From: an uncultured Actinomycetes bacterium
GTDB taxonomy: Bacteria; Actinomycetota; Thermoleophilia; UBA2241
Assembly: GCA_963767005.1 (NCBI GenBank)
Contig: CAVYCN010000003.1
Location: 393,576 to 457,575 of the forward strand
DNA length: 64,000 nucleotides
Direction of reading: 5' to 3'
Below the pieces are notes generated by a model. That model was not told the origin of the DNA, made no database searches, and worked only from the letters and a program-made list of their open reading frames with translations. Below are positions 1 through 64,000 of the stretch, in pieces. A program made the translations under genes and the position numbers. Each line of letters starts with the position of its first letter. The first letter of the stretch is position 1.

Positions 1-361
1 CGATCACGCGCACCGGCCAGGTGGCGAGGCCTTCGACGCGGATCTTGCGCTGCAGGCGGTCCTCGACCGCGAGCGGGCGTCGCACCGCCGCCGGCAGGGG
101 CTCGTCACCGAAGTCGCGGTCGAGCGGGTAGGCGAGCACCGAGCCGTCGCGCACGTCGAACTGCGCGTAGTGCAGCGGGCACGTCAGCACGTGACCGGCG
201 AGCGAGCCCTGGTCGAGCGGGGCGTTCATGTGGCCGCAGCGGCGGGCGACCGCGTGGAACGTGCCGTCGCAGTTGGCGAGGGTGGCCTGCACACCGCCGA
301 GCTTGACGAACTTGAGGCCGCCGACGGCGACATCGGCGGCACGGGCGACCTCAGTCCACAC
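1..361 (-). CDS. Rieske [2Fe-2S] ferredoxin-like protein, runs off the window edge (not in ORF track)
   Basis: Manual translation from GTG at 361: MWTEVARAADVAVGGLKFVKLGG...RRCGHMNAPL...LTCPLHYAQFDVRDG. It has the CxH and CPxH Rieske ligand motifs. Confidence 0.85.
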   Translation of the reverse strand, partial: MWTEVARAADVAVGGLKFVKLGGVQATLANCDGTFHAVARRCGHMNAPLDQGSLAGHVLTCPLHYAQFDVRDGSVLAYPLDRDFGDEPLPAAVRRPLAVEDRLQRKIRVEGLATWPVRVI

Positions 362-367
362 CGCCGC

Positions 368-706
368 TCACCCCTCGAGGCCGAGCTCGCTCGCAGGGAT
401 CTGCGGCAGCGAGCTCGGGTCGTCGACGTCGACGTGCACGAACAGGCCGCACCAGCAGCGCCGCATGGCGTCGAAGTGGGCCCGGTGGTACGGGATACAG
501 GGACAGACGATGCGCATGTCGTGGTCGCGCCGGCGCGTGCGACCCTGGCACGGGCAGTAGGGCGCGCCCTTGTTCTCCTCGAGCACGGCCTCCTGCTCGA
601 GCAGAAAGTCGGCGAGCTCGGTGTCGGGCGTGAACTTGTAGCCGAGCGCCGCGACGAGCGGCGTGAAGAACCCGCGCAGGGCGGTCACGCGGGCGTCGTG
701 GGTCAT
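368..706 (-). CDS. Ferredoxin:thioredoxin reductase catalytic subunit-like protein
   Basis: YCPC...VCPC...CWCGLF matches the CPC/CPC/CxC pattern of the FTR catalytic chain; 112 aa. Confidence 0.85.
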   Translation of the reverse strand: MTHDARVTALRGFFTPLVAALGYKFTPDTELADFLLEQEAVLEENKGAPYCPCQGRTRRRDHDMRIVCPCIPYHRAHFDAMRRCWCGLFVHVDVDDPSSLPQIPASELGLEG

Positions 707-963
707 CAGGAGGCGTCCTTCAGGAGCTGGTCGTAGCGCTCCGGCGCGTAGCCGACGACCACCTCGGCGCCGATCTTCACCACCGGATAGGCGCGCGACC
801 CCGACAGGTCGAACGCCTCGTCGGCCAGGCGGTCGCTCTCGTCGTCGGGCAGCAGATCGACATCGACCGCCTCGAAGGCGACGCCGCTGTCCTCAAAGTA
901 CTGCTTGGCCTTGCGGCACCAGGGGCACGTGCTCAGGGCGTAGACGAAGACGCCGTCGTTCAC
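706..963 (-). CDS. Glutaredoxin/NrdH-like redoxin
   Basis: GTG at 963. VYALSTCPWCRKAK active site, cis-Pro motif AYPVV, and VVGY. Its stop overlaps the FTR start. Confidence 0.88.
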   Translation of the reverse strand: MNDGVFVYALSTCPWCRKAKQYFEDSGVAFEAVDVDLLPDDESDRLADEAFDLSGSRAYPVVKIGAEVVVGYAPERYDQLLKDAS

Positions 964-967
964 GGTC

Positions 968-1288
968 TCACACCTCGCTTGGAAGCTCGACGAAGACCTC
1001 GCCGCCGGCGAGGCGCACAGGGTAGGTCGGGATGGCGATCTCGGGGGCCTCGATGAACGCCCCCGTGCGCAGGTCGAAGCGCCAGTCGTGGCACGGGCAG
1101 GTGAGGACGAACCCCTCGCAGCCGCCGGCTTCGAGCGGGCAGGCCATGTGAGCGCAGCGGTTGGCCACCGCGAAGACCCCGCCGTCGACCTTGGCGAGCA
1201 GCAGACCCAGCCCGCGCGGGTAGACGGCGAGCAGCCCACCCTCGCGTAGCGCGGCCTCGTCGGCCACCTTGATCCAGCTGTCGGCCAC
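968..1288 (-). CDS. Rieske [2Fe-2S] ferredoxin
   Basis: NRCAHMACPL...LTCPCHDWRFDLRTG; GGGAGGG RBS upstream. Confidence 0.9.
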   Translation of the reverse strand: MADSWIKVADEAALREGGLLAVYPRGLGLLLAKVDGGVFAVANRCAHMACPLEAGGCEGFVLTCPCHDWRFDLRTGAFIEAPEIAIPTYPVRLAGGEVFVELPSEV

Positions 1289-1452
1289 TGCCCTCCCGGT
1301 CTTATTCGAGCACGCCGATGGCGCCCTCGATCGTGCACGACCTTACCATGCGAAAACGGGGGTCCGCGCCGTTCGCCGCCGCCCGGATGCCGGCTCGCCA
1401 CCGCGGCCGGCGCGCACAGCGGCACGGCGCGCTCGAACGCCGCTCGCCGCGC

Positions 1453-1956
1453 CTACCAGCACTCGCGGTGCACGTGCTCGGCGCGGTAGCGGTCGGCCGG
1501 CCGCTTGCCTTCGGCCGGCCGGCCGACGGCGACCACGGCGAACGGGGTGACCCCGTCGGGCACGCCGAGCAGGGCGCGCAGGCCGGCGACTCGTTCCTCG
1601 AGCGGATGCACGCCGAGCCAGACGGCGCCCAGGCCGATCGTCTCGGCCTCGACCAGCAGGTTCTCGACGGCCGCCGCGCAGTCCTGCTCCCAGAACCGCG
1701 GCCAGCGCAGCCCTTCGGTGGCGCCGCACACCACGATGGCGAGGGGCGCCCGCTCGAGCATGCTCGCGTACGGGTGGAACGTGGTGACGGCACGCAGGGT
1801 GGCCGGGTCGGTGACGAGGACGAAGCGCCAGGGCTGCTGGTTGCCGGCCGAGGGCGCGGCCATGGCGGCTCGCAGGAGCCGCTCGACCTGATCGTCGGGC
1901 ACCGCGTCGCCGGTGTAGGCGCGGATGCTGCGACGGGTCAGGATGGGGTCGTCCAC
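1453..1956 (-). CDS. Nitroreductase family protein
   Basis: ILTRRSIRAY, AAMAAPSAGNQQPWRF and GLGAVWLG motifs; GTG at 1956 follows a GAGGAGG RBS. Confidence 0.9.
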   Translation of the reverse strand: MDDPILTRRSIRAYTGDAVPDDQVERLLRAAMAAPSAGNQQPWRFVLVTDPATLRAVTTFHPYASMLERAPLAIVVCGATEGLRWPRFWEQDCAAAVENLLVEAETIGLGAVWLGVHPLEERVAGLRALLGVPDGVTPFAVVAVGRPAEGKRPADRYRAEHVHRECW

Positions 1957-2080
1957 GGGACTGCCTCCTCGGCTGGCCGGCTCTGCTTTGTAGCAGCGCA
2001 TCGTATCAGCTCGCTTCGGCCGGCAGTGCCGACGAACGACTCGCCGTCGCTCAGGCGGCGTGACTTCGGCGCGCGCCTAG

Positions 2081-4846
<2,766 letters not shown>

Positions 4847-4913
4847 ACCAGCTCGTCGACCGACCCCGCCGTCGCCGCTCAAGGCCGGCACGGCGCCGTC
4901 GCGTGCGCCGCGG

Positions 4914-4968
4914 TCACAGCCGTTCCACAGCGCTCTCCATCCACTCTCTCATCGAACGCGCCCACAAT
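4914..4968 (+). promoter_or_regulatory. Putative OmpR-family direct-repeat site plus -10 element
   Basis: TCACAG (4914), CCACAG (4925) and TCTCAT (4947) fall on an 11-bp register; CACAAT at 4963. Confidence 0.4.
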
Positions 4969-5025
4969 CGCGCGTGTGAGAGCCCACGCCCTCACCGTTC
5001 GTGCAGCAACGAGGAGGCATCGCGC

Positions 5026-5595
5026 ATGAGCCGCAAGACCGTCACCTGGATCGCCGTCGGAGCGCTCGCGGTCGCCGCGGTGATCGTCGCCGCCATCGTC
5101 GCCTACCATGTCGGCGCCAACCACAGCTCCGGTCGCGTCGCCGTGGGCCCGTTCCGCCGCTCGCTCGGCACGCCGGTGCTCCTGCGGACCACCCGCTCGT
5201 TCCCGACCGCCGAGGCCCTCGTGCTGCTACTGATCGGCGGCGGCGTCGGCGTCGCGATCGCCGTGCTCGCCCGGCCCGGCGGCGCGCTTGCCGGCCACCC
5301 GGCGCCGACCCCGCCGGTCGACCCGCGCTGGCGCGAGCTCGACGACTGGCACCGCTGGGCCCACGGATCGCCGGTCCCGCCCGCGAACGACCAGAGCGCG
5401 CCGCCGGCCGCCGCGGCGACGCCCGCCGCGGCCGCTCCGCCCGCTCCACCGGCGCCCTCAGCCGTGCCGCAGACCGAGCCGACCGCGCCGCCCGCCGAGC
5501 CGACCGCGCCGCCGGCTCCTTCGGCACCGCCCGCCAACCCTGCCGCCGGGGCCGAGGGGTCGACACCGCCGGCCCCGCCCACCGAGCCGGCCTGA
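5026..5595 (+). CDS. Hypothetical membrane protein with a Pro/Ala-rich tail
   Basis: GAGGAGG RBS and ATG 5026; two hydrophobic segments, a DDWHRWAH motif and EPTAPPA repeats. Confidence 0.7.
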   Translation: MSRKTVTWIAVGALAVAAVIVAAIVAYHVGANHSSGRVAVGPFRRSLGTPVLLRTTRSFPTAEALVLLLIGGGVGVAIAVLARPGGALAGHPAPTPPVDPRWRELDDWHRWAHGSPVPPANDQSAPPAAAATPAAAAPPAPPAPSAVPQTEPTAPPAEPTAPPAPSAPPANPAAGAEGSTPPAPPTEPA

Positions 5596-5625
5596 GGTGG
5601 TCGATCACGCGGATCGCCGGCGATC

Positions 5626-5664
5626 TCTCAGCACATTCTCAGCCTGGTTCACACGCCGTTCCTG
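5626..5664 (+). promoter_or_regulatory. MprA-box-like direct repeats
   Basis: TCTCAG-N5-TCTCAG-N5-TTCACA-N5-TTCCTG. Confidence 0.5.
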
Positions 5665-5718
5665 CACGGCGGGAACGATCGTCACGATCGGCTCGTCGGT
5701 CGGACACCGGAGGACATC

Positions 5719-6039
5719 ATGCGTAGCGATCCGCACCCAACGCGCGGGCATCGGCTCCCGCTGGCCCTGGCAGGCCTCGCCGCGCTGGCCGTCGCCGCGG
5801 GGCTTGCGCTGCGCGCCGGCGTCGCTTTCGGCGCCACGCACGCCGCGCTCGGCGACCCGCTCGACGGCGGGTTCACCACGGGCCACGGCCTCTCGCCCAC
5901 GATCGCCCTCATCGTCGTCCTCGCCCTGGCAGCTGCCGGCCTGGTGAGCGCGACGGCCTGGTACCTGTCCCACGGGCGTCGCGCAGCGGCGCGCGTGACC
6001 GTGCGTGACGCACGCGGCGCACGCGACCCGCGCGCCTGA
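5719..6039 (+). CDS. Hypothetical small membrane protein
   Basis: GGAGGA RBS; two hydrophobic helices. Confidence 0.65.
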   Translation: MRSDPHPTRGHRLPLALAGLAALAVAAGLALRAGVAFGATHAALGDPLDGGFTTGHGLSPTIALIVVLALAAAGLVSATAWYLSHGRRAAARVTVRDARGARDPRA

Positions 6040-6165
6040 CCCGTCGGACGGCGCCTGCGCACACCAAAGTCGCCGGCGCCGTTCCCTGGCCGGTCGGCCG
6101 CGCAACGGCCGGTAGTACACTGGCGACGACCACGGGGGCACCAACGAGGCGAGGAAGGATCCGAC

Positions 6166-7026
6166 GTGGGTCGCGCCCGGCACCTCTCGATCGGCAGGTT
6201 CGCGGGACTGACCGGCATCTCGGCCAACACGCTGCGCCGCTACGACGAGTGTGGCCTGCTCTCGCCCGCCTTCACCGACCCGCTCACCGGCTACCGCCTG
6301 TACTCGATCGAGCAGCTCGACACGGGGATCGCCATCAGGCTGCTGCGCGACCTCGACGTGCCGCTCGACGACCTGCGCGGGCTGCTGTCGGGCGACCACC
6401 CCGACGACGTCCGCGCCCTCCTCGCCCACCACCGCGAGCGCATCGTCGAGCGGCGTGCCGACCTCGAGCACATCCTGGCCCGCATCGACGCCGTGCTCCA
6501 CGAGGACCACGGACTGCTGCCCTACGAGCTCGAGATCGTCGACCTGGCGCCCGCGTGGGTGGTCAGCCGCCGCCTCACCACGCCCCGGGCCGGCCTCGAC
6601 CCGGCGATCGAACGCGCCCTGGCGGAGCTCGAGGATGAGCTCGCGGCCGGCGGCCTGAAGGCCGCCGGCCGCGAGCTCATCCTCTACGCCAACCCCCTGC
6701 AGTGGTACCAGGGCCTCGATGTCGAGGTGTGCCTGCCCGTCGCCGAGCCGGCGGCCGCGACCTGCGGCGCGCGGCAGCTCGCCGGCGGCCGCGCGGCGCG
6801 TGCCCTCTACCGCGGGCCGTGGGACGACATCTGGCAGGCCTACGCGGCGCTGCTCGCGCAGATCGCGCGGCGCGGCCTCGACGTGTGTGGCCCGGTGCGC
6901 GAGTCGTACCTGGTCGACGAGCGCGACACCGACGATCCGGCGCTCTACCTGACCGAGATCGCCTGGCCGGTGCGGCCCCGGGCGGCCGCCGATGCGGCGG
7001 CCGCCGCATCGTCCGCGCCACCGTGA
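6166..7026 (+). CDS. MerR-family regulator with a GyrI-like effector domain (BmrR-like)
   Basis: LSIGRFAGLTGISANTLRRYD...TGYRLYS; C-terminal YRGPWDDI...ESYLVD...TEIAWPV. Confidence 0.92.
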   Translation: MGRARHLSIGRFAGLTGISANTLRRYDECGLLSPAFTDPLTGYRLYSIEQLDTGIAIRLLRDLDVPLDDLRGLLSGDHPDDVRALLAHHRERIVERRADLEHILARIDAVLHEDHGLLPYELEIVDLAPAWVVSRRLTTPRAGLDPAIERALAELEDELAAGGLKAAGRELILYANPLQWYQGLDVEVCLPVAEPAAATCGARQLAGGRAARALYRGPWDDIWQAYAALLAQIARRGLDVCGPVRESYLVDERDTDDPALYLTEIAWPVRPRAAADAAAAASSAPP

Positions 7027-7028
7027 CC

Positions 7029-7059
7029 TTGACCCTATCGCTGGGCTAAGGTTGACACT
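7029..7059 (+). promoter_or_regulatory. MerR-type promoter with a 19-bp spacer and dyad
   Basis: TTGACC-N19-GACACT; ACCCTA (7032) and TAAGGT (7047) form an imperfect inverted repeat. Confidence 0.7.
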
Positions 7060-7168
7060 GTCGCCGTCGGGGGCAGGAGCGACCGGCATGCCGGTCGAGG
7101 GTCTCGCGGTCCCGACGGTCCGATCAGGCCGACGGACGGCGTGCGCGCCGCCCGCACGAGGGGGGCAC

Positions 7169-8620
7169 ATGACGGAGACAGACCTGCACGCGCACACCGA
7201 CCTGCGCGCGCGATCCGACCTGCACTACCTGACGGCCACCGGCGCGCTCGCGGCTTTTGCGGCCCGCACGCTCTCGCCGGTCGAGCTCATGGAGGCGACG
7301 ATCGCCCGCGTCGAGGACGTCGACGGCGTCGTGAACGCGCTGCCCATCCGCTTGTTCGACGAAGCCCTCGTCGCGGCCCGCGCGGCAGAGGAGCGCTACG
7401 CCGGCCGGCACGGCGGCCCGCGCCCGCTCGAGGGCCTGCCGATCGCGGTCAAGGACGAGGTCGAGGTGGCCGGCCAGCCCTGCACCGCCGGCTCGCTCGT
7501 CTTCAAGGACGAGGTGCCCGACGTGACCGCCGCCAGCGTGCAGCGCGTGATCGACGCCGGCGCTATCATCCACGCACGCTCGGCCACCCCGGAGTTCTGC
7601 TGCGCCGCCGTGACCGAGTCGCGCCTCTGGGGCATCACGCGCAACCCCTGGAACCCGGACTACAGCCCCGGCGGCTCGTCGGGCGGCTCCGGCGCCGCGC
7701 TTGCGGCCGGCATGGCGAGCCTCGCCACCGGCTCCGACATCGGCGGCTCGATCCGCATCCCCGCGGCGTTCTGCGGCGTCGTGGGCTTCAAGCCGCCATA
7801 CGGCCGGATCCCGCAGATGCCGCCCTTCAACCTCGACACCTACTGTCACGAAGGGCCGATGGCGCGCACCGTCGAGGACTGCCGCCTGCTCGAGAACGTC
7901 ATGGCCGGGCCACACCCCGAGGACATCGTCTCGCTGCGCCCCAAGCTGACCATCCCCGCCGAGCTGCCGCCCGTGTCGGGGCTGAAGATCGCCTGCAGCA
8001 TCGACCTCGGTGGCTTCGACGTCGGCGCCGAGGTCGTCGCCGCCGTGCGCGCGGCGGCCGAGACGTTCCGCTCGCTGGGCGCGACCGTCGACGACGTCAC
8101 GCCGGGCTGGTCGCTCGACGACATGCGCGAGGGCGCCCGCGCCCACCTGGGCGCGATCTTCGGTAGCTGGATCGGCGAGGTCGTCGCCGAGTACCGCGAC
8201 CTGCTGACCGACTACGCGCTCGCCTTCGCCGACGACGCGGTCAACCGGCCGACCGTCTCGTGGCTGCGCTCGCTCGAGATCGAGGGCGACGCCTACGACC
8301 ACCTGGCGCCCATCCTGGAGACCCACGATCTGCTGATCTGCCCGACGTTCGTCGAGCCGGCGCTCAGGGCGGGCGTGCCCCACGGCGTCGATGACCTCTT
8401 CACCGAGTCGCTGACGTTCCCGTTCAACATGCTGAGCCGCTGCCCGGTGCTGGTCGTGCCGGCCGGGCGCGCGGCCAACGACGTGCCGATCGGCCTGCAG
8501 ATCGTGGGCCGCACCTACGACGACACCACCGTGTTCGCCGCGGCGGCCGCCTTCGAGCGGGCTCACCCCTGGTACGAGACGATCGCGGACCGGCCCGAGT
8601 GGCCGAGGAGGACGTCATGA
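7169..8620 (+). CDS. Amidase-signature family amidase
   Basis: GLPIAVKD, GGSSGGSGAA and GSDIGGSIRIPA give the Lys-cisSer-Ser triad; ATG 7169. Confidence 0.93.
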   Translation: MTETDLHAHTDLRARSDLHYLTATGALAAFAARTLSPVELMEATIARVEDVDGVVNALPIRLFDEALVAARAAEERYAGRHGGPRPLEGLPIAVKDEVEVAGQPCTAGSLVFKDEVPDVTAASVQRVIDAGAIIHARSATPEFCCAAVTESRLWGITRNPWNPDYSPGGSSGGSGAALAAGMASLATGSDIGGSIRIPAAFCGVVGFKPPYGRIPQMPPFNLDTYCHEGPMARTVEDCRLLENVMAGPHPEDIVSLRPKLTIPAELPPVSGLKIACSIDLGGFDVGAEVVAAVRAAAETFRSLGATVDDVTPGWSLDDMREGARAHLGAIFGSWIGEVVAEYRDLLTDYALAFADDAVNRPTVSWLRSLEIEGDAYDHLAPILETHDLLICPTFVEPALRAGVPHGVDDLFTESLTFPFNMLSRCPVLVVPAGRAANDVPIGLQIVGRTYDDTTVFAAAAAFERAHPWYETIADRPEWPRRTS

Positions 8621-10464
8621 AACGCATGCCCACCACCCGCCGGCTCCTGCTCACCGTCGCCCTGCTGCTCGCGGCCGGCCTGGTCTGGGGCCTCGCCGGC
8701 GCCCTGGCGTCGAGCTCGTCGCCCTCGCCCGCATCGCACAAGGTGGTCCTTCGCCTGGGCTGGATCGCGGAGCCTGACAACCTGAACCCGTTCGTCGGCT
8801 GGGCCACCACGACCTACGAGATCTGGACCGTGAACTACAACTTCCTGTTCGGCTTCGACAGCCAGAGCATGAAGCCGACACTCAGCCTCGCCGCGCAGTT
8901 CCCGACCAAGGCCAACGGCGGCATCTCGGCCGACGGCAAGGTCTGGACGATCCACATCCGCCCCAACGTCAAGTGGTCCGACGGCCAGCCCCTCACGGCG
9001 GCCGACGTCGCCTTCACCTACAACTACATCGTCAAGAACCACATGGCCAACATGGCGCTCACGACGACGGGCATCGCGAGCGCCAAGGAGATCGACCCGA
9101 CCACCGTGCAGATCGTCTGCTCGGAGCCCAAGGCCAACATGGAGGCGATCTTCCTGCCGATCCTGCCCAAGCACGTCTGGGAGCACGTGTCGCCGCAGGC
9201 GGCCGGCACCACCTACTCCGAGATGCCGATCGTCGGCAGCGGTCCCTTCTACACCGTAGCCTTCAAGAAGGGCTCCTACGTCGAGATGAAGCGCAACCCC
9301 TACTACTGGGGCACCCGGCCGACCGTCGACGAGATCTACTTCGAGATGTACCAGGACCCCGCCACCATGGTGCAGGACCTGAAGTCGGGCGCGATCGACG
9401 GCGCCTGGGGCATCCCGGAGGCGCAGTTCAAGCAGCTCCAGGCCGGGTCCCCGAGCACGTCGGGCATCCACACGCTCGCCTACAACTTCTTCAACTGGGA
9501 CTACCTCGACTGCAACTGCTCGACGTCGTCCGCCTCGACCGGCAACCCAGTGCTGCGTGACGCGCGGTTCCGCCAGGCCCTGAACTACGCGATCGACCGC
9601 AGCAAGCTCTGCGCCGTCGCCTACGACGGCCTGGCCGCGCCGGCCACGACCATCATGCCGCCCGACACGTGGTCCGACCCCGACTACCACTGGCAGCCGC
9701 CGGCCGACCAGGCCTACACCTTCGACCAAGCCAAGGCGAACCAGCTGCTCGACGCCGCCGGCTACAAACGCGGCGCGAACGGTCTGCGGCTCTACAAGGG
9801 CAAGCCGATCGTCCTGCGCCTGGCCACGACGACCGACTTCCCCGAGGGCCAGACCGAGGCCAAGCTCATCGCCGGCTGGTTCGACAAGCTCGGCCTCAAG
9901 GCCAACATCTCGGTGCTCGACACCGGCGCCCTGCTGGCCCGCGTGTTCAACTTCAAGGGCGCCACGTTCGCGCCCGACTTCGACTTCTACCTCTCCGACT
10001 GGGCCGGCTACGGCGATCCCGGCGAGACCCTCACGTCGTTCACGGCGGCCGAGATCGGCGCCACCAACGAGCCGGCCTGGTCCGACCCGGCGTTCGACAA
10101 GCTGAACGCGCAACAGTCGGCCGCGCTCGACCCGACCACGCGTCAGCAGCTCATCTGGCGGATGCAGCAGATCTTCTACCAGCAGTCGCCGCAGATCGTG
10201 CTCGTCTACCCCGAGTACCTCGAGGCCTACAACACGTCGCGCTGGACCGGCTGGACGCCGATGTTCCACGGCCGCGGTCCGGCCTGGATGACGACCGCGA
10301 CCACCGAGTCGTACGTCAACCTCAAGCCGGTCACGGGCAAGGCCGGTAGCAGCGGGAGCGGCACCAGGACGATCCTCATCGTCGTGGTGGCCGCCGTCGT
10401 CGTCGCCATCCTGGCGATCGTCGCCCTGACGCGCCGTCGCCGCACCCAGGAGGTCGAGGCCTGA
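8617..10464 (+). CDS. Family 5 (peptide/nickel-type) ABC solute-binding protein with a C-terminal membrane anchor
   Basis: Signal peptide, KWSDGQPLTAADVAFTY, GSGPF and RQALNYAIDR; C-terminal TM helix followed by RRRR. ATGA overlap with the amidase. Confidence 0.92.
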   Translation: MKRMPTTRRLLLTVALLLAAGLVWGLAGALASSSSPSPASHKVVLRLGWIAEPDNLNPFVGWATTTYEIWTVNYNFLFGFDSQSMKPTLSLAAQFPTKANGGISADGKVWTIHIRPNVKWSDGQPLTAADVAFTYNYIVKNHMANMALTTTGIASAKEIDPTTVQIVCSEPKANMEAIFLPILPKHVWEHVSPQAAGTTYSEMPIVGSGPFYTVAFKKGSYVEMKRNPYYWGTRPTVDEIYFEMYQDPATMVQDLKSGAIDGAWGIPEAQFKQLQAGSPSTSGIHTLAYNFFNWDYLDCNCSTSSASTGNPVLRDARFRQALNYAIDRSKLCAVAYDGLAAPATTIMPPDTWSDPDYHWQPPADQAYTFDQAKANQLLDAAGYKRGANGLRLYKGKPIVLRLATTTDFPEGQTEAKLIAGWFDKLGLKANISVLDTGALLARVFNFKGATFAPDFDFYLSDWAGYGDPGETLTSFTAAEIGATNEPAWSDPAFDKLNAQQSAALDPTTRQQLIWRMQQIFYQQSPQIVLVYPEYLEAYNTSRWTGWTPMFHGRGPAWMTTATTESYVNLKPVTGKAGSSGSGTRTILIVVVAAVVVAILAIVALTRRRRTQEVEA

Positions 10465-10494
10465 TCGTCTGACGGCCTGACCCGGGCGGAAAGC

Positions 10495-10538
10495 CGCGGC
10501 GCGGGGCCGGCGCCTGGTGGCGCCGGCCCCGCGCCGCG
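10495..10538 (+). terminator. GC-rich hairpin, probable terminator
   Basis: 20-bp perfect stem with a TGGT loop just after the SBP stop. Confidence 0.6.
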
Positions 10539-10731
10539 CCCGTTTCGGCCTGCCTTCTCGCCGGACGGCGCGACAGGGGCGTGCGTCACGGGAGCGGCCC
10601 CGCCTCCCTTCCCTCGCCCCCGGCGGCGCGCGTAGACTGCGGGGCGACAGTCCGACGCGCCCGCCGCCGGCGTGCCCCCGCTCCGACAGCACGCCGCCGG
10701 TACCCGCGTCTTCGACCCGCAAGGAGGCTAC

Positions 10732-12048
10732 ATGCGCGTACTGGTTGTCGGCGGCGGCGGTCGCGAGCACGCCCTGGTCCACGCTTTCTGCGCCTCGCCG
10801 CTGGCCACGCAGGTGTTCTGCGCCCCGGGCAACGCCGGCATCGACCAGGAGGCCGACCCCGTCGCGCTCGACGGTGGCGACCTCGAGGGCCTGCTCGCCT
10901 TCGCCCGGCGCGAGAAGATCGACCTGACGGTCGTCGGGCCCGAGGCGCCGCTCGTCGCCGGCATCGCCGACCTGTTCGCCGAGCACGGCCTGCTCGTCTT
11001 TGGCCCCACCCGCGAGGCGGCGCGCCTCGAGGGCAGCAAGGTCTTCGCCAAAGAGGTCATGGCCGACGCCGGCGTGGCCAGCGGCCGCTACCGCCGCCAC
11101 GACGACCTGAGCGCCGCCCTGCGCGACGTCGCCTCGCAGGACGTCTGGCCGCTCGTGGTCAAAGCCGACGGCCTGGCCGCCGGCAAGGGCGTGATCATCT
11201 GCAACGATTGCGGAGAGGCCGAGGCGGCCGTGCGGCTCTGCCTGGCCGAACGCGCCTTCGGCGAGGCCGGCGACGCCGTGCTGCTCGAGGAGCACCTGAG
11301 CGGCCCCGAGGTCTCGCTGCTCGCCCTCTGCGACGGCACCAGCGTGGTGCCGATGGCGCCGGCCCAGGACTACAAGCGCATCTTCGCCGGCGACCAGGGA
11401 CCCAACACCGGCGGCATGGGCAGCTACTGTCCCGTGCCCGGCTTCACGCCCGACGTGGCCGAGACGGTGGCCGAGGACCTCTTCCGGCCGGTGCTCGAGG
11501 CGCTCAAGCGACGCGGCGTCGACTATCGCGGCGTGCTCTACGGCGGCCTGATCGTGACCGACCACGGCGTCAAGCTGCTCGAGTTCAACTGTCGCTTCGG
11601 CGACCCCGAGACGCAGGCGATCCTGCCGCGGCTCGAATCCGACCTGCTCGAAGCCTGCCTGGCGACCGCCCGCGGCGAGCTCGACCCGGCGATGCTGCGT
11701 TTCAGGCCGGAAGCGTGCGTGTCGATCGTCATGGCCTCGCGCGGCTACCCGGCCTCGAGCTCGAAGGGCGACGTCATCACCGGCCTCTCCGAAGCGGCGG
11801 CGCTGCCCGACGTGACGATCTACCACGCGGCTACCGCGGTGCGCGGCAACGACATCGTCACCGCGGGGGGTCGCGTGCTGGCCGTGAGCGGCCTGGGCGA
11901 GCACTTCGCCGCGGCGCGCGAGCGCGCCTACGGCGCGCTCGCGCGCATCTCGTTCGCGGGCATGCAGTCGCGTCGCGACATCGCCGAGCGGGCCGTGCGC
12001 GCCGAGGCCGGCGAGATCGCGCTCTTCCCGGCGACGTGGGCTCGCTGA
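10732..12048 (+). CDS. purD: Phosphoribosylamine-glycine ligase
   Basis: GGGGREHAL, VGPEAPL, KADGLAAGKGV, GPNTGGMG and EFNCRFGDPETQ; AAGGAGG RBS. Confidence 0.98.
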   Translation: MRVLVVGGGGREHALVHAFCASPLATQVFCAPGNAGIDQEADPVALDGGDLEGLLAFARREKIDLTVVGPEAPLVAGIADLFAEHGLLVFGPTREAARLEGSKVFAKEVMADAGVASGRYRRHDDLSAALRDVASQDVWPLVVKADGLAAGKGVIICNDCGEAEAAVRLCLAERAFGEAGDAVLLEEHLSGPEVSLLALCDGTSVVPMAPAQDYKRIFAGDQGPNTGGMGSYCPVPGFTPDVAETVAEDLFRPVLEALKRRGVDYRGVLYGGLIVTDHGVKLLEFNCRFGDPETQAILPRLESDLLEACLATARGELDPAMLRFRPEACVSIVMASRGYPASSSKGDVITGLSEAAALPDVTIYHAATAVRGNDIVTAGGRVLAVSGLGEHFAAARERAYGALARISFAGMQSRRDIAERAVRAEAGEIALFPATWAR

Positions 12049-12191
12049 CGCCGGCCCGACGCGCGCGACTCGCGGTGCGGGCCCGGCCGGAGGGTTCTGG
12101 TCGGCGGGTCCTCGCTGGGGGTAAGCTTCGCCGCAGGTCCGCCCGCACACCCTGACACCCGCACAGCCTGAACGGCCCGAAGGGAGAGGCA

Positions 12192-12641
12192 GTGGAAAAG
12201 ACGAGTACCGAGGTCGAGACGCTGCTGGTCGGCATCGAGTTCGAGCCGGTGCTCGTCGGCATCGTCATGGGCAGCGAGTCGGACCGCGAGGTGATGGAGG
12301 CGGCCGGGCGCGAGCTCGACGACCGGCGCATCCGCCACGAGATCAACGTCATGTCCGCGCATCGCGACCCCGAGAAGGTGGCGCACTACGCCCGCACCGC
12401 CCAGGCCCGCGGCCTCAAGGTGCTGATCGCCGGCGCCGGCAAGGCGGCCGCGCTGCCCGGGGTGATCGCCTCGTACACCAACCTGCCGGTGATCGGCGTG
12501 CCCATCAAGACGAGCGACCTCGGCGGCCTCGATTCGCTGCTCTCGATCGTGCAGATGCCGCCCGGCGTGCCGGTCGCCTGCGTGGCGATCAACGGCGCCC
12601 GCAATGCCGCGATCCTGGCCGCCCGCATCCTCGACGTCTGA
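12192..12641 (+). CDS. purE: N5-CAIR mutase
   Basis: [25 protein letters not shown] and [12 protein letters not shown]. Confidence 0.97.
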
Positions 12642-12656
12642 AGGGCAGGTCGCCGC

Positions 12657-12803
12657 GTGACACCCGACGACAGGGAGCCCGGCCGCCGCAGGCCGTCCAT
12701 GCCGCCCGACCAGGGCCGCCAGGTCCTGGTCCTGGCGATCAGCGGCCTCAGCATCGTGGTCGCGCTCGCGTTGATCGCGCTGCTGCTGCACTTCGCCGGC
12801 TGA
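12657..12803 (+). CDS. Small single-pass membrane protein, 48 aa (not in ORF track)
   Basis: MTPDDREPGRRRPSMPPDQGRQVLVLAISGLSIVVALALIALLLHFAG; it fills the purE-ridA gap and has GC3-rich codons. Confidence 0.55.
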   Translation: MTPDDREPGRRRPSMPPDQGRQVLVLAISGLSIVVALALIALLLHFAG

Positions 12804-12839
12804 CGCCGGGCGACCCCCCCCGAGTCAAGGAGCCCCGAG

Positions 12840-13220
12840 ATGATCAAGCAGACCGTGTCGTCGCCGGCCGCGGCCCCGGCGATCGGCCCCTACTCGCCGG
12901 CCGTGCAGACCGAGACGCTCGTGTTCTTCTCGGGCCAGGTGCCGTTCGACGCGACCGGCGCGGTCGTCGGCGAGACGGCCGCCGAGCAGGCCCGCCAGGC
13001 GCTCACCAACCTGGGGCACCTCCTCGAGGCCGCCGCCATGACGAGCCACGCGATCGTCAAGACGACCATCTTCCTCACCGACATGAACGACTTCGCCGCC
13101 GTCAACGACGTCTATGCCGAGTTCTTCGAGAAGCCGTATCCGGCGCGCTCGACCGTGGCCGTCGCCGCCCTGCCCAAGGGCGTGCGCGTCGAGATCGAAG
13201 CGGTGGCGATGCGGGAGTGA
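12840..13220 (+). CDS. ridA: RidA/YjgF family enamine/imine deaminase
   Basis: AIGPYSPA, SGQ, MNDFAAVNDVY and PARSTVAVAALPKGVRVEIE. Confidence 0.92.
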   Translation: MIKQTVSSPAAAPAIGPYSPAVQTETLVFFSGQVPFDATGAVVGETAAEQARQALTNLGHLLEAAAMTSHAIVKTTIFLTDMNDFAAVNDVYAEFFEKPYPARSTVAVAALPKGVRVEIEAVAMRE

Positions 13221-13227
13221 CCGCGTC

Positions 13228-13743
13228 GTGAGCGAACGCCGTCCGGCTCGCACGATCTACCGCTCGGCGGCGGGCGCGGCCGCCGGCGCGCCCGCCGCCG
13301 GCGCTCCCGCCGCCAAGCGCAGCCGCGGTCGGCTGCGCGACGCCTGGTGGCTCGCCCCCGCCCTCGCGCTGCTCGCCCTAGCGGCGGTCTTCGTCACGAT
13401 CGCGTTCTTCCTGCTGGGCGGCGTCGGGCTGCTCGAGTACGTCGGCATCACGACGTCGGGCCGCACGTACGTCGGCACCTGGGGGTCGTCCGACCCGACT
13501 CTGAGCACCGCCGCGGTGCAGATCGCCAGGAGCGGCGACGCGTACACGATCAGCGGCCTTCGCGAGACCGGCGCCCAGACGGTCAGCGGCCGCGTGAGCG
13601 ACGACGCGCTGGTGGCCACCGGCACGAGCGGCGACGTGTCGTGGCGGCTGTCCCTCTCGTTCGCCAATCGCGATCAGCTGCACGCCGACCTCACCTGGAG
13701 CGATGGGCGCACGCCCCTCGCGGCGCTGCTGACCCGGCGCTGA
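13228..13743 (+). CDS. Hypothetical membrane-anchored protein
   Basis: GTG 13228; a TM segment followed by a beta-rich domain. Confidence 0.6.
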   Translation: MSERRPARTIYRSAAGAAAGAPAAGAPAAKRSRGRLRDAWWLAPALALLALAAVFVTIAFFLLGGVGLLEYVGITTSGRTYVGTWGSSDPTLSTAAVQIARSGDAYTISGLRETGAQTVSGRVSDDALVATGTSGDVSWRLSLSFANRDQLHADLTWSDGRTPLAALLTRR

Positions 13744-13812
13744 CCTCGCCGGGGGCTGCCCGTTTCTGAGAGAATCTGACCGTCTTCGACGGCCGCGACG
13801 GAGGGGCTCCCC

Positions 13813-15114
13813 ATGATCGACCGCTACACCCTGCCCGAGATGGGCGCCATCTGGACGGAGCAGGCCAAGCTCCAGACCTGGCTCGAGGTCGAGCTGGCCG
13901 CCGTACGCGCCTGGAACCGCCTGGGCAAGGTGCCCGACGAGGCCGTGGCCGAGATCGAGGCCAAGGCCGCCTTCGACGCGGCCCGGGTGGCCGAGATCGA
14001 GCAGACCACCAACCACGACGTCATCGCCTTCCTGACCAACGTGGCCGAGTACGTCGGCGACGCCTCGAAGTACATCCACTACGGCATGACGAGCTCCGAC
14101 ATGCTCGACACCGGCCTCGCCCTGCAGATCAAGCGCGCCGGCGAGCTCCTGCAGCGCGACCTCGTCGCCCTCGGCGAGGTGCTCAAGCGACGCGCTTTCG
14201 AGTTTCGCGACACGGTGCAGGTGGGCCGCACGCACGGCGTCCACGCCGAGCCCATCACCTTCGGCATGAAGCTCGGCATGTGGGCCTTCGAGGTGGCGCG
14301 CCACCTCGACCGCCTGCGGCGCGTCACCGACGGCGCCGCCGTGGGCAAGCTGAGCGGCGCCGTCGGCGCCTACAACAACATCGACCCGCGCGTCGAGGAG
14401 CTCGTCTGCGCCGAGCTCGGCCTCGGCTTCGAGCCGATCGCCAACCAGGTGGTGCAGCGCGACCGTCACGCCGCCTTCCTCGCGGCCCTGGCCATCGTCG
14501 GCTCATCGATCGAGAAGTTCACGGTCGAGGTGCGGCACCTGCAGCGCACCGAGGTGCGCGAGGCCGAGGAGGCGTTCGGCAAGGGCCAGAAGGGCTCGTC
14601 GGCCATGCCCCACAAACGCAACCCGATCCTCTCCGAGCGCATGGCCGGCTGCGCCCGCGTGTTGCGGGGCAACGCCGTCGTGGGCATGGAGGACGTAGCG
14701 CTGTGGCACGAACGTGATATCTCGCACAGCTCGGCGGAGCGGATCGTCTTTCCCGACTCGTGCATCCTGCTCGACTACATGCTGCGCAAGACGACGAAGC
14801 TGCTCGACACCCTGGTGGTCGACGAGGCCCGCATGCTGGCCAACCTCTCGGCCTCGCAGCGCCTCGTGTTCAGCGGGGCGGTGCTGCTCGCGCTCGTCGA
14901 CCGCGGCATGCTGCGCGACGACGCCTACCGGGTCGTGCAGGACGCGGCCATGCGCGCCTGGCGCGAGGACGTCGACTTCGGCGACCTGATCAAGACCTCG
15001 CCCGAAGCCGCGGCCGTGCTGTCGCCGGCCGAGGTCGACGCGGCGATGGACCCCGACCAGTACCGGGCCGGGCGCGACGTGATCTTCGCCCGGCTCGAGG
15101 CCCTTTCGTTCTGA
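13813..15114 (+). CDS. purB: Adenylosuccinate lyase
   Basis: MIDRYT, HDVIAF, GRTHGVHAEP and GSSAMPHKRNP. Confidence 0.98.
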   Translation: MIDRYTLPEMGAIWTEQAKLQTWLEVELAAVRAWNRLGKVPDEAVAEIEAKAAFDAARVAEIEQTTNHDVIAFLTNVAEYVGDASKYIHYGMTSSDMLDTGLALQIKRAGELLQRDLVALGEVLKRRAFEFRDTVQVGRTHGVHAEPITFGMKLGMWAFEVARHLDRLRRVTDGAAVGKLSGAVGAYNNIDPRVEELVCAELGLGFEPIANQVVQRDRHAAFLAALAIVGSSIEKFTVEVRHLQRTEVREAEEAFGKGQKGSSAMPHKRNPILSERMAGCARVLRGNAVVGMEDVALWHERDISHSSAERIVFPDSCILLDYMLRKTTKLLDTLVVDEARMLANLSASQRLVFSGAVLLALVDRGMLRDDAYRVVQDAAMRAWREDVDFGDLIKTSPEAAAVLSPAEVDAAMDPDQYRAGRDVIFARLEALSF

Positions 15115-16079
15115 TGCGGGCGGTCCGCGTCCACGCCTTCGGCGGGCCCGAGGAGCTGCGGCTCGACGAGGTCCCCGACCCCCGCCCGCCGGCGCCGGGC
15201 GAGGTGCTGGTGCGGCTGCGAGCCGCCGGCGTGAACCCGGTCGAGACCTACGTGCGTGCCGGCCAGTACGCGCGCCTACCCGATCTGCCCTACACACCGG
15301 GCACCGACGGCGCCGGCCTGGTCGAGGCCGTCGGCGACCCGGCGAGCACGCTGCGGCCGGGCGACCGCGTCTACACGTCGGGCTCGGTCAGCGGCACGTA
15401 CGCCGAGGCGGCGCTGTGCCCCGCCGGCCACGTGCACCCGCTGCCGGACGGGGCCGGCTTCTCCGCGGGCGCCGCGCTCGGCGTGCCGTACGCGACGGCG
15501 TACCGGGCGCTGTTCCAGCGCGGCGACTTGCGCGCGGGCGAGCTTGTGCTGGTGCAGGGCGCGAGCGGCGGCGTCGGCCTGGCCGCCGTGCAGCTCGCCG
15601 CCGCCGCCGGCCACGACGTGCACGGGACGGCCGGCTCGGAGGCGGGCCTGCGACTCGTCGCCGCGCAGGGCGCGCGGCTCGTCGTCGACCATCGCGCGGC
15701 GGGCCACGTCGACGAGCTGCGCGCGGCGACGGGCGGCCGCGGCTACGACCTGATCGTCGAGATGGCCGCCCACGCCGCGCTGCCCGCCGACCTCGGGCTG
15801 CTCGCCGCACACGGCCGCGTGATCGTCGTCGGCAGCCGTGGACCGGTCGAGATCGCGCCTCGTGACCTCATGAGCCGCGACGCCGACCTGCGCGGCCTGC
15901 TGCTCTGGAACGTCGCCCCCGACGAGCTCGCCGAGATCCACGCGGCGCTATACGAGGGGCTGGCCGCGGGTCGTCTGCGGCCGGTCGTAGCCCGCGAGCT
16001 GCCCCTCGCCGAGGCGCCCGAAGCCCACCGGGCGATCATCGCGGGCCCGGCGGCCGGCAAGATCGTGCTGCTGCCCTGA
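15114..16079 (+). CDS. NADPH:quinone oxidoreductase (zeta-crystallin/MDR family)
   Basis: AAGVNPVE, PYTPGTDGAG, GASGGVG and GKIVL; TGATG coupling to purB. Confidence 0.92.
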   Translation: MRAVRVHAFGGPEELRLDEVPDPRPPAPGEVLVRLRAAGVNPVETYVRAGQYARLPDLPYTPGTDGAGLVEAVGDPASTLRPGDRVYTSGSVSGTYAEAALCPAGHVHPLPDGAGFSAGAALGVPYATAYRALFQRGDLRAGELVLVQGASGGVGLAAVQLAAAAGHDVHGTAGSEAGLRLVAAQGARLVVDHRAAGHVDELRAATGGRGYDLIVEMAAHAALPADLGLLAAHGRVIVVGSRGPVEIAPRDLMSRDADLRGLLLWNVAPDELAEIHAALYEGLAAGRLRPVVARELPLAEAPEAHRAIIAGPAAGKIVLLP

Positions 16080-16149
16080 ACGGCAGCGCCTGTGAGCGGC
16101 GCCGAGCCTTGGTCGCCGCTTCAGGCTTGCGCGACGACGTCGTGCGCGC

Positions 16150-16317
16150 TTACTCCTCGTCGAGCGGCTCGAACATGTCGACGCCCGCGCCACAGTCGGG
16201 GCAGATCCAGTCGTCGGGCAGGTCCTCGAACGCCGTGCCCGGCGCAACGCCGTTGTCGGGATCGCCGACCGCGGGATCGTAGACCCAATCGCATAGCGTG
16301 CAGACGTACTTCTGCAT
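16150..16317 (-). CDS. Rubredoxin, 55 aa (not in ORF track)
   Basis: [55 protein letters not shown]; AAGGAG RBS. Confidence 0.95.
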
Positions 16318-16513
16318 GGGGTTGACTCCTTCGCAGCGGTTCGCGGCGACCCGCGACGCGCCGGTCGATGGCCGGCGACGGGCGCGGATCGTCTCGCCTC
16401 TCGAGAGCTAGTACAGCGGGTGGAGATGCGGCCCGTCAAGGCCGGCCGCGCGCCGGCGCCGCGGCCGATCGCGACGGTGTGCCGCGCTGATCGTCCGGGC
16501 GGGCGGCGACGCG

Positions 16514-16560
16514 AGGCGGGCGGGGCGGGCGGGGCGGCCGGCCGGCCGCCCCGCCCGCCT
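16514..16560 (-). terminator. GC hairpin after the permease
   Basis: Inverted repeat GCGGGCGGGGCGGCC / GGCCGCCCCGCCCGC. Confidence 0.5.
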
Positions 16561-16577
16561 GTCTCGCCGGCCGTACG

Positions 16578-18227
16578 CTAGCTGCTGAACCCGCCGGGCC
16601 CGTCCGGGCCCTGCGGACCGCTCATCTCGGAGACGCCGGACGCGGCGCCGGCGTCACCCGCCGCGGCGAACTCCGCCCCGGCAACAGCCGGGGCCAGCTC
16701 GATCTCGTGGATGCTCGCCGAGAGGTCGATGCCGCGGGCCCGCTGGATCGAATACACGACGACGCCCGCGACCACGACGACGCCGAGCGACAGCATCACG
16801 ATGTAGGTGTCGAGCCAGGTCGTGGATTGCCGCGGCCAGCCGAGGTTGACGATCATGAAGACGCCGTACACGAAGGCGATGATGTTGACCGGCCAGCCCC
16901 ACCTGCCCAGGTTGAAGTAGGCCTTGTCCTTGGGCCAGCCCTTGGAGCGCTTCACGAGGCCGCCGAAGACCACCATCTGGTAGGCGATGTAAGTGCCGGC
17001 CGTCGCCCAGGCGGTGACGCGGGCGATCTGGACGAACGGGTCGCCGCCGCCGATGGTGACGTAGAGCAGCACCGCGATGGCGGCCACGCCGACAAAGAGC
17101 GCCGACGTGAGCGGCGTCCTGGTCCTGGGGTGGACGAACCCGAAGAACTTGTGACCGGGGATCATCTTGTCGCGACCGTAGGCGAACAATAGCCGCGTGG
17201 TGGCAGCCTGGATCGCCAGGCAGCAGACGAAGATGGCGGCGCACACCGACACCAGGAAGGCGTTCGTCACCCAGTTCGGGAAGTGCGCGTGGAAGATGTA
17301 GGCGATGGCGCCCGTGCTCTGCGCCTGCGTCTTGGCGACGTTGGGGATGGCCAGCACCATGGCGACCAGCCAGAAGGCCGAGATGGCCGCCGTAATGCCC
17401 ACGGCGAAGAGCATCGCGCGCGGCACCTCGCGCGTCGGGTTGACCGTCTCTTCGGCCAGACCGCCGGCGGCGTCGAAGCCGTACATCACCCAGGCGCCGG
17501 TCAGCATGGCGGCGAGGAAGACGCTGCCGTACCCGAAGACGGCGCCCTTTGCGGCGCCCGGCGTGGTGTTGAACAGCACGCCGAGGCCCTGATGCGAGCC
17601 GTGGCCGGTGATCACCGCGATGTACAGGGCGGCGCCGATGACCACGAGGCCGATCATCTCGGTGACCGTCCCGATGTTGTTGAAGAAGGCGGTCACCTTG
17701 ACGCTGTAGATGTTGAGCAGCATCGGTCCGACGGTGAAGCAGATGGCGATCCACAGCAGGGTGGTGTGCGTCGTCTGCCAGCCCATCAGCGAGCAGACGA
17801 TCGGCGTCACACCGAAGGCCACGGCGGCGACCGTCACGACCAGCGCCACGGCGAACATCCAGGCCGTCCACCAGCCGTAGGTGCCCCCCATGAAGCGCTT
17901 GGCCCACTGGTAGACGCCGCCGGCCAGCGGGTAGTGCGACGCCGCCTCGGCGAACACCAGGGCGACCATGAACTGGCCGAAGACGATGATCGGCCACTGC
18001 CAGATCAGGCCGGCCGGGCCGCCCACGTCGAGACCGTAGTAGAAGAGCGCATAGAAGCCGTTGGTCGCCGAGATGAAGCTGAAGGCGATCGCGAACGTCG
18101 AGAAGAAGCCCAGCGAGCGCCGCAGCTCCTGCTGGTAGCCGAACTTGGCGAGCAGCTCCTGGTCGCGCCGATGCTGGGCGTCGGCGCTGTCGTGGAACAT
18201 GTGGTGGTGCTCGGTCTCCGGTGACAC
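16578..18227 (-). CDS. APC-superfamily amino acid/amine permease
   Basis: FGYQQELRRSLGFFSTFAIAFSFIS, AEAASHYPLAGGVYQW and GFDAAGGLAEET; many TM helices; GTG 18227. Confidence 0.93.
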   Translation of the reverse strand: MSPETEHHHMFHDSADAQHRRDQELLAKFGYQQELRRSLGFFSTFAIAFSFISATNGFYALFYYGLDVGGPAGLIWQWPIIVFGQFMVALVFAEAASHYPLAGGVYQWAKRFMGGTYGWWTAWMFAVALVVTVAAVAFGVTPIVCSLMGWQTTHTTLLWIAICFTVGPMLLNIYSVKVTAFFNNIGTVTEMIGLVVIGAALYIAVITGHGSHQGLGVLFNTTPGAAKGAVFGYGSVFLAAMLTGAWVMYGFDAAGGLAEETVNPTREVPRAMLFAVGITAAISAFWLVAMVLAIPNVAKTQAQSTGAIAYIFHAHFPNWVTNAFLVSVCAAIFVCCLAIQAATTRLLFAYGRDKMIPGHKFFGFVHPRTRTPLTSALFVGVAAIAVLLYVTIGGGDPFVQIARVTAWATAGTYIAYQMVVFGGLVKRSKGWPKDKAYFNLGRWGWPVNIIAFVYGVFMIVNLGWPRQSTTWLDTYIVMLSLGVVVVAGVVVYSIQRARGIDLSASIHEIELAPAVAGAEFAAAGDAGAASGVSEMSGPQGPDGPGGFSS

Positions 18228-18241
18228 GTGCCCCCCTCCCC

Positions 18242-18589
18242 TTACCGCCAGTGCGGATAGGTCACGTAGAAGAATTTGCCGTACGAGTCGGTGCTGAAGT
18301 AGACCAGCAGGCCCTTCTTCCGCGGGATGTAGACGACGTCGCCCGGCAGGAACGTGCGGGTGTCGCCGTCCTGCGCCAAGGTCAGCTCGCCCTCCACCAT
18401 GAAGCAGACGGCCGCGTCGTCGTCGTAGTCGAAGTCGACCGGCGAGCCTGGAAACACCTCGCAGATGCCGGCGGAAAAGGGAGCGCCTTGGGTTCGATCG
18501 ATCACGTCGACCAGGCTGAGCTTGCTGTCCGGGCCGACCTCGAAGGGCGCTGTCCTGATGTCGTCGGCGGCCACCAGATGGAACTCCAT
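18242..18589 (-). CDS. Cupin, EutQ-like
   Basis: ATG 18589 after GGAGG; FSAG...EGELTL...PGDVVYIP...FFYVTYP resembles the EutQ cupin fold. Confidence 0.75.
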   Translation of the reverse strand: MEFHLVAADDIRTAPFEVGPDSKLSLVDVIDRTQGAPFSAGICEVFPGSPVDFDYDDDAAVCFMVEGELTLAQDGDTRTFLPGDVVYIPRKKGLLVYFSTDSYGKFFYVTYPHWR

Positions 18590-18716
18590 ACCGTGCCTCC
18601 CCCGTGTGTGGCATGGTCGGGTCACGGGCGACCGGGCGGTCGCTCGTTGCGGCTCTCCCGATGGCGCCCCCTTCCCGGCCGGCGGCCTGTCGCTGGGCCA
18701 CAATGGCCCCCCACCA

Positions 18717-18745
18717 TTGACGCACTTCGACGTTACCGACAGAAT
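18717..18745 (+). promoter_or_regulatory. Sigma70-type promoter of the PAS-LuxR gene
   Basis: TTGACG-N17-CAGAAT. Confidence 0.55.
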
Positions 18746-18788
18746 CCGGCTCGGCAAGGCCAGTCTTTTGTGAGGTTAGTGCGAGGGT

Positions 18789-19784
18789 ATGCCTAGCAGA
18801 CGCATCCCATCCACGCTCGCGACGGCGTTCCGCCATGACGGCCGGCAGGTGCTGTTCGTGTCTCCCGAGGGCGCCGGCACGACGCCGCCGCCCCTCACCT
18901 ACAGCGATCCTCGCCTGCGCGCCTTCCTGAGCGTGACCTTCGACATCCTCTACGACTGGAACATGCGCACCGGCGCCATCTACTTCGGCGAGCAGCTCGA
19001 CGCGGCACTCGGGCAGCGGCCCGGGGCCTTCCCGCGCGACATCAGCGGCTGGTTCGACCGGCTGCACCCGGACGACGGCGACCGCGTGGCCGAGGCGATC
19101 GGCGAAAGCATCACGCGCCAAACGCCGTTCCGCTGCGAGTACCGTCTGCGCCATGACGACGGTTCGTACCGACTGATGAGCGACCACGGCGTGATCCTCA
19201 CCGACGAGGCGGGGGACCCGGCCAGCATGATCGGCGTCATGCGCGATGTGACCGACGAGCGCGCGGCCGAGCTTGCGGCCCACGAGGCGCGCCGCGTCAT
19301 GCAGGACGAGCTCGAGCGCACGGCGCGCGCCCTGCGCCGCCAGACGACGATCCTCGACGAGCGCAACGCCGCCCTGCGCGTGCTGCTCGAGCAGCGCGAG
19401 CAGGACCGCCGCGAGCTCGAGCAGCGCGTCGTGCTGAACGTCGAGCGTCTCATCGACCCGTCACTCGACCGGCTCAGCCACGCCCTGCGCCACCGGCCCG
19501 AACGGCTCGAGATCGAGGCCGTGCGGCACAACCTGCGCGAGGTCGTGTCGCCCTTCGCCGCGCGACTCGGCGCCCTGTACGGCAGCGCCACGCCGCTCAC
19601 CCGGCGTGAGACCGAGGTGGCCAACCTCGTGCGCTTCGGCAAGACGAGCGCCGAGATCGCCGAGGCACTCCACATCTCGACCTCGTCGGTGGCCTTTCAC
19701 CGCGCCAACGTGCGTCGCAAGCTCGGCCTGCCCAAGGGCGGGCCGCGCCTCGAGACGCACCTGGCGTCGCTGGCGCGAGACTAG
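18789..19784 (+). CDS. PAS-domain LuxR-family transcriptional regulator
   Basis: PAS_3-like segment (LHPDD, EYRLRHDDGSY, GVMRDVT), a coiled coil, and HTH LTRRETEVANLVRFGKTSAEIA...FHRANVRRKLG. Confidence 0.92.
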   Translation: MPSRRIPSTLATAFRHDGRQVLFVSPEGAGTTPPPLTYSDPRLRAFLSVTFDILYDWNMRTGAIYFGEQLDAALGQRPGAFPRDISGWFDRLHPDDGDRVAEAIGESITRQTPFRCEYRLRHDDGSYRLMSDHGVILTDEAGDPASMIGVMRDVTDERAAELAAHEARRVMQDELERTARALRRQTTILDERNAALRVLLEQREQDRRELEQRVVLNVERLIDPSLDRLSHALRHRPERLEIEAVRHNLREVVSPFAARLGALYGSATPLTRRETEVANLVRFGKTSAEIAEALHISTSSVAFHRANVRRKLGLPKGGPRLETHLASLARD

Positions 19785-19873
19785 ACACACCGTCACCCCC
19801 GACGTGAAAGCGGACAGCGCGTCGGCGGTCCTATCAGGTGCTCGACCCGTCGGCGCCTGACCGAGGAGACGTG

Positions 19874-21160
19874 ATGCGGCGCATCGTGTGGACTTCGCTT
19901 TCCTGCCTGCTCGTCGCGGTCGCGGTGGCCGCCTGCGGCGCAGGCTCTGGAGCTCGCCCGACCGACGAGGCGTCACCATCGTCGGCTGCCTCGGCGCGCC
20001 CTGCAACCGCCTCCGACGGCTCGGCCGCGACCTCACCTGGCCGGGCCACCCGACCATTCGGTCTGCTCCGTCTGCCGGACTCGGCCCAGGTCGCCTTCAC
20101 GCGCGACGGCATCGTCTGGCGACTTCCGCCGCAGGAGGCCTCGCAGGCCGGTCCCGTGCCGCTCACACCGTTCTTTCGCTTCGACGTGTCCACGGGATCG
20201 ATCGGCCCGGATCCCTGGCTCACGGCTCTCCTTGGACACCGCCGCTTCGATCGATGGATCCTCGCGGGCGACGCGGTGGCCTGGGTCGACAGTACACGAC
20301 GCGTGAGCGGAGCGAACGGGGTCGTCATGAGCGCGGCGCAGGTGCAGACGGCCCGCCGACCCTCGACGACGGGCCGCCCCCTCATGCGGACGAGCTGGCG
20401 GCTGGTAGACCAGAGCGGAGGCGACTACGACGCCGGCACCCGCCTCTCGGCCTTCGACGGTCGGCTCTGCGCCTTCTGGAGCCTCGACTCACCACGGACC
20501 GGCTCGTGGACCACGAAGCACTCCGGGCCGTGTCGAGGCCTCTGGCTCGTCGATCTCGAGACGGGCGCGCGGCGGCGGCTGGTGCGGGACGGCCGGTCTG
20601 GAGCCGACGTGCTCGCCATGGCGGGCGCGACGGCCTTCTGGGCGCCGAACCAGGAGTCGGCGAGCAACGGCGGCAGCCGCGTGTTCCACGTGAGCTCGAC
20701 CGTGGCCTCGGAGGCTGCGGGCACGTTCCTGGCGCCCGTGCGCGTCGCCGGACCCGCCGCCGCCGACCAGGGGACGTTTGCCTTCAACGCGCTCCCGCCC
20801 GATTCGACGGACTGGGTCGGCGTCCACGTCTGGGCCTACGCCTATGGCAACGGCAAGTTCTGGCAGCTTAGCGACGCACCCGAGGGACAGATGGTCGAAG
20901 CGGTCGCCGACGACTTCGTCGTCTGGATCGACTATCGCCGCTGGACGCCGGGCCATCCCGTGGTCGAGCTGCGCGGTACCGACATGCGCAGCTCTCGCCG
21001 ACCGTTCACCATCACCTCGTATCGCGGCGACTTCGCGGACGTGGCGATGACCGGCGACGAGGTCTTCTGGACGGTCGAGGGCAGCAAAGCGAAGACCGTC
21101 TGCGGCACTCGACTCGTCAGGGCCGACGACGGTACGCGGGTCCGCGTCGAGCCCCTTTAG
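19874..21160 (+). CDS. Hypothetical lipoprotein, possibly a beta-propeller
   Basis: GAGGAG RBS; lipobox-like VAAC|G, a Ser/Ala linker and Trp-rich beta repeats. Confidence 0.65.
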   Translation: MRRIVWTSLSCLLVAVAVAACGAGSGARPTDEASPSSAASARPATASDGSAATSPGRATRPFGLLRLPDSAQVAFTRDGIVWRLPPQEASQAGPVPLTPFFRFDVSTGSIGPDPWLTALLGHRRFDRWILAGDAVAWVDSTRRVSGANGVVMSAAQVQTARRPSTTGRPLMRTSWRLVDQSGGDYDAGTRLSAFDGRLCAFWSLDSPRTGSWTTKHSGPCRGLWLVDLETGARRRLVRDGRSGADVLAMAGATAFWAPNQESASNGGSRVFHVSSTVASEAAGTFLAPVRVAGPAAADQGTFAFNALPPDSTDWVGVHVWAYAYGNGKFWQLSDAPEGQMVEAVADDFVVWIDYRRWTPGHPVVELRGTDMRSSRRPFTITSYRGDFADVAMTGDEVFWTVEGSKAKTVCGTRLVRADDGTRVRVEPL

Positions 21161-21163
21161 GCG

Positions 21164-21877
21164 CTACTGGTTCTCGAGCAGCTCCTCGGCCGCCACGTCG
21201 CGCACGACGCGCGCCGGCACGCCCATGAGCACCTTGCCGGCCGGCGCGTCGCTCGTGACGACCGCGCCGGCCGCGATGAAGGCCTCGGCGCCGATCTCGA
21301 TGCCGGGGCAGAGCACGACGCCGCCGCCGACACGGGCGCCGCGGCGGATGGTGGCACCCTTGATCAGGTCGTGGCGCTGCTCGGTGCGGCCCATGAAGTT
21401 GTCGTTCGTGGTCTGCACGCAGGGCGCGACGAAGACGTGGTCCTCGATCGTCATGTAGGCCGTGATGTAGGCGTTGGACTGGATCCTGGTGAAGTCGCCG
21501 ATCGTCGTGTCGTTCTCGACGCAGGTGCCGCGCCCGACCACGACGCGCTCGCCGAGCACGCAGCGCTCGCGCACGCTGGCGAGGTCGCCGATCACGCAGC
21601 CGGGACCGGCCGTGACCCCGCGGTAGACGATGGCGCCGGTCGACACGACGCAGCCCGGCCCGAGACGCAAGGGGGCGAGCTCGCCGCGCTTCGCCGTGGA
21701 CGAAGGCGACAGCGAGGGCACCTTGCCCAGCACGGCGCCGTCCTGGATGAAGCAGCCGTCGCCGATCTCGCTGTCGTCGTAGACGACGACGTTGGCGCCG
21801 AACACGACGCCGTCGCCCACCGACACGTCGGCGCCGAGCAGCAGGTTGTGACCGAGGTCGGACGAGTGCAGCGCCAT
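21164..21877 (-). CDS. Hexapeptide-repeat N-acetyltransferase (WbpD-like)
   Basis: Left-handed beta-helix repeats, VFVAPCVQTTND and GVPARVVR. Confidence 0.88.
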   Translation of the reverse strand: MALHSSDLGHNLLLGADVSVGDGVVFGANVVVYDDSEIGDGCFIQDGAVLGKVPSLSPSSTAKRGELAPLRLGPGCVVSTGAIVYRGVTAGPGCVIGDLASVRERCVLGERVVVGRGTCVENDTTIGDFTRIQSNAYITAYMTIEDHVFVAPCVQTTNDNFMGRTEQRHDLIKGATIRRGARVGGGVVLCPGIEIGAEAFIAAGAVVTSDAPAGKVLMGVPARVVRDVAAEELLENQ

Positions 21878-21881
21878 GCCG

Positions 21882-22913
21882 CTAGCCGACCGTGAGGTCG
21901 GCCGTCCTGACCGGCCGGCCGCCGTCGCGCAGCGAGCGCTCCATGGCTTCGAGCACCCGCACCACGTTGAGCCCGTCGCGACCGTCCGACAGCGGCTTGC
22001 GACCCTCGCGCACGCACTCGACGAAGTGCTCGACCTCGAGCTTGAGGGGCTCGTCGTTGGCGATCCGCGGGATGTGGATGTCGCCGAAGCGCAGCGTGAC
22101 GTACTCGCCGTACGACTGGTAGGCCGGCACCACCGCCGCCTTGTCGTAGACGGTGACCTTGCGATCGGCGTCCATGTCGTCGAAGACGGCCATCTTGTCG
22201 GAACCGACCACCGTGATCTTGCGCGTCTTGTGCGGATCGAGCCAGCTCACGTGAAGGTGGCCGATCATGCCCGACGGGTAGCGGATGTAGCCGAACACGA
22301 CGTCCTCGACGCCGGGCTGCAGGTAGCACTCGCCGCGCGCCGAGACCTCTTCGGGCTCCTCGCCGGTCAGGTAGTTGATGACCGAGATGTCGTGCGGCCC
22401 CAGGCTCCACAGGGCGTTCTCGTCGGGCCGCACCTTGCCCAGGTTCAGGCGGTTCGCGTACACGTAGAAGATGTGGCCGAGCTCGCCGGCGTCGAGCAGC
22501 TCCTTCACCTTGCGCACAGCCGGGTGGTACTCGAGCAGATGGCCGACCATGAGCAGGCGACCGCACGCCTCGGCGATGCGCACGAGGTCTTCGGCGTCGG
22601 CCGCCGTGACCGCCATCGGCTTCTCGATGAAGGCGTGCTTGCCGGCCTCGAGCACGCGCTTGCCGAGCGCGTAATGCGTCGGCACCGAGGTGGCCAGCAC
22701 GACGGCGTCGACCGTCGGATCGGCGAGCACGTCGTCGAGCTCGCCCGTCGCCGCCGCGTCGGGGAACTGGGCCTTCGCCCGGGCGAGGACCTTGTCGTCG
22801 GCGTCGCAGCACCAGGCGAGCTCGGCGCCGGCCAGACGGTCTACGTTGCGCGCCAGGTTGGGCCCCCAGTAGTTGAGGCCCACCACGCCGATCCGCACGG
22901 GGTCAGCACTCAT
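21882..22913 (-). CDS. Gfo/Idh/MocA oxidoreductase (WbpB-like)
   Basis: GLNYWGPNLARN, EKPM, GHLLEYHP and PHDIS. Confidence 0.9.
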   Translation of the reverse strand: MSADPVRIGVVGLNYWGPNLARNVDRLAGAELAWCCDADDKVLARAKAQFPDAAATGELDDVLADPTVDAVVLATSVPTHYALGKRVLEAGKHAFIEKPMAVTAADAEDLVRIAEACGRLLMVGHLLEYHPAVRKVKELLDAGELGHIFYVYANRLNLGKVRPDENALWSLGPHDISVINYLTGEEPEEVSARGECYLQPGVEDVVFGYIRYPSGMIGHLHVSWLDPHKTRKITVVGSDKMAVFDDMDADRKVTVYDKAAVVPAYQSYGEYVTLRFGDIHIPRIANDEPLKLEVEHFVECVREGRKPLSDGRDGLNVVRVLEAMERSLRDGGRPVRTADLTVG

Positions 22914-22957
22914 GGGGCGTCACCATCCTTTGTCGCGGACGGGCCCGCCGTCTCGCG

Positions 22958-24223
22958 TCAGAGCTTCCAGACCTTGCCGGCGCCGTCGAGGCCGGCGGTG
23001 GCGTTGCGCAGGTCGACTACGAGCCGCGCCTTGCCGACCACGTCGGCGTAGTCGATCTTCGTGTGGGCCGTCACCACGATCACGACGTCGTAGGCGCCGA
23101 GGCCATCGCCGCCGTCGAGGTCGACGGAGCGCAGGTCGAACGCCGGCAGCTCGGCCACGAAGGGGTCGTGATAGTCGACCGCCGCGCCCTGGCTGCGCAA
23201 CTGGCGGATGATCTTGAGGGCGGGCGACTCGCGCAGGTCGTCGATGTCGGCCTTGTAGGCCACGCCCAGCACGAGCACCCTGGCGCCGTGCAGCGCCTTG
23301 CCCTGAGAGTTCAGGGCGCGCGTCACCTTGGCCACGCAGAAGTACGGCATGTTCTCGTTGACCTTGCCGGCCAGCTCGATGAACTCGGTCCAGAAGTCGA
23401 CCTCACGTGCCTTCCAGGACAGGTAGAAGGGGTCGATCGGGATGCAGTGGCCGCCCAGACCGGGTCCGGGCAGGAACTTCATGAAGCCGAACGGCTTGCT
23501 GCCGGCGGCCTCGATGACCTCCCAGATGTCGATCCCTAGACGGTCGCAGAGCATGGCGAGCTCGTTGACGAGAGCGATGTTGACGCTGCGGAAGATGTTC
23601 TCGAGCAGCTTCGTCATCTCGGCCACCTCGGGGGTGGTGACCGGCACGAGCGTGTCGAGCGCCTGGCCGTAGACCTCGAGCACCTTGGCCGTGCAGGCCG
23701 GCGTGAGGCCGCCGACGACCTTGGGCGTGGTCTTGGTCGTGTAGTCGGTGCGGCCGGGGTCGACCCGCTCCGGCGAGAAGGCGAGATGGAAGTCGACGCC
23801 GGCCTTGAGGCCCGACCCCTCCTCGAGCAGCGGGGCGAGCTCGTCGCGCGTGGTGCCCGGGTAGGTCGTGCTCTCGAGGCAGACGAGCTGGCCGGGGCGC
23901 ACGTGCCCGGAGAGCATGGCGGTGGCCTGCTTGACGAGCGTCAGGTCGGGCTCGCGGTTGGCGTTGAGCGGCGTCGGCAGACAGATGATGTCGGCCGCGC
24001 AGCCTTCGGTCGCGGCGTAGTCGGTCGTCGCCCGCAGAATGCCGCGCGAGACGACCGCCCGCAGCGCCTCGTCGGACACGTCGACGATGTACGAGTCGCC
24101 GCGGTTGACCGCGGCGCAGCGCCCGGCGTCGGCTTCGATGCCGACGACCTCGACACCCGCTTCGGCGAAGGTGACCGCCAGAGGCAGGCCGACGTAGCCC
24201 ATGCCGATGACTGCGATCTTCAC
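22958..24223 (-). CDS. Nucleotide-sugar 6-dehydrogenase (WbpA-like)
   Basis: GMGYVGLPLA, ESTTYPGTT, FSPERVDPG, GGHCIPIDP and AYKADIDDLRESP; GTG 24223 after GGGAG. Confidence 0.93.
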   Translation of the reverse strand: MKIAVIGMGYVGLPLAVTFAEAGVEVVGIEADAGRCAAVNRGDSYIVDVSDEALRAVVSRGILRATTDYAATEGCAADIICLPTPLNANREPDLTLVKQATAMLSGHVRPGQLVCLESTTYPGTTRDELAPLLEEGSGLKAGVDFHLAFSPERVDPGRTDYTTKTTPKVVGGLTPACTAKVLEVYGQALDTLVPVTTPEVAEMTKLLENIFRSVNIALVNELAMLCDRLGIDIWEVIEAAGSKPFGFMKFLPGPGLGGHCIPIDPFYLSWKAREVDFWTEFIELAGKVNENMPYFCVAKVTRALNSQGKALHGARVLVLGVAYKADIDDLRESPALKIIRQLRSQGAAVDYHDPFVAELPAFDLRSVDLDGGDGLGAYDVVIVVTAHTKIDYADVVGKARLVVDLRNATAGLDGAGKVWKL

Positions 24224-24338
24224 TGTCCGCTCCCGTTCGAGGTGCCGGTCGAGGCCCGGTCGCGGTGCGGCCGGGATGTCAGATTCTATCCCATCGGTCG
24301 GAGGCTGGTCGGTGACGCCGCCCACGTCTCGCGGCGCG

Positions 24339-25430
24339 TCACCGCAGCGAATACCGGCGCCGCTCGTTCTCGCAGGGCGGTCCGGCACAGACGTCGACGG
24401 TCAGGGCCTGCGGGTCCCAGATCATGCTGGCCGTGGTCATGTCGCGCTCGCCGGGCGGCACGCTCGGATCGGGGTGACCGCAGATCGAGGTCGCGTCGGC
24501 GACGCCGTCGTGGTCGCTCATGATGGCGCACAGCAGCTCGTGCGGATCGTCGCCGCGGGCGAGGCCGGCGTCGAGCAGGGCGCCGGCGCGCTCCAGGCGG
24601 CGGCGGGTCCCCGCCGAGGTCGAGGTGTCGTGGGCCACCATGTCGGGGTGCACGTAATGGTTGGTGTGGACGAGGCGATCGTCGCCCTCGATCGTGGCGG
24701 CCGCCGTGGCCGAGGTCTCGACGTCGAGCAGCCGGCCGGCGGCGTCGATCAGGAGGGCGTTGGAGCCCCGCGCCCGCGTCGGCAGCAAGAGGCGCTCGCG
24801 GGCGTCGTCGAGCGAGCGCGCCTCGAGCAGGTGGCGGCGTATCAGATTGTTGGGCACGCCGATGCGCTGGTCGTCGGCGTAGACCGTGTTGCCGCCCGTC
24901 GCCACGCCGTGCGAGTTGAGGCCGGTCGGCGGCAGCAGGCAGGCCGAGGCCATGGCCAGGATGCTCGTGCCGTCGTCGGTCGTGATGCGCAGCAGCACGT
25001 TCTTGTCGACGTCGCCGGCCCACCAGTCCTCGTTGTGGGCGAGCAGGCAGCGGCCGCCGGCGCGCAGCCCCACCGACGTGCAGTGCGCGCCGTGGCCCGG
25101 GCGCTGCGGCTCGGCGGCCGCGCCCGGGTCGCTGTTGCAGGTCAGCTCCTCGCCGAGGTTGGGAACGAGCAGCCGCGAAAGCGGCACGCCCGCCCCCTCG
25201 GCCATGCCCTCGAGCTCCTCGACCACACCGGGCAGGGCGTCGCGCGCGGCCGTCAGGTAGGCCAGGCTTTCGCGCTCGGCGAGGGCGAAGCTGATGCCCC
25301 CCATGGCCTCGTGATACTCCTCGTAGTAGGCGAGGCCGGCAACGATCAGGTCGCGCGCCGCCTCGCCGATCTGGCGCCCGATCTCATGATGGCTGCCGCT
25401 GGCTTCGACCTCGATGAAGGGGATGCTCAC
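24339..25430 (-). CDS. Peptidase C45 / acyltransferase-like Ntn hydrolase
   Basis: GSHHEIGRQIG, EELEGMAEGAG, H|CTS nucleophile, AHNEDW, GLNSHG and HTNHY. Confidence 0.88.
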   Translation of the reverse strand: MSIPFIEVEASGSHHEIGRQIGEAARDLIVAGLAYYEEYHEAMGGISFALAERESLAYLTAARDALPGVVEELEGMAEGAGVPLSRLLVPNLGEELTCNSDPGAAAEPQRPGHGAHCTSVGLRAGGRCLLAHNEDWWAGDVDKNVLLRITTDDGTSILAMASACLLPPTGLNSHGVATGGNTVYADDQRIGVPNNLIRRHLLEARSLDDARERLLLPTRARGSNALLIDAAGRLLDVETSATAAATIEGDDRLVHTNHYVHPDMVAHDTSTSAGTRRRLERAGALLDAGLARGDDPHELLCAIMSDHDGVADATSICGHPDPSVPPGERDMTTASMIWDPQALTVDVCAGPPCENERRRYSLR

Positions 25431-26578
25431 GTAAGACCGTCCTTGCCGTGCTTGCCCATGTTCTCGCCGGCGGCGACGCTCCCTGCCTCGCCGCCGCCGT
25501 CCGTGCACTCGAGCCAGACACCCAGCGCGGCCGCGATGCGATCGCCGGCGTCGCCTGTGCCGTAGAAGTCGGGGTGTGCGGGGCCCCTGGGCGGGTCGAG
25601 CAGGGCGGCCGCGACGGCGTCGCGGTCCGTGCCGGCCAGCACGTTCCAGCCGCTCGTCACCGTCTCGACCCACTCGCTCGTGTCGCGCAGGGTCACGCAG
25701 GGCACCGCGAAGAAGTATGCCTCCTTCTGCAGGCCGCCGGAATCGGTCGCCACCACGCGGGCGTTGCGGGCGAGGGCGAGCGCTTCGGCGTGGCCGACCG
25801 GGTCGACCAGCCGCAGACCCGGACCCGCCACGTGGTCGAGGCCGAAGCGGGCGATGCTCGCCGCCGTGCGCGGGTGCAGCGGCAGCACGACGGTCTCGCC
25901 GCTGTCGCTCAGCGCCTCGATCACCGCGCGCAAGGCCGCCGGGTCGTCGGCCGTGGCCGGCCGGTGCACGGTCGCCAGCACGTACCGGCCGGGCTCGAGG
26001 CCGAACCGTGCGAGCGCCGCGCGCTCGCGGTCGGGCGTGAGGCTCGTCATCGCCAGATCGAACATGACGTCGCCGGTCTCGACCACCCCGTCGACGATGC
26101 CCTCGCGCCCGAGGTTGGCGACGGCGGTGTCGGTCGGGCAGAACAGCAGGCTCGACAGGTGGTCGGTCAGGACGCGGTTGACCTCTTCGGGCATGCGCCG
26201 GTCGTAGGAGCGAAGCCCGGCTTCGACGTGGGCGACCGGCACGTTCAGCTTGGCGGCGGCGAGGGCGCCGGCGAGCGTCGAGTTGGTGTCACCGTACACG
26301 AGCACGAGCGCCGGCCGCAGGTCGACGATCGCGTCGGCAACGCCGGTGAGCATGGCGGCCGTCTGGGCGGCGTGGCTCCCGGAGCCGACGCCGAGCTCGA
26401 TGTCGGCGCGCGGCAGGTCGAGCTCCTCGTAGAAGGCACCCGCCAGCAGGTGGTCGTAGTGCTGCCCGGTGTCGAGCAGCACCTCGCGCGCCACCGCACG
26501 CACGGCGCGCGACACCACGGCCGCCTTGATGTACTGCGGCCGGTTGCCGACCACCGAGAGGACCACGCGACGCGTCAC
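25427..26578 (-). CDS. wecB: UDP-N-acetylglucosamine 2-epimerase, non-hydrolysing (WecB/WbpI-like)
   Basis: GNRPQYIK, TGQHYD, GDTNSTLA, HVEAGLRS and TDSGGLQKEA. Confidence 0.93.
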   Translation of the reverse strand: MTRRVVLSVVGNRPQYIKAAVVSRAVRAVAREVLLDTGQHYDHLLAGAFYEELDLPRADIELGVGSGSHAAQTAAMLTGVADAIVDLRPALVLVYGDTNSTLAGALAAAKLNVPVAHVEAGLRSYDRRMPEEVNRVLTDHLSSLLFCPTDTAVANLGREGIVDGVVETGDVMFDLAMTSLTPDRERAALARFGLEPGRYVLATVHRPATADDPAALRAVIEALSDSGETVVLPLHPRTAASIARFGLDHVAGPGLRLVDPVGHAEALALARNARVVATDSGGLQKEAYFFAVPCVTLRDTSEWVETVTSGWNVLAGTDRDAVAAALLDPPRGPAHPDFYGTGDAGDRIAAALGVWLECTDGGGEAGSVAAGENMGKHGKDGLT

Positions 26579-26730
26579 ACCCTGCTCCCTTCGCATCCGC
26601 TGCCGGTCAAGTCTAACCCGGACCGGGCCCCGCCCGCGCGGCCCCTCGGCTCCGCATGCGCCGCGCCGGCGCCCTCCGGCGACGGCGCGGCAAACCCCCG
26701 GCGCTCCTCCCGCAGGGGTACAATCTGGTG

Positions 26731-27273
26731 ATGAACGAGCGTCCCGACCACGTCGTCGAAGGGCTGCCGAGCGACCTCGACCGGTTCCTGCGCGACTTCT
26801 TTCCCCGCAAGCGCTGGCAGGCGCGCGTGCAGTACGACCACCGCGCGCGGCGCTTCTTTCTGGACGTCACGGTGAGCGACGACGGCCTCGCCGGCGACGA
26901 TCGCTTTCTCTCGCTGCTCGCCTACTACTGGCGCGGCCAGCGTGCCCTGCTCGAACAGAACCTCGGCCTCGAGCTGCAGTGCCGCCTGTACTCGGGAGAG
27001 GGCGCCGACCTCACCCAGCGCCTGCGCACCGCCGAGTCGAGTTACCTAGACGACGGCCAGCGCAACTCGGCCATGAGCCGCGAGCTCGCCTGGCTCGGCT
27101 TTCGCCGGCGCTTCGTGCGCGACCTCGTGCCGCGCACGCTCCTGTGGGCCGCCGCGATCGCGCTCATCGTGCTGGTCCTGGGCCTCGACCTGTGGACCGC
27201 GCTGCTGCTCTGCATCGTCGCGCTGGTCGTGCAGGTCACGCTCAGCTCGGTCCTGCCGGGCCGCGCCACCTGA
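26731..27273 (+). CDS. Hypothetical membrane protein, probably leaderless
   Basis: TACAAT lies 6 nt before ATG 26731; two C-terminal TM helices. Confidence 0.7.
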   Translation: MNERPDHVVEGLPSDLDRFLRDFFPRKRWQARVQYDHRARRFFLDVTVSDDGLAGDDRFLSLLAYYWRGQRALLEQNLGLELQCRLYSGEGADLTQRLRTAESSYLDDGQRNSAMSRELAWLGFRRRFVRDLVPRTLLWAAAIALIVLVLGLDLWTALLLCIVALVVQVTLSSVLPGRAT

Positions 27274-27350
27274 GAGGGTCAGCGGCCCTGGCTCGGGCGC
27301 GCGGCCGCCGGGCGCCGGTCCCGGGGCCATCGAGTAAGATGAGCGGCGTG

Positions 27351-28682
27351 ATGGAGCTGCTCCCTCGCCTCACCGCCCGTTCCGTGGCGGGTGCCGTGCG
27401 CCTGGCCGGCGCCGGCCAGGCGAGCAGCATGCCCGGCAAGGTCGTGAACCGCCTGTTCCCCGGCTACCTCGCGGCCCACGCGCGCCACCTGACCAAGGGT
27501 TTCGCCGTGGTGACCGGCACGAACGGCAAGACCACGACCGCCAACATGGCGGCCCGTGCGCTGGCCGACGCCGGCCGCGACATCGTGCACAACAGCGAAG
27601 GCGCCAACCTGCTGTCGGGCATCGCCACCGCCTTCGCCCGCCGGCCCGACGCCCGGTTCGCGCTGCTCGAGATCGACGAGGCGATCGTGCCGGCCGCGCT
27701 CGACGCCCTCGGCCGGCCGCGGGTGGTCGTGCTCTCCAACCTCTTCCGCGACCAGCTCGACCGCTACGGCGAGGTCGACCGCCTCGCGGCCGGCTGGCTG
27801 ACCGCCCTGCGGCCGCTCACCGGGACCGTGCTCGTGGCCAACGCCGACGACCCGATCGTCGCCTGGGTGGCACGCGAGTCGGGCTGCCTCACCCTGTACT
27901 TCGGCGTCGACGTGCGCGACGGCCGCGCCGAGCGCGAGGTGAGCGACGTCGCCATCTGCCCGCGCTGCTCGACCATGCTCGAGTACACGTCGCGCTGGCT
28001 GTCGCAGCTCGGCGACTACCGCTGCCCGTCGTGCGGTTTCGCGCGACCGCCGCGCGACCTCGAGGCGCGCGGCCTGCGCACGGTCGGTGGGCACGCGGAG
28101 GCGGAGCTCGCCGGCCTCGCGGCCGGCGAGCTCCGCCTCCGCGTGCCCGGCCTCTACAACGTCTACAACGCCCTCGCCGCCCTCGCTCTCACTCAGCGGC
28201 TCGGCGTCGCGCCGGCGTCGGCGCTCGCCTCGTTCGCCGCCTACCAGCCGGTGTTCGGGCGCTGGAGCCGGGTGCGGCGCGACGGTCTCACCGTCCAGGT
28301 CAACCTCGTCAAGAACCCGGCCGGCATGAACCAGACGCTCCGCGCCCTGGCCGAGGTCGAGGGCGCCAAGACGCTCGTCTTCGTGCTCAACGACAACATC
28401 GCCGACGGTCGCGACATCTCGTGGATCTGGGACGCCGACATGGAGGAGCTCCTGCCGGCCGCCGATCTCGTCGTCACGACCGGCACGCGCCGCGGCGAGA
28501 TGGCGCTCCGGCTGAACTACGCCGGCGTGCCCGACGAACGGCTCGAGACGGTCTCGTCGCTCGCCGACGCGCTGCGCCTGGCCGCCGCGCGCGGCGCGAC
28601 CGACGTCTACCTGCTGCCCACCTACACGGCCCTGAAAGAGGTCCGCGCGAGCCTCGCCGGCTGGGAGGTGGTGCGCCAGTGA
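27351..28682 (+). CDS. murT: Lipid II isoglutaminyl synthase ligase subunit
   Basis: VTGTNGKTTT, GANLLSG, NLFRDQLDRYGE, CPRC...CPSC zinc finger, KNPAG and DGRDISWIWDAD. Start is between 27339 and 27351. Confidence 0.92.
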   Translation: MELLPRLTARSVAGAVRLAGAGQASSMPGKVVNRLFPGYLAAHARHLTKGFAVVTGTNGKTTTANMAARALADAGRDIVHNSEGANLLSGIATAFARRPDARFALLEIDEAIVPAALDALGRPRVVVLSNLFRDQLDRYGEVDRLAAGWLTALRPLTGTVLVANADDPIVAWVARESGCLTLYFGVDVRDGRAEREVSDVAICPRCSTMLEYTSRWLSQLGDYRCPSCGFARPPRDLEARGLRTVGGHAEAELAGLAAGELRLRVPGLYNVYNALAALALTQRLGVAPASALASFAAYQPVFGRWSRVRRDGLTVQVNLVKNPAGMNQTLRALAEVEGAKTLVFVLNDNIADGRDISWIWDADMEELLPAADLVVTTGTRRGEMALRLNYAGVPDERLETVSSLADALRLAAARGATDVYLLPTYTALKEVRASLAGWEVVRQ

Positions 28683-29554
28683 CCGGTACCCCGGCGGCGC
28701 CGGGCCGTCCGGCGCCGGGCCACGACGCCCTGATCACGGCCGTCCACCTGTTCCCGACCACCATGAACACCTACGGCGATCGCGGCAACGTGGCCGCCCT
28801 CACCCGGCGCGCCGACCTGCGCGACCTCGGCCTGCGCTGGCAGGCGGTCGAGCTCGGCGACGAGCCCCCCGCCCGCTGCGACCTCGTCTTCATGGGCGGC
28901 GGCCAGGACCGCGTGCAGCACGCGGCCGCCGCCGACCTCGCCCGCCTGCGGCCCTGGCTCGCCGGTGTGATCGACGACGGCGGCGTGGTCTTTGCCGTGT
29001 GCGCCGGCCTGCAGCTTCTCGGCCGCCGCTACGTGGCGGCCGACGGCAGCGAGCTCACCGGCCTCGGTCTGCTCGACCTCGAGACGCTCGCGGCCAAGCC
29101 CGGCGAGTGGCGCCTGATCGGCAACGTCGTGGCCGAGGTGCCGGCGCCGGCGAGCGTCGCCGGCAGCGGACCGGGCGAGGCCCACCTGCTGGTCGGTTTC
29201 GAGAACCACGGCGGGCGCACGTTCCTGGGAGACGAGCGGCCGCTCGGGCGGGTGCGTTGCGGCTACGGCAACAACGGTCGCGACGGCGGCGAGGGGGTCG
29301 ACGCCGGGCGCGTGATCGCCACCTACCTGCACGGCCCCGTGCTGCCCAAGAACGCGTGGCTCACCGACCACCTGCTGGCCCTGGCCCTGGACCACGCCGG
29401 CGGGGGCGCGCTCGCGCCGCTCGCCTGTGAGCGCGAGGACGCCGCCCAGCGCGAAGCCGTGCGGGTCGCCGAGCGCGACGCCGGTCGACGCCACACCGGA
29501 CGCGGCGCGCTGGCCCGCCTGCGGGCCGCGTTCTCGCGAAGGCCGGCCCGGTGA
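28679..29554 (+). CDS. gatD: Lipid II isoglutaminyl synthase glutaminase subunit
   Basis: MNTYGDRGN, GGGQD, VCAGLQLLG, GFENHGG and YLHGPVLPKN. Confidence 0.92.
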   Translation: MTGTPAAPGRPAPGHDALITAVHLFPTTMNTYGDRGNVAALTRRADLRDLGLRWQAVELGDEPPARCDLVFMGGGQDRVQHAAAADLARLRPWLAGVIDDGGVVFAVCAGLQLLGRRYVAADGSELTGLGLLDLETLAAKPGEWRLIGNVVAEVPAPASVAGSGPGEAHLLVGFENHGGRTFLGDERPLGRVRCGYGNNGRDGGEGVDAGRVIATYLHGPVLPKNAWLTDHLLALALDHAGGGALAPLACEREDAAQREAVRVAERDAGRRHTGRGALARLRAAFSRRPAR

Positions 29555-30408
29555 GCGACCGGCTGCCGCCGCCCACGGCGGACTGTGGCGACGCGCGTCC
29601 CGGCGACGGCGCGACGCCGGTCGACGCCGGGGTCCGCCGCCTGCTGTCGGACTTTCGCAGCCTGCTCGGCCCCGGACCGCGGCCGCGCATCGACGGTCTC
29701 GAGGTCGAGTGCCTCTATCGCACGCGCGGCGACGACGACCGCTCGGAGCTGCCCGAGATCGAGGGTTTCGGCGGCGACTTCGTCGACTTCTTCCGGCCGG
29801 GCTCGCTCGCCCAGCTCGTCGTCACCATGGGTGACGTGCGCGGCAAGGGCGTCGGCGCCGCCGCTCGCGCGATCGCCGTCAAGTACGTGACGCGCGCGCT
29901 CCTGGCCGTGCAGCGCTGGCCGCTCATGCCGGGCGAGGCCCTGCGCGACGTCCACAACGCCCTGCTCGCCGTGCCCCACGAGCCGCACGACTTCGTCACG
30001 CTGTGCATCGCCTCGATCGACGCGCGCAGCGGCAGCGTCGGCCTCGCCACCGCCGGCCACCCGGCGCCCATCGTCCTGCGCGCCCACGGCCTCGAGCGCC
30101 CCCTGCTGCTCGCCAACCCCGCGATCGGCGTGACCGAGGAAGCCGAGCTGCAGGCCCTCTCGACCGACTACGTCGAGCTCGCTCCGGGCGACGCCCTGCT
30201 CCTCTACACCGACGGGCTGTCCGACGCGCGCGACGCCGAGGGCCGCTACTACGAGGACGCCCGCCTCGAAGAGGCTCTCGAGGAGCTGCGCGGCCTGCCG
30301 GCGGCGCAGCTCCTCGAGAGCCTCTTCGCCGACGCCGCCCGCTTCGCCGGACACGCGCCCGCCGACGACGTCGCCCTCGTGCTGATCAGACGGACCGGCG
30401 GCGACTGA
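29551..30408 (+). CDS. Stand-alone PP2C/SpoIIE (RsbU-like) phosphatase
   Basis: GGDFVD, GDVRGKG, AGHP, LYTDGLSD and DDVAL. Confidence 0.9.
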   Translation: MSDRLPPPTADCGDARPGDGATPVDAGVRRLLSDFRSLLGPGPRPRIDGLEVECLYRTRGDDDRSELPEIEGFGGDFVDFFRPGSLAQLVVTMGDVRGKGVGAAARAIAVKYVTRALLAVQRWPLMPGEALRDVHNALLAVPHEPHDFVTLCIASIDARSGSVGLATAGHPAPIVLRAHGLERPLLLANPAIGVTEEAELQALSTDYVELAPGDALLLYTDGLSDARDAEGRYYEDARLEEALEELRGLPAAQLLESLFADAARFAGHAPADDVALVLIRRTGGD

Positions 30409-30519
30409 GCGCCGCGGCGCGAGAAGACGCCGGCGTCAGCCGCGGCGCAGACCACAAAAGGGCTTTAGTGCCGCCGGGATCGGCCGATACACGGGAGCAA
30501 CACGGCTGAGGAGCAGGCG

Positions 30520-30966
30520 ACGGACGGACCAAGGCAAGGCGCGGGGCTTTCGCGCTGGCGACAACAGGATGGCTTCGTGCGCGAAGCCGTGCAGATCGCC
30601 GCGGTCATCGTCATCCTGGCCGTGCTCGTGCTCGACGGCGTCGCGGTCGTGCAGACCTCGCTCGGCGTCCGCCAGAACGCCACCGACGCCGCCAACCAGG
30701 CTCTCTCGACCTACGTACAGACCGAGAGCACCGACATGGCCATGCAGAGCGCCTCGACCTTCCTCAAGCTCCACGACGCTGTGCTGCTGCGCAGCGAGAG
30801 CACCCTGGACAAGAACAACGACCCGTCACAGTCGAGGGTCACGATCACGGCCGCCAAGACGCCCCACACCTACGTCTTCCACTACTTCCAGGCGCTGCCC
30901 TGGGGCATCGGGCCCTGGTTCCACAAGATCCTCCACCCCCAGGCCACCGAGACCAACGCGAGCTGA
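30520..30966 (+). CDS. Hypothetical TadE/TadG-like pseudopilin; start uncertain (ACG 30520 or GTG 30577)
   Basis: In-frame RWRQQDG|FVRE precedes a hydrophobic helix and then ATDAANQA; GAGGAG lies 6 nt before ACG 30520. Confidence 0.5.
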   Translation, partial: TDGPRQGAGLSRWRQQDGFVREAVQIAAVIVILAVLVLDGVAVVQTSLGVRQNATDAANQALSTYVQTESTDMAMQSASTFLKLHDAVLLRSESTLDKNNDPSQSRVTITAAKTPHTYVFHYFQALPWGIGPWFHKILHPQATETNAS

Positions 30967-30976
30967 CGCGGCCGGC

Positions 30977-31450
30977 CTACCAGTCGTCGTCCTCGACGGC
31001 CGGCGGCCGCGAGCCCCCCTCGAGATAGCCGCGCACCTCGGCACGCACCAGCAGATCGAGGAAGCCGTCGACCTGGCGCATCTCGTCCATGGTCTCGCCG
31101 AACGCCGGCAGATCGCCCATGACGAGCGCGTCGACCAGGACCTTCCAGATCGCGTCGCGGATCTGCTGCAGCCCGGCCAGCACGTCGCCGAGGTCGAACC
31201 CGAGGGCGCCGCGGCGCGCGGCGTCGGCGGCGACCTCGCTCTCGATGCGGCGGATGACCGACGGCACCTCGTAGGCCTCGGCCTGCGAGAGGGCGACCAG
31301 ATCGTCGACGATGTGGCGCACGAGCCGCACCCCCAGGGGGCTCGACAGCACGTCGAGGTACTCCGGCCCGACGACATCCCTGAGAGCGACGACCCAGTTG
31401 CCGTGCAACTCGTCGCGGCGGTCGCGCAGGAGCAGGGCGAGCTGTCTCAC
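30977..31450 (-). CDS. Hypothetical all-alpha protein, RsbRD N-terminal-like
   Basis: LLRDRRDELHGNW...RGALGFDLGDVLAGLQQIRDAIW pattern; GTGA coupling to larB. Confidence 0.55.
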   Translation of the reverse strand: MRQLALLLRDRRDELHGNWVVALRDVVGPEYLDVLSSPLGVRLVRHIVDDLVALSQAEAYEVPSVIRRIESEVAADAARRGALGFDLGDVLAGLQQIRDAIWKVLVDALVMGDLPAFGETMDEMRQVDGFLDLLVRAEVRGYLEGGSRPPAVEDDDW

Positions 31451-32238
31451 GGTGTCCTCCGGGCGATCAGGGCGGCGGTCACACCGGCGCCGACGCCGTT
31501 GTCGATGTTGACGACGGAGAGGCCCGGCGAGCAGCTCTGCAGCATGCCGAGCAGGGCGGCCTCGCCGCGGCCGCCGAAGCCGTAGCCGGTCGACACCGGC
31601 AGGCCGATCACCGGCACGTCGACGAGCCCGCAGACGACCGAGGGCAGCGCGCCCTCCATGCCGGCCGCGACGACGAAGGCGCCGACCCCGGCCGCCGCCA
31701 TGTCGCGCAGGGGGCGCGCCAGGCGATGCACGCCGGCCACACCGACGTCGTAGGCGGTCAGCACCTCGACGCCCATCTCGCGGCACACGATGGCGGCCTC
31801 GTCGGCGATGCCGACGTCGCTTGTGCCGCCGGCCAGCACACCCACCACGCCGCTCGGCTCGGGCGCCCGCCAGTCCGGGCGGCGCACCACGAGCACGCTC
31901 GCCCGCTTGTGCCACTCGAGCGTGCCGCCCGGCGGCGCGGCGACGGCGGCCGCCTGCTCGGGCGACACCTTGCTCGCCACCACGGCCGGCGCGGCAGCCG
32001 CGAAGGAGGCGACGATGGCGGCGAACTGGTCGACCGTCTTGCCGGCACCGAAGACGATCTCGGGGACGCCCTTGCGCTGGGCGCGGCCGACGTCGAGGCA
32101 GGCGAAGTCGTCGATCGTCGCGACGCCGAGCGCGGCGAGGCCGGCGGCGGCGGCGTCGACGCTCGTGCGTCCGGCCGCCACGTCGGCCAGCAGGGCCCGC
32201 AGGTCGTCGGCTGGAGTCAGAGGTCCGTTCACGGTCAC
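31447..32238 (-). CDS. larB: Nickel-pincer cofactor biosynthesis protein (PurE-like fold)
   Basis: GVPEIVFGAGK, GGTSD, DVGVAGVHRL, AGMEGALPSVV, STGYG and SCSPGLSVVNIDNG. Confidence 0.93.
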   Translation of the reverse strand: MTVNGPLTPADDLRALLADVAAGRTSVDAAAAGLAALGVATIDDFACLDVGRAQRKGVPEIVFGAGKTVDQFAAIVASFAAAAPAVVASKVSPEQAAAVAAPPGGTLEWHKRASVLVVRRPDWRAPEPSGVVGVLAGGTSDVGIADEAAIVCREMGVEVLTAYDVGVAGVHRLARPLRDMAAAGVGAFVVAAGMEGALPSVVCGLVDVPVIGLPVSTGYGFGGRGEAALLGMLQSCSPGLSVVNIDNGVGAGVTAALIARRTP

Positions 32239-32376
32239 GCCCACTCCCTTACGAAGACCAAGCATACCCTGCCGCGCCGCGCCCCCGCACGCAAACGGAC
32301 GAAGGTCTTCGAAAGGCTCCCGTGATTCCTGTATCCTTCGTCATTACCCACCAGACGGAAGAGCCCGAGGACCGCC

Positions 32377-33879
32377 ATCTCGCTCGCAGCGCATCATCGC
32401 ACCTGGATCGTCGCGATCGTCGCGCTGGCCGTCGTCGCCACCTTCGTCGCCTTCGACCTCGTCAGGGCGCCGCGCATCGCCGCGGTCACGCCCGGCCCCG
32501 GCTCGAGCCAGCCACGCGACTCGCTGCTCGTCACCGTCGTCCTGCCCGGCGCGCAGCACCTGCACGACCTGACGGTGCGACTCGACGGTCGCGACGTGAC
32601 GGGCGGCGTCGAGAGCCAGTCGGACAGGCTCTACTTCTCGACCGGCCGCCTCGCGCAGGGCGCCCACACCGTGAGCCTCACGGCGCACACGTCCGACCTG
32701 CTGCGGCCGAGCGTGTCCAAGACCTGGCGGTTCAGCGTCGATACGATCGCCCCGATCCTCGAACTGACCTCGGTGCGCAGCGGGGCGATCGTCACCTCGC
32801 GGCCGGCGCGCTTCGCCGGCACGACCGAGCCCGGAGCCACGGTCGTGGCCCGCTGCGGCGCCCTGACGGCCCGCACGCGCGCTCCGGCGAGCGGCGCGTT
32901 CAGCCTCGACCTCGCGCTGCCCGACGGCCATGCCCGCGTCGTGGTCACGGCCACCGACCGGGCGGGCAACGCGACCGACGTGTGGCGCGCCGTGCTGGTC
33001 GACGCCACCGCGCCCAGCCTGGTCGTGAGCGGCATCGAGAAGGTCGAGACCGACGACACGCCGAAGGCCGTGGTGCTCGCCAGCGACGCGGCCGGCACGC
33101 CGCACGTCGTGATGGTCCTGGACGGTCATCGCATCGTGAGTCAGCAGACGTCGAGCCGCATCGCCATCCCCTTCGACAAGCTGCCCGAGGGGCTGCACAC
33201 GCTGGTCGTCACGGCGACCGATCCGGGCCGCCACGTGACGACCTACCGCTCCCGGTTCCTCGTGAACAGCACCGAGAAGCTGGGCAAGGCGACACTCGTC
33301 TACGGCGCGCGCGGCCGCGACGTCAAGCAGCTCCAGCATCGCCTGCGCAGTCAGGGTTACTACCGCGGCCGCCTCACCGGCGTGCTCGACCACCGCACGG
33401 TCGCGGCCGTCGAGCGTTTCCAGAGGGCCATCGGCATCGCGGCCGACGGCATCGTCGGGCCGCAGATGATCGGCGGCCTGTCCGGGCGCATCGTCGTGGT
33501 CCAGCACGAGCATCGCCTGTACTTCTACCTGAACGGCAAGCTCAAGAAGTCGTATCCCGTGGCGACCGGCCAGCCGGCCTACCCGACCCCGAACGGCACG
33601 ACGTTCGTGACCTGGATGACCAAGGACCCGACCTGGACGCCGCCCGACTCGCCCTGGGCGGCCGGCGCCAAGCCCGTCGCGCCGGGCCCCGACAACCCGG
33701 TCGGCATGCGCTGGATCGGCACCGGGTTCAACGGCGTCGGCATCCACGGCGTCTCGGCCTCCGAGGACTACTCGATCGGCAGCTACGCGTCGCACGGCTG
33801 CATCCGCATGTACGAGTGGGATGTCGAGCAGCTCTACGACTGGGTGAGCGTCGGCATGCCGATCATCGTCAAGCCGTAG
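32377..33879 (+). CDS. L,D-transpeptidase with Ig-like and peptidoglycan-binding domains; probable non-AUG start
   Basis: YkuD motif IHG...YASHGCIRM and PG-binding VKQLQHRL...ADGIVG. An N-terminal TM helix lies in frame upstream of the first GTG (32575). Confidence 0.88.
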   Translation: MSLAAHHRTWIVAIVALAVVATFVAFDLVRAPRIAAVTPGPGSSQPRDSLLVTVVLPGAQHLHDLTVRLDGRDVTGGVESQSDRLYFSTGRLAQGAHTVSLTAHTSDLLRPSVSKTWRFSVDTIAPILELTSVRSGAIVTSRPARFAGTTEPGATVVARCGALTARTRAPASGAFSLDLALPDGHARVVVTATDRAGNATDVWRAVLVDATAPSLVVSGIEKVETDDTPKAVVLASDAAGTPHVVMVLDGHRIVSQQTSSRIAIPFDKLPEGLHTLVVTATDPGRHVTTYRSRFLVNSTEKLGKATLVYGARGRDVKQLQHRLRSQGYYRGRLTGVLDHRTVAAVERFQRAIGIAADGIVGPQMIGGLSGRIVVVQHEHRLYFYLNGKLKKSYPVATGQPAYPTPNGTTFVTWMTKDPTWTPPDSPWAAGAKPVAPGPDNPVGMRWIGTGFNGVGIHGVSASEDYSIGSYASHGCIRMYEWDVEQLYDWVSVGMPIIVKP

Positions 33880-33894
33880 CGGAGATGGTGACGC

Positions 33895-35184
33895 GTGGCT
33901 GACATCCGGCCCTTCTCCGGCCTGCGGTACGACCCGGCACGCGTGCCCCTGGCCGACGTCGCCTGCCCGCCCTACGACGTGATCGCGCCCGCCGCCGCCG
34001 ACGCGCTACGCCGGCGCAGCCCCTACAACGCCGTGCACCTCGAGCTGCCGCAGGCGCCGGCCGGCGGGTCGGCCGACCGCTACCGCGCCGCCGCCGACCT
34101 TCTCGCGGCCTGGCGCGCCGACGGTGTGCTGCGTGCCGACGGCGAGCCGGCCCTGTACCTCGTCGACCAGACCTTCACCGGCCCCGACAGCTGCGAGCGC
34201 ACCCGGCGCGGCTTCGTCTGCCTGCTGCGCCTCGAAGACTTCGGCGCGCGCGTCGTGCTGCCGCACGAACGCACGCACGCCGGCCCCAAAGTCGACCGTC
34301 TCGAGCTCCTGCGCGCCACTCACGCCAACCTGAGCCAGGTCTTCATGCTCTACCCGGACCCGGAGCACGACGTCGGGCGGGCGCTGGCGGCGGCGGCGCC
34401 GCCGCCCTCGCCCGCCCTCGAGGCGCTCGACGACGACGGCAACCTCTGCCGGCTGCGCCCGGTCACGGGCCCGGTGACCGCGCAGGTCCCGGCCCTGCTC
34501 GCCGACCGGCGACTGCTGATCGCCGACGGCCACCACCGCTACGAGACGGCGCTCGCCTACCGCGACGAGCGCCGCGCCGCCGGCGACGCCAGCGCGGACT
34601 GGGTCATGGTGTGCCTGTCGAGCATGGACGACCCCGGCCTCGCCATCTTCCCGACTCACCGGCTGATCAAGGGCGTGACCCTGCCGCCCACCGCCGAGCT
34701 CGTCGCCGGGCTGCGGGCCGGGTTCGACGTCACCGAGCAGCCCGGCGGCGGCGCCCTCGCCTGCGCCCCGGCCATGGAGCGGGTCAGCCGCTCCGCGGGC
34801 CCCCGCAAGGAGCTCGGTCTGTACCTGCCGGGCGAAGGCCGTTGTCTTACGCTCACGCAGCGCGCGGGAGCCGTGGAACGGCTGACCGCGCGCGGCCTCT
34901 CCCCGGCGCTCGCGCGCCTGTCGGTCACGCTCCTTGCCGAGCTCGTCTTCCGCGACGCGCTCGGCCTCGACCCCGACCGGCTCGAGGGCCGTCTCGACTT
35001 CGCCAAGAGCGTCGACGACGCCGCCGCCGCGCTCGCCGGCGGCGACTACGTGCTGGCGGCGTTCCTCGGCGCCACGCCCATGGACGAGGTCCGCGCCATC
35101 GCCGAGCGCGGCGAGACCATGCCCCAGAAGTCGACGTACTTCTACCCGAAGCTGCTGACCGGCCTGGTCTTCAACGCCCTCTAG
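33895..35184 (+). CDS. DUF1015 family protein
   Basis: PPYDVI, PHERT, IADGHHRYETAL, PTHR and MPQKSTYFYPK. Confidence 0.92.
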   Translation: MADIRPFSGLRYDPARVPLADVACPPYDVIAPAAADALRRRSPYNAVHLELPQAPAGGSADRYRAAADLLAAWRADGVLRADGEPALYLVDQTFTGPDSCERTRRGFVCLLRLEDFGARVVLPHERTHAGPKVDRLELLRATHANLSQVFMLYPDPEHDVGRALAAAAPPPSPALEALDDDGNLCRLRPVTGPVTAQVPALLADRRLLIADGHHRYETALAYRDERRAAGDASADWVMVCLSSMDDPGLAIFPTHRLIKGVTLPPTAELVAGLRAGFDVTEQPGGGALACAPAMERVSRSAGPRKELGLYLPGEGRCLTLTQRAGAVERLTARGLSPALARLSVTLLAELVFRDALGLDPDRLEGRLDFAKSVDDAAAALAGGDYVLAAFLGATPMDEVRAIAERGETMPQKSTYFYPKLLTGLVFNAL

Positions 35185-35199
35185 CGGGTCCGACGCGCC

Positions 35200-35838
35200 G
35201 TGGCCCTGCTCCTCATGTTCCTGTCGTCACTGCTCATCGCCTACTCGGGCGCGCTCATGCCGGGGCCCATGCTCACCGTGGTGGTCACCGAGACGCCGCG
35301 CCAGGGGGCCCGCGCCGGTCCGCTCGTCGTGCTCGGCCACGCGATCCTCGAGCTGACGCTTCTCGTGCTGCTCGTGATCGGCCTCGGCCCGCTGCTCAAG
35401 CACCACACCGTGCAGGCGGTCCTGCAGATCGCGGGCGGTGCCATGCTCATCTGGACCGCCCTCTCGATGATCGTCGCGCTCGCGCGCCGGCAGGTGAGCA
35501 TCGACTGGGAGGGGCGGTCGAGCGGCGGCAGGGCGCGGGCCGTGTTGATGGGCATCCTCTCGAGCCTGGCCAATCCCTACTGGGCGCTGTGGTGGGCGAC
35601 GATCGGCCTGGGGCTGCTGACCAAGGCGTACGCGCTCGGCTTCGCCGGTCTCGTGGCCTTCTACCTGGGCCACATCACCGGCGACCTCACGTGGTACTCG
35701 CTGATCAGCGGCGCCATCGCCGCCGGCAAGCGCTTCATCACCGCCCGGGTCTACGCCACGATGCTGTCGGTGGCGGCGGCGTTCCTGCTGGCCCTCGCGG
35801 CCTGGTTTCTCACTTCGGGTCTGCGGATGGCACTCTAG
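35200..35838 (+). CDS. LysE family exporter
   Basis: SGALMPGPML, GHAILE and NPYWALWWATIG. Confidence 0.9.
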   Translation: MALLLMFLSSLLIAYSGALMPGPMLTVVVTETPRQGARAGPLVVLGHAILELTLLVLLVIGLGPLLKHHTVQAVLQIAGGAMLIWTALSMIVALARRQVSIDWEGRSSGGRARAVLMGILSSLANPYWALWWATIGLGLLTKAYALGFAGLVAFYLGHITGDLTWYSLISGAIAAGKRFITARVYATMLSVAAAFLLALAAWFLTSGLRMAL

Positions 35839-35848
35839 GCGGGCGGTC

Positions 35849-35920
35849 GGCGGCGCGAGGCGAGGGGTGTGGGCTTGAGGGTCGTAGACCCCTCGCCCAC
35901 ACCCCTCGCCTCGCGCCGCC
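35849..35920. repeat. 26-bp perfect inverted repeat (terminator or REP-like)
   Basis: GGCGGCGCGAGGCGAGGGGTGTGGGC at 35849-35874; its reverse complement is at 35895-35920. Confidence 0.8.
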
Positions 35921-36163
35921 TCCGCGACTAGGCATCCTGGGGCCACTGCGCTCTCCACCGCAGCCTCGCCACGCCACGCGCGCGTCCTGCTGTGGGGATC
36001 GTCTCCGCCCTTGGCGAGAGGGCCGCTCAGGGATGGACCGCGGCGTCGGGAGCGGCGGCGCGGGCTCGTTCCCACGCCGCCGACTCCCGAACGCCTTTCG
36101 CTCGGCCACTCGCGTATGGGGCACGCGAAGGCGCGAGGGCGACGTTCGCGGTGTGGGGTCGTC

Positions 36164-36194
36164 GCTTCGCTAGGGCCGCAGGCCCTAGCGAAGC
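36164..36194 (-). terminator. 14-bp hairpin overlapping the mttB-like stop codon
   Basis: GCTTCGCTAGGGCC-GCA-GGCCCTAGCGAAGC. Confidence 0.5.
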
Positions 36195-37645
36195 TCAGCG
36201 TCGGCGGCGGCGAGGATGCGCGTGAGCTCCTTCCGCACAGCGTCGGGCAGCGGCTCGGGCACGTGTTTGGCGTCGATCCAGGCGGCGCGCTCGCGAGCCA
36301 CCTCGAGGGCGTCGCGAAAACCGCCGCTGGGCGCGGCCTGGTGGGTGATCGCTGGCACGAACGAGCTGCGCAGGTGCCGGCGTGTGTGCTTGGCGCCCAG
36401 GTAATGGCCACCCGGGCCGACCTCGCGCACGGTCTCGAGGGCGAGGGACTCGTCGCCGAGATCGAGGTCCATGACGGCGTAGCGGGCGCGGTGGTAGATG
36501 TCGTCGGCCAGCATGAGGTCGGCCGGGTCGAAGGTGGTGTACACGTTCAGCAGGCCGATGCTCGGCATGAGGTCGCTGCCCTCCCAGGCGGCCTGCACGA
36601 GGTCCATCGCGTCCTCGACGCCGGACTGCCAGGTGCCGGCGACCTTGGCGTCAGTGCCGCAGGCGGCGGCTTCGGAGGGCACGCCCCAGTGATGGGCGAG
36701 CTCGGTGGCGAGGTAGCGGCAACGGCCGTCGAGCGGGAAGCTCACCATGGCGCCGGTGCGCGGGTCGGCGTAGCTCTGCATGATCGAGTGGGCCACCGGG
36801 GCGCCGGGGTAGGCGAGCTGCACCAGCACGGTGGCGCTCACGAGCTCGGCGGCGCCGACGGCGAAGGCGCCGGCGCGCGTCGCCGGTGCCGTGGTGCCGA
36901 GCGTCGGCATGGTGACGAACGTCACCGGCACGCCGGCCGCCGCATAGACGAGCGCGGCCTCGATGCCGCCTTCGTCCTGCACGAGCGGTGAGACGGTGCC
37001 GATGAGGGTCGACAGGAGCGGCCGCCGGCGCAGCGTCTCGGCGCTGCCGGCCACGACGGTCGCCATCTCGACGGCGTAGCGCGCCTCGCGCTCGCCCTGG
37101 ACAAAGCCCTGCAGGTGCTTGACGGTGTTGTTCCAGCCGGCGTCGAGCTCGTGGAGCTGGGCCGTCTCGCCGCAGTCGCCGGCCGAAATCGTGGGCCACC
37201 AGAAGGCCATCGACGACAGGTAGTCGAGCATGCGCGTCACACGGGCGAGGTCGGCCTTGGTCGTAGACCGCGTCACGCCGGTCTCGAAGTCGACGATCTC
37301 GGTGCCGCAGCCGTCGCTCGTGCACCAGGTGGTGTCGTCGCTGATCGAGAAGTCGCAGGCCGGGTCGCGCGCGCCCAGGTCGAAGTAGCGCGGCGCCCTG
37401 GCCATAGCGGACAGCACGACGTCGGGCGGGAAGGTGACGACCTGGCGCTCGCGGTCGACCGGGCAGCCGTGCTCGGCGAGGATGTCGAGCGCCTTCGGCG
37501 ACGGGAACCGCACGCCGACGGTCTCGAGGATGTCGAGCGTGGCCTGCTTGAGCCGGTCGAGCTCGGCGCTGCCGTGGAAGCGCGGCGTGAAGGCGCGCCT
37601 GATGGGCTCGATCGGCGGGCGCGGTTGAGTGTCGGCGTCGTCCAT
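36185..37645 (-). CDS. Trimethylamine methyltransferase (MttB) superfamily protein, non-pyrrolysine
   Basis: ATLDILETVGVRF, ARDP, VSPL, GTTAPATRAG, ADPRTG and GPGGHYLGAKHT; no in-frame TAG. GATAAT lies 7 nt upstream, consistent with a leaderless start. Confidence 0.9.
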   Translation of the reverse strand: MDDADTQPRPPIEPIRRAFTPRFHGSAELDRLKQATLDILETVGVRFPSPKALDILAEHGCPVDRERQVVTFPPDVVLSAMARAPRYFDLGARDPACDFSISDDTTWCTSDGCGTEIVDFETGVTRSTTKADLARVTRMLDYLSSMAFWWPTISAGDCGETAQLHELDAGWNNTVKHLQGFVQGEREARYAVEMATVVAGSAETLRRRPLLSTLIGTVSPLVQDEGGIEAALVYAAAGVPVTFVTMPTLGTTAPATRAGAFAVGAAELVSATVLVQLAYPGAPVAHSIMQSYADPRTGAMVSFPLDGRCRYLATELAHHWGVPSEAAACGTDAKVAGTWQSGVEDAMDLVQAAWEGSDLMPSIGLLNVYTTFDPADLMLADDIYHRARYAVMDLDLGDESLALETVREVGPGGHYLGAKHTRRHLRSSFVPAITHQAAPSGGFRDALEVARERAAWIDAKHVPEPLPDAVRKELTRILAAADAELR

Positions 37646-37799
37646 GCCCGCGATTATCCCGTACGCGCGAGTCGCGGTCCACGCTCCGTTCTTCGCCAAA
37701 CTTCGCCTCGGGTGCTCCGACCGGCGCGATCCTATGACCCTCGAGCCGACACTCCGCGCCCGCGCGACCGGGCGCAGACCAAGCGCAAGGTCTCGTCCA

Positions 37800-37955
37800 G
37801 GGGTGGGCCGGCGTCCGGGGGGAGACGGACGCCGGCCCGGGTCGGGGGTGGGTGGTGCGGGGGCCTTGGAGACGAGGGAAGGCGGCGGAGCGCCGTACGC
37901 CTTGACCGTCCGCCGGGGCGCCGGGAGGGGCGCGGGGACCGGCGGTCGTCGTGGC
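37800..37955 (-). ncRNA. Candidate 6C-like small RNA
   Basis: Minus-strand promoter ACGACA-N17-TAGCCT (37990-37962), a stem with a CCTCCC loop, a C-rich linker, and a 13-bp terminal stem enclosing a C-rich loop (TCTCCCCC); no credible ORF. Confidence 0.5.
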
Positions 37956-38252
37956 ACGGTCAGGCTACGCCGGAGCGGCGCCCGTGTCGTCGGCCCCAGG
38001 GCCGAGCTCGCGGTCGCCGGCCGCCGGCGCGCGGGCGAACGTCATCCGCCTACGGGTGGAGATCGCGGCGTGGCGGACGGCAGCGCCGGCACGAGCGGCA
38101 GCGCCGCGAGAAGCGCTCGCGTCCGCCGGTCCCGCCCGCGGTCTAGCTGGAATCAGCGGGCTCGGAGCCGATAGGGTAGAGAGCGAGCGCCTGCCCCCGA
38201 AGCGCACGGGCGACGCGATGCGAGCGACCGGCACCGACCCGAGGGGGCCTGC

Positions 38253-40058
38253 ATGACACCTGCGCTGATCGAGCGACTGGCGGCCGTGCCCGAGGTCTTC
38301 GTCGACGCCCGCTCCTGGTCTTTCTCGCCCGACGGGCGCACACTGGCCTTCACCTGGCGGCGCGACGGCAACTGGCACGTCTATCTCGCCGACCTGCCCG
38401 ACGGGGAGCCGCGCCGGATCGAGTCGTTCGACGACGCCTGCGTGAGCCCGCTCTTCTCAGCCGACGGGCAGTGGCTGTACTTCGCGCGCGACGACCGCGG
38501 CACCGAGTGTCTCGACGTCTACCGCTACGGCCTGGCCGACGGCAGCCTGGTCAACCTGCTGCCCGACACTCCCTCGCTCGCCCCGGCGCCCGACTTCGGC
38601 CTGTCGCCGGACGGCCGCACGCTGGCCCTGTCGATCAACCACGGCCAGAGCCAGACGGCGGCCGTCATGCCGGTCGACGGCGGCGCCGCCGGTCTGCGCC
38701 TGCTGACCGACCACTGGTACAACGACTGGTCGCCGAGCTTCTCGCCCGACGGCCGCCTGCTCGCCTTCGCGAGCGACACGCACGGCCAGGACTCGGCCGT
38801 GTTCATCACCGGCCTCGACGGCGGCGAGCTGCAGGCGATCGGCGGCGAGAGCGCCATGCTGCAGGCCCGCGAACCGGCCTGGTCGCCGGACGGACGCCTG
38901 CTCGCCTTCTGCGGCGGGCCGGGCGAGCACGAGGCGATCGGCCTCTTCGACGTCGCCGCCGGCCTCACGAGGTGGGTCTGGAGCGGCGAGGGCAACGCCC
39001 ACGCCGCGGTCTGGTCGCCCGACGGGCGGGCGCTCGTGTTCGTGGTCGACGAGGGCCCCGAGAGCTCGCTGCGCCACCTCGTCGTGGCGGACGGCGCCGT
39101 GCGCACCATCGACATCGGTCCCGGCAATCACTACCGGCCGGGCTTCACGCCCGACGGCACCGGCCTGATCTGCGCCCACAGCGGCCCCGGCAGTCCGACC
39201 GACCTCTTCCTCATCGACCTCGCCTCGGGCGCCGCCCGCCGCCTCACCGACTCGCTGCCGGCCGACCTGCACGAGCACCGCTTCGTCTCGGGCGTCCCGG
39301 CCGTCTGGACGAGCCGTGACCGGCTGGCCGAGGTGCCGGGGCTCTTCTGCGCGGCGCCGCGGCCGAGCGGCGCCGGGGTCGTGATCATCCACGGCGGGCC
39401 GACCTGGCACCACAGCAACGAGTGGGATCCACTGCGCCAGGCGCTGCTCGACGCCGGCTGTCACGTCGTGCACCCCAACTACCGCGGCAGCGACGGCTAC
39501 ACGAGGCGCTGGCAGCTCGCCAACCGCTACCTGCTCGGCCAGGGTGAGGCGCAGGACTGCGCCGCCGCCGTCGACTTTCTCGTCGCCCGCGGCTGCGACC
39601 CCGCGCGCATCGCCGTGACCGGCCGCAGCCACGGCGGCTACCTGACCATGCACATGATCACGCAGTTCCCCGAGCTCTGGGCCTGCGGCGTGGCCGGCGT
39701 GCCGTTCTTCGACCACATCGATGCCCAGGTCGATCCGGCCGTCCGCGACGACCTGGTCTGGTGGGACGTCGAGAACTGCGGCGACATCGTCGCCGACCGC
39801 GCCCGGCTCGAGTACTTCTCGCCGATCAACCACCTCGACCGGGTCAAGGCGCCGCTCCTGATCCTGGCCGCCGCCTGCGACCCGCGCTGCCCCACCCGGC
39901 AGGTCGACACTGTGGTCGAGCGCGTGCGCGCCGCCGGCGCGCCGTGCGAGGCCGTCATCTATCCCGACGAGGGTCACGAGATCAGCGGCCTCGAGCATCG
40001 CATCGACTACGAGCGGCGCACCGTCGGCTTCATTCTCGACCACGTCGGACGCGCCTAG
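38253..40058 (+). CDS. S9 family peptidase with a WD40/TolB-like propeller
   Basis: SPDG repeats, IHGGP, PNYRGS, GRSHGG nucleophile elbow, DPRC and DEGH. Confidence 0.93.
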   Translation: MTPALIERLAAVPEVFVDARSWSFSPDGRTLAFTWRRDGNWHVYLADLPDGEPRRIESFDDACVSPLFSADGQWLYFARDDRGTECLDVYRYGLADGSLVNLLPDTPSLAPAPDFGLSPDGRTLALSINHGQSQTAAVMPVDGGAAGLRLLTDHWYNDWSPSFSPDGRLLAFASDTHGQDSAVFITGLDGGELQAIGGESAMLQAREPAWSPDGRLLAFCGGPGEHEAIGLFDVAAGLTRWVWSGEGNAHAAVWSPDGRALVFVVDEGPESSLRHLVVADGAVRTIDIGPGNHYRPGFTPDGTGLICAHSGPGSPTDLFLIDLASGAARRLTDSLPADLHEHRFVSGVPAVWTSRDRLAEVPGLFCAAPRPSGAGVVIIHGGPTWHHSNEWDPLRQALLDAGCHVVHPNYRGSDGYTRRWQLANRYLLGQGEAQDCAAAVDFLVARGCDPARIAVTGRSHGGYLTMHMITQFPELWACGVAGVPFFDHIDAQVDPAVRDDLVWWDVENCGDIVADRARLEYFSPINHLDRVKAPLLILAAACDPRCPTRQVDTVVERVRAAGAPCEAVIYPDEGHEISGLEHRIDYERRTVGFILDHVGRA

Positions 40059-40270
40059 TCCGTCGATCGACTTCGTCGTCGCCGCTCAGGCTGGCGTGAC
40101 TGCGTCGCGCGGCTAGTCGGAACGCCTGACGGCGCGCGACGGCCGCGCCGCCGGGCGAGCCGCAGCCGCCCGGCAAACACCGTTAGGCCGGGCCACCCCG
40201 GGAACATGCCCAAGGGTCAGCTGGGCGCGCCGCGGCGCGCCCCGTGATCCAGACGTCCGGGAGGTCGACC

Positions 40271-40678
40271 ATGAGTCGTTCGGACACAGAGAGCGAGATC
40301 CGCGAAGCGCTCGGTCGGGTGCCGTCGTTCTTCGCGAGCATGCCGGACTCGACGCTCGAGAACGAGTGGAACGAGTTCAAGGTGTTCCAGATGACGGACA
40401 CCGAGCTCACCGTACGCGAGAAGCAGCTCATCGGCTACGCCGTGGCCGCCGCCATCCACTGCCCCTATTGCACCTATTTCCACGAGAGCGTGACCAGGAT
40501 GTTCGGCGCGAGCGACGCGCAGCTCGAGGAGGCCAACCGCATGGCCGCCGAGACCTCGAAGTACAGCTCCTACCTGCACGGCCTGCAGATCCCGCTCGAC
40601 GAGTTCAAGCGCGAGTCCGACGAGATCGGCCGCTACGCCCAGGAGCACATGCCGCAGAGCGAGAGCAAGGCGGCCTGA
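40271..40678 (+). CDS. Carboxymuconolactone decarboxylase/AhpD-like protein
   Basis: REKQLIGYAVAAAIHCPYCTYFH; GGAGG RBS. Confidence 0.9.
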   Translation: MSRSDTESEIREALGRVPSFFASMPDSTLENEWNEFKVFQMTDTELTVREKQLIGYAVAAAIHCPYCTYFHESVTRMFGASDAQLEEANRMAAETSKYSSYLHGLQIPLDEFKRESDEIGRYAQEHMPQSESKAA

Positions 40679-40719
40679 CCGCCCGCTCCCGACCTCGCGG
40701 GCCGCGGCCCGGGCAAGCG

Positions 40720-40758
40720 GCGGCGGGGGCGGCGCGCGCAGCGCGCCGCCCCCGCCGC
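40720..40758 (+). terminator. 18-bp GC hairpin
   Basis: GCGGCGGGGGCGGCGCGC-GCA-GCGCGCCGCCCCCGCCGC. Confidence 0.55.
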
Positions 40759-40887
40759 GCCGTTCGAGGCGCTCACGCCAGAGACGCTCCTCGTCTGGGC
40801 GACGTCGCGCTCACCGATGAGCCTTGCCGCCAAACTGGCGCTGCAGTGCCGGCCGAAGACCATCCGACGTTTGCGGTCTCCGCGGTA

Positions 40888-40919
40888 TGACGTACACTTG
40901 TGATGACCACTGTACGTCA
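40888..40919. promoter_or_regulatory. Palindromic operator of the TA pair
   Basis: TGACGTACA-N14-TGTACGTCA immediately before the antitoxin RBS; it overlaps TACACT. Confidence 0.65.
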
Positions 40920-40930
40920 GGAGGCGGGGC

Positions 40931-41173
40931 ATGAACACCAAGCTGACCCTGCGTCTCGACGACGAGCTCATTCACGGGGCCAAGCGCTACGCGCATGAGT
41001 CCGGCAAGTCGCTATCACAACTCGTCGCCGACTACTTCGCCGTCATCGCCGCCGGCAAGCCAGGAACGACATCCGAGATGGGCCCTCGCGTCCGTTCGCT
41101 CGCGGGAGCGCTCAAGGGGGCGACGCTGAGCGAAGACGACTACCGTCGCCACCTCGAAGAGAAGTACCGGTGA
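40931..41173 (+). CDS. Antitoxin (DUF6364-like ribbon-helix-helix)
   Basis: MNTKLTLRLDDELIHGAKRYA...SLSQLVADYF...HLEEKY. Confidence 0.85.
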   Translation: MNTKLTLRLDDELIHGAKRYAHESGKSLSQLVADYFAVIAAGKPGTTSEMGPRVRSLAGALKGATLSEDDYRRHLEEKYR

Positions 41174-41592
41174 ACGTGCTCTTCGATACCAACGTGGTGC
41201 TCGACGTGCTCATCGGTCGCGAGCCCCACTTCGAGACCGGCGTCCGCCTGTTCGCCGCCGTCGACCAGGGCCGGCTCAACGGAACGATCTGCGCGACCAC
41301 CGCCACGACTGTCCACTACATCGCCGCCAAGACGCTTGGTGCCAAGCAAGCGAAGACGCTGGTACGCGAACTGCTCGCGCTGTTCGGCGTCGCGCCCGTC
41401 GACGCCGAGGTGCTCCGGCGCGCGCTCGGCTTCGCCTTCGCCGAGTTCGAAGACGCCGTCGTCCACGAAGCGGCGCGGGCGGGCGGCATGAGCGCCATCG
41501 TCACCCGCGATACCAAGGGCTTCGCTCGGGCCAGCCTTCCGGTCTACGAGCCCGGCGAGCTGCTCGCCGCGCTCGAGGCCACAGGCGCATAG
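41170..41592 (+). CDS. PIN-domain (VapC-like) toxin
   Basis: FDTNVVLD, FEDA and IVTRD; GTGA overlap with the antitoxin. Confidence 0.9.
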   Translation: MNVLFDTNVVLDVLIGREPHFETGVRLFAAVDQGRLNGTICATTATTVHYIAAKTLGAKQAKTLVRELLALFGVAPVDAEVLRRALGFAFAEFEDAVVHEAARAGGMSAIVTRDTKGFARASLPVYEPGELLAALEATGA

Positions 41593-41713
41593 AGCCACTC
41601 GTCCGCGCGCCCCCGCTTCAATCCCGATCACGACCACCCGCCCAGAGCGATCGGAGGGCTCGTCGAGCCAAAATCCGTTGGACTCCCCGACGCGGTTCAG
41701 GTAGCGTTATCAC

Positions 41714-41980
41714 GTGAGCAGGTCCATGGACGTCCGTGTCTACATCACCCCCAAGCAGGGCATCCTCGACCCCCAGGGCGTGGCCATCGAGCGGTCGCTG
41801 CCGGCCCTCGGGTTCGATGGCGTGAGCGGCGTCCGCGTGGGCAAGTTCATCGAGCTGCAGGTGGTGTTGCCCGACGCTACCTCGGTCGACGCGGGGCGCG
41901 CCGAGGTCGACGAGATGTGCCGCAAGCTGCTCGCCAACCCGATCATCGAGGATTACACCTTCACCGTCGACGAAGCGTGA
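41714..41980 (+). CDS. purS: FGAM synthase PurS subunit
   Basis: ILDPQG, VRVGK and LLANPIIEDY. Confidence 0.96.
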   Translation: MSRSMDVRVYITPKQGILDPQGVAIERSLPALGFDGVSGVRVGKFIELQVVLPDATSVDAGRAEVDEMCRKLLANPIIEDYTFTVDEA

Positions 41981-42029
41981 ACCCCGCCGCCTCGTCCCCC
42001 GTCCCCGGCCCTCGCGCCAGAGCCCTATC

Positions 42030-42782
42030 GTGAGCGCCGCTCGTCCCGTGCGCGTCGGGGTCATCGTCTTTCCCGGTATCAACACCGACCACGACACCTG
42101 GCACGCCGTCACCACCTTCGCCGGGGCCGAGCCGGTCTGGCTGTGGCACAAGGATACCGACCTGCACGACGTCGACGCCGTCATCATCCCGGGCGGCTTC
42201 TCCTACGGCGACTACCTGCGCTGCGGGGCGATCGCGCGCTTCAGCCCGATCATGGCCGCGATCGCCGACTTCGCCGCCGCCGGCGGCTACGTCATGGGCA
42301 TCTGCAACGGCTTCCAGATCCTGACCGAGGCCCATCTGTTGCCCGGCGCGCTCATCCGCAACATCGGCCTCAAGTTCGTCTGCCGCTACGTCGACCTGCG
42401 CGTCGAGAACGCCGGCACGCCCTTCACCCAGGCGGCCGACCCCGGCGACGTTCTGCGCGTCGTCGTCAAGCACAACGAGGGCAACTACCGGGTCGACCCC
42501 GCCACGCTCGCGCGCATGCGCGACAACGGTCAGGTCGTGCTGCGCTACTGCCGGCCCGACGGCACCGAGGCCGGTGCGGCGGCGGCCGGCACGATCGGCG
42601 GCTCGAGCCCCAACGGCGCGCTCGACGACATCGCCGGCGTCTGCAACGAGGACTTCAACGTGTTCGGTCTCATGCCCCATCCCGAGAACTCGGTCGAGGC
42701 CGGCCTCGCCGGCGGCACCGACGGCCGCGTGTTCTTCCGCTCGATCGTCGACAGCGTGCGCGACCGGCTGGTGCTCCGATGA
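42030..42782 (+). CDS. purQ: FGAM synthase glutaminase subunit
   Basis: FPG, PGGFSYGDYLR, GICNGFQIL and GLMPHPE. Confidence 0.97.
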   Translation: MSAARPVRVGVIVFPGINTDHDTWHAVTTFAGAEPVWLWHKDTDLHDVDAVIIPGGFSYGDYLRCGAIARFSPIMAAIADFAAAGGYVMGICNGFQILTEAHLLPGALIRNIGLKFVCRYVDLRVENAGTPFTQAADPGDVLRVVVKHNEGNYRVDPATLARMRDNGQVVLRYCRPDGTEAGAAAAGTIGGSSPNGALDDIAGVCNEDFNVFGLMPHPENSVEAGLAGGTDGRVFFRSIVDSVRDRLVLR

Positions 42783-45055
42783 CCGCGGTCGAGCAGCGCC
42801 GGGCAAGCGTCGAGGCGGCCGTCAAGCTCGGCCTCACGCCCGACGAGTTCGACCATATCTGTCGCATCCAGGAGCGCGAGCCGACCTACGTCGAGCTCGC
42901 CATCTACTCGCTCATGTGGAGCGAGCACTGCAGCTACAAGCACTCGCGGCCGATCCTCGGCCGTTTCCCCACGAGCAGTCCCCGCATCCTGCAGGGGCCC
43001 GGCGAGAACGCCGGCATCATCGACGTCGGCGACGGCTGGGCCGTGGCCATGAAGGTCGAGAGCCACAACCACCCGAGCGCGGTCGAACCGTTCCAGGGCG
43101 CGGCCACCGGCGTCGGCGGCATCGTGCGCGACATCTTCACCATGGGCGCCCGGCCCTGCGTGTCGCTCGACTCGCTGCGCTTCGGCGAGATCGACGGCGC
43201 CGAGAACGCCCGGCAGCGCTTCCTGTTCGACGGCGTCGTCGGCGGCATCGGCTTCTACGGCAACTGCCTCGGCATCCCCACGGTGGGCGGCGAGGTCTAC
43301 TTCGAGGACACCTACGCCGGCAACTGCCTGGTCAACGCCATGTCGGCCGGCCTGCTGCGCACCGACCAGATCGTGCGCGCCATCGCGAGCGGTCCCGGCA
43401 ACCACGTCGTGCTGATCGGCTCCAGGACCGGCCGCGACGGCATCGGCGGCGCCTCGGTGCTCGCTAGCCAGGAGTTCGACGAGACCCTCGAAGAGAAGCG
43501 CCCGAGCGTCCAGGTCGGCGACCCGTTCACCGAGAAGAAGCTGATCGAGGCCTGCCTCGAGCTGCTCCACCGCGGTCTCGTCGTGAGCATGCAGGACCTC
43601 GGCGCCGCCGGTCTCACCTCGTCGTCGTCCGAGATGGCCAGCAAGGGCCACGTGGGGCTCGACATCCATGCCGACCGCGTGCCGCTGCGCGAGGCCGACA
43701 TGGAGCCCTGGGAGATCATGATCTCCGAGAGCCAGGAGCGCATGCTGTCGATCGTCGACCCCGTCCGCCTGCCCGACGTGCGCGAGGTCTGCGAGCGCTG
43801 GGACCTCGACTGCACGGTGATCGGCGAGGTCACCGACTCGAAGATGCTGCGCATCTACTGGCACGGCAAGCGCGTCGCCGACATCCCGGCGCGCCGCCTG
43901 GCCGACGAGTCGCCCGTCATCCGCACGCCCTCGTTCAAGCCGGCCTACCTCGCCTCCGAGCCGCTCGCCGTCACCGACGCCGCCTACCCGGCGCCGGCCG
44001 ACCTCGGCGCCGCGCTGCTCGAGCTGCTGGCCGCGCCCAACATCGCCAGCAAGCGCTGCGCCTACGAGCAGTACGACTACATCGTGCAGGCCAACACCGT
44101 GCAGATCCCGGGCTCCGACGCGGCGGTGCTGCGCATCAAGGGCACCTCCCGCGGCATCGCCTTCGTCAACGACTGCAACGGGCGTCACTGCTACCTCGAC
44201 CCGTACCGCGGCGCCAAGGCCGCCGTGGCCGAAGCCGCGCGCAACCTGAGCTGCGTGGGCGCCCTGCCGGTGGCCGTCACCGACTGCCTCAACTTCGGCA
44301 ACCCCGAAAAGGGCGACATCTACTGGACCTTCGAGCAGGCGGTCGAGGGCATGGCCGAAGCCTGCGAGGCGCTCGACACGCCGGTCGTGTCGGGCAACGT
44401 GAGCTTCTACAACGAGAGCTTCGGCAACGCCATCTACCCCACGCCCATGGTCGGCATGCTCGGCCTGTTCGACGACGTCACGCGCCACTGCGACGGCCGC
44501 TTCAAAGCGGCCGGGGACCTCGTCTATCTGCTCGGCCCGACCGCCGGCGGCTGGCTCGACGGTTCCGAATTCCAGAAGGTCCACTACGGCCGCGTCGAAG
44601 GCCGCGTGCCCGACGTCGATCTCGAGCTCGAAAAGGAGCTCCAGCACGTGCTGCGCGAGGGCATCGCCCAGGGCCTCATTCACAGCGCCCACGACTGCGC
44701 CGAGGGCGGCCTGGCCGTCGCCCTGGCCGAGTGCTGCATCGCCAGCGGCGTCGAGGGCGGCGCGCTGACGGCGGCTCCGCCGCCGGCGCTCGGCGCCGCC
44801 CTCGCCCTGCCGGCCGGCGCGCCGCGTCCCGACCTCGCCCTGTTCGGCGAGGGGCCGTCGCGGGTCGTGGTCACCTGCGCCGCGGCCGACGCCGCCGCGC
44901 TCGCCGGCCTCGCCGGCGGGCTGCCGCTCACGGCGCTCGGCACGGTCGGCGGCGACCGCCTGCGCATCGACTCAGACGGCGGCGACGCGGCCATCGACCT
45001 GCCGGTCGCCGACCTGCACAAGGCCTACGAGTCGCTCCCCGAGCGACTCGCCTGA
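42779..45055 (+). CDS. purL: FGAM synthase PurL subunit (small type)
   Basis: MWSEHCSYK, ESHNHPS, GRDGIGGA, DLGAAG, SESQERM and VSGNVSFYN. Confidence 0.98.
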   Translation: MTAVEQRRASVEAAVKLGLTPDEFDHICRIQEREPTYVELAIYSLMWSEHCSYKHSRPILGRFPTSSPRILQGPGENAGIIDVGDGWAVAMKVESHNHPSAVEPFQGAATGVGGIVRDIFTMGARPCVSLDSLRFGEIDGAENARQRFLFDGVVGGIGFYGNCLGIPTVGGEVYFEDTYAGNCLVNAMSAGLLRTDQIVRAIASGPGNHVVLIGSRTGRDGIGGASVLASQEFDETLEEKRPSVQVGDPFTEKKLIEACLELLHRGLVVSMQDLGAAGLTSSSSEMASKGHVGLDIHADRVPLREADMEPWEIMISESQERMLSIVDPVRLPDVREVCERWDLDCTVIGEVTDSKMLRIYWHGKRVADIPARRLADESPVIRTPSFKPAYLASEPLAVTDAAYPAPADLGAALLELLAAPNIASKRCAYEQYDYIVQANTVQIPGSDAAVLRIKGTSRGIAFVNDCNGRHCYLDPYRGAKAAVAEAARNLSCVGALPVAVTDCLNFGNPEKGDIYWTFEQAVEGMAEACEALDTPVVSGNVSFYNESFGNAIYPTPMVGMLGLFDDVTRHCDGRFKAAGDLVYLLGPTAGGWLDGSEFQKVHYGRVEGRVPDVDLELEKELQHVLREGIAQGLIHSAHDCAEGGLAVALAECCIASGVEGGALTAAPPPALGAALALPAGAPRPDLALFGEGPSRVVVTCAAADAAALAGLAGGLPLTALGTVGGDRLRIDSDGGDAAIDLPVADLHKAYESLPERLA

Positions 45056-45062
45056 GCCCCCC

Positions 45063-46511
45063 GTGCGCGCCGATCGACCGCGCGATTGCTGTGGTGTCTT
45101 CGGCATCTTCGCGCCCGGCCGCGACGTCGCCCGTCTCACCTTCTTCGGCCTGTACGCCCTGCAGCACCGCGGCCAGGAGAGCGCCGGCATCGCCGTCGCC
45201 GACGAAGGCCAGATCACGGTCGTCAAGGACATGGGCCTCGTCTCGCAGGTCTTCGACGAGAAGGTCCTGGCCGGCCTGACCGGCTCGCACGCGATCGGCC
45301 ACGTGCGCTACTCCACGACCGGCGCCACCGCCTGGCAGAACTCGCAACCGCTCACCCGCTCGCGTGGCGAGCACACGATCGCGCTGGCCCACAACGGCAA
45401 CCTCGTGAACACGACCGAGCTCCGCGACGAGCTCCACGGCCAGGGCATCGACTTTCGCTCCGGCACCGACACCGAGGTGATCACGGCACTCATCGCCCAG
45501 CACGCCTCGAACGACCTGCTGGGCTCCGTCCGCGAGGCGGTGAGCCGCATCCGCGGGGCCTTCTCCGCGGCCGTGCTCACCGGCAAGAAGGTCGTCGGCT
45601 TTCGCGATCCTTACGGCGTAAGGCCGCTCTGCCTGGGCGACTTCGAGGGCAACCCCGTGATCTCGAGCGAGTCCTGCGCCCTCGACATCATCGGCGCCGA
45701 GTTCGTGCGCGAGATCGAGCCCGGCGAGATCGTCTGGACCCAGGGCGACGGCCAGGTGCGCAGCACCCGCGTCGAGCTGCCCGGCGCCCGGCCGGCCATG
45801 TGCATCTTCGAGTTCATCTACTTCGCGCGGCCCGACTCGCGCCTCTACGGCCGCACGCTGGCCGACTGCCGCTTCGAGATGGGGCGCCACCTCGCCATGG
45901 AGGCGCCGGTCGAAGCCGACTACGTCATCCCCGTGCCCGACACCGGCATCTCGGCGGCCATCGGCTACGCACGCGAGAGCGGCATCCCCTACTCCGAGGG
46001 GCTCATGAAGAACCGCTACGTGCACCGCACGTTCATCCAGCCCGACGACCACCTGCGCCAGCTCGGCATCCGCATGAAGCTCAACCCGATCCGCGCCGTC
46101 ATCGAGGGCAAGCGCCTCGTCGTGGTCGACGACTCGATCGTGCGCGGCAACACCACCCGCAAGCTCGTCGAGATGCTCTACCACGCCGGCGCCCGCGAGG
46201 TGCACCTGCGCATCAGCTCGCCGCCCATCCGGTTCCCCTGCTTCTACGGCATCGACATGGCGACGCGCGACGAGCTGATCGCCGCTCGCCAGAGCGTCGA
46301 CGGCGTGCGCGACCACGTCCGCGCGACCTCATTGCACTACCTCACCCTCGAGGGCCTGCAGGAGTCGACCGGCCTGCCGCGCGAGCGCTTCTGCCGGGCC
46401 TGCTTCGACGGCGACTACCCGATCGCGGTGCCCGAGGAGCTCGCCATGTGCAAGATGCGCTTCGAGGGCGGCGGCAACTGTCACCCCTCGGCGCCCGGCC
46501 CCGAAGGCTGA
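45063..46511 (+). CDS. purF: Amidophosphoribosyltransferase
   Basis: CGVFG, LQHRGQE, HNGNLVN, VDDSIVRG and PCFYGID; Fe-S cysteines present. Confidence 0.98.
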   Translation: MRADRPRDCCGVFGIFAPGRDVARLTFFGLYALQHRGQESAGIAVADEGQITVVKDMGLVSQVFDEKVLAGLTGSHAIGHVRYSTTGATAWQNSQPLTRSRGEHTIALAHNGNLVNTTELRDELHGQGIDFRSGTDTEVITALIAQHASNDLLGSVREAVSRIRGAFSAAVLTGKKVVGFRDPYGVRPLCLGDFEGNPVISSESCALDIIGAEFVREIEPGEIVWTQGDGQVRSTRVELPGARPAMCIFEFIYFARPDSRLYGRTLADCRFEMGRHLAMEAPVEADYVIPVPDTGISAAIGYARESGIPYSEGLMKNRYVHRTFIQPDDHLRQLGIRMKLNPIRAVIEGKRLVVVDDSIVRGNTTRKLVEMLYHAGAREVHLRISSPPIRFPCFYGIDMATRDELIAARQSVDGVRDHVRATSLHYLTLEGLQESTGLPRERFCRACFDGDYPIAVPEELAMCKMRFEGGGNCHPSAPGPEG

Positions 46512-46545
46512 CGGGTCGGCGTAGCGGACAACCAGGGACGCGATC

Positions 46546-46905
46546 GTGCAACCCCCGCCCCCAGACACCGACCGGGGCGGCAAGGCTGCGTACTGGCTCA
46601 CCGCTCAGCGATCGCCCATCCGCACGGAGTTCGGACCCATCGTCGCGACAGGAGTCGTGACGCTCGCGGCCGGCGCCGTCGCGTTTCTCGCCCTCGCCAC
46701 CCGCCACGGCTCGGGCGCCCTGCTGATCATCGAGTTCGTCGCCGCCTTCGTCTGCCTCGGCGCCGCCATCGGTCTGTTCGGTTTCGGTATCGCCGCGACG
46801 CTCCGCCGCGGCGCCTGGCTCATCCTCGCTCTCGGCGTCGTCTTCACGCCGCTCGTCTACTTCGTGTGGGCGCTCTACCGCCTGCGCACCGACGCACGGG
46901 AGTGA
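46546..46905 (+). CDS. Hypothetical membrane protein
   Basis: Three hydrophobic segments. Confidence 0.55.
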   Translation: MQPPPPDTDRGGKAAYWLTAQRSPIRTEFGPIVATGVVTLAAGAVAFLALATRHGSGALLIIEFVAAFVCLGAAIGLFGFGIAATLRRGAWLILALGVVFTPLVYFVWALYRLRTDARE

Positions 46906-46912
46906 GGAGAGA

Positions 46913-47773
46913 CTAGACGACGGCGCGGTGGCCCTCGACGCGCAGCCGCTTGCGACGCTCGCGCCAGTCGGGCAGCACCGCTTCGACGCGGCGCCAGAAG
47001 GCCGGTCGGTGATTGAGCTCGCGCAGATGGCAGAGCTCGTGGACGACGACGTAGTCGAGCAGCGCCGGGTCGAGCAGCACGAGGCCCCAGTGGAGGCTCA
47101 CCCGGCCCTTCGCCGAGCAACTCCCCCAGCGGCTGCGCATGTCCTTGACGGTGAACGGCGGCGGCGCGACACCGACGACCGCCGCGAAGTGCGCGACGCG
47201 CGCTCCCAGTACGGCCCCGGCGCGCCGCCGATACCAGACGCGGAAGTGCTCGGCGGCGTCGGCGCGCGCGCCCTCGAGCAACTCGAAGCGACCATCCCGC
47301 AGACGGAGCGGCTCGTCCGTGCCCCCGTCGCCGTGGTCGACGGCCGTACCGTCCCGCTCGACGGCCGTACCGTCCCGCTCGACGGCCGCCACGTCGAACG
47401 CAAGCTGGCCGTCGTCGCGCGCGCCCACGGAGGCCGAGCCCGGGACGCCCGTCGGCACGAGATGCGCCTCCCCGACGACGACGAGCTCGTGCTCGACCCC
47501 CAGGTAGGGGAACCGCTCGCCGGCCTCGTAGCGGTGCGGCGGAAGCTGGGCGAGCGCGCTGCGCTCGCCCAGCTTCCGCCGCACCCAGGCGAGCTTGCCG
47601 CGCACGGCGGCCTCGGCCGCGCGCCGCGAGCAGCGGGCCGGCAGGGCCACGACCGGCGGTCCCTCGCGCGGGATCGTGATGCCGATCGTGCGGCGCCGGG
47701 CGCTGCGGCGCAGAGCGAACGTCACCTCGGCGACTGTCAGGGTGTCGCGGGTCTCACGGGGGGCGGGCATCAT
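46913..47773 (-). CDS. YgjP/DUF45 (M48-like) zinc metallohydrolase
   Basis: RRSARRRTIGI, SRWGSCS and YVVVHELCHLRELNH...FW. Confidence 0.9.
   Translation of the reverse strand: MMPAPRETRDTLTVAEVTFALRRSARRRTIGITIPREGPPVVALPARCSRRAAEAAVRGKLAWVRRKLGERSALAQLPPHRYEAGERFPYLGVEHELVVVGEAHLVPTGVPGSASVGARDDGQLAFDVAAVERDGTAVERDGTAVDHGDGGTDEPLRLRDGRFELLEGARADAAEHFRVWYRRRAGAVLGARVAHFAAVVGVAPPPFTVKDMRSRWGSCSAKGRVSLHWGLVLLDPALLDYVVVHELCHLRELNHRPAFWRRVEAVLPDWRERRKRLRVEGHRAVV
47337..47388. repeat. 21-bp in-frame tandem repeat (about 2.5 copies) inside the YgjP-like gene
   Basis: TCGACGGCCGTACCGTCCCGC twice plus a partial copy; encodes VERDGTA repeats. Confidence 0.85.
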
Positions 47774-47854
47774 CACTGTGCCGTAGAATAGCGGGCACGA
47801 GCGGCGCGGCACCATCCGCGACCTGCTCGTTCGGGGTCGACCAGGCGGAGGGTC

Positions 47855-48910
47855 ATGACAGAGGGCAGCGGTTTCACCTACCGGGAATCCGGCGTCGACG
47901 TGCAGGCCGGCAACGAGGCCGTCCGCCTGCTGCGCGAGCGCATCCGCACGGTCAAGCACCCTCTGGTCCTCGACGGCATCGGCGGCTTCGGCGGCATGAT
48001 CCGCATGCCGCCGCTCAAGGACGCCGTGCTCGTGGCCGGCGCCGACGGCGCCGGCACCAAATCGATGATCGCCCGCGAGATGGGCGTGTTCGACACCGTC
48101 GGCATCGACGCCGTCGCGATGAACGTCAACGACGTGTCGGCCTGTGGCGCCGTGCCGTTCTTCGTGCTCGACTACCTCGTAGTGAGCAAGCTCGTCCCCG
48201 CGCGTGTGGCCGACATCGTGGCCGGCGTCGACGAAGGCTGCCGGCAGGCCGAGTGCGTGCTGCTCGGCGGCGAGACCGGCGAGCACCCCGGACACTTCCG
48301 CCACGACGACGACTTCGACATCGCCGCCTTTGCGGTCGGCATCGCCGCGCGCGACGAGCTCTGGACCGCGGCCGCCGTGGCGGCCGGCGACGCCATCGTG
48401 GGCCTGTCGTCGACCGGCGTGCACTCCAACGGCTTCAGCCTGGTGCGTCACGTGCTGGCGCGGCGTCACGTCGACCTACACGAGCCCTTCCCCGGCGCCG
48501 GCCGCTCGATCGGCGACGTCCTGCTCACGCCGACCGCCATCTACAGCCCGGTGCTGCACGACCTGGGCCACGCCTGCCGCGTGCACGCCGCGGCCCACAT
48601 CACGGGCGGCGGCTTTCCCGACAACGTCGGCCGGGCGCTACCCGGCGGCCTCACCGCCGTCCTCGACCTCGAGAGCTGGCGCCTGCCGGCCGTGTTCGCC
48701 TGGCTGCGCGAGGCCGGCGTCGACGACGACGGCCTGCTCGCCACCTTCAACTGCGGCATCGGCATGGTCGTGGTGCTGCCCGCCGACGAGGTCGCGCGCG
48801 CGTTCGACGTCTGCGCCAAACGCGGCGTCGAGGCCCGCGTCGTCGGCGAGGTCGTGGCCCGCGCCGCGGGCGAGCCGGCGGTCGGCTACCGGGGGAAGCT
48901 GACGACGTGA
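47855..48910 (+). CDS. purM: AIR synthase
   Basis: YRESGVD, GGFGG, DGAGTK, GGETGEHP, GVHSNGFSL, HITGGG and FNCGIG. Confidence 0.97.
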   Translation: MTEGSGFTYRESGVDVQAGNEAVRLLRERIRTVKHPLVLDGIGGFGGMIRMPPLKDAVLVAGADGAGTKSMIAREMGVFDTVGIDAVAMNVNDVSACGAVPFFVLDYLVVSKLVPARVADIVAGVDEGCRQAECVLLGGETGEHPGHFRHDDDFDIAAFAVGIAARDELWTAAAVAAGDAIVGLSSTGVHSNGFSLVRHVLARRHVDLHEPFPGAGRSIGDVLLTPTAIYSPVLHDLGHACRVHAAAHITGGGFPDNVGRALPGGLTAVLDLESWRLPAVFAWLREAGVDDDGLLATFNCGIGMVVVLPADEVARAFDVCAKRGVEARVVGEVVARAAGEPAVGYRGKLTT

Positions 48911-49905
48911 GGACGTACGACCTGATCGGCTGCGGGGCGCTCAACCTCGACCTCATCTACCGCCCGCCGGCCGACTCGCCGCTCTGGGGCGAGCTGCCGG
49001 CGCCCGGCGCCGAGCAGGCGGTCACGCCCGACGTCCGCGACCGCCTGCTGCCTGCCCTGGCCGGCCTCGAGCCGGCGCGCAGCGGCGGCGGTCAGGCGGC
49101 CAACACGTCGTACGCCCTGGCGCGCATGGGCTTCGCTGCGGCCATGCTCGGACGCGTCGGCGCCGACGACGCCGGGCGCTTCCTGGCCGACCAGCTCGCC
49201 CCGTGCGACGCGCGCTACCTCGCCCGGCAGGGCGAGTCGGGCTGCGTCTACGTGCTGCTCAACGACTCGGGCGAGCGCCGCAACCTGGTGTGGCCGGCGG
49301 CCAACGACGACTTCGCGCCGGCCGACCTGCCGCGACGCCTGCCGCCGACCCGCTTCGCCTACTTCTCGTCGTTCGTCGGCGAGCGCGCCCTGCAGACGCA
49401 GCTCGCCCTGCTCGAACGGCTGCCCGGCGACGTCGAGATCGCCTTCGACCCGGGCGAGATCTACGCGCGCCTGGGCGTGAAGCGCTTCATGCCGTTCCTG
49501 CGGCGCGCCTCGTATGTCTTTGCCACCGAGAGCGAGCTCGAGACGCTCTGCGGCCTGCCGGCCGACAAGGCGCTCGGCTTTCTGCTCGACGTCGGCGTCG
49601 GCCTCGTCGTGTGCAAGATGGGCGACCGCGGCGCGCAGATCACCGGGCGCCGCCTCGACCTGTACGTGCCGCCGCACCCCGCCGAAGTGGTCGACGTCAC
49701 CGGCGCCGGCGACCTGTTCGCGGCCGGCTTCTTCGGCGGCCTGCTCGAGGGCCTCGGCCTCGAGGCCGCCGGTCGCCTGGCCGCCTGGGCGGCCTCGCAG
49801 GGCATCGGCGGGCTCGGCCGCAGCACGTACCCCAATGCCGCCGCCTTCCGCGAGCGCGTCGCCGAGGAACGCGAGCGCGCCGACCGCGTGACGCGCCTGC
49901 CATGA
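48907..49905 (+). CDS. PfkB family carbohydrate/nucleoside kinase
   Basis: GALNLD, GGGQAANT, GRVGADDAG, FDPG and VVDVTGAGDLFAAGF; GTGA coupling to purM. Confidence 0.92.
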   Translation: MRTYDLIGCGALNLDLIYRPPADSPLWGELPAPGAEQAVTPDVRDRLLPALAGLEPARSGGGQAANTSYALARMGFAAAMLGRVGADDAGRFLADQLAPCDARYLARQGESGCVYVLLNDSGERRNLVWPAANDDFAPADLPRRLPPTRFAYFSSFVGERALQTQLALLERLPGDVEIAFDPGEIYARLGVKRFMPFLRRASYVFATESELETLCGLPADKALGFLLDVGVGLVVCKMGDRGAQITGRRLDLYVPPHPAEVVDVTGAGDLFAAGFFGGLLEGLGLEAAGRLAAWAASQGIGGLGRSTYPNAAAFRERVAEERERADRVTRLP

Positions 49906-49930
49906 CCCGCCCCACGGCGGCGCTTCCGTC

Positions 49931-50833
49931 ATGAGGATCGGCTGGCTGGCGACCGGCCGCGACCCGGCGGCCCGCACGCTGCTCTCCGAAGTTGTGCGCC
50001 GCGCCGGGCGCGACGGCGTCGACCTCGACATCGCCGTCGTGTTCTGCGATCGCGAGCGCGGCGAGCACGCCGAGAGCGACGCCTTTCTCGACCTCGCGGC
50101 CGCGCTCGGCCTCACCACCGTCACCAGGTCGAGCGCCGCGAGCTGGCGCGACTGGCTCCAGCATCGCGACGAGATGGAGCGCGTCGCGAGCAAGGCCGCC
50201 CTGCGCGAGGCCTGGCGCACTGCGTTCCACCGCGACGTGATCGAGATCCTCGCCGGCCACGGCGTCGATCTGCTCGTGCTGGCCGGCTACATGCTGATCA
50301 CGAGCCCCGAGCTCTGCGCCCACTTTGCCATGCTCAACCTGCACCCGGCCCTGCCGGGCGGGCCTCAAGGCACCTGGCAGCAGGTCATCTGGAGCCTGCT
50401 GGCCGACGAGGCCCGTGAGACGGGCGCCATGATCCACCTGGCCACCGCCGACCTCGACCGGGGGCCGGTCGTGGCCTATTGCTCGTTCCCTATCGCCGGC
50501 CTGCGCTACGACCGGCTGTGGCATGCCTTTCGCCGCGGCCGCGAACGCCTCGGCCTCGAGGCCCTGGCGGCCGCCGAAGGCGAGGCGCAGCCGCTGTTCG
50601 CCGAGATCCGCCGCCAGGGTGAGCGCCGCGAGATCCCGCTGCTCTACCAGGCGGTGCGCGCCTTCGCCCAGGGGCAGCTTCTGGTGCGCGACGGCGCCGT
50701 GGTCGGCGTCGGCCTGCAGCCGCCCCTCGACCTCACCGAGGCCGTCGAAGCCGAGCTCGCCGCCGACGCCGCGGCAAGCGCCGGCGACCAGGCCGCCGCC
50801 GCCGAGAGCGACGACACCGGGGGGCGGCCATGA
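49931..50833 (+). CDS. Divergent PurN-like 10-formyl-THF-dependent formyltransferase
   Basis: LAGYMLI, NLHPALP and ETGAMIHLATADLDRGP. The N-terminus (GWLATGRD) and length (300 aa) differ from canonical PurN. Confidence 0.8.
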   Translation: MRIGWLATGRDPAARTLLSEVVRRAGRDGVDLDIAVVFCDRERGEHAESDAFLDLAAALGLTTVTRSSAASWRDWLQHRDEMERVASKAALREAWRTAFHRDVIEILAGHGVDLLVLAGYMLITSPELCAHFAMLNLHPALPGGPQGTWQQVIWSLLADEARETGAMIHLATADLDRGPVVAYCSFPIAGLRYDRLWHAFRRGRERLGLEALAAAEGEAQPLFAEIRRQGERREIPLLYQAVRAFAQGQLLVRDGAVVGVGLQPPLDLTEAVEAELAADAAASAGDQAAAAESDDTGGRP

Positions 50834-51867
50834 CCGCGACGCCGCGTCTGTTCGTGACCGACTGTGAGGGTCCCCTCACGCGCAACGACAACGCCATGGA
50901 GGTCTGCGCCGCCTACCTGCCCGACGGGGCCGAGCTGTACGCCCGCCTGTCGCGCTACGACGACTTCCTCGCCGACATCGTCCACCGGCCCGGCTACAAC
51001 GCCGGCGACACGCTGCGACTGATCGTACCGTTCCTGCTCGCCTACGGCGTGACCGACCGCGACATCGAGGACTACAGCGCCGACACCGTGCTCGTCGTGC
51101 CGGGCGCCCGCGACCTGCTGGCCGACGTCGCCGCGGCGCTGCCCGCCTACATCATCTCGACCTCGTATTCGCCCTACATCAGGGCGCTCTGCCGCGTCAC
51201 CGGCTTTCCGTTCGCGCAGTGCCGCTGCACGACGATCGATCTCGACGCCTGGCACCTCACCCGCGACGAGTGCGAGTGGCTGCGCGACCGCGCCGAATCC
51301 GTCCTCGAGCACCCGGTGATCGAGCTGCCCGACGAGGCCCGGTCGGTCGACGACCTGTCGCCCGCCGACCGCGCCGCCGTCGCCGAGCTCGACCGGCTCT
51401 TCTGGGTCGACATGGCCGCGGCCGGCCGGCGCAGCGCCGACGTCGTCGCCGCGGTGCGGCCGGTCGGCGGCGGCCTCAAGCTCGAGGCGCTCAGCGCCAT
51501 CGCGGCCGGCCGCCGCGTCGAGCTGGCCGACGTCATGTACGTCGGCGACTCGATCACCGACGTGCCGCCCTTCGCGGCCGTGCGCGCCGCCGGCGGCGTG
51601 GCCGTGAGCTTCAACGGCAACCGTTACGCGCTGGCGGCGGCCGAGCTGGCGGTGGCCGCGGCCGACACGCGCCCCACCCGCGAGCTCGCGCTCGCCTTCG
51701 CCGCCGGGGGCCGACAGGCCGTGCTCGACGCCGTGCGACAGTGGCCGCCGACGAGCAAGCCGCTGCCGCGGGCCGGCCTGCTCTCGGAGTCGGCTGCGGC
51801 GCTCTCCCACGCCTCGGCCTACGCGCGTTCGCACGTGCGGGGCGAGCGCGTCGCTCGACTCGGCTGA
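50830..51867 (+). CDS. HAD-like protein, EhaR/COG4030-like
   Basis: FVTDCEGPLTRNDNA, GYNAGDTL, IISTSY, GGGLK, YVGDSITD and SFNGNRYA; family assignment is from recall. Confidence 0.75.
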   Translation: MTATPRLFVTDCEGPLTRNDNAMEVCAAYLPDGAELYARLSRYDDFLADIVHRPGYNAGDTLRLIVPFLLAYGVTDRDIEDYSADTVLVVPGARDLLADVAAALPAYIISTSYSPYIRALCRVTGFPFAQCRCTTIDLDAWHLTRDECEWLRDRAESVLEHPVIELPDEARSVDDLSPADRAAVAELDRLFWVDMAAAGRRSADVVAAVRPVGGGLKLEALSAIAAGRRVELADVMYVGDSITDVPPFAAVRAAGGVAVSFNGNRYALAAAELAVAAADTRPTRELALAFAAGGRQAVLDAVRQWPPTSKPLPRAGLLSESAAALSHASAYARSHVRGERVARLG

Positions 51868-52021
51868 CCGGCAGGCCGGCGGCCGGCGGCCTCGCCCAGA
51901 CTCCCTGGTCGCGACCCTGCCACCGAATTCGGTCGTACGGCGCTTTCGCCAGCAGGCCGTTCACTTGCGAGGCGGCGCCCTATAGACTGTCGGGAGCGAC
52001 GAACGAGCAAGGAGTCGATAC

Positions 52022-53563
52022 GTGAAGGTTAAACGAGCTCTTCTCTCCGTCTTCAACAAAGCCGGTCTCCAAGAGTTCGCACGCGCGCTGGCCGACATGG
52101 GCGTCGAGATCGTCTCGACCGGGGGCACCGCCCGCCTGCTGGCCGACCAGGGTATCCCGGTCACCGAGGTCGCCGACGTCACGCAGTTTCCCGAGATGCT
52201 CGGCGGGCGCGTCAAGACCATGCACCCGCGCATCCACGCCGGCATCCTCGCCCGGCGCGACGACCCCGACCACATGCGTACCCTCGCCGAGCACGACATC
52301 CAGCCCATCGACATGGTCGTGGTCAGCCTCTACCCGTTCGAAGAGGTCGCGGCCCAGCGCGGCGCCGACGAAGCGGCGGTGATCGAGATGATCGACATCG
52401 GCGGCCCCAGCATGATCCGGGCCGCCGCCAAGAACCACGAGAGCGTCGCGGTCGTGACCGAGCCCGACGACTACGCCGCCATCCTCGACGAGCTCAAGGC
52501 AAGCGGCGGCGAGCTCTCGCCCCTCACCTGCCGCCACCTCGCCACGAAGGCCTTTCACAAGACGGCGCACTACGACTTCGTCATCGCCAACTGGTTCTCC
52601 GAGACCGAGGGCGACTTTCCGAGTCACATCCTGCGCGACTACGAGAAGGTCATGGAGCTGTCCTACGGCGAGAACCCGCACCAGCGGGCGGCCTACTACG
52701 CCGAAAGCGGCGCGCGCCGCCACCTGCTGTCGCGCGTCACCCAGCTCCACGGCAAGAAGCTCTCGTTCAACAACCTCTACGACCTGCACGCCGCGCGCGC
52801 CCTCGCCAGCGAGTTCGCCCTGCCGGCCTGCGTCATCATCAAGCACAACAACCCCTGCGGCTCGGCGCTCGCCGAGACGCTCGAGCGCGCCTACGTCAAG
52901 GCGCTCGCCTGCGACCCGGTGTCGGCCTTTGGCTCCGTGATCGCGGTCAACCGCCCGGTCGACCTGGCCACCGCGCAGCGCATGTCCGAGCTGTTCGTCG
53001 AGGTCGTCTTCGCGCCGTCCTACGACGACGACGCCCTCGAGCTGCTCGCCCGCAAGGCCGACATCCGCATCCTGGTCGACAACGAGCGCCGCAAGAACAA
53101 CCCCGGCGAGATGGACTACAAGCGCGTGCTGGGCGGCGTGCTCGTGCAGGACCGCGACGCCGACCTCGAGGACCGCGAGTCCATGGAGGTCGTGAGCGAG
53201 CGTCACCCGACCGAGGCCGAGTGGGGCGACCTCATCTTCGCGAGCAGGGTGGCCAAGCACGTCAAGTCGAACGCCATCGTCATCGCCAAGGACCTCGCCA
53301 CTCTGGGCGTCGGCGCCGGCCAGATGAGCCGCGTCGACTCGACGCGCATCGCCCTCGAGAAGGCGCACGGCGACCTCAAGGGCGCGGTGATCGGCTCCGA
53401 CGCGTTCTTCCCCTTCCCCGACGCCGTCGAGCTCGCCATCGACAACGGCATCACCGCCTTCATGCAGCCGGGCGGCTCCAAGCGCGACGACCTCGCGGTG
53501 AGGCTCTGCGACGAACGAGGCGCGGCGATGGTCTTCTCGCGCCGCCGCCACTTCCTTCATTAG
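52022..53563 (+). CDS. purH: AICAR transformylase/IMP cyclohydrolase
   Basis: RALLSV, STGGT, GRVKTMHP, IDIGGP, YGENPHQ, KHNNPCG, SDAFFPF and QPGGS. Confidence 0.98.
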   Translation: MKVKRALLSVFNKAGLQEFARALADMGVEIVSTGGTARLLADQGIPVTEVADVTQFPEMLGGRVKTMHPRIHAGILARRDDPDHMRTLAEHDIQPIDMVVVSLYPFEEVAAQRGADEAAVIEMIDIGGPSMIRAAAKNHESVAVVTEPDDYAAILDELKASGGELSPLTCRHLATKAFHKTAHYDFVIANWFSETEGDFPSHILRDYEKVMELSYGENPHQRAAYYAESGARRHLLSRVTQLHGKKLSFNNLYDLHAARALASEFALPACVIIKHNNPCGSALAETLERAYVKALACDPVSAFGSVIAVNRPVDLATAQRMSELFVEVVFAPSYDDDALELLARKADIRILVDNERRKNNPGEMDYKRVLGGVLVQDRDADLEDRESMEVVSERHPTEAEWGDLIFASRVAKHVKSNAIVIAKDLATLGVGAGQMSRVDSTRIALEKAHGDLKGAVIGSDAFFPFPDAVELAIDNGITAFMQPGGSKRDDLAVRLCDERGAAMVFSRRRHFLH

Positions 53564-53572
53564 CGGCGCCAG

Positions 53573-54820
53573 GTGAACCCGGCGTCCGGCGACGGCGCAC
53601 GCCAGACCGGGCGGCCGGCCTACGACCGCGTCGTCCTCGGCGACGACGCCCTGCGCCTGCGCCCCTGGCGGACCACCGAGGCGCCGGTCATGGCGGCGGC
53701 CTGCGCCGACCCCGACATCGCCCGCTTCTGCATGATGCCGGCCGGCTACACGGTCGCCCTCGCTCGCGACTTCATCGCCGACGCGCCACGGGCCTGGTCC
53801 GAGGACGGCTGGCTCCACCTGGCGCTGGCCAGCGGAGCCGACGACCGCGTGGTCGGCGCCGTCGGCCTGCTGAGCGGCCTGGCCGAGGATGCGAAGGCCG
53901 ACCTGGGCTACTGGGTCGTGCCCGACGCTCGCGGTCGCGGTCTGGCGCGCGCCGGCGTGGGGCTCATGACGGACTGGGCGTTCGCGTCGCTCGGCCTGCA
54001 CCGCCTGGCGATCGGCACCATGGTCGGCAACGACCCCTCTCGGCGCGTCGCCCGCGGTCTCGGCTTTCGCCCCGAGGCGCTGCTACGCAGCGACCGGCCG
54101 CTCGACGGCAGGCGCACCGACTGCGTGCTCTACTCGCTGCTCGACGACGCGTGGCGCGCGGGTGCGGGCGGCGGCGAGGGCCGGCCGGCGGCCGCACTAC
54201 CCGACGAGGCGCTCCTACCGGCCCTCGCCGCCGCCCGCACCGACTACCCCGCCGTCGCGCCGGCGCTGCCCGTCGCCCCGCCGCCCCTCGGCGACGGTGC
54301 CATCACCCTGCGGCCCTACCGCGACGCTGATGTGCCCGACATGGTGCGCGCCTGCAGCGATCCCGAGACGCAGCGCTGGCTCCCGGTGCTGCCCACGCCC
54401 TACACCGACGCCGACGCGCGCGAGTTCCAGGCGCGCGCCGCGACCGCCTGGCAGCAGCGCGGCGCCGCCCTGCTGTGCATCGCCGACGCCGCCAGCGACC
54501 GGCTGCTGGGGGGCGTCGGCCTGCACGGCGACGAGATGTGGGCCGCCGTGGCCGAGATCGGCTATCACGTGGCACCGTGGGCGCGCCGCCGGGGCGTCGC
54601 CACGGCGGCGGCGCGCCTCGTCGCCCAGTGGGCGCTCGACGTGATAGGGCTGGGCCGTGTGCAGATCCTGGCCGACATGCGCAACCGCGCGTCGCGCGGC
54701 GTAGCCGAAAAGCTGGGCTTCACCTACGAGGGCGTGCGGCGCCGCGATCACGGCCGCCCGGGCGACGTCGGCGACTACGCCGTCTACTCGCTGCTGCCGG
54801 GCGACCCGCGCCCCTGGTAG
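53573..54820 (+). CDS. Tandem RimJ/RimL-type GNAT acetyltransferase
   Basis: Two repeats: LRP...GYW..PDARGRG...N..S.RVA..LGF and LRP...GYH..PWARRRG...NRAS..VAEKLGF. Confidence 0.88.
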   Translation: MNPASGDGARQTGRPAYDRVVLGDDALRLRPWRTTEAPVMAAACADPDIARFCMMPAGYTVALARDFIADAPRAWSEDGWLHLALASGADDRVVGAVGLLSGLAEDAKADLGYWVVPDARGRGLARAGVGLMTDWAFASLGLHRLAIGTMVGNDPSRRVARGLGFRPEALLRSDRPLDGRRTDCVLYSLLDDAWRAGAGGGEGRPAAALPDEALLPALAAARTDYPAVAPALPVAPPPLGDGAITLRPYRDADVPDMVRACSDPETQRWLPVLPTPYTDADAREFQARAATAWQQRGAALLCIADAASDRLLGGVGLHGDEMWAAVAEIGYHVAPWARRRGVATAAARLVAQWALDVIGLGRVQILADMRNRASRGVAEKLGFTYEGVRRRDHGRPGDVGDYAVYSLLPGDPRPW

Positions 54821-54945
54821 GGCCTGTCACAGCGCCGAGTCGACGCGGCCGGGCGTCCGGCGTGTCGTCGACGACCCGGGCGTCCGGCGCGCCCGCACAC
54901 GCAGCCGACGCTCGCCGCTGCGCCGGTGATACAATCCCCGGACTC

Positions 54946-55021
54946 GGGCCGCTAGCTCAGTTGGTAGAGCACCTGACTTTTAATCAGGGAGTCCTGGGTT
55001 CGAGTCCCAGGCGGCCCACCA
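54946..55021 (+). tRNA. tRNA-Lys (anticodon TTT)
   Basis: Acceptor GGGCCGC/GCGGCCC, anticodon arm CCTGA-CTTTTAA-TCAGG, T-loop TTCGAGT and encoded CCA; TACAAT at 54930. Confidence 0.97.
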
Positions 55022-55360
55022 GAAAGCGCCTCTACGCAGCGCTTCTTGCTGCTGACTCCAGACCTGCGACGGCGCCTGCCGACGCGATGCCGACGGTTAT
55101 GCTGCAATATAGTGCAGTAAATCGACCCCCTGCCGACCAGCGAAGTGGTCAAGATGCAGGGCTTTTGGCTCGCCGAAGGGGCGCTGAAGGGCGATTTCTC
55201 TGCAGCATAACGGCCCTTTTGGACGCCAACTGACACCATCTGGTCGCGTTTCGCTGCGAATCGGGCGCGCAACGGCAGCAAGACCGCGCTCCGTCACCGA
55301 CACCTGCAGCGTCCTCACGGTCTTCTCCCGACGCGTGGCCGAGCGGAGGCCGAGCACGCG

Positions 55361-55372
55361 AGGCGGCCCACC
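55361..55372 (+). repeat. 12-bp copy of the tRNA-Lys 3' end (att-like)
   Basis: AGGCGGCCCACC is identical to 55009-55020. Confidence 0.65.
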
Positions 55373-55543
55373 GCCACCTCTGCAAGCGATGTTCTTGTCT
55401 GCTCCACGTCGACCACGGTATCCGGTCGCCCCCTCAGATGAAAGCGGAGATGCGAACAAGCCAGGAACGGTCGGCGGGAGCACCGCCATGCACGCCGCGC
55501 CGGCCGCGGTCGGCCCACGACGTTGACGGGCGCGGACGCGGAG

Positions 55544-56821
55544 CTACCCCGCGGTGCCGCCGTTCAGGAACATCACGCCGGTCGCGGCCCCGGACTGGAC
55601 GAGCACATCAGGCTTGCCGTCGCCGTTGAAGTCGCCCGAGACGAATGCCTGCGGCGCGCTGAACGGTCCGCTGAACGTAAGCGGCGCCTGGAAGCTGCCG
55701 TCGCCGTCGCCGAGCATCACCTCAAGGCCACCGGGGGCGCCGATCGCCAGGTCGAGGTTGCCGTCGCGGTTGAAGTCTGCGGCCGCCAGCGGCGGGTTGT
55801 CGGCCTGCGGCAGCAGGTCGTAGTCGGCCAGTTTGGCAAACCCACCGTGGCCGTTGCTCCGCGAGACGGTCAGCACGGTGTAGTCCGGGCCGCCGTAGTC
55901 GACCCCGTCGGCCTCGTACTGGGCGATCAGGTCCTGCGTGCCGTCGTGGGCCAGGTCAGCCAACACCACCCTGTCGGGCAGCAGCTCGCCGCTGTCTGTC
56001 GTGCTCACCGAGCGGAACGTGCCGTTGCCGCGGCCCAGGGCGACGCAGAGCAGACCATCAGGGTTGTTCTGGCTGACATAGCCGCCGGCGACCACATCGA
56101 TCCTGCCGTCGCCGTTGATGTCGGCCAAGGCCAGCGTGGTCAGGGGGCCCAGGTTTCCGTCCTTGTCCTGACCGTCGGCGTTGGATATCCGCTCACGGCC
56201 GAAGGCGCCGTGGCCATCGCCGAGCAGCACGACGAGCTTGGTGCCGGCCGCCGCCAGGATGTCGGGGCGGTGGTCACCGTTTAGGTCGCGCACCGCCAGT
56301 GCCGAGGGGAAGCCACCGAGGGCGAACGAGCCGAGGTCGTAGCGGTGGGCCAGGCGGAAGCCGCCATGGCCCGTGTTGAGAAGCACCGCGACCTCCACGT
56401 GGAACCGGCCCTTCACGAGGAGACTCGCCAGCACGACGAGGTCGGGCCGACCGCCGCGGTCGAGCTTGGCGGCGACGATCGCGTGAACGTAGGCTTCCGA
56501 CCAGCCGGGCAGGCCGATGACGTGCTCGGTGCCGAGGCTGCCGCCCTTCGTGCCGAAGCGGACCACGACCTTCGACCCCAGGGCGATCGCGAGGTCGCTG
56601 CGGCCGTCGCCGTTGAAGTCGCCGACCGCCATGGGCCCGCTCCTGCCGGCCGCCAGCGGCACGCCGGGCAGCACGGTGAAGATAGGCGGAAGTGACGCGG
56701 CGGCGGTGCCGCTTGCGGGCAAGGTGTCGGCGAAGACCTGCGCCGGCAGCGCGAGCGCCGCGCAGGCAGCGATGGCGAGAAGAACCGCGACGAGTGTCGC
56801 GAGTCGAACCGAACGGTCCAC
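55544..56821 (-). CDS. Secreted FG-GAP/VCBS-repeat protein
   Basis: Signal peptide; repeats GDFNGDGRSDL, DLNGDHRPDI, DINGDGRIDV, DFNRDGNLDL and GDFNGDGKPDV. Confidence 0.9.
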   Translation of the reverse strand: MDRSVRLATLVAVLLAIAACAALALPAQVFADTLPASGTAAASLPPIFTVLPGVPLAAGRSGPMAVGDFNGDGRSDLAIALGSKVVVRFGTKGGSLGTEHVIGLPGWSEAYVHAIVAAKLDRGGRPDLVVLASLLVKGRFHVEVAVLLNTGHGGFRLAHRYDLGSFALGGFPSALAVRDLNGDHRPDILAAAGTKLVVLLGDGHGAFGRERISNADGQDKDGNLGPLTTLALADINGDGRIDVVAGGYVSQNNPDGLLCVALGRGNGTFRSVSTTDSGELLPDRVVLADLAHDGTQDLIAQYEADGVDYGGPDYTVLTVSRSNGHGGFAKLADYDLLPQADNPPLAAADFNRDGNLDLAIGAPGGLEVMLGDGDGSFQAPLTFSGPFSAPQAFVSGDFNGDGKPDVLVQSGAATGVMFLNGGTAG

Positions 56822-57011
56822 GGTGGCACCCCCAAGGTCGGCGCTTGTGCCCAGCACAGGGCGAAGTTGCGCTTCTGTGAGCGTCCGTTAGACGCCGGTC
56901 GTAGCCCTTTGTATCGGCCGGAGCCCTGCGACCGCGTCGAGAGCCTCGCGGCGCAGCAAGCCGATTGAGAGCCCGTCCCCAAAGGACACGAGACGCCAGG
57001 GCAGCGTCCGG

Positions 57012-58255
57012 CTAGGGTGAGCCGGGAAGGAGCGCCGCGATGCGCTGGGCCGCCTCGCGGTCGGCTTGGGGCAGGACGTGGGAGTAGACGTCCAAGGTGA
57101 GGGCCACGGTGGAATGGCCCAGCCTGGCCGAGACGATCCTGGGGTTGACGCCGCTCGACAGGGCCAGGGTGGCGTAGCTGTGCCTAAGGCCATGCAGGGG
57201 GATTGTCGGCAACATCGCTGCTCGGCTGTGTTCGCGGAAGGCCTTGCTCACCATCCAGGGCACCAGGGGCCGGCCGTCGGACCGAGCGAAGACGAGATCC
57301 GTCTCGGCCAGACCTCCGCGCCAGTGCCTTTGCTCGTCGGCCTGGCGGGCGGCGTGGAGCCGCAGAGCCTCGAGTGTCGCGGAATCGAGGGCGATCGTGC
57401 GCCGGCTGCGACGGCTCTTCGGTTCGGAGAACTGGGCCACGCCGTCGACCGGAATCCAGGTGCGACGGATGGTCACAGCGCCGGCCTCCATGTCGAGGTC
57501 CTCCCAGGAAAGGCCGGGGTCTCTCCCCTGCGCATGCCGGTCGCCGCCAGCAGACGCCAGAGGGCGAAGAGACGGTCGTGCTCCACTGCGGCGAGGAAGG
57601 CACCGAGCTGCTCGGTGTTCCAGACGCGCAGCTTCTCGTGCTCATCGCCTGTGGCCCTCGGCGGGTCGGCGCAGGCCGCCGGGTTGGTCGAAAGCCGTCC
57701 CCAGCGCACGGCGTCGCGGCAGGCCTTGTGCAAAACGGCGTGCACGCGGCGCACCGAGGAGGCCGACAGGGGACCGCCGCCGTGGACGCGACCGTGTTCT
57801 GAGAGATGGGCGTAGAGGGCGTTGATCGCGCCCGGAGTGAGCTTCTGTAGCTGCAGGGCGCCGAGGCGCGGCAGAATGTGCTCTCTGGTCAGCATGGCAT
57901 ACGAGGAGTAGGTGGTTGGTCGCAGGCTGCCCTTAACCGTGGGCAGCCACTCGCCCAAGAGGAACTGCTTGAGCGTCACCTTGGTGGGCGCCGTGAAGCT
58001 CTGGGTCTCGAGGGCCGCCAGCACCTTGGCGAGGGCGGCCTCGCACTCCCGACGCGTGGCGTAGCCGCCCTTGATCGCGCGACGGCGCTCCTCGGTCTCA
58101 GTGAGCCGACCACCGCACCGCGGACAGGACTCCTTGGGCATGCGCTCCACCCAGAAGCGCCGCTTGCAGAGCTGGCAGCGCTGCGCCGTCGCTGAGCCGA
58201 CATCGACGATGTACTCGAAGCTGTGCTCGCCTCGGCGGCGGATGTGTCCGCGCAT
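57012..58255 (-). pseudogene. Tyrosine integrase with a 1-bp frameshift near 57517
   Basis: GMRRGE is in one frame; GLSWEDLDM...EPKS...HGLRH...LGHS...DVYSH is in another. Restoring one base joins them. Confidence 0.85.
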
Positions 58256-58789
58256 GCTGTACCCCTTGACGCGCGTCTGTTTGTAGCGCGGCGAGCTTCG
58301 CTCTGGAGGGCGCGGCTAGCAACGCCGGTGGAGCACCGAAAGCACCGGCGTCCGGCGAGCGGCGCACCTGATTGGTGCTCCCCGGTCACGTCGGCGCTCA
58401 GCCGGCAAGGGGAGCCATGTGCAGCAGGTTCGCCCTGCGCTCATGATGACGTGTGATGTGCGGTGGCCCCCAGACCCCTTGGTCTGCACTCGTCTGGATG
58501 TCAGGAGTCAGAGTCCCGACGCTTTCTGGGACCGACCGCCTGGGGGGATAGCGACCGCCCCGAAAGCGAACACCCTCCCCGCTCGATGCCTCCCTGCCCG
58601 TGCGGCATGCGATCGTTCCGTACGCGGCAGTCGGCCAATGCCTGCCGACCGACCGGCCCCGAAAGGAAAGCGACCGCACGTATCAAAGACTGCCGATACA
58701 GCCTTGAGCTGCTTCTCGGTGGGCCGTCTCCTGTGACGAGCACTCTCGGTCCTCCCCGTGCCACGGTCAACGCAGGAAAGGAGCGCAGC

Positions 58790-60349
58790 ATGGGCCACGC
58801 GTCTCACCGTTCAGACAGAGGATGGTTCCGTCTGTGCCTTCTTCTCACCGCCACTCTCCTGGCCGCGGCCCTGTTTACGTTCTCGGCCGGTGTGGCTCGT
58901 GCGGCGACCACGGGCAGCATTAGCGGCACGGTCAAAGACCAATCCGGCGACACGCTGGTCGGCATCAGCGTGAGCGTCTACCCCCAAGGCTACTCGGGCG
59001 GGCCGGCCACTGGTACCGCCTCGTCGGCCTCAGACGGCACCTACACGATCGACAATCTCGCAGCCGGCTCCTACTGGGTCGAGTTCTACGATGCGACCGG
59101 CACCTACGCATCGCAGATCTACAACGACCACAATCTCGGCTCCGGCTCGATGGACTATGTGACAGTGACGGCCGGCAGCACCACGAGCGACATCGACGCA
59201 GCCCTGCAGATCGCCGGCAAGATCAGCGGTACCGTGACCGACCCCAACGGCATCCCGCTGACCACCGTCTGGGCCTGTGTCTACGTGGACGGCGCCGGCG
59301 GTTACTTCGCCAACGCCCCCGCTGGCGTCGACGGCACCTACACGATCGGCGGGCTGGCGCCCGGTTCCTACAACGTCGAGTTCATCGACTTCGCTGACAA
59401 CTACGCCTCGCAATGGTACGACGGTCAGGCCGATCAGTCGGGGGCCGCCGTCATCACGGTGAGCGGCGGTCGCACCACCTCCGCCATCGATGCCGTCATG
59501 CAGCCCGATCCGGGCGCCGTGATCGGCCCGATGAACGCGGTCCTGCCCGCGGTGAGCGGCACCGCCGCCCCGGGCCAGACCCTCTCCTGCTCAAGCGGCA
59601 CCTGGAGCGGCCAACCTGTACCGACGTATACCTACCAGTGGTTGCGCGACGGCGAGGCGATCAGCGAGGCGACCAGCGCCGACTACCAGGTGCAAGAAGG
59701 CGACTGCGGCCACACCCTCTCCTGTCAGGTCACGGCCACAAACGACGGCGGCTCGGCAATCGCCGCCAGCAACAGCGTGGACGTCCCCTTGGCGCCCCGG
59801 ATCACAATTGCTCCGCAGATCTCCGGGACGCCGGCGCTGGGCGACACGCTCTCCTGTACGAGCGGCACCTGGGAGGCAAGCCCGAGTGCCACCTACGCCT
59901 ATCAGTGGCTGCGCAACGGCCAGGTCCTCGCCGGCGCCGTTAACGACAGCTACCTGGTACGGCGCGCCGACTGCGGCCAGAAGCTCTCTTGCCAGGTGAC
60001 GGCCACCAACAGCGTCGGTCACAACGTCGCCGGCAGCGGGACGGACAGTGTGCGCGCGGCTCCCCTCCTCAAACTGGCAGCCTCCCGTCGTGTGGTCACC
60101 GCCGGCGCGCTCGTCTCGATCCGCGGCACGGTGAGGCACTCGCTTGCCGGAGCCAGGAAAGTCTGCATCTGCCGGCGGCTCTCCGGCCGGCTCATCATCC
60201 TGCGTCGCCTCACGCTGACCGGCTCTGGAGTCTTCCGTTGCACCTGGAGCTCCCACCGCGGCGGCCTGTGGCGCTTCGTCGCCCGCTACACGGTTGCCGG
60301 CTACACCTTCACGAGCAAGGCCGTGAGCGTCGTCGTGCGCAAGAAGTAA
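58790..60349 (+). CDS. Secreted surface protein with carboxypeptidase-regulatory-like and Ig-like repeats
   Basis: AAAGGAG RBS and signal peptide (ARA|A); two ISGTV.D..G...GTYTI..L..GSY.VEF repeats and two G.TLSC.SGTW...YQWLR.G repeats. Confidence 0.85.
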   Translation: MGHASHRSDRGWFRLCLLLTATLLAAALFTFSAGVARAATTGSISGTVKDQSGDTLVGISVSVYPQGYSGGPATGTASSASDGTYTIDNLAAGSYWVEFYDATGTYASQIYNDHNLGSGSMDYVTVTAGSTTSDIDAALQIAGKISGTVTDPNGIPLTTVWACVYVDGAGGYFANAPAGVDGTYTIGGLAPGSYNVEFIDFADNYASQWYDGQADQSGAAVITVSGGRTTSAIDAVMQPDPGAVIGPMNAVLPAVSGTAAPGQTLSCSSGTWSGQPVPTYTYQWLRDGEAISEATSADYQVQEGDCGHTLSCQVTATNDGGSAIAASNSVDVPLAPRITIAPQISGTPALGDTLSCTSGTWEASPSATYAYQWLRNGQVLAGAVNDSYLVRRADCGQKLSCQVTATNSVGHNVAGSGTDSVRAAPLLKLAASRRVVTAGALVSIRGTVRHSLAGARKVCICRRLSGRLIILRRLTLTGSGVFRCTWSSHRGGLWRFVARYTVAGYTFTSKAVSVVVRKK

Positions 60350-60631
60350 GCACACACGGCCGGGGACGCAGAGGGTAGGGTGGCGGTCGCCGTCTGGCAT
60401 GCGCGGCGGCGCTTCGCCTGCTGGGTGCCGTCCGGTCCAGCTGAGCGGGCTGGATTGACGACCTTGCCGGCGGCTTGGGGTCGGCCCGGTCGATCTGAGC
60501 AGCGCTAATGCCAGGCGTACGTGTCCGGCGGTGATGTGTCTCGTGTGCTACAGTCGAGGTCAGCGACGCCAGGCGCTCGGCCGTGGTCCGGACCGTCGCC
60601 CCTTGACCTACCGTTGCCGACAGCGGCTGGG

Positions 60632-61240
60632 ATGGCTATTCCTGCAGTGCTGAAGAGAATCCGCCCCCAAAGCGGCCCCACTCGCACCCTGTTCGACTGG
60701 GGCCTCACGGCCCTGGTCGCCATCGCCGTGGCGTTTGCTCTGCAAGCCTACGTGGTCAAGCCCTACCTCATCCCCACGGACTCAATGGCCAACACCCTGG
60801 TGCCCCGTCAGCGCGTGCTAGTCGACCGCCTGATCTACCACTTCCGGCCCGTCCGCCGGGGCGACATCATCGTCTTTCGCTGTGCTGCGCTTGGCAACGC
60901 GGTGCTCGTCAAGCGGGTCGTGGGCCTGCCCGGCGACCTATTGGCGCTACACGGCGGGCAACTCTACGTCAACGGCGTGCAAGCCAGCGACTCCTTCGTC
61001 GACAGGTTCGACGGCGTCGTGGAACCGACCCAGCCCGCCCCTTCCTCATTGACCGATGATCCGAGCGCGCCCTGGTCGCTTGCCCAGCCCTATCGCGTGC
61101 CTGCCGGCCACTACTTCGTGATGGGCGACAACCGCGCCGATTCAGACGACAGTCGCTACTGGGGCACTGTGCCGAGGAGCGCGGTCATCGGTCAGGCCTT
61201 CTTCACCTACTGGCCGGTGAGGCGCATCGGGGGTCTTTGA
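60632..61240 (+). CDS. lepB: Signal peptidase I (start uncertain)
   Basis: IPTDSMANTL (catalytic Ser), VKRVVG (catalytic Lys) and GDNRADSDDSRYWG. Confidence 0.9.
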   Translation: MAIPAVLKRIRPQSGPTRTLFDWGLTALVAIAVAFALQAYVVKPYLIPTDSMANTLVPRQRVLVDRLIYHFRPVRRGDIIVFRCAALGNAVLVKRVVGLPGDLLALHGGQLYVNGVQASDSFVDRFDGVVEPTQPAPSSLTDDPSAPWSLAQPYRVPAGHYFVMGDNRADSDDSRYWGTVPRSAVIGQAFFTYWPVRRIGGL

Positions 61241-61254
61241 ACGAGAGGCGTCTT

Positions 61255-61383
61255 CTAGCTCTCCCGGCGTCGGCGCGACGGGCTGTCGCTTGGGGAGCGC
61301 GTGTGGCGTAGGTCGAGCCAGGCGCCGAGCACGACCACGGCCACCACGATCACGGCGCCCACCACGGCAAGCAGCAGCTCCAC
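61255..61383 (-). CDS. Small single-pass membrane protein, 42 aa (not in ORF track)
   Basis: GAGGAGG RBS and GTG start: MELLLAVVGAVIVVAVVVLGAWLDLRHTRSPSDSPSRRRRES. Confidence 0.55.
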   Translation of the reverse strand: MELLLAVVGAVIVVAVVVLGAWLDLRHTRSPSDSPSRRRRES

Positions 61384-61628
61384 GCTTGTCCCTCCTCAAT
61401 CGACCGGCGGCTTCTGCACCAGCGGGGCTGGAAGCCCGCCCCTTGGGGTCGAGCCTGCCTCGTTCTGATCCCAATCCGATGAGTGATTCGCCGGAGCGCC
61501 ACCCGGCAAGCTTCCGGCCCACAGGTCCCATTGCCACGATAGGCATCCTACCTGAGCAACCGGAGCCTCTGCCTGGGCCGCCGCCGTAGCCCCACGACCA
61601 GCGCTTCTGCGCCGCTCGCGCACACCTG

Positions 61629-62051
61629 CTAGTTTCCGGCGGCCTCGGCGGCAAAGACGGCGAGGCGCTCGAGCAGCTCGGCGACCGGGCCGCTCGATGC
61701 AAAGACCTTGCGCTCGCCATCGGGGCGCTCGTAGGCGAGCTCCACCTGCAGAGCGTCGGCAGCGAGCTGCGCGATGCTCAGGTCCTGGCTGATGAGCTGC
61801 GCGATGGCCTCGGCGCCCGCCGAAACGAAGGCCTCTTCGCTGAACAGCACAGGCGGCAGGGAGAGGGCCGCATTCCCCGCCGGGCCACCGTCGGTGTAGC
61901 CCACCGTGAGACCGGCGCGGCGCAGCGCCTCCACAAGCTCGGCGGTGGAGACGCGATACTCGGTCCCTGGGGCCGAGGCCTGGCCTGCGACGCCGGGAAC
62001 GACCAGGGCGTCCAGCCCGCCGCCCACGTGCTCGGAAAACTCTGCGACCAT
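61629..62051 (-). CDS. Hypothetical protein
   Basis: GGAGG RBS and ATG 62051; 140 aa with no recognised motif. Confidence 0.6.
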   Translation of the reverse strand: MVAEFSEHVGGGLDALVVPGVAGQASAPGTEYRVSTAELVEALRRAGLTVGYTDGGPAGNAALSLPPVLFSEEAFVSAGAEAIAQLISQDLSIAQLAADALQVELAYERPDGERKVFASSGPVAELLERLAVFAAEAAGN

Positions 62052-62433
62052 CGCGAACCTCCGCGCGCATCCTAAGGAGACGGTCATCATAGCGTCGGAC
62101 GATGAGCAAGATGCGGTAGCACGCAGATCTAAGGTGCGCGGGACGAGGTGGCCGCTTGCTGGTACTACTGGTCGGCCGGCTGTCGGCGATAACGCCCTGT
62201 GCGGCAGGAAGGTGGGCCGTGATCGCCTGTCAGGTGCCCCCCCGAGAAACAAGCTCGGGACAGCCCCCTCCGCACTGGTCAAGCTGAGGACAAGGAGGGG
62301 TGAGCCGGCATTCTGCTCCGGCGCCGGGCACCAGGGTTGGAACCGACCTTGCGCCTGACTGCCTCCCTGGATTCTCCTGAGAGTACTATGATGGTGAAAT
62401 CCGACCATCGCCGGTCACCAGCCAGGGGGGCTC

Positions 62434-63771
62434 ATGAAACGACTCGCTGCAATCGTAGTCTGCTTGACGGCCGCAGCGCTGGCTTGCGCTTCAACGGCCG
62501 TCGCATCGTCACCCCGCCACCTCGACGTGCCGCGCCTGCTGTGCCCTTTGACGTCGCTGCCTGCGGCTCCGCTCGCCCAGGCAGGCGCGCAGACCTACCC
62601 CGTCAGCGGCACGCTGGAGGACTTCGACGGCACGCCGCTAGCCAACTGCTCCATCTCGTGCGGCTGGTGGGACCCCGACGGCTACTCGTGGTATGCGCCC
62701 CATGTCCGCTACCACGACGCGGGAGATACCACGACCGCGGCCGACGGCTCGTTTTCGTTTGCAGGCCTGGCGTCTGACCCGACGCACGACACCCTGATGG
62801 CCGGTGGCAACGCCGGCTCCAGTCTGCAGATCCTGACCCTGTATCACCTCGACTTCGCAACCACGGGCACCTACGCGATCCGCCCGGGGCACGTGAACGT
62901 CACCGTCACGAACGCCCCTGCTGGCCAACCGGCCGACATGAGCGTCGGCGATGCGCTCTACTCGGACATCGAGTCGTCGGTCGCTCTCACTGACGGCAGC
63001 GGCGTCGCCGACACCATGGCGCCCGACTTCGACAGCGCCAGCGCGTCGTTCCCGAGCGCGAACGGCACGGTGACGGCCGAGTGCCAGTGGGTGAGCCCCG
63101 GGCATGCCCCCGTGCCGGTCAGCCCGGGGACCGTCGCCGCCACTTCGCTGTCCTTTGACTGGCACTCGGCCGTGCGTGGCCACCTCACGGGTCCGAAGTG
63201 TCGTCACTCGGGCCGGCCGGGAAGCACCGTGAGGTACGCGGTCTCCAACCTGCCCGCCGGCCAGCAGATCTCGTTTACAGGCAACTCGTGGTCGTCCAGC
63301 TTCTCGAGTGACCAGATCTTCCCGCAGGTGCTGACCTCGACCGGTCTGCAGAAGACCCGCACGGTCGCTCTGCACATTCCGGCAAACGCCCCGGTCGGCA
63401 ACGTCTACGAGATCAACGCCCAGCGCAGCGACGACACCCAAAGCCTGCTCTGGCTCTACGACTGGTACGAGGTCTGCACCTTCTCTGCGTCGCACAGCAC
63501 CATCGTGCAGGGACAGGGCATCAGTCTGCGCGGTCACATCGACGGCAGGAACGCGACTCTCTTCGATGTGCCATCATCGGGCCGATCGACCGGCACACGC
63601 GGAAAGCCCATGGCTGGACCAAGGTCGCCAACCTCCACGTCAACGCCGAGCGGTCGCTTCGTCAGCCCGCTGCTGCGCCCGTCGCGCCCGACGTGGTACG
63701 TGGTGCGCTACCCCGGCCTGAACGGAGGTTTCGTCGCCTTCACGCCGGTGGTCAAGGTGATGGTCCGCTAA
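62434..63771 (+). CDS. Secreted multi-domain beta-rich hypothetical protein
   Basis: Signal peptide ending in AVA|S; VSGTLEDFDGTPL...TTTAADGSFSF; C-terminal TWYVVRYPG...TPVVKV. Confidence 0.75.
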   Translation: MKRLAAIVVCLTAAALACASTAVASSPRHLDVPRLLCPLTSLPAAPLAQAGAQTYPVSGTLEDFDGTPLANCSISCGWWDPDGYSWYAPHVRYHDAGDTTTAADGSFSFAGLASDPTHDTLMAGGNAGSSLQILTLYHLDFATTGTYAIRPGHVNVTVTNAPAGQPADMSVGDALYSDIESSVALTDGSGVADTMAPDFDSASASFPSANGTVTAECQWVSPGHAPVPVSPGTVAATSLSFDWHSAVRGHLTGPKCRHSGRPGSTVRYAVSNLPAGQQISFTGNSWSSSFSSDQIFPQVLTSTGLQKTRTVALHIPANAPVGNVYEINAQRSDDTQSLLWLYDWYEVCTFSASHSTIVQGQGISLRGHIDGRNATLFDVPSSGRSTGTRGKPMAGPRSPTSTSTPSGRFVSPLLRPSRPTWYVVRYPGLNGGFVAFTPVVKVMVR

Positions 63772-64000
63772 GGCCGTACGGGCAACGGACAAGGGCAGGC
63801 CGCTTGGTCTCGCGGGAGTCTGGTCGCCGTCCGGCAGACTGGCGCGAGTCAGGGTCCGCGGCCCCGAGCCGGACCGGGCCGAGACAAGCCCGGAACGAGG
63901 CATCAATAGCCCGCAGTCGAGGACTCGAAACAGGGGCCTGAGTCCAGACTGAAGTCGGCTGCTGTCGGCGGCGGGGCCATGCGCAGGCAGAAATGCGAGC

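Follow-up and report, generated by a model that had tools for sequence, protein, structure and literature searches.

How is the third step of purine synthesis accomplished in a genome where purM and purH are separated by a kinase, a long formyltransferase (FT) and a HAD-family protein? De novo purine synthesis is seen as a fixed path of phosphorylated intermediates, whose step-3 enzymes are PurN and PurT. We examined this arrangement in a window of 64,000 nt, meaning the whole stretch of DNA that was analysed (Table 1). The initial annotation had placed the three genes in the purM-purH slot, with a GTGA overlap between purM and the kinase, a 25-nt gap between the kinase and FT, and an ATGA overlap between FT and HAD; all of these were read in the sequence, and 154 nt separated HAD from purH. 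The only Rfam family found in the window was tRNA, and therefore no ZTP riboswitch is present; promoter and terminator consensus searches of positions 47500-55100 gave no matches.

Table 1. Purine genes and the three intervening genes, in coordinates of the 64,000-nt window
Feature	Position	Strand	Basis
purD (GAR synthetase), canonical, makes the step-3 substrate GAR	10732..12048	+	
purS-purQ-purL-purF, upstream genes of this pur cluster	41714..46511	+	purL: sequence and position, not family scan
purM (AIR synthetase)	47855..48910	+	TIGR00878 over cut-off
PfkB/ribokinase-family kinase, 332 aa, predicted riboside 5'-kinase	48907..49905	+	PF00294, motifs
Long PurN-fold formyltransferase (FT), 300 aa	49931..50833	+	Formyl_trans_N
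AF1437/EhaR-family HAD, phosphatase-like, 345 aa	50830..51867	+	HAD E 5e-7, AF1437 match
purH (AICAR formyltransferase/IMP cyclohydrolase)	52022..53563	+	TIGR00355 over cut-off

The source genome (G000; Thermoleophilia-related, 100% complete) carries purD, purC, purE, purB, purS, purQ, purF, purM and purH, along with formate-THF ligase. A genome-wide profile search found no canonical PurN over cut-off, and a genome-wide search found no PurT, which supports the earlier proposal that the kinase, FT and HAD stand in place of both. The sole other PF00551 gene in the genome was fmt, located beside def, and there was no match to PF01913 (the Ftr fold). Judged from sequence, the trio very probably performs the conversion of GAR to FGAR by some mechanism.

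Properties of the three proteins

FT matched Formyl_trans_N (E 5e-14) and scored 60.4 bits against the PurN equivalog TIGR00639, under its cut-off of 150.1. Its structure model (pLDDT 96.6) has the GART fold, and the top ten Foldseek matches to the model were GAR transformylases (PurN, E 1e-14); FT has helical insertions and a remodelled phosphate loop that includes D11. FT had been described as about 100 aa longer than usual, and its 300 aa compare with the ~190 aa of the aligned canonical PurN stretches. The catalytic N-x-H-P and Asp, said to be kept, were located at N136-L-H138-P139 and D176; among 85 family representatives, N136 and H138 occurred in 85/85 and D176 in 84/85, while E234 and R96 were each present in 83/85. 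We take the corresponding Glu of PurN to lie on the ribose side and the Arg on the folate side.

The phosphate-binding region was different. The SGxGSN loop is replaced at residues 7-15 by ATGRDPAAR, as first reported; SGxG[ST]N, which we take to be the N-terminal phosphate loop of PurN, was found in 0/85 FT representatives vs 7/7 canonical PurN proteins from relatives, and the polar phosphate contact that PurN presumably makes three residues before the Glu is mostly V, L or F in the FT family. Position 11 was Asp in 50/85 representatives and Gly in 30/85; many of the Gly11 proteins have GxGS, and these fall mostly in one clade. Ala7 is a change private to the FT of this window, with Ser/Thr at this position in 82/85 representatives. 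Several basic or polar residues are kept (R10 in 64/85, R227 in 85/85, R233 in 73/85, plus S/T7-T/S8), and together these could form a new phosphate site.

The HAD protein has motif I D11-x-E13, motif II S110-T-S, motif III K217, motif IV G239-D-S-x-T-D244 and an acidic cap. The variant motif I, DCEG, was found at residues 11-14 as annotated, with Glu as the second Asp of the motif. We compared the best 80 of 563 metagenome HAD loci (53 high-GC, 27 low-GC); D11 and E13 were present in 80/80, and K217, D240 and D244 in all loci covering those positions. The EhaR-like assignment held, in that the sole PDB sequence match was AF1437 (1y8a; E 4e-34), and many homologues in JGI are labelled "energy-converting hydrogenase A subunit R". 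A role as hydrogenase part was rejected here, as the annotated loci had no flanking hydrogenase gene. Among HAD proteins 651-2000 aa long, a single match was returned, P0405; its tail resembles the opposite strand of a HAD gene, and it was discarded as an artefact. Viral contigs yielded no relative of HAD or FT, and plasmids no HAD.

The kinase is a PfkB protein (E 8e-35; PF00294 121 bits vs a cut-off of 25.8) with intact GALNxD, GGxAANT and anion-hole DxTGAGD motifs, the last being invariant in 20/20. Its best score against characterised PfkB equivalogs (ribokinase, nucleoside kinase, R1P kinase) was 92.5 bits, where the cut-off is 330. When the source genome was searched with a profile of the archaeal-module kinase described below, the window kinase ranked top (164 vs 86 bits), and its subfamily is common to the archaeal module.

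Distribution of the bacterial trio and of its Ftr-type counterpart

Within the family, FT was found in 32/36 genomes, HAD in 31/36 and the kinase in 34/36, with the trio contiguous in 31/36; in other families of the class each of the three was seen in 0/24. The same arrangement occurs in six other Actinomycetota families; as it recurs there and in 31/36 family genomes, it is not due to chance, and a one-off gene insertion was rejected. Across Actinomycetota, FT and HAD were present in the same 13/401 genomes, and the 12 FT/HAD genomes outside the family had no PurT. The initial annotation had suggested profiling the trio against purN and purT; in 61 relatives, FT + HAD and canonical PurN were mutually exclusive. 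PurN over cut-off was restricted to the 24 other-family genomes and to G020 and G027, and HAD was missing from all 26/61 genomes with canonical PurN.

G020 and G027 (98% complete) have purM-kinase-purH, FT and HAD being gone and a canonical purN present; the two are sisters, so that the joint loss counts as one event. Their kinases are 71% identical and their purM proteins 76%, which indicates conservation as usual; the kinase, being intact where FT and HAD were lost, must therefore have at least one further job. The proposed trio was thus upheld for FT and HAD, which form a tight unit, but not to the same degree for the kinase, which is looser and is kept in G020/G027 without both. A natural FT-HAD fusion was found from two sources (P0248/P0393). 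A GTDB scan with a single FT protein gave 1 locus. Atlas FT clusters were commonest in Chloroflexota, whereas this was so for none of the listed HAD clusters; FT may therefore act without HAD there.

Among the best 80 of 563 HAD loci, 47/53 of the high-GC loci had FT, and the 6 without it have ≤437 nt upstream. The low-GC, archaeal-looking loci had HAD with an Ftr-family gene in 24/27, of which 18 also had the kinase and 24 purD; no locus of the 80 had both FT and Ftr. Most of the HAD-Ftr loci read purD-HAD-Ftr-kinase, the order of the steps proposed below, and HAD-Ftr-kinase matches the order of Methanothermobacter ehaR-ehaS-ehaT. The HAD catalytic and cap residues were identical in the high-GC and low-GC sets of these 80 loci. 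Kinase and HAD co-occur widely elsewhere, even around this unrelated Ftr-type formyltransferase within archaeal pur clusters, and the initial annotation's contrary possibility, that the pair would not accompany FT elsewhere, was not borne out.

In Methanothermobacter, EhaR-EhaS-EhaT are encoded at the end of the eha operon (PMC3087415). Passages on these genes in that paper and on Ftr2 in PMC9012536 give no purine role; a formyltransferase or ribokinase role is deemed unlikely, or Ftr2 is left uncharacterised. Brown et al. 2011 found neither PurN nor PurT in seven purine-making archaea (PMC3261824); in Chadwick et al. 2022 (PMC9012536) the same gap is given for ANME-1, an uncharacterised Ftr2 is separately reported in much the same groups, and ANME-2a/2b are listed with Ftr2 as well as PurN. 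The main text of PMC7325909 did not mention purine. Our literature search, from which subscription papers were mostly absent, found no published description of the module, no purine role for EhaR/EhaS/Ftr2, no publication on the bacterial folate-type version, and none on the phosphate contacts of GART.

Proposed pathway and its rivals

We consider it somewhat probable that step 3 proceeds by a detour through the unphosphorylated riboside, for which we infer every substrate and the step order. In this scheme GAR would first lose its 5'-phosphate to the HAD; the glycinamide riboside so formed would be formylated by the PurN-fold FT, with 10-formyl-THF as the probable donor, and then rephosphorylated by the PfkB kinase at the expense of ATP. 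This reading is preferred because the FT phosphate loop is remodelled while the catalytic, ribose and folate residues are intact. The HAD carries a conserved acidic cap (D20, E24, D44, D45, D60), which could favour GAR, with its free amine, over the neutral FGAR; such a choice would avoid a futile cycle. The bacterial module likely arose from an archaeal-type Ftr2 module when a folate enzyme took the place of the formyltransferase, and the phosphate site of this enzyme drifted afterwards. Several points count against the riboside detour: each purine made in this way takes one more ATP; G020/G027 would have no use for a kinase dedicated to FGAR riboside; the Gly11/GxGS clade exists; Chloroflexota FT is perhaps found without HAD; and ANME-2a/2b have both Ftr2 and PurN.

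The kept residues S/T7-T/S8, R10, R227 and R233 may bind phosphate and also count against the detour. They favour a rival, which we regard as unlikely, in which FT formylates GAR directly via a rebuilt phosphate site, and HAD and kinase, inherited alongside it, do housekeeping by clearing or salvaging a purine intermediate, for example by dephosphorylating excess GAR, FGAR, AIR or AICAR and rephosphorylating leaked ribosides. The GART fold, the GxGS clade and a kinase that outlives the loss of FT and HAD are in agreement with direct formylation; however, it leaves unexplained why HAD is absent from every canonical-PurN genome, why HAD is present with both unrelated formyltransferases, and why FT and HAD were lost jointly and occur fused.

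Somewhat more doubtful is a shuttle in which an aspartyl-phosphate of the HAD moves phosphate from GAR to formylglycinamide riboside with no ATP, leaving the kinase to top up leaked ribosides. This would fit a tight FT + HAD unit with a looser kinase, and ThrH, whose motif I is DxE, is among the structural neighbours of HAD (1rku, rank 13), although SerB structures rank above it. ThrH combines phosphatase and phosphotransferase activity in one HAD enzyme (PMC1079889), moving phosphate between phosphoserine and homoserine. Against the shuttle, the kinase accompanies FT/Ftr + HAD in essentially every intact locus of both domains, and in Dehalococcoides mccartyi 195 the PfkB gene DET0711 adjoins DET0712, which encodes a putative GAR transformylase, and no HAD is named beside it.

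Two further readings were rejected. That the HAD is a phosphoserine phosphatase supplying serine-derived one-carbon units to formyltransferases, unrelated to the GAR phosphate, is very improbable: its nearest characterised folds are SerB and the source genome has no SerB over cut-off (TIGR00338, whose matches do not include the HAD locus), but G020/G027 lost HAD without gaining SerB (over cut-off in 0/5 genus members tested), formate-THF ligase is present, and the Ftr-type partner has another C1 carrier with the same HAD kept. It is hardly credible that FT is a PurU-like 10-formyl-THF hydrolase releasing formate for another enzyme, since, despite its altered phosphate loop and PurU structures among its fold and sequence matches, it scored 31 and 23 bits against PurU models (cut-offs 223-286), below its PurN score, begins with the transformylase strand and no N-terminal ACT domain, had only GART structures in the Foldseek top ten, and would leave the genome with no PurT to use formate and no GAR formyltransferase whatever.

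Comparison with known systems

The bacterial module serves as a Rosetta stone, in which an archaeal-type HAD and kinase stand at the purN position beside a recognisable PurN-fold enzyme, and it is this that ties the module to step 3. With confidence evenly divided, we propose a third step-3 route in anaerobic bacteria and archaea, in which GAR goes by way of its unphosphorylated riboside, using a dedicated HAD phosphatase, a riboside formyltransferase of one of two unrelated folds (in bacteria the PurN fold, using folate; in archaea the Ftr fold) and a PfkB kinase; EhaR/EhaS/EhaT would then be this module, not hydrogenase subunits, and would fill the GAR formyltransferase gap in Archaeoglobi, Methanobacteria, Methanopyrus and ANME-1. 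If this is true, AF1437/EhaR, EhaS and EhaT gain a function, and many genes annotated as "purN" or "hydrogenase subunit R" would need renaming. FT probably uses folate, and the mechanism is therefore testable in E. coli without archaeal cofactors; the trio would allow a test of the archaeal gap listed as open in 2011 and in 2022 (PMC3261824, PMC9012536).

FT resembles PurN (EC 2.1.2.2; TIGR00639; PDB 1cde, 3auf) in fold, in the N-x-H-P and Asp, Glu and Arg residues, and in its purM-purH position; it differs in its ~20% identity, its lost loop and added residues, and in always having HAD and kinase alongside in the genomes examined. HAD and AF1437 of Archaeoglobus fulgidus match over their full length (profile E 2e-58, TM 0.83) and share DxEG motif I, the YDD cap and a C-terminal R..RG..G.LG; identity is ~30%, and AF1437 is a structural-genomics protein whose PDB record gives no function. 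The next structural neighbours, the SerB/ThrH phosphoserine phosphatases (1f5s, 1rku), have the same HAD core and helical cap, whereas HAD is only 10-16% identical to them, has a bigger cap and a C-terminal extension, and falls far under TIGR00338. The route through riboflavin to FMN also contains an enzyme needing unphosphorylated substrate, preceded by a HAD phosphatase and followed by a kinase; this is a precedent for the dephosphorylate-modify-rephosphorylate logic only, as pathway and enzymes differ. A parallel known from published description is EhaR-EhaS-EhaT/Ftr2, likewise an AF1437/EhaR HAD with a formyltransferase and a ribokinase-type gene, but the formyltransferase there is of the Ftr fold (pterin/methanofuran type) and here of the PurN fold (folate type); the window trio would thus work like the Ftr version without being that version.

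The purM-purH interval and step 3 in the source genome

In the window's pur cluster, purS-purQ-purL-purF is separated from purM, the trio and purH, in that order, by a small ORF and a YgjP-like gene on the opposite strand. The GTGA overlap, 25-nt gap and ATGA overlap that the initial annotation placed at the trio junctions are all present in the sequence. The kinase was assigned to the PfkB family (E 8e-35) and scored under every characterised equivalog; the long PurN-fold formyltransferase (FT) matched Formyl_trans_N and reached 60 bits with the PurN profile, where 150 are required; the phosphatase-like protein (HAD) had AF1437 as its sole PDB match by sequence. The FT homologues that carry an organism name come from Thermoleophilia. 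Two genes matched PF00551 in the source genome (100% complete, 4.87% contamination), FT and an fmt adjoining def; PurT gave no match over the cut-off, and Ftr, an unrelated formyltransferase fold, gave none. With purD, purC, purE, purB and formate-THF ligase all found, the rest of the purine pathway is complete and a supply of 10-formyl-THF is possible; besides the trio, there is no other candidate for step 3 (GAR to FGAR) in this genome. The purC gene lies on the same contig just before the window start. The tandem acetyltransferase directly after purH was found in several family relatives too.

Features of the window and of three comparison loci
Feature	Sequence	Position	Strand
purD-purE-RidA-like-purB (second pur cluster)	window	10732-15114	
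PfkB kinase	window	48907-49905	+
FT (300 aa)	window	49931-50833	+
HAD (345 aa)	window	50830-51867	+
Tandem GNAT acetyltransferase	window	53573-54820	
Probable island edge with broken integrase (next three rows)	window	54946-58255	
tRNA-Lys(TTT)	window	54946-55021	
FG-GAP repeat gene	window	55544-56857	-
Tyrosine integrase, split in two ORFs	window	57012-57491 and 57473-58255	-
purD-HAD, then PurH-like gene	L169	1329-2614	
Divergent PurD adjoining HAD	L159	3642-5063	
Kinase of G147	L215	5995-6984	

Distribution of the trio and of canonical PurN

Of the 60 relatives compared, 36 belong to the family; 32 of these have FT, 31 HAD and 34 the kinase, and by coordinates the trio was contiguous in 31. 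None of the three genes occurred in the 24 genomes from other families. One further family genome, G035, carries kinase-FT at a contig end, and two incomplete ones (G010, 56%; G028, 76%) were without all three genes. When the trio was profiled against purN and purT, as the initial annotation had proposed, canonical PurN exceeded the cut-off in 26 of 61 genomes, namely the 24 trio-free outside genomes and the family members G020 and G027 (98% complete), while PurT was found in 0 of 61. In G020 and G027 the order is purM-kinase-purH, FT and HAD are gone, and a canonical purN lies elsewhere; because the two are sisters in the purM tree (9 rows, SH-aLRT 99), they count as one natural replacement, not two. 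At locus L218 of G021 (51% complete), the pur genes and the trio are without exception broken into several frames, most likely through assembly errors.

A survey of 401 Actinomycetota genomes, with the best 5-6 candidates per genome scored, gave the identical 13 genomes for HAD and FT. Twelve of these lie outside the family; kinase-FT-HAD stood on one contig in 10 and was split at contig ends in 2. Their other PF00551 match was Fmt-like, PurN was over the cut-off in 0 of the 4 tested and PurT was found in 0 of 12. At the threshold used, the kinase profile, whose training alignment included 9 of the matched genomes, had matches in 51 of the 401, and their scores showed a gap: 12 trio genomes and G020 reached at least 341 bits, G379 matched in two pieces, G147 reached 230, and the remainder had 183 or less.

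Searching 1.84 billion representatives with the FT profile returned 199 relatives (E up to 1e-30). Among the 150 listed was a 599-aa FT-HAD fusion (P0248), with a second member from a different source. Also seen were a 633-aa FT-PurC fusion (P0305, same 150) and a 431-aa protein with an AAA_28 nucleotide-kinase-like domain followed by FT (P0297, 15 contigs). The trio is a real and conserved arrangement; very likely it replaces PurN and constitutes a new variant of step 3, of putative chemistry.

Partners of HAD and the predicted route

The HAD alignment detected at least 600 metagenome stretches, 563 of them confirmed; the best 80 of at least 563 were analysed, and this sample therefore leans to close relatives. 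Within these 80, high-GC loci held FT in 47 of 53 and the kinase in 41, the six without FT each having 437 nt or less of upstream sequence. Low-GC loci held an Ftr-family gene in 24 of 27, the kinase in 18 and purD in 24; two without Ftr had another gene next (L161, L169) and one reached a contig end (L173). FT and Ftr occurred together in none of the 80. In L169, purD-HAD is followed directly by a PurH-like gene. HAD residues D11, E13, G14, P15, N19-D20-N21 and E24 were identical in 80 of 80, and K217, D240, D244, R333 and R337 in every locus covering them; positions 41-45 and 55-61, used as search patterns, were left out of this claim. The HAD model lay closest to AF1437 (TM 0.83), then SerB and ThrH, with four intact motifs and an acidic cap.

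The FT model (pLDDT 96.6) showed a GART fold with added helices. In 85 representatives N136, H138, P139, G147 and R227 were invariant, D176 was kept in 84, and E234 and R96 in 83 each. In GART structures, the Glu binds ribose and the Arg folate, and the SGxG[ST]N loop and the position corresponding to FT 231 bind the GAR phosphate. That loop was found in 0 of 85, and position 231, three residues before the ribose-side Glu, was mostly V, L or F. At position 11, the residue preceding helix 1 in the model, 50 representatives have Asp and 30 have Gly, with 26 of the 30 inside one branch of 28 (FastTree); one member of this clade is named Dehalococcoidia. The simplest reading of these residues is a folate-dependent enzyme with a ribose-bearing acceptor lacking phosphate; R10, R227 and R233 keep alive the opposite reading, that FT may still bind phosphate.

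Since two unrelated formyltransferases share one HAD, the HAD product is most simply a diffusible substrate. Both PurD upstream and PurL downstream are canonical enzymes of the phosphoribosyl type, and the loop would be closed by a kinase of the ribokinase family. HAD would convert GAR to glycinamide riboside, the formyltransferase would yield the formyl riboside, and the PfkB kinase would phosphorylate this to FGAR, a route that we somewhat favour. The main evidence against such a detour is that the kinase is conserved in G020 and G027 (71% identity between the two; purM 76%) after loss of FT and HAD. This objection is tempered because G147, which has canonical PurN, holds a related kinase outside any pur cluster with degraded GALNxD and GGxAANT motifs, possibly a relic. 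That FT formylates GAR directly, with HAD and kinase a housekeeping pair, is unlikely, and a phosphate shuttle by HAD slightly more so. Serine supply by HAD is very improbable, SerB being absent whether HAD is present or lost, and a PurU-like hydrolase role for FT is scarcely credible.

Probable archaeal counterparts and known systems

The commonest low-GC order was purF-purD-HAD-Ftr-kinase, facing purQ/L/S/M. Both Ftr Pfam domains were matched by 5 of 5 proteins tested, and 3 of 3 exceeded the Ftr subfamily cut-off and missed that of the FhcD equivalog. Low-GC locus L159 encodes an archaeal-type MAT; the nearest Atlas cluster was 90% archaeal, Bathyarchaeota being commonest. When the PfkB genes of the source genome were scored with a profile from 8 archaeal kinases, the window's kinase came out on top (164 vs 86 bits). 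The PurD of L159 is divergent (263 bits vs a cut-off of 288, about 30% to that of the window), as in similar low-GC loci, and this may bear on what HAD receives.

No description of the trio module was found in the literature searched. In Kaster et al. (PMC3087415), the final genes of the Methanothermobacter eha operon are ehaR-ehaS-ehaT, and no purine role is assigned to them. For cultured D. mccartyi 195, the supplement of PMC4340931 gives, as gene names only, DET0711 (PfkB), DET0712 (putative phosphoribosylglycinamide transformylase) and DET0713 (PHP domain), which may represent kinase-FT with a different phosphatase; DET0713 may instead belong with efp. According to the relevant passages of Chadwick et al. 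2022 (PMC9012536), an uncharacterised Ftr2 occurs in ANME-1, -2a and -2b, Archaeoglobales, M. kandleri and M. marburgensis; ANME-1 is without PurN and PurT, a gap to which those passages do not link Ftr2, and ANME-2a/2b have Ftr2 and PurN together, which disfavours strict exclusion. Brown et al. 2011 (PMC3261824) describe seven archaea (two Archaeoglobi, four named Methanobacteria species and M. kandleri) whose pathways were intact except that neither purN nor purT was found. This stated gap in archaeal purine synthesis becomes testable through the trio, a folate-type version usable in E. coli.
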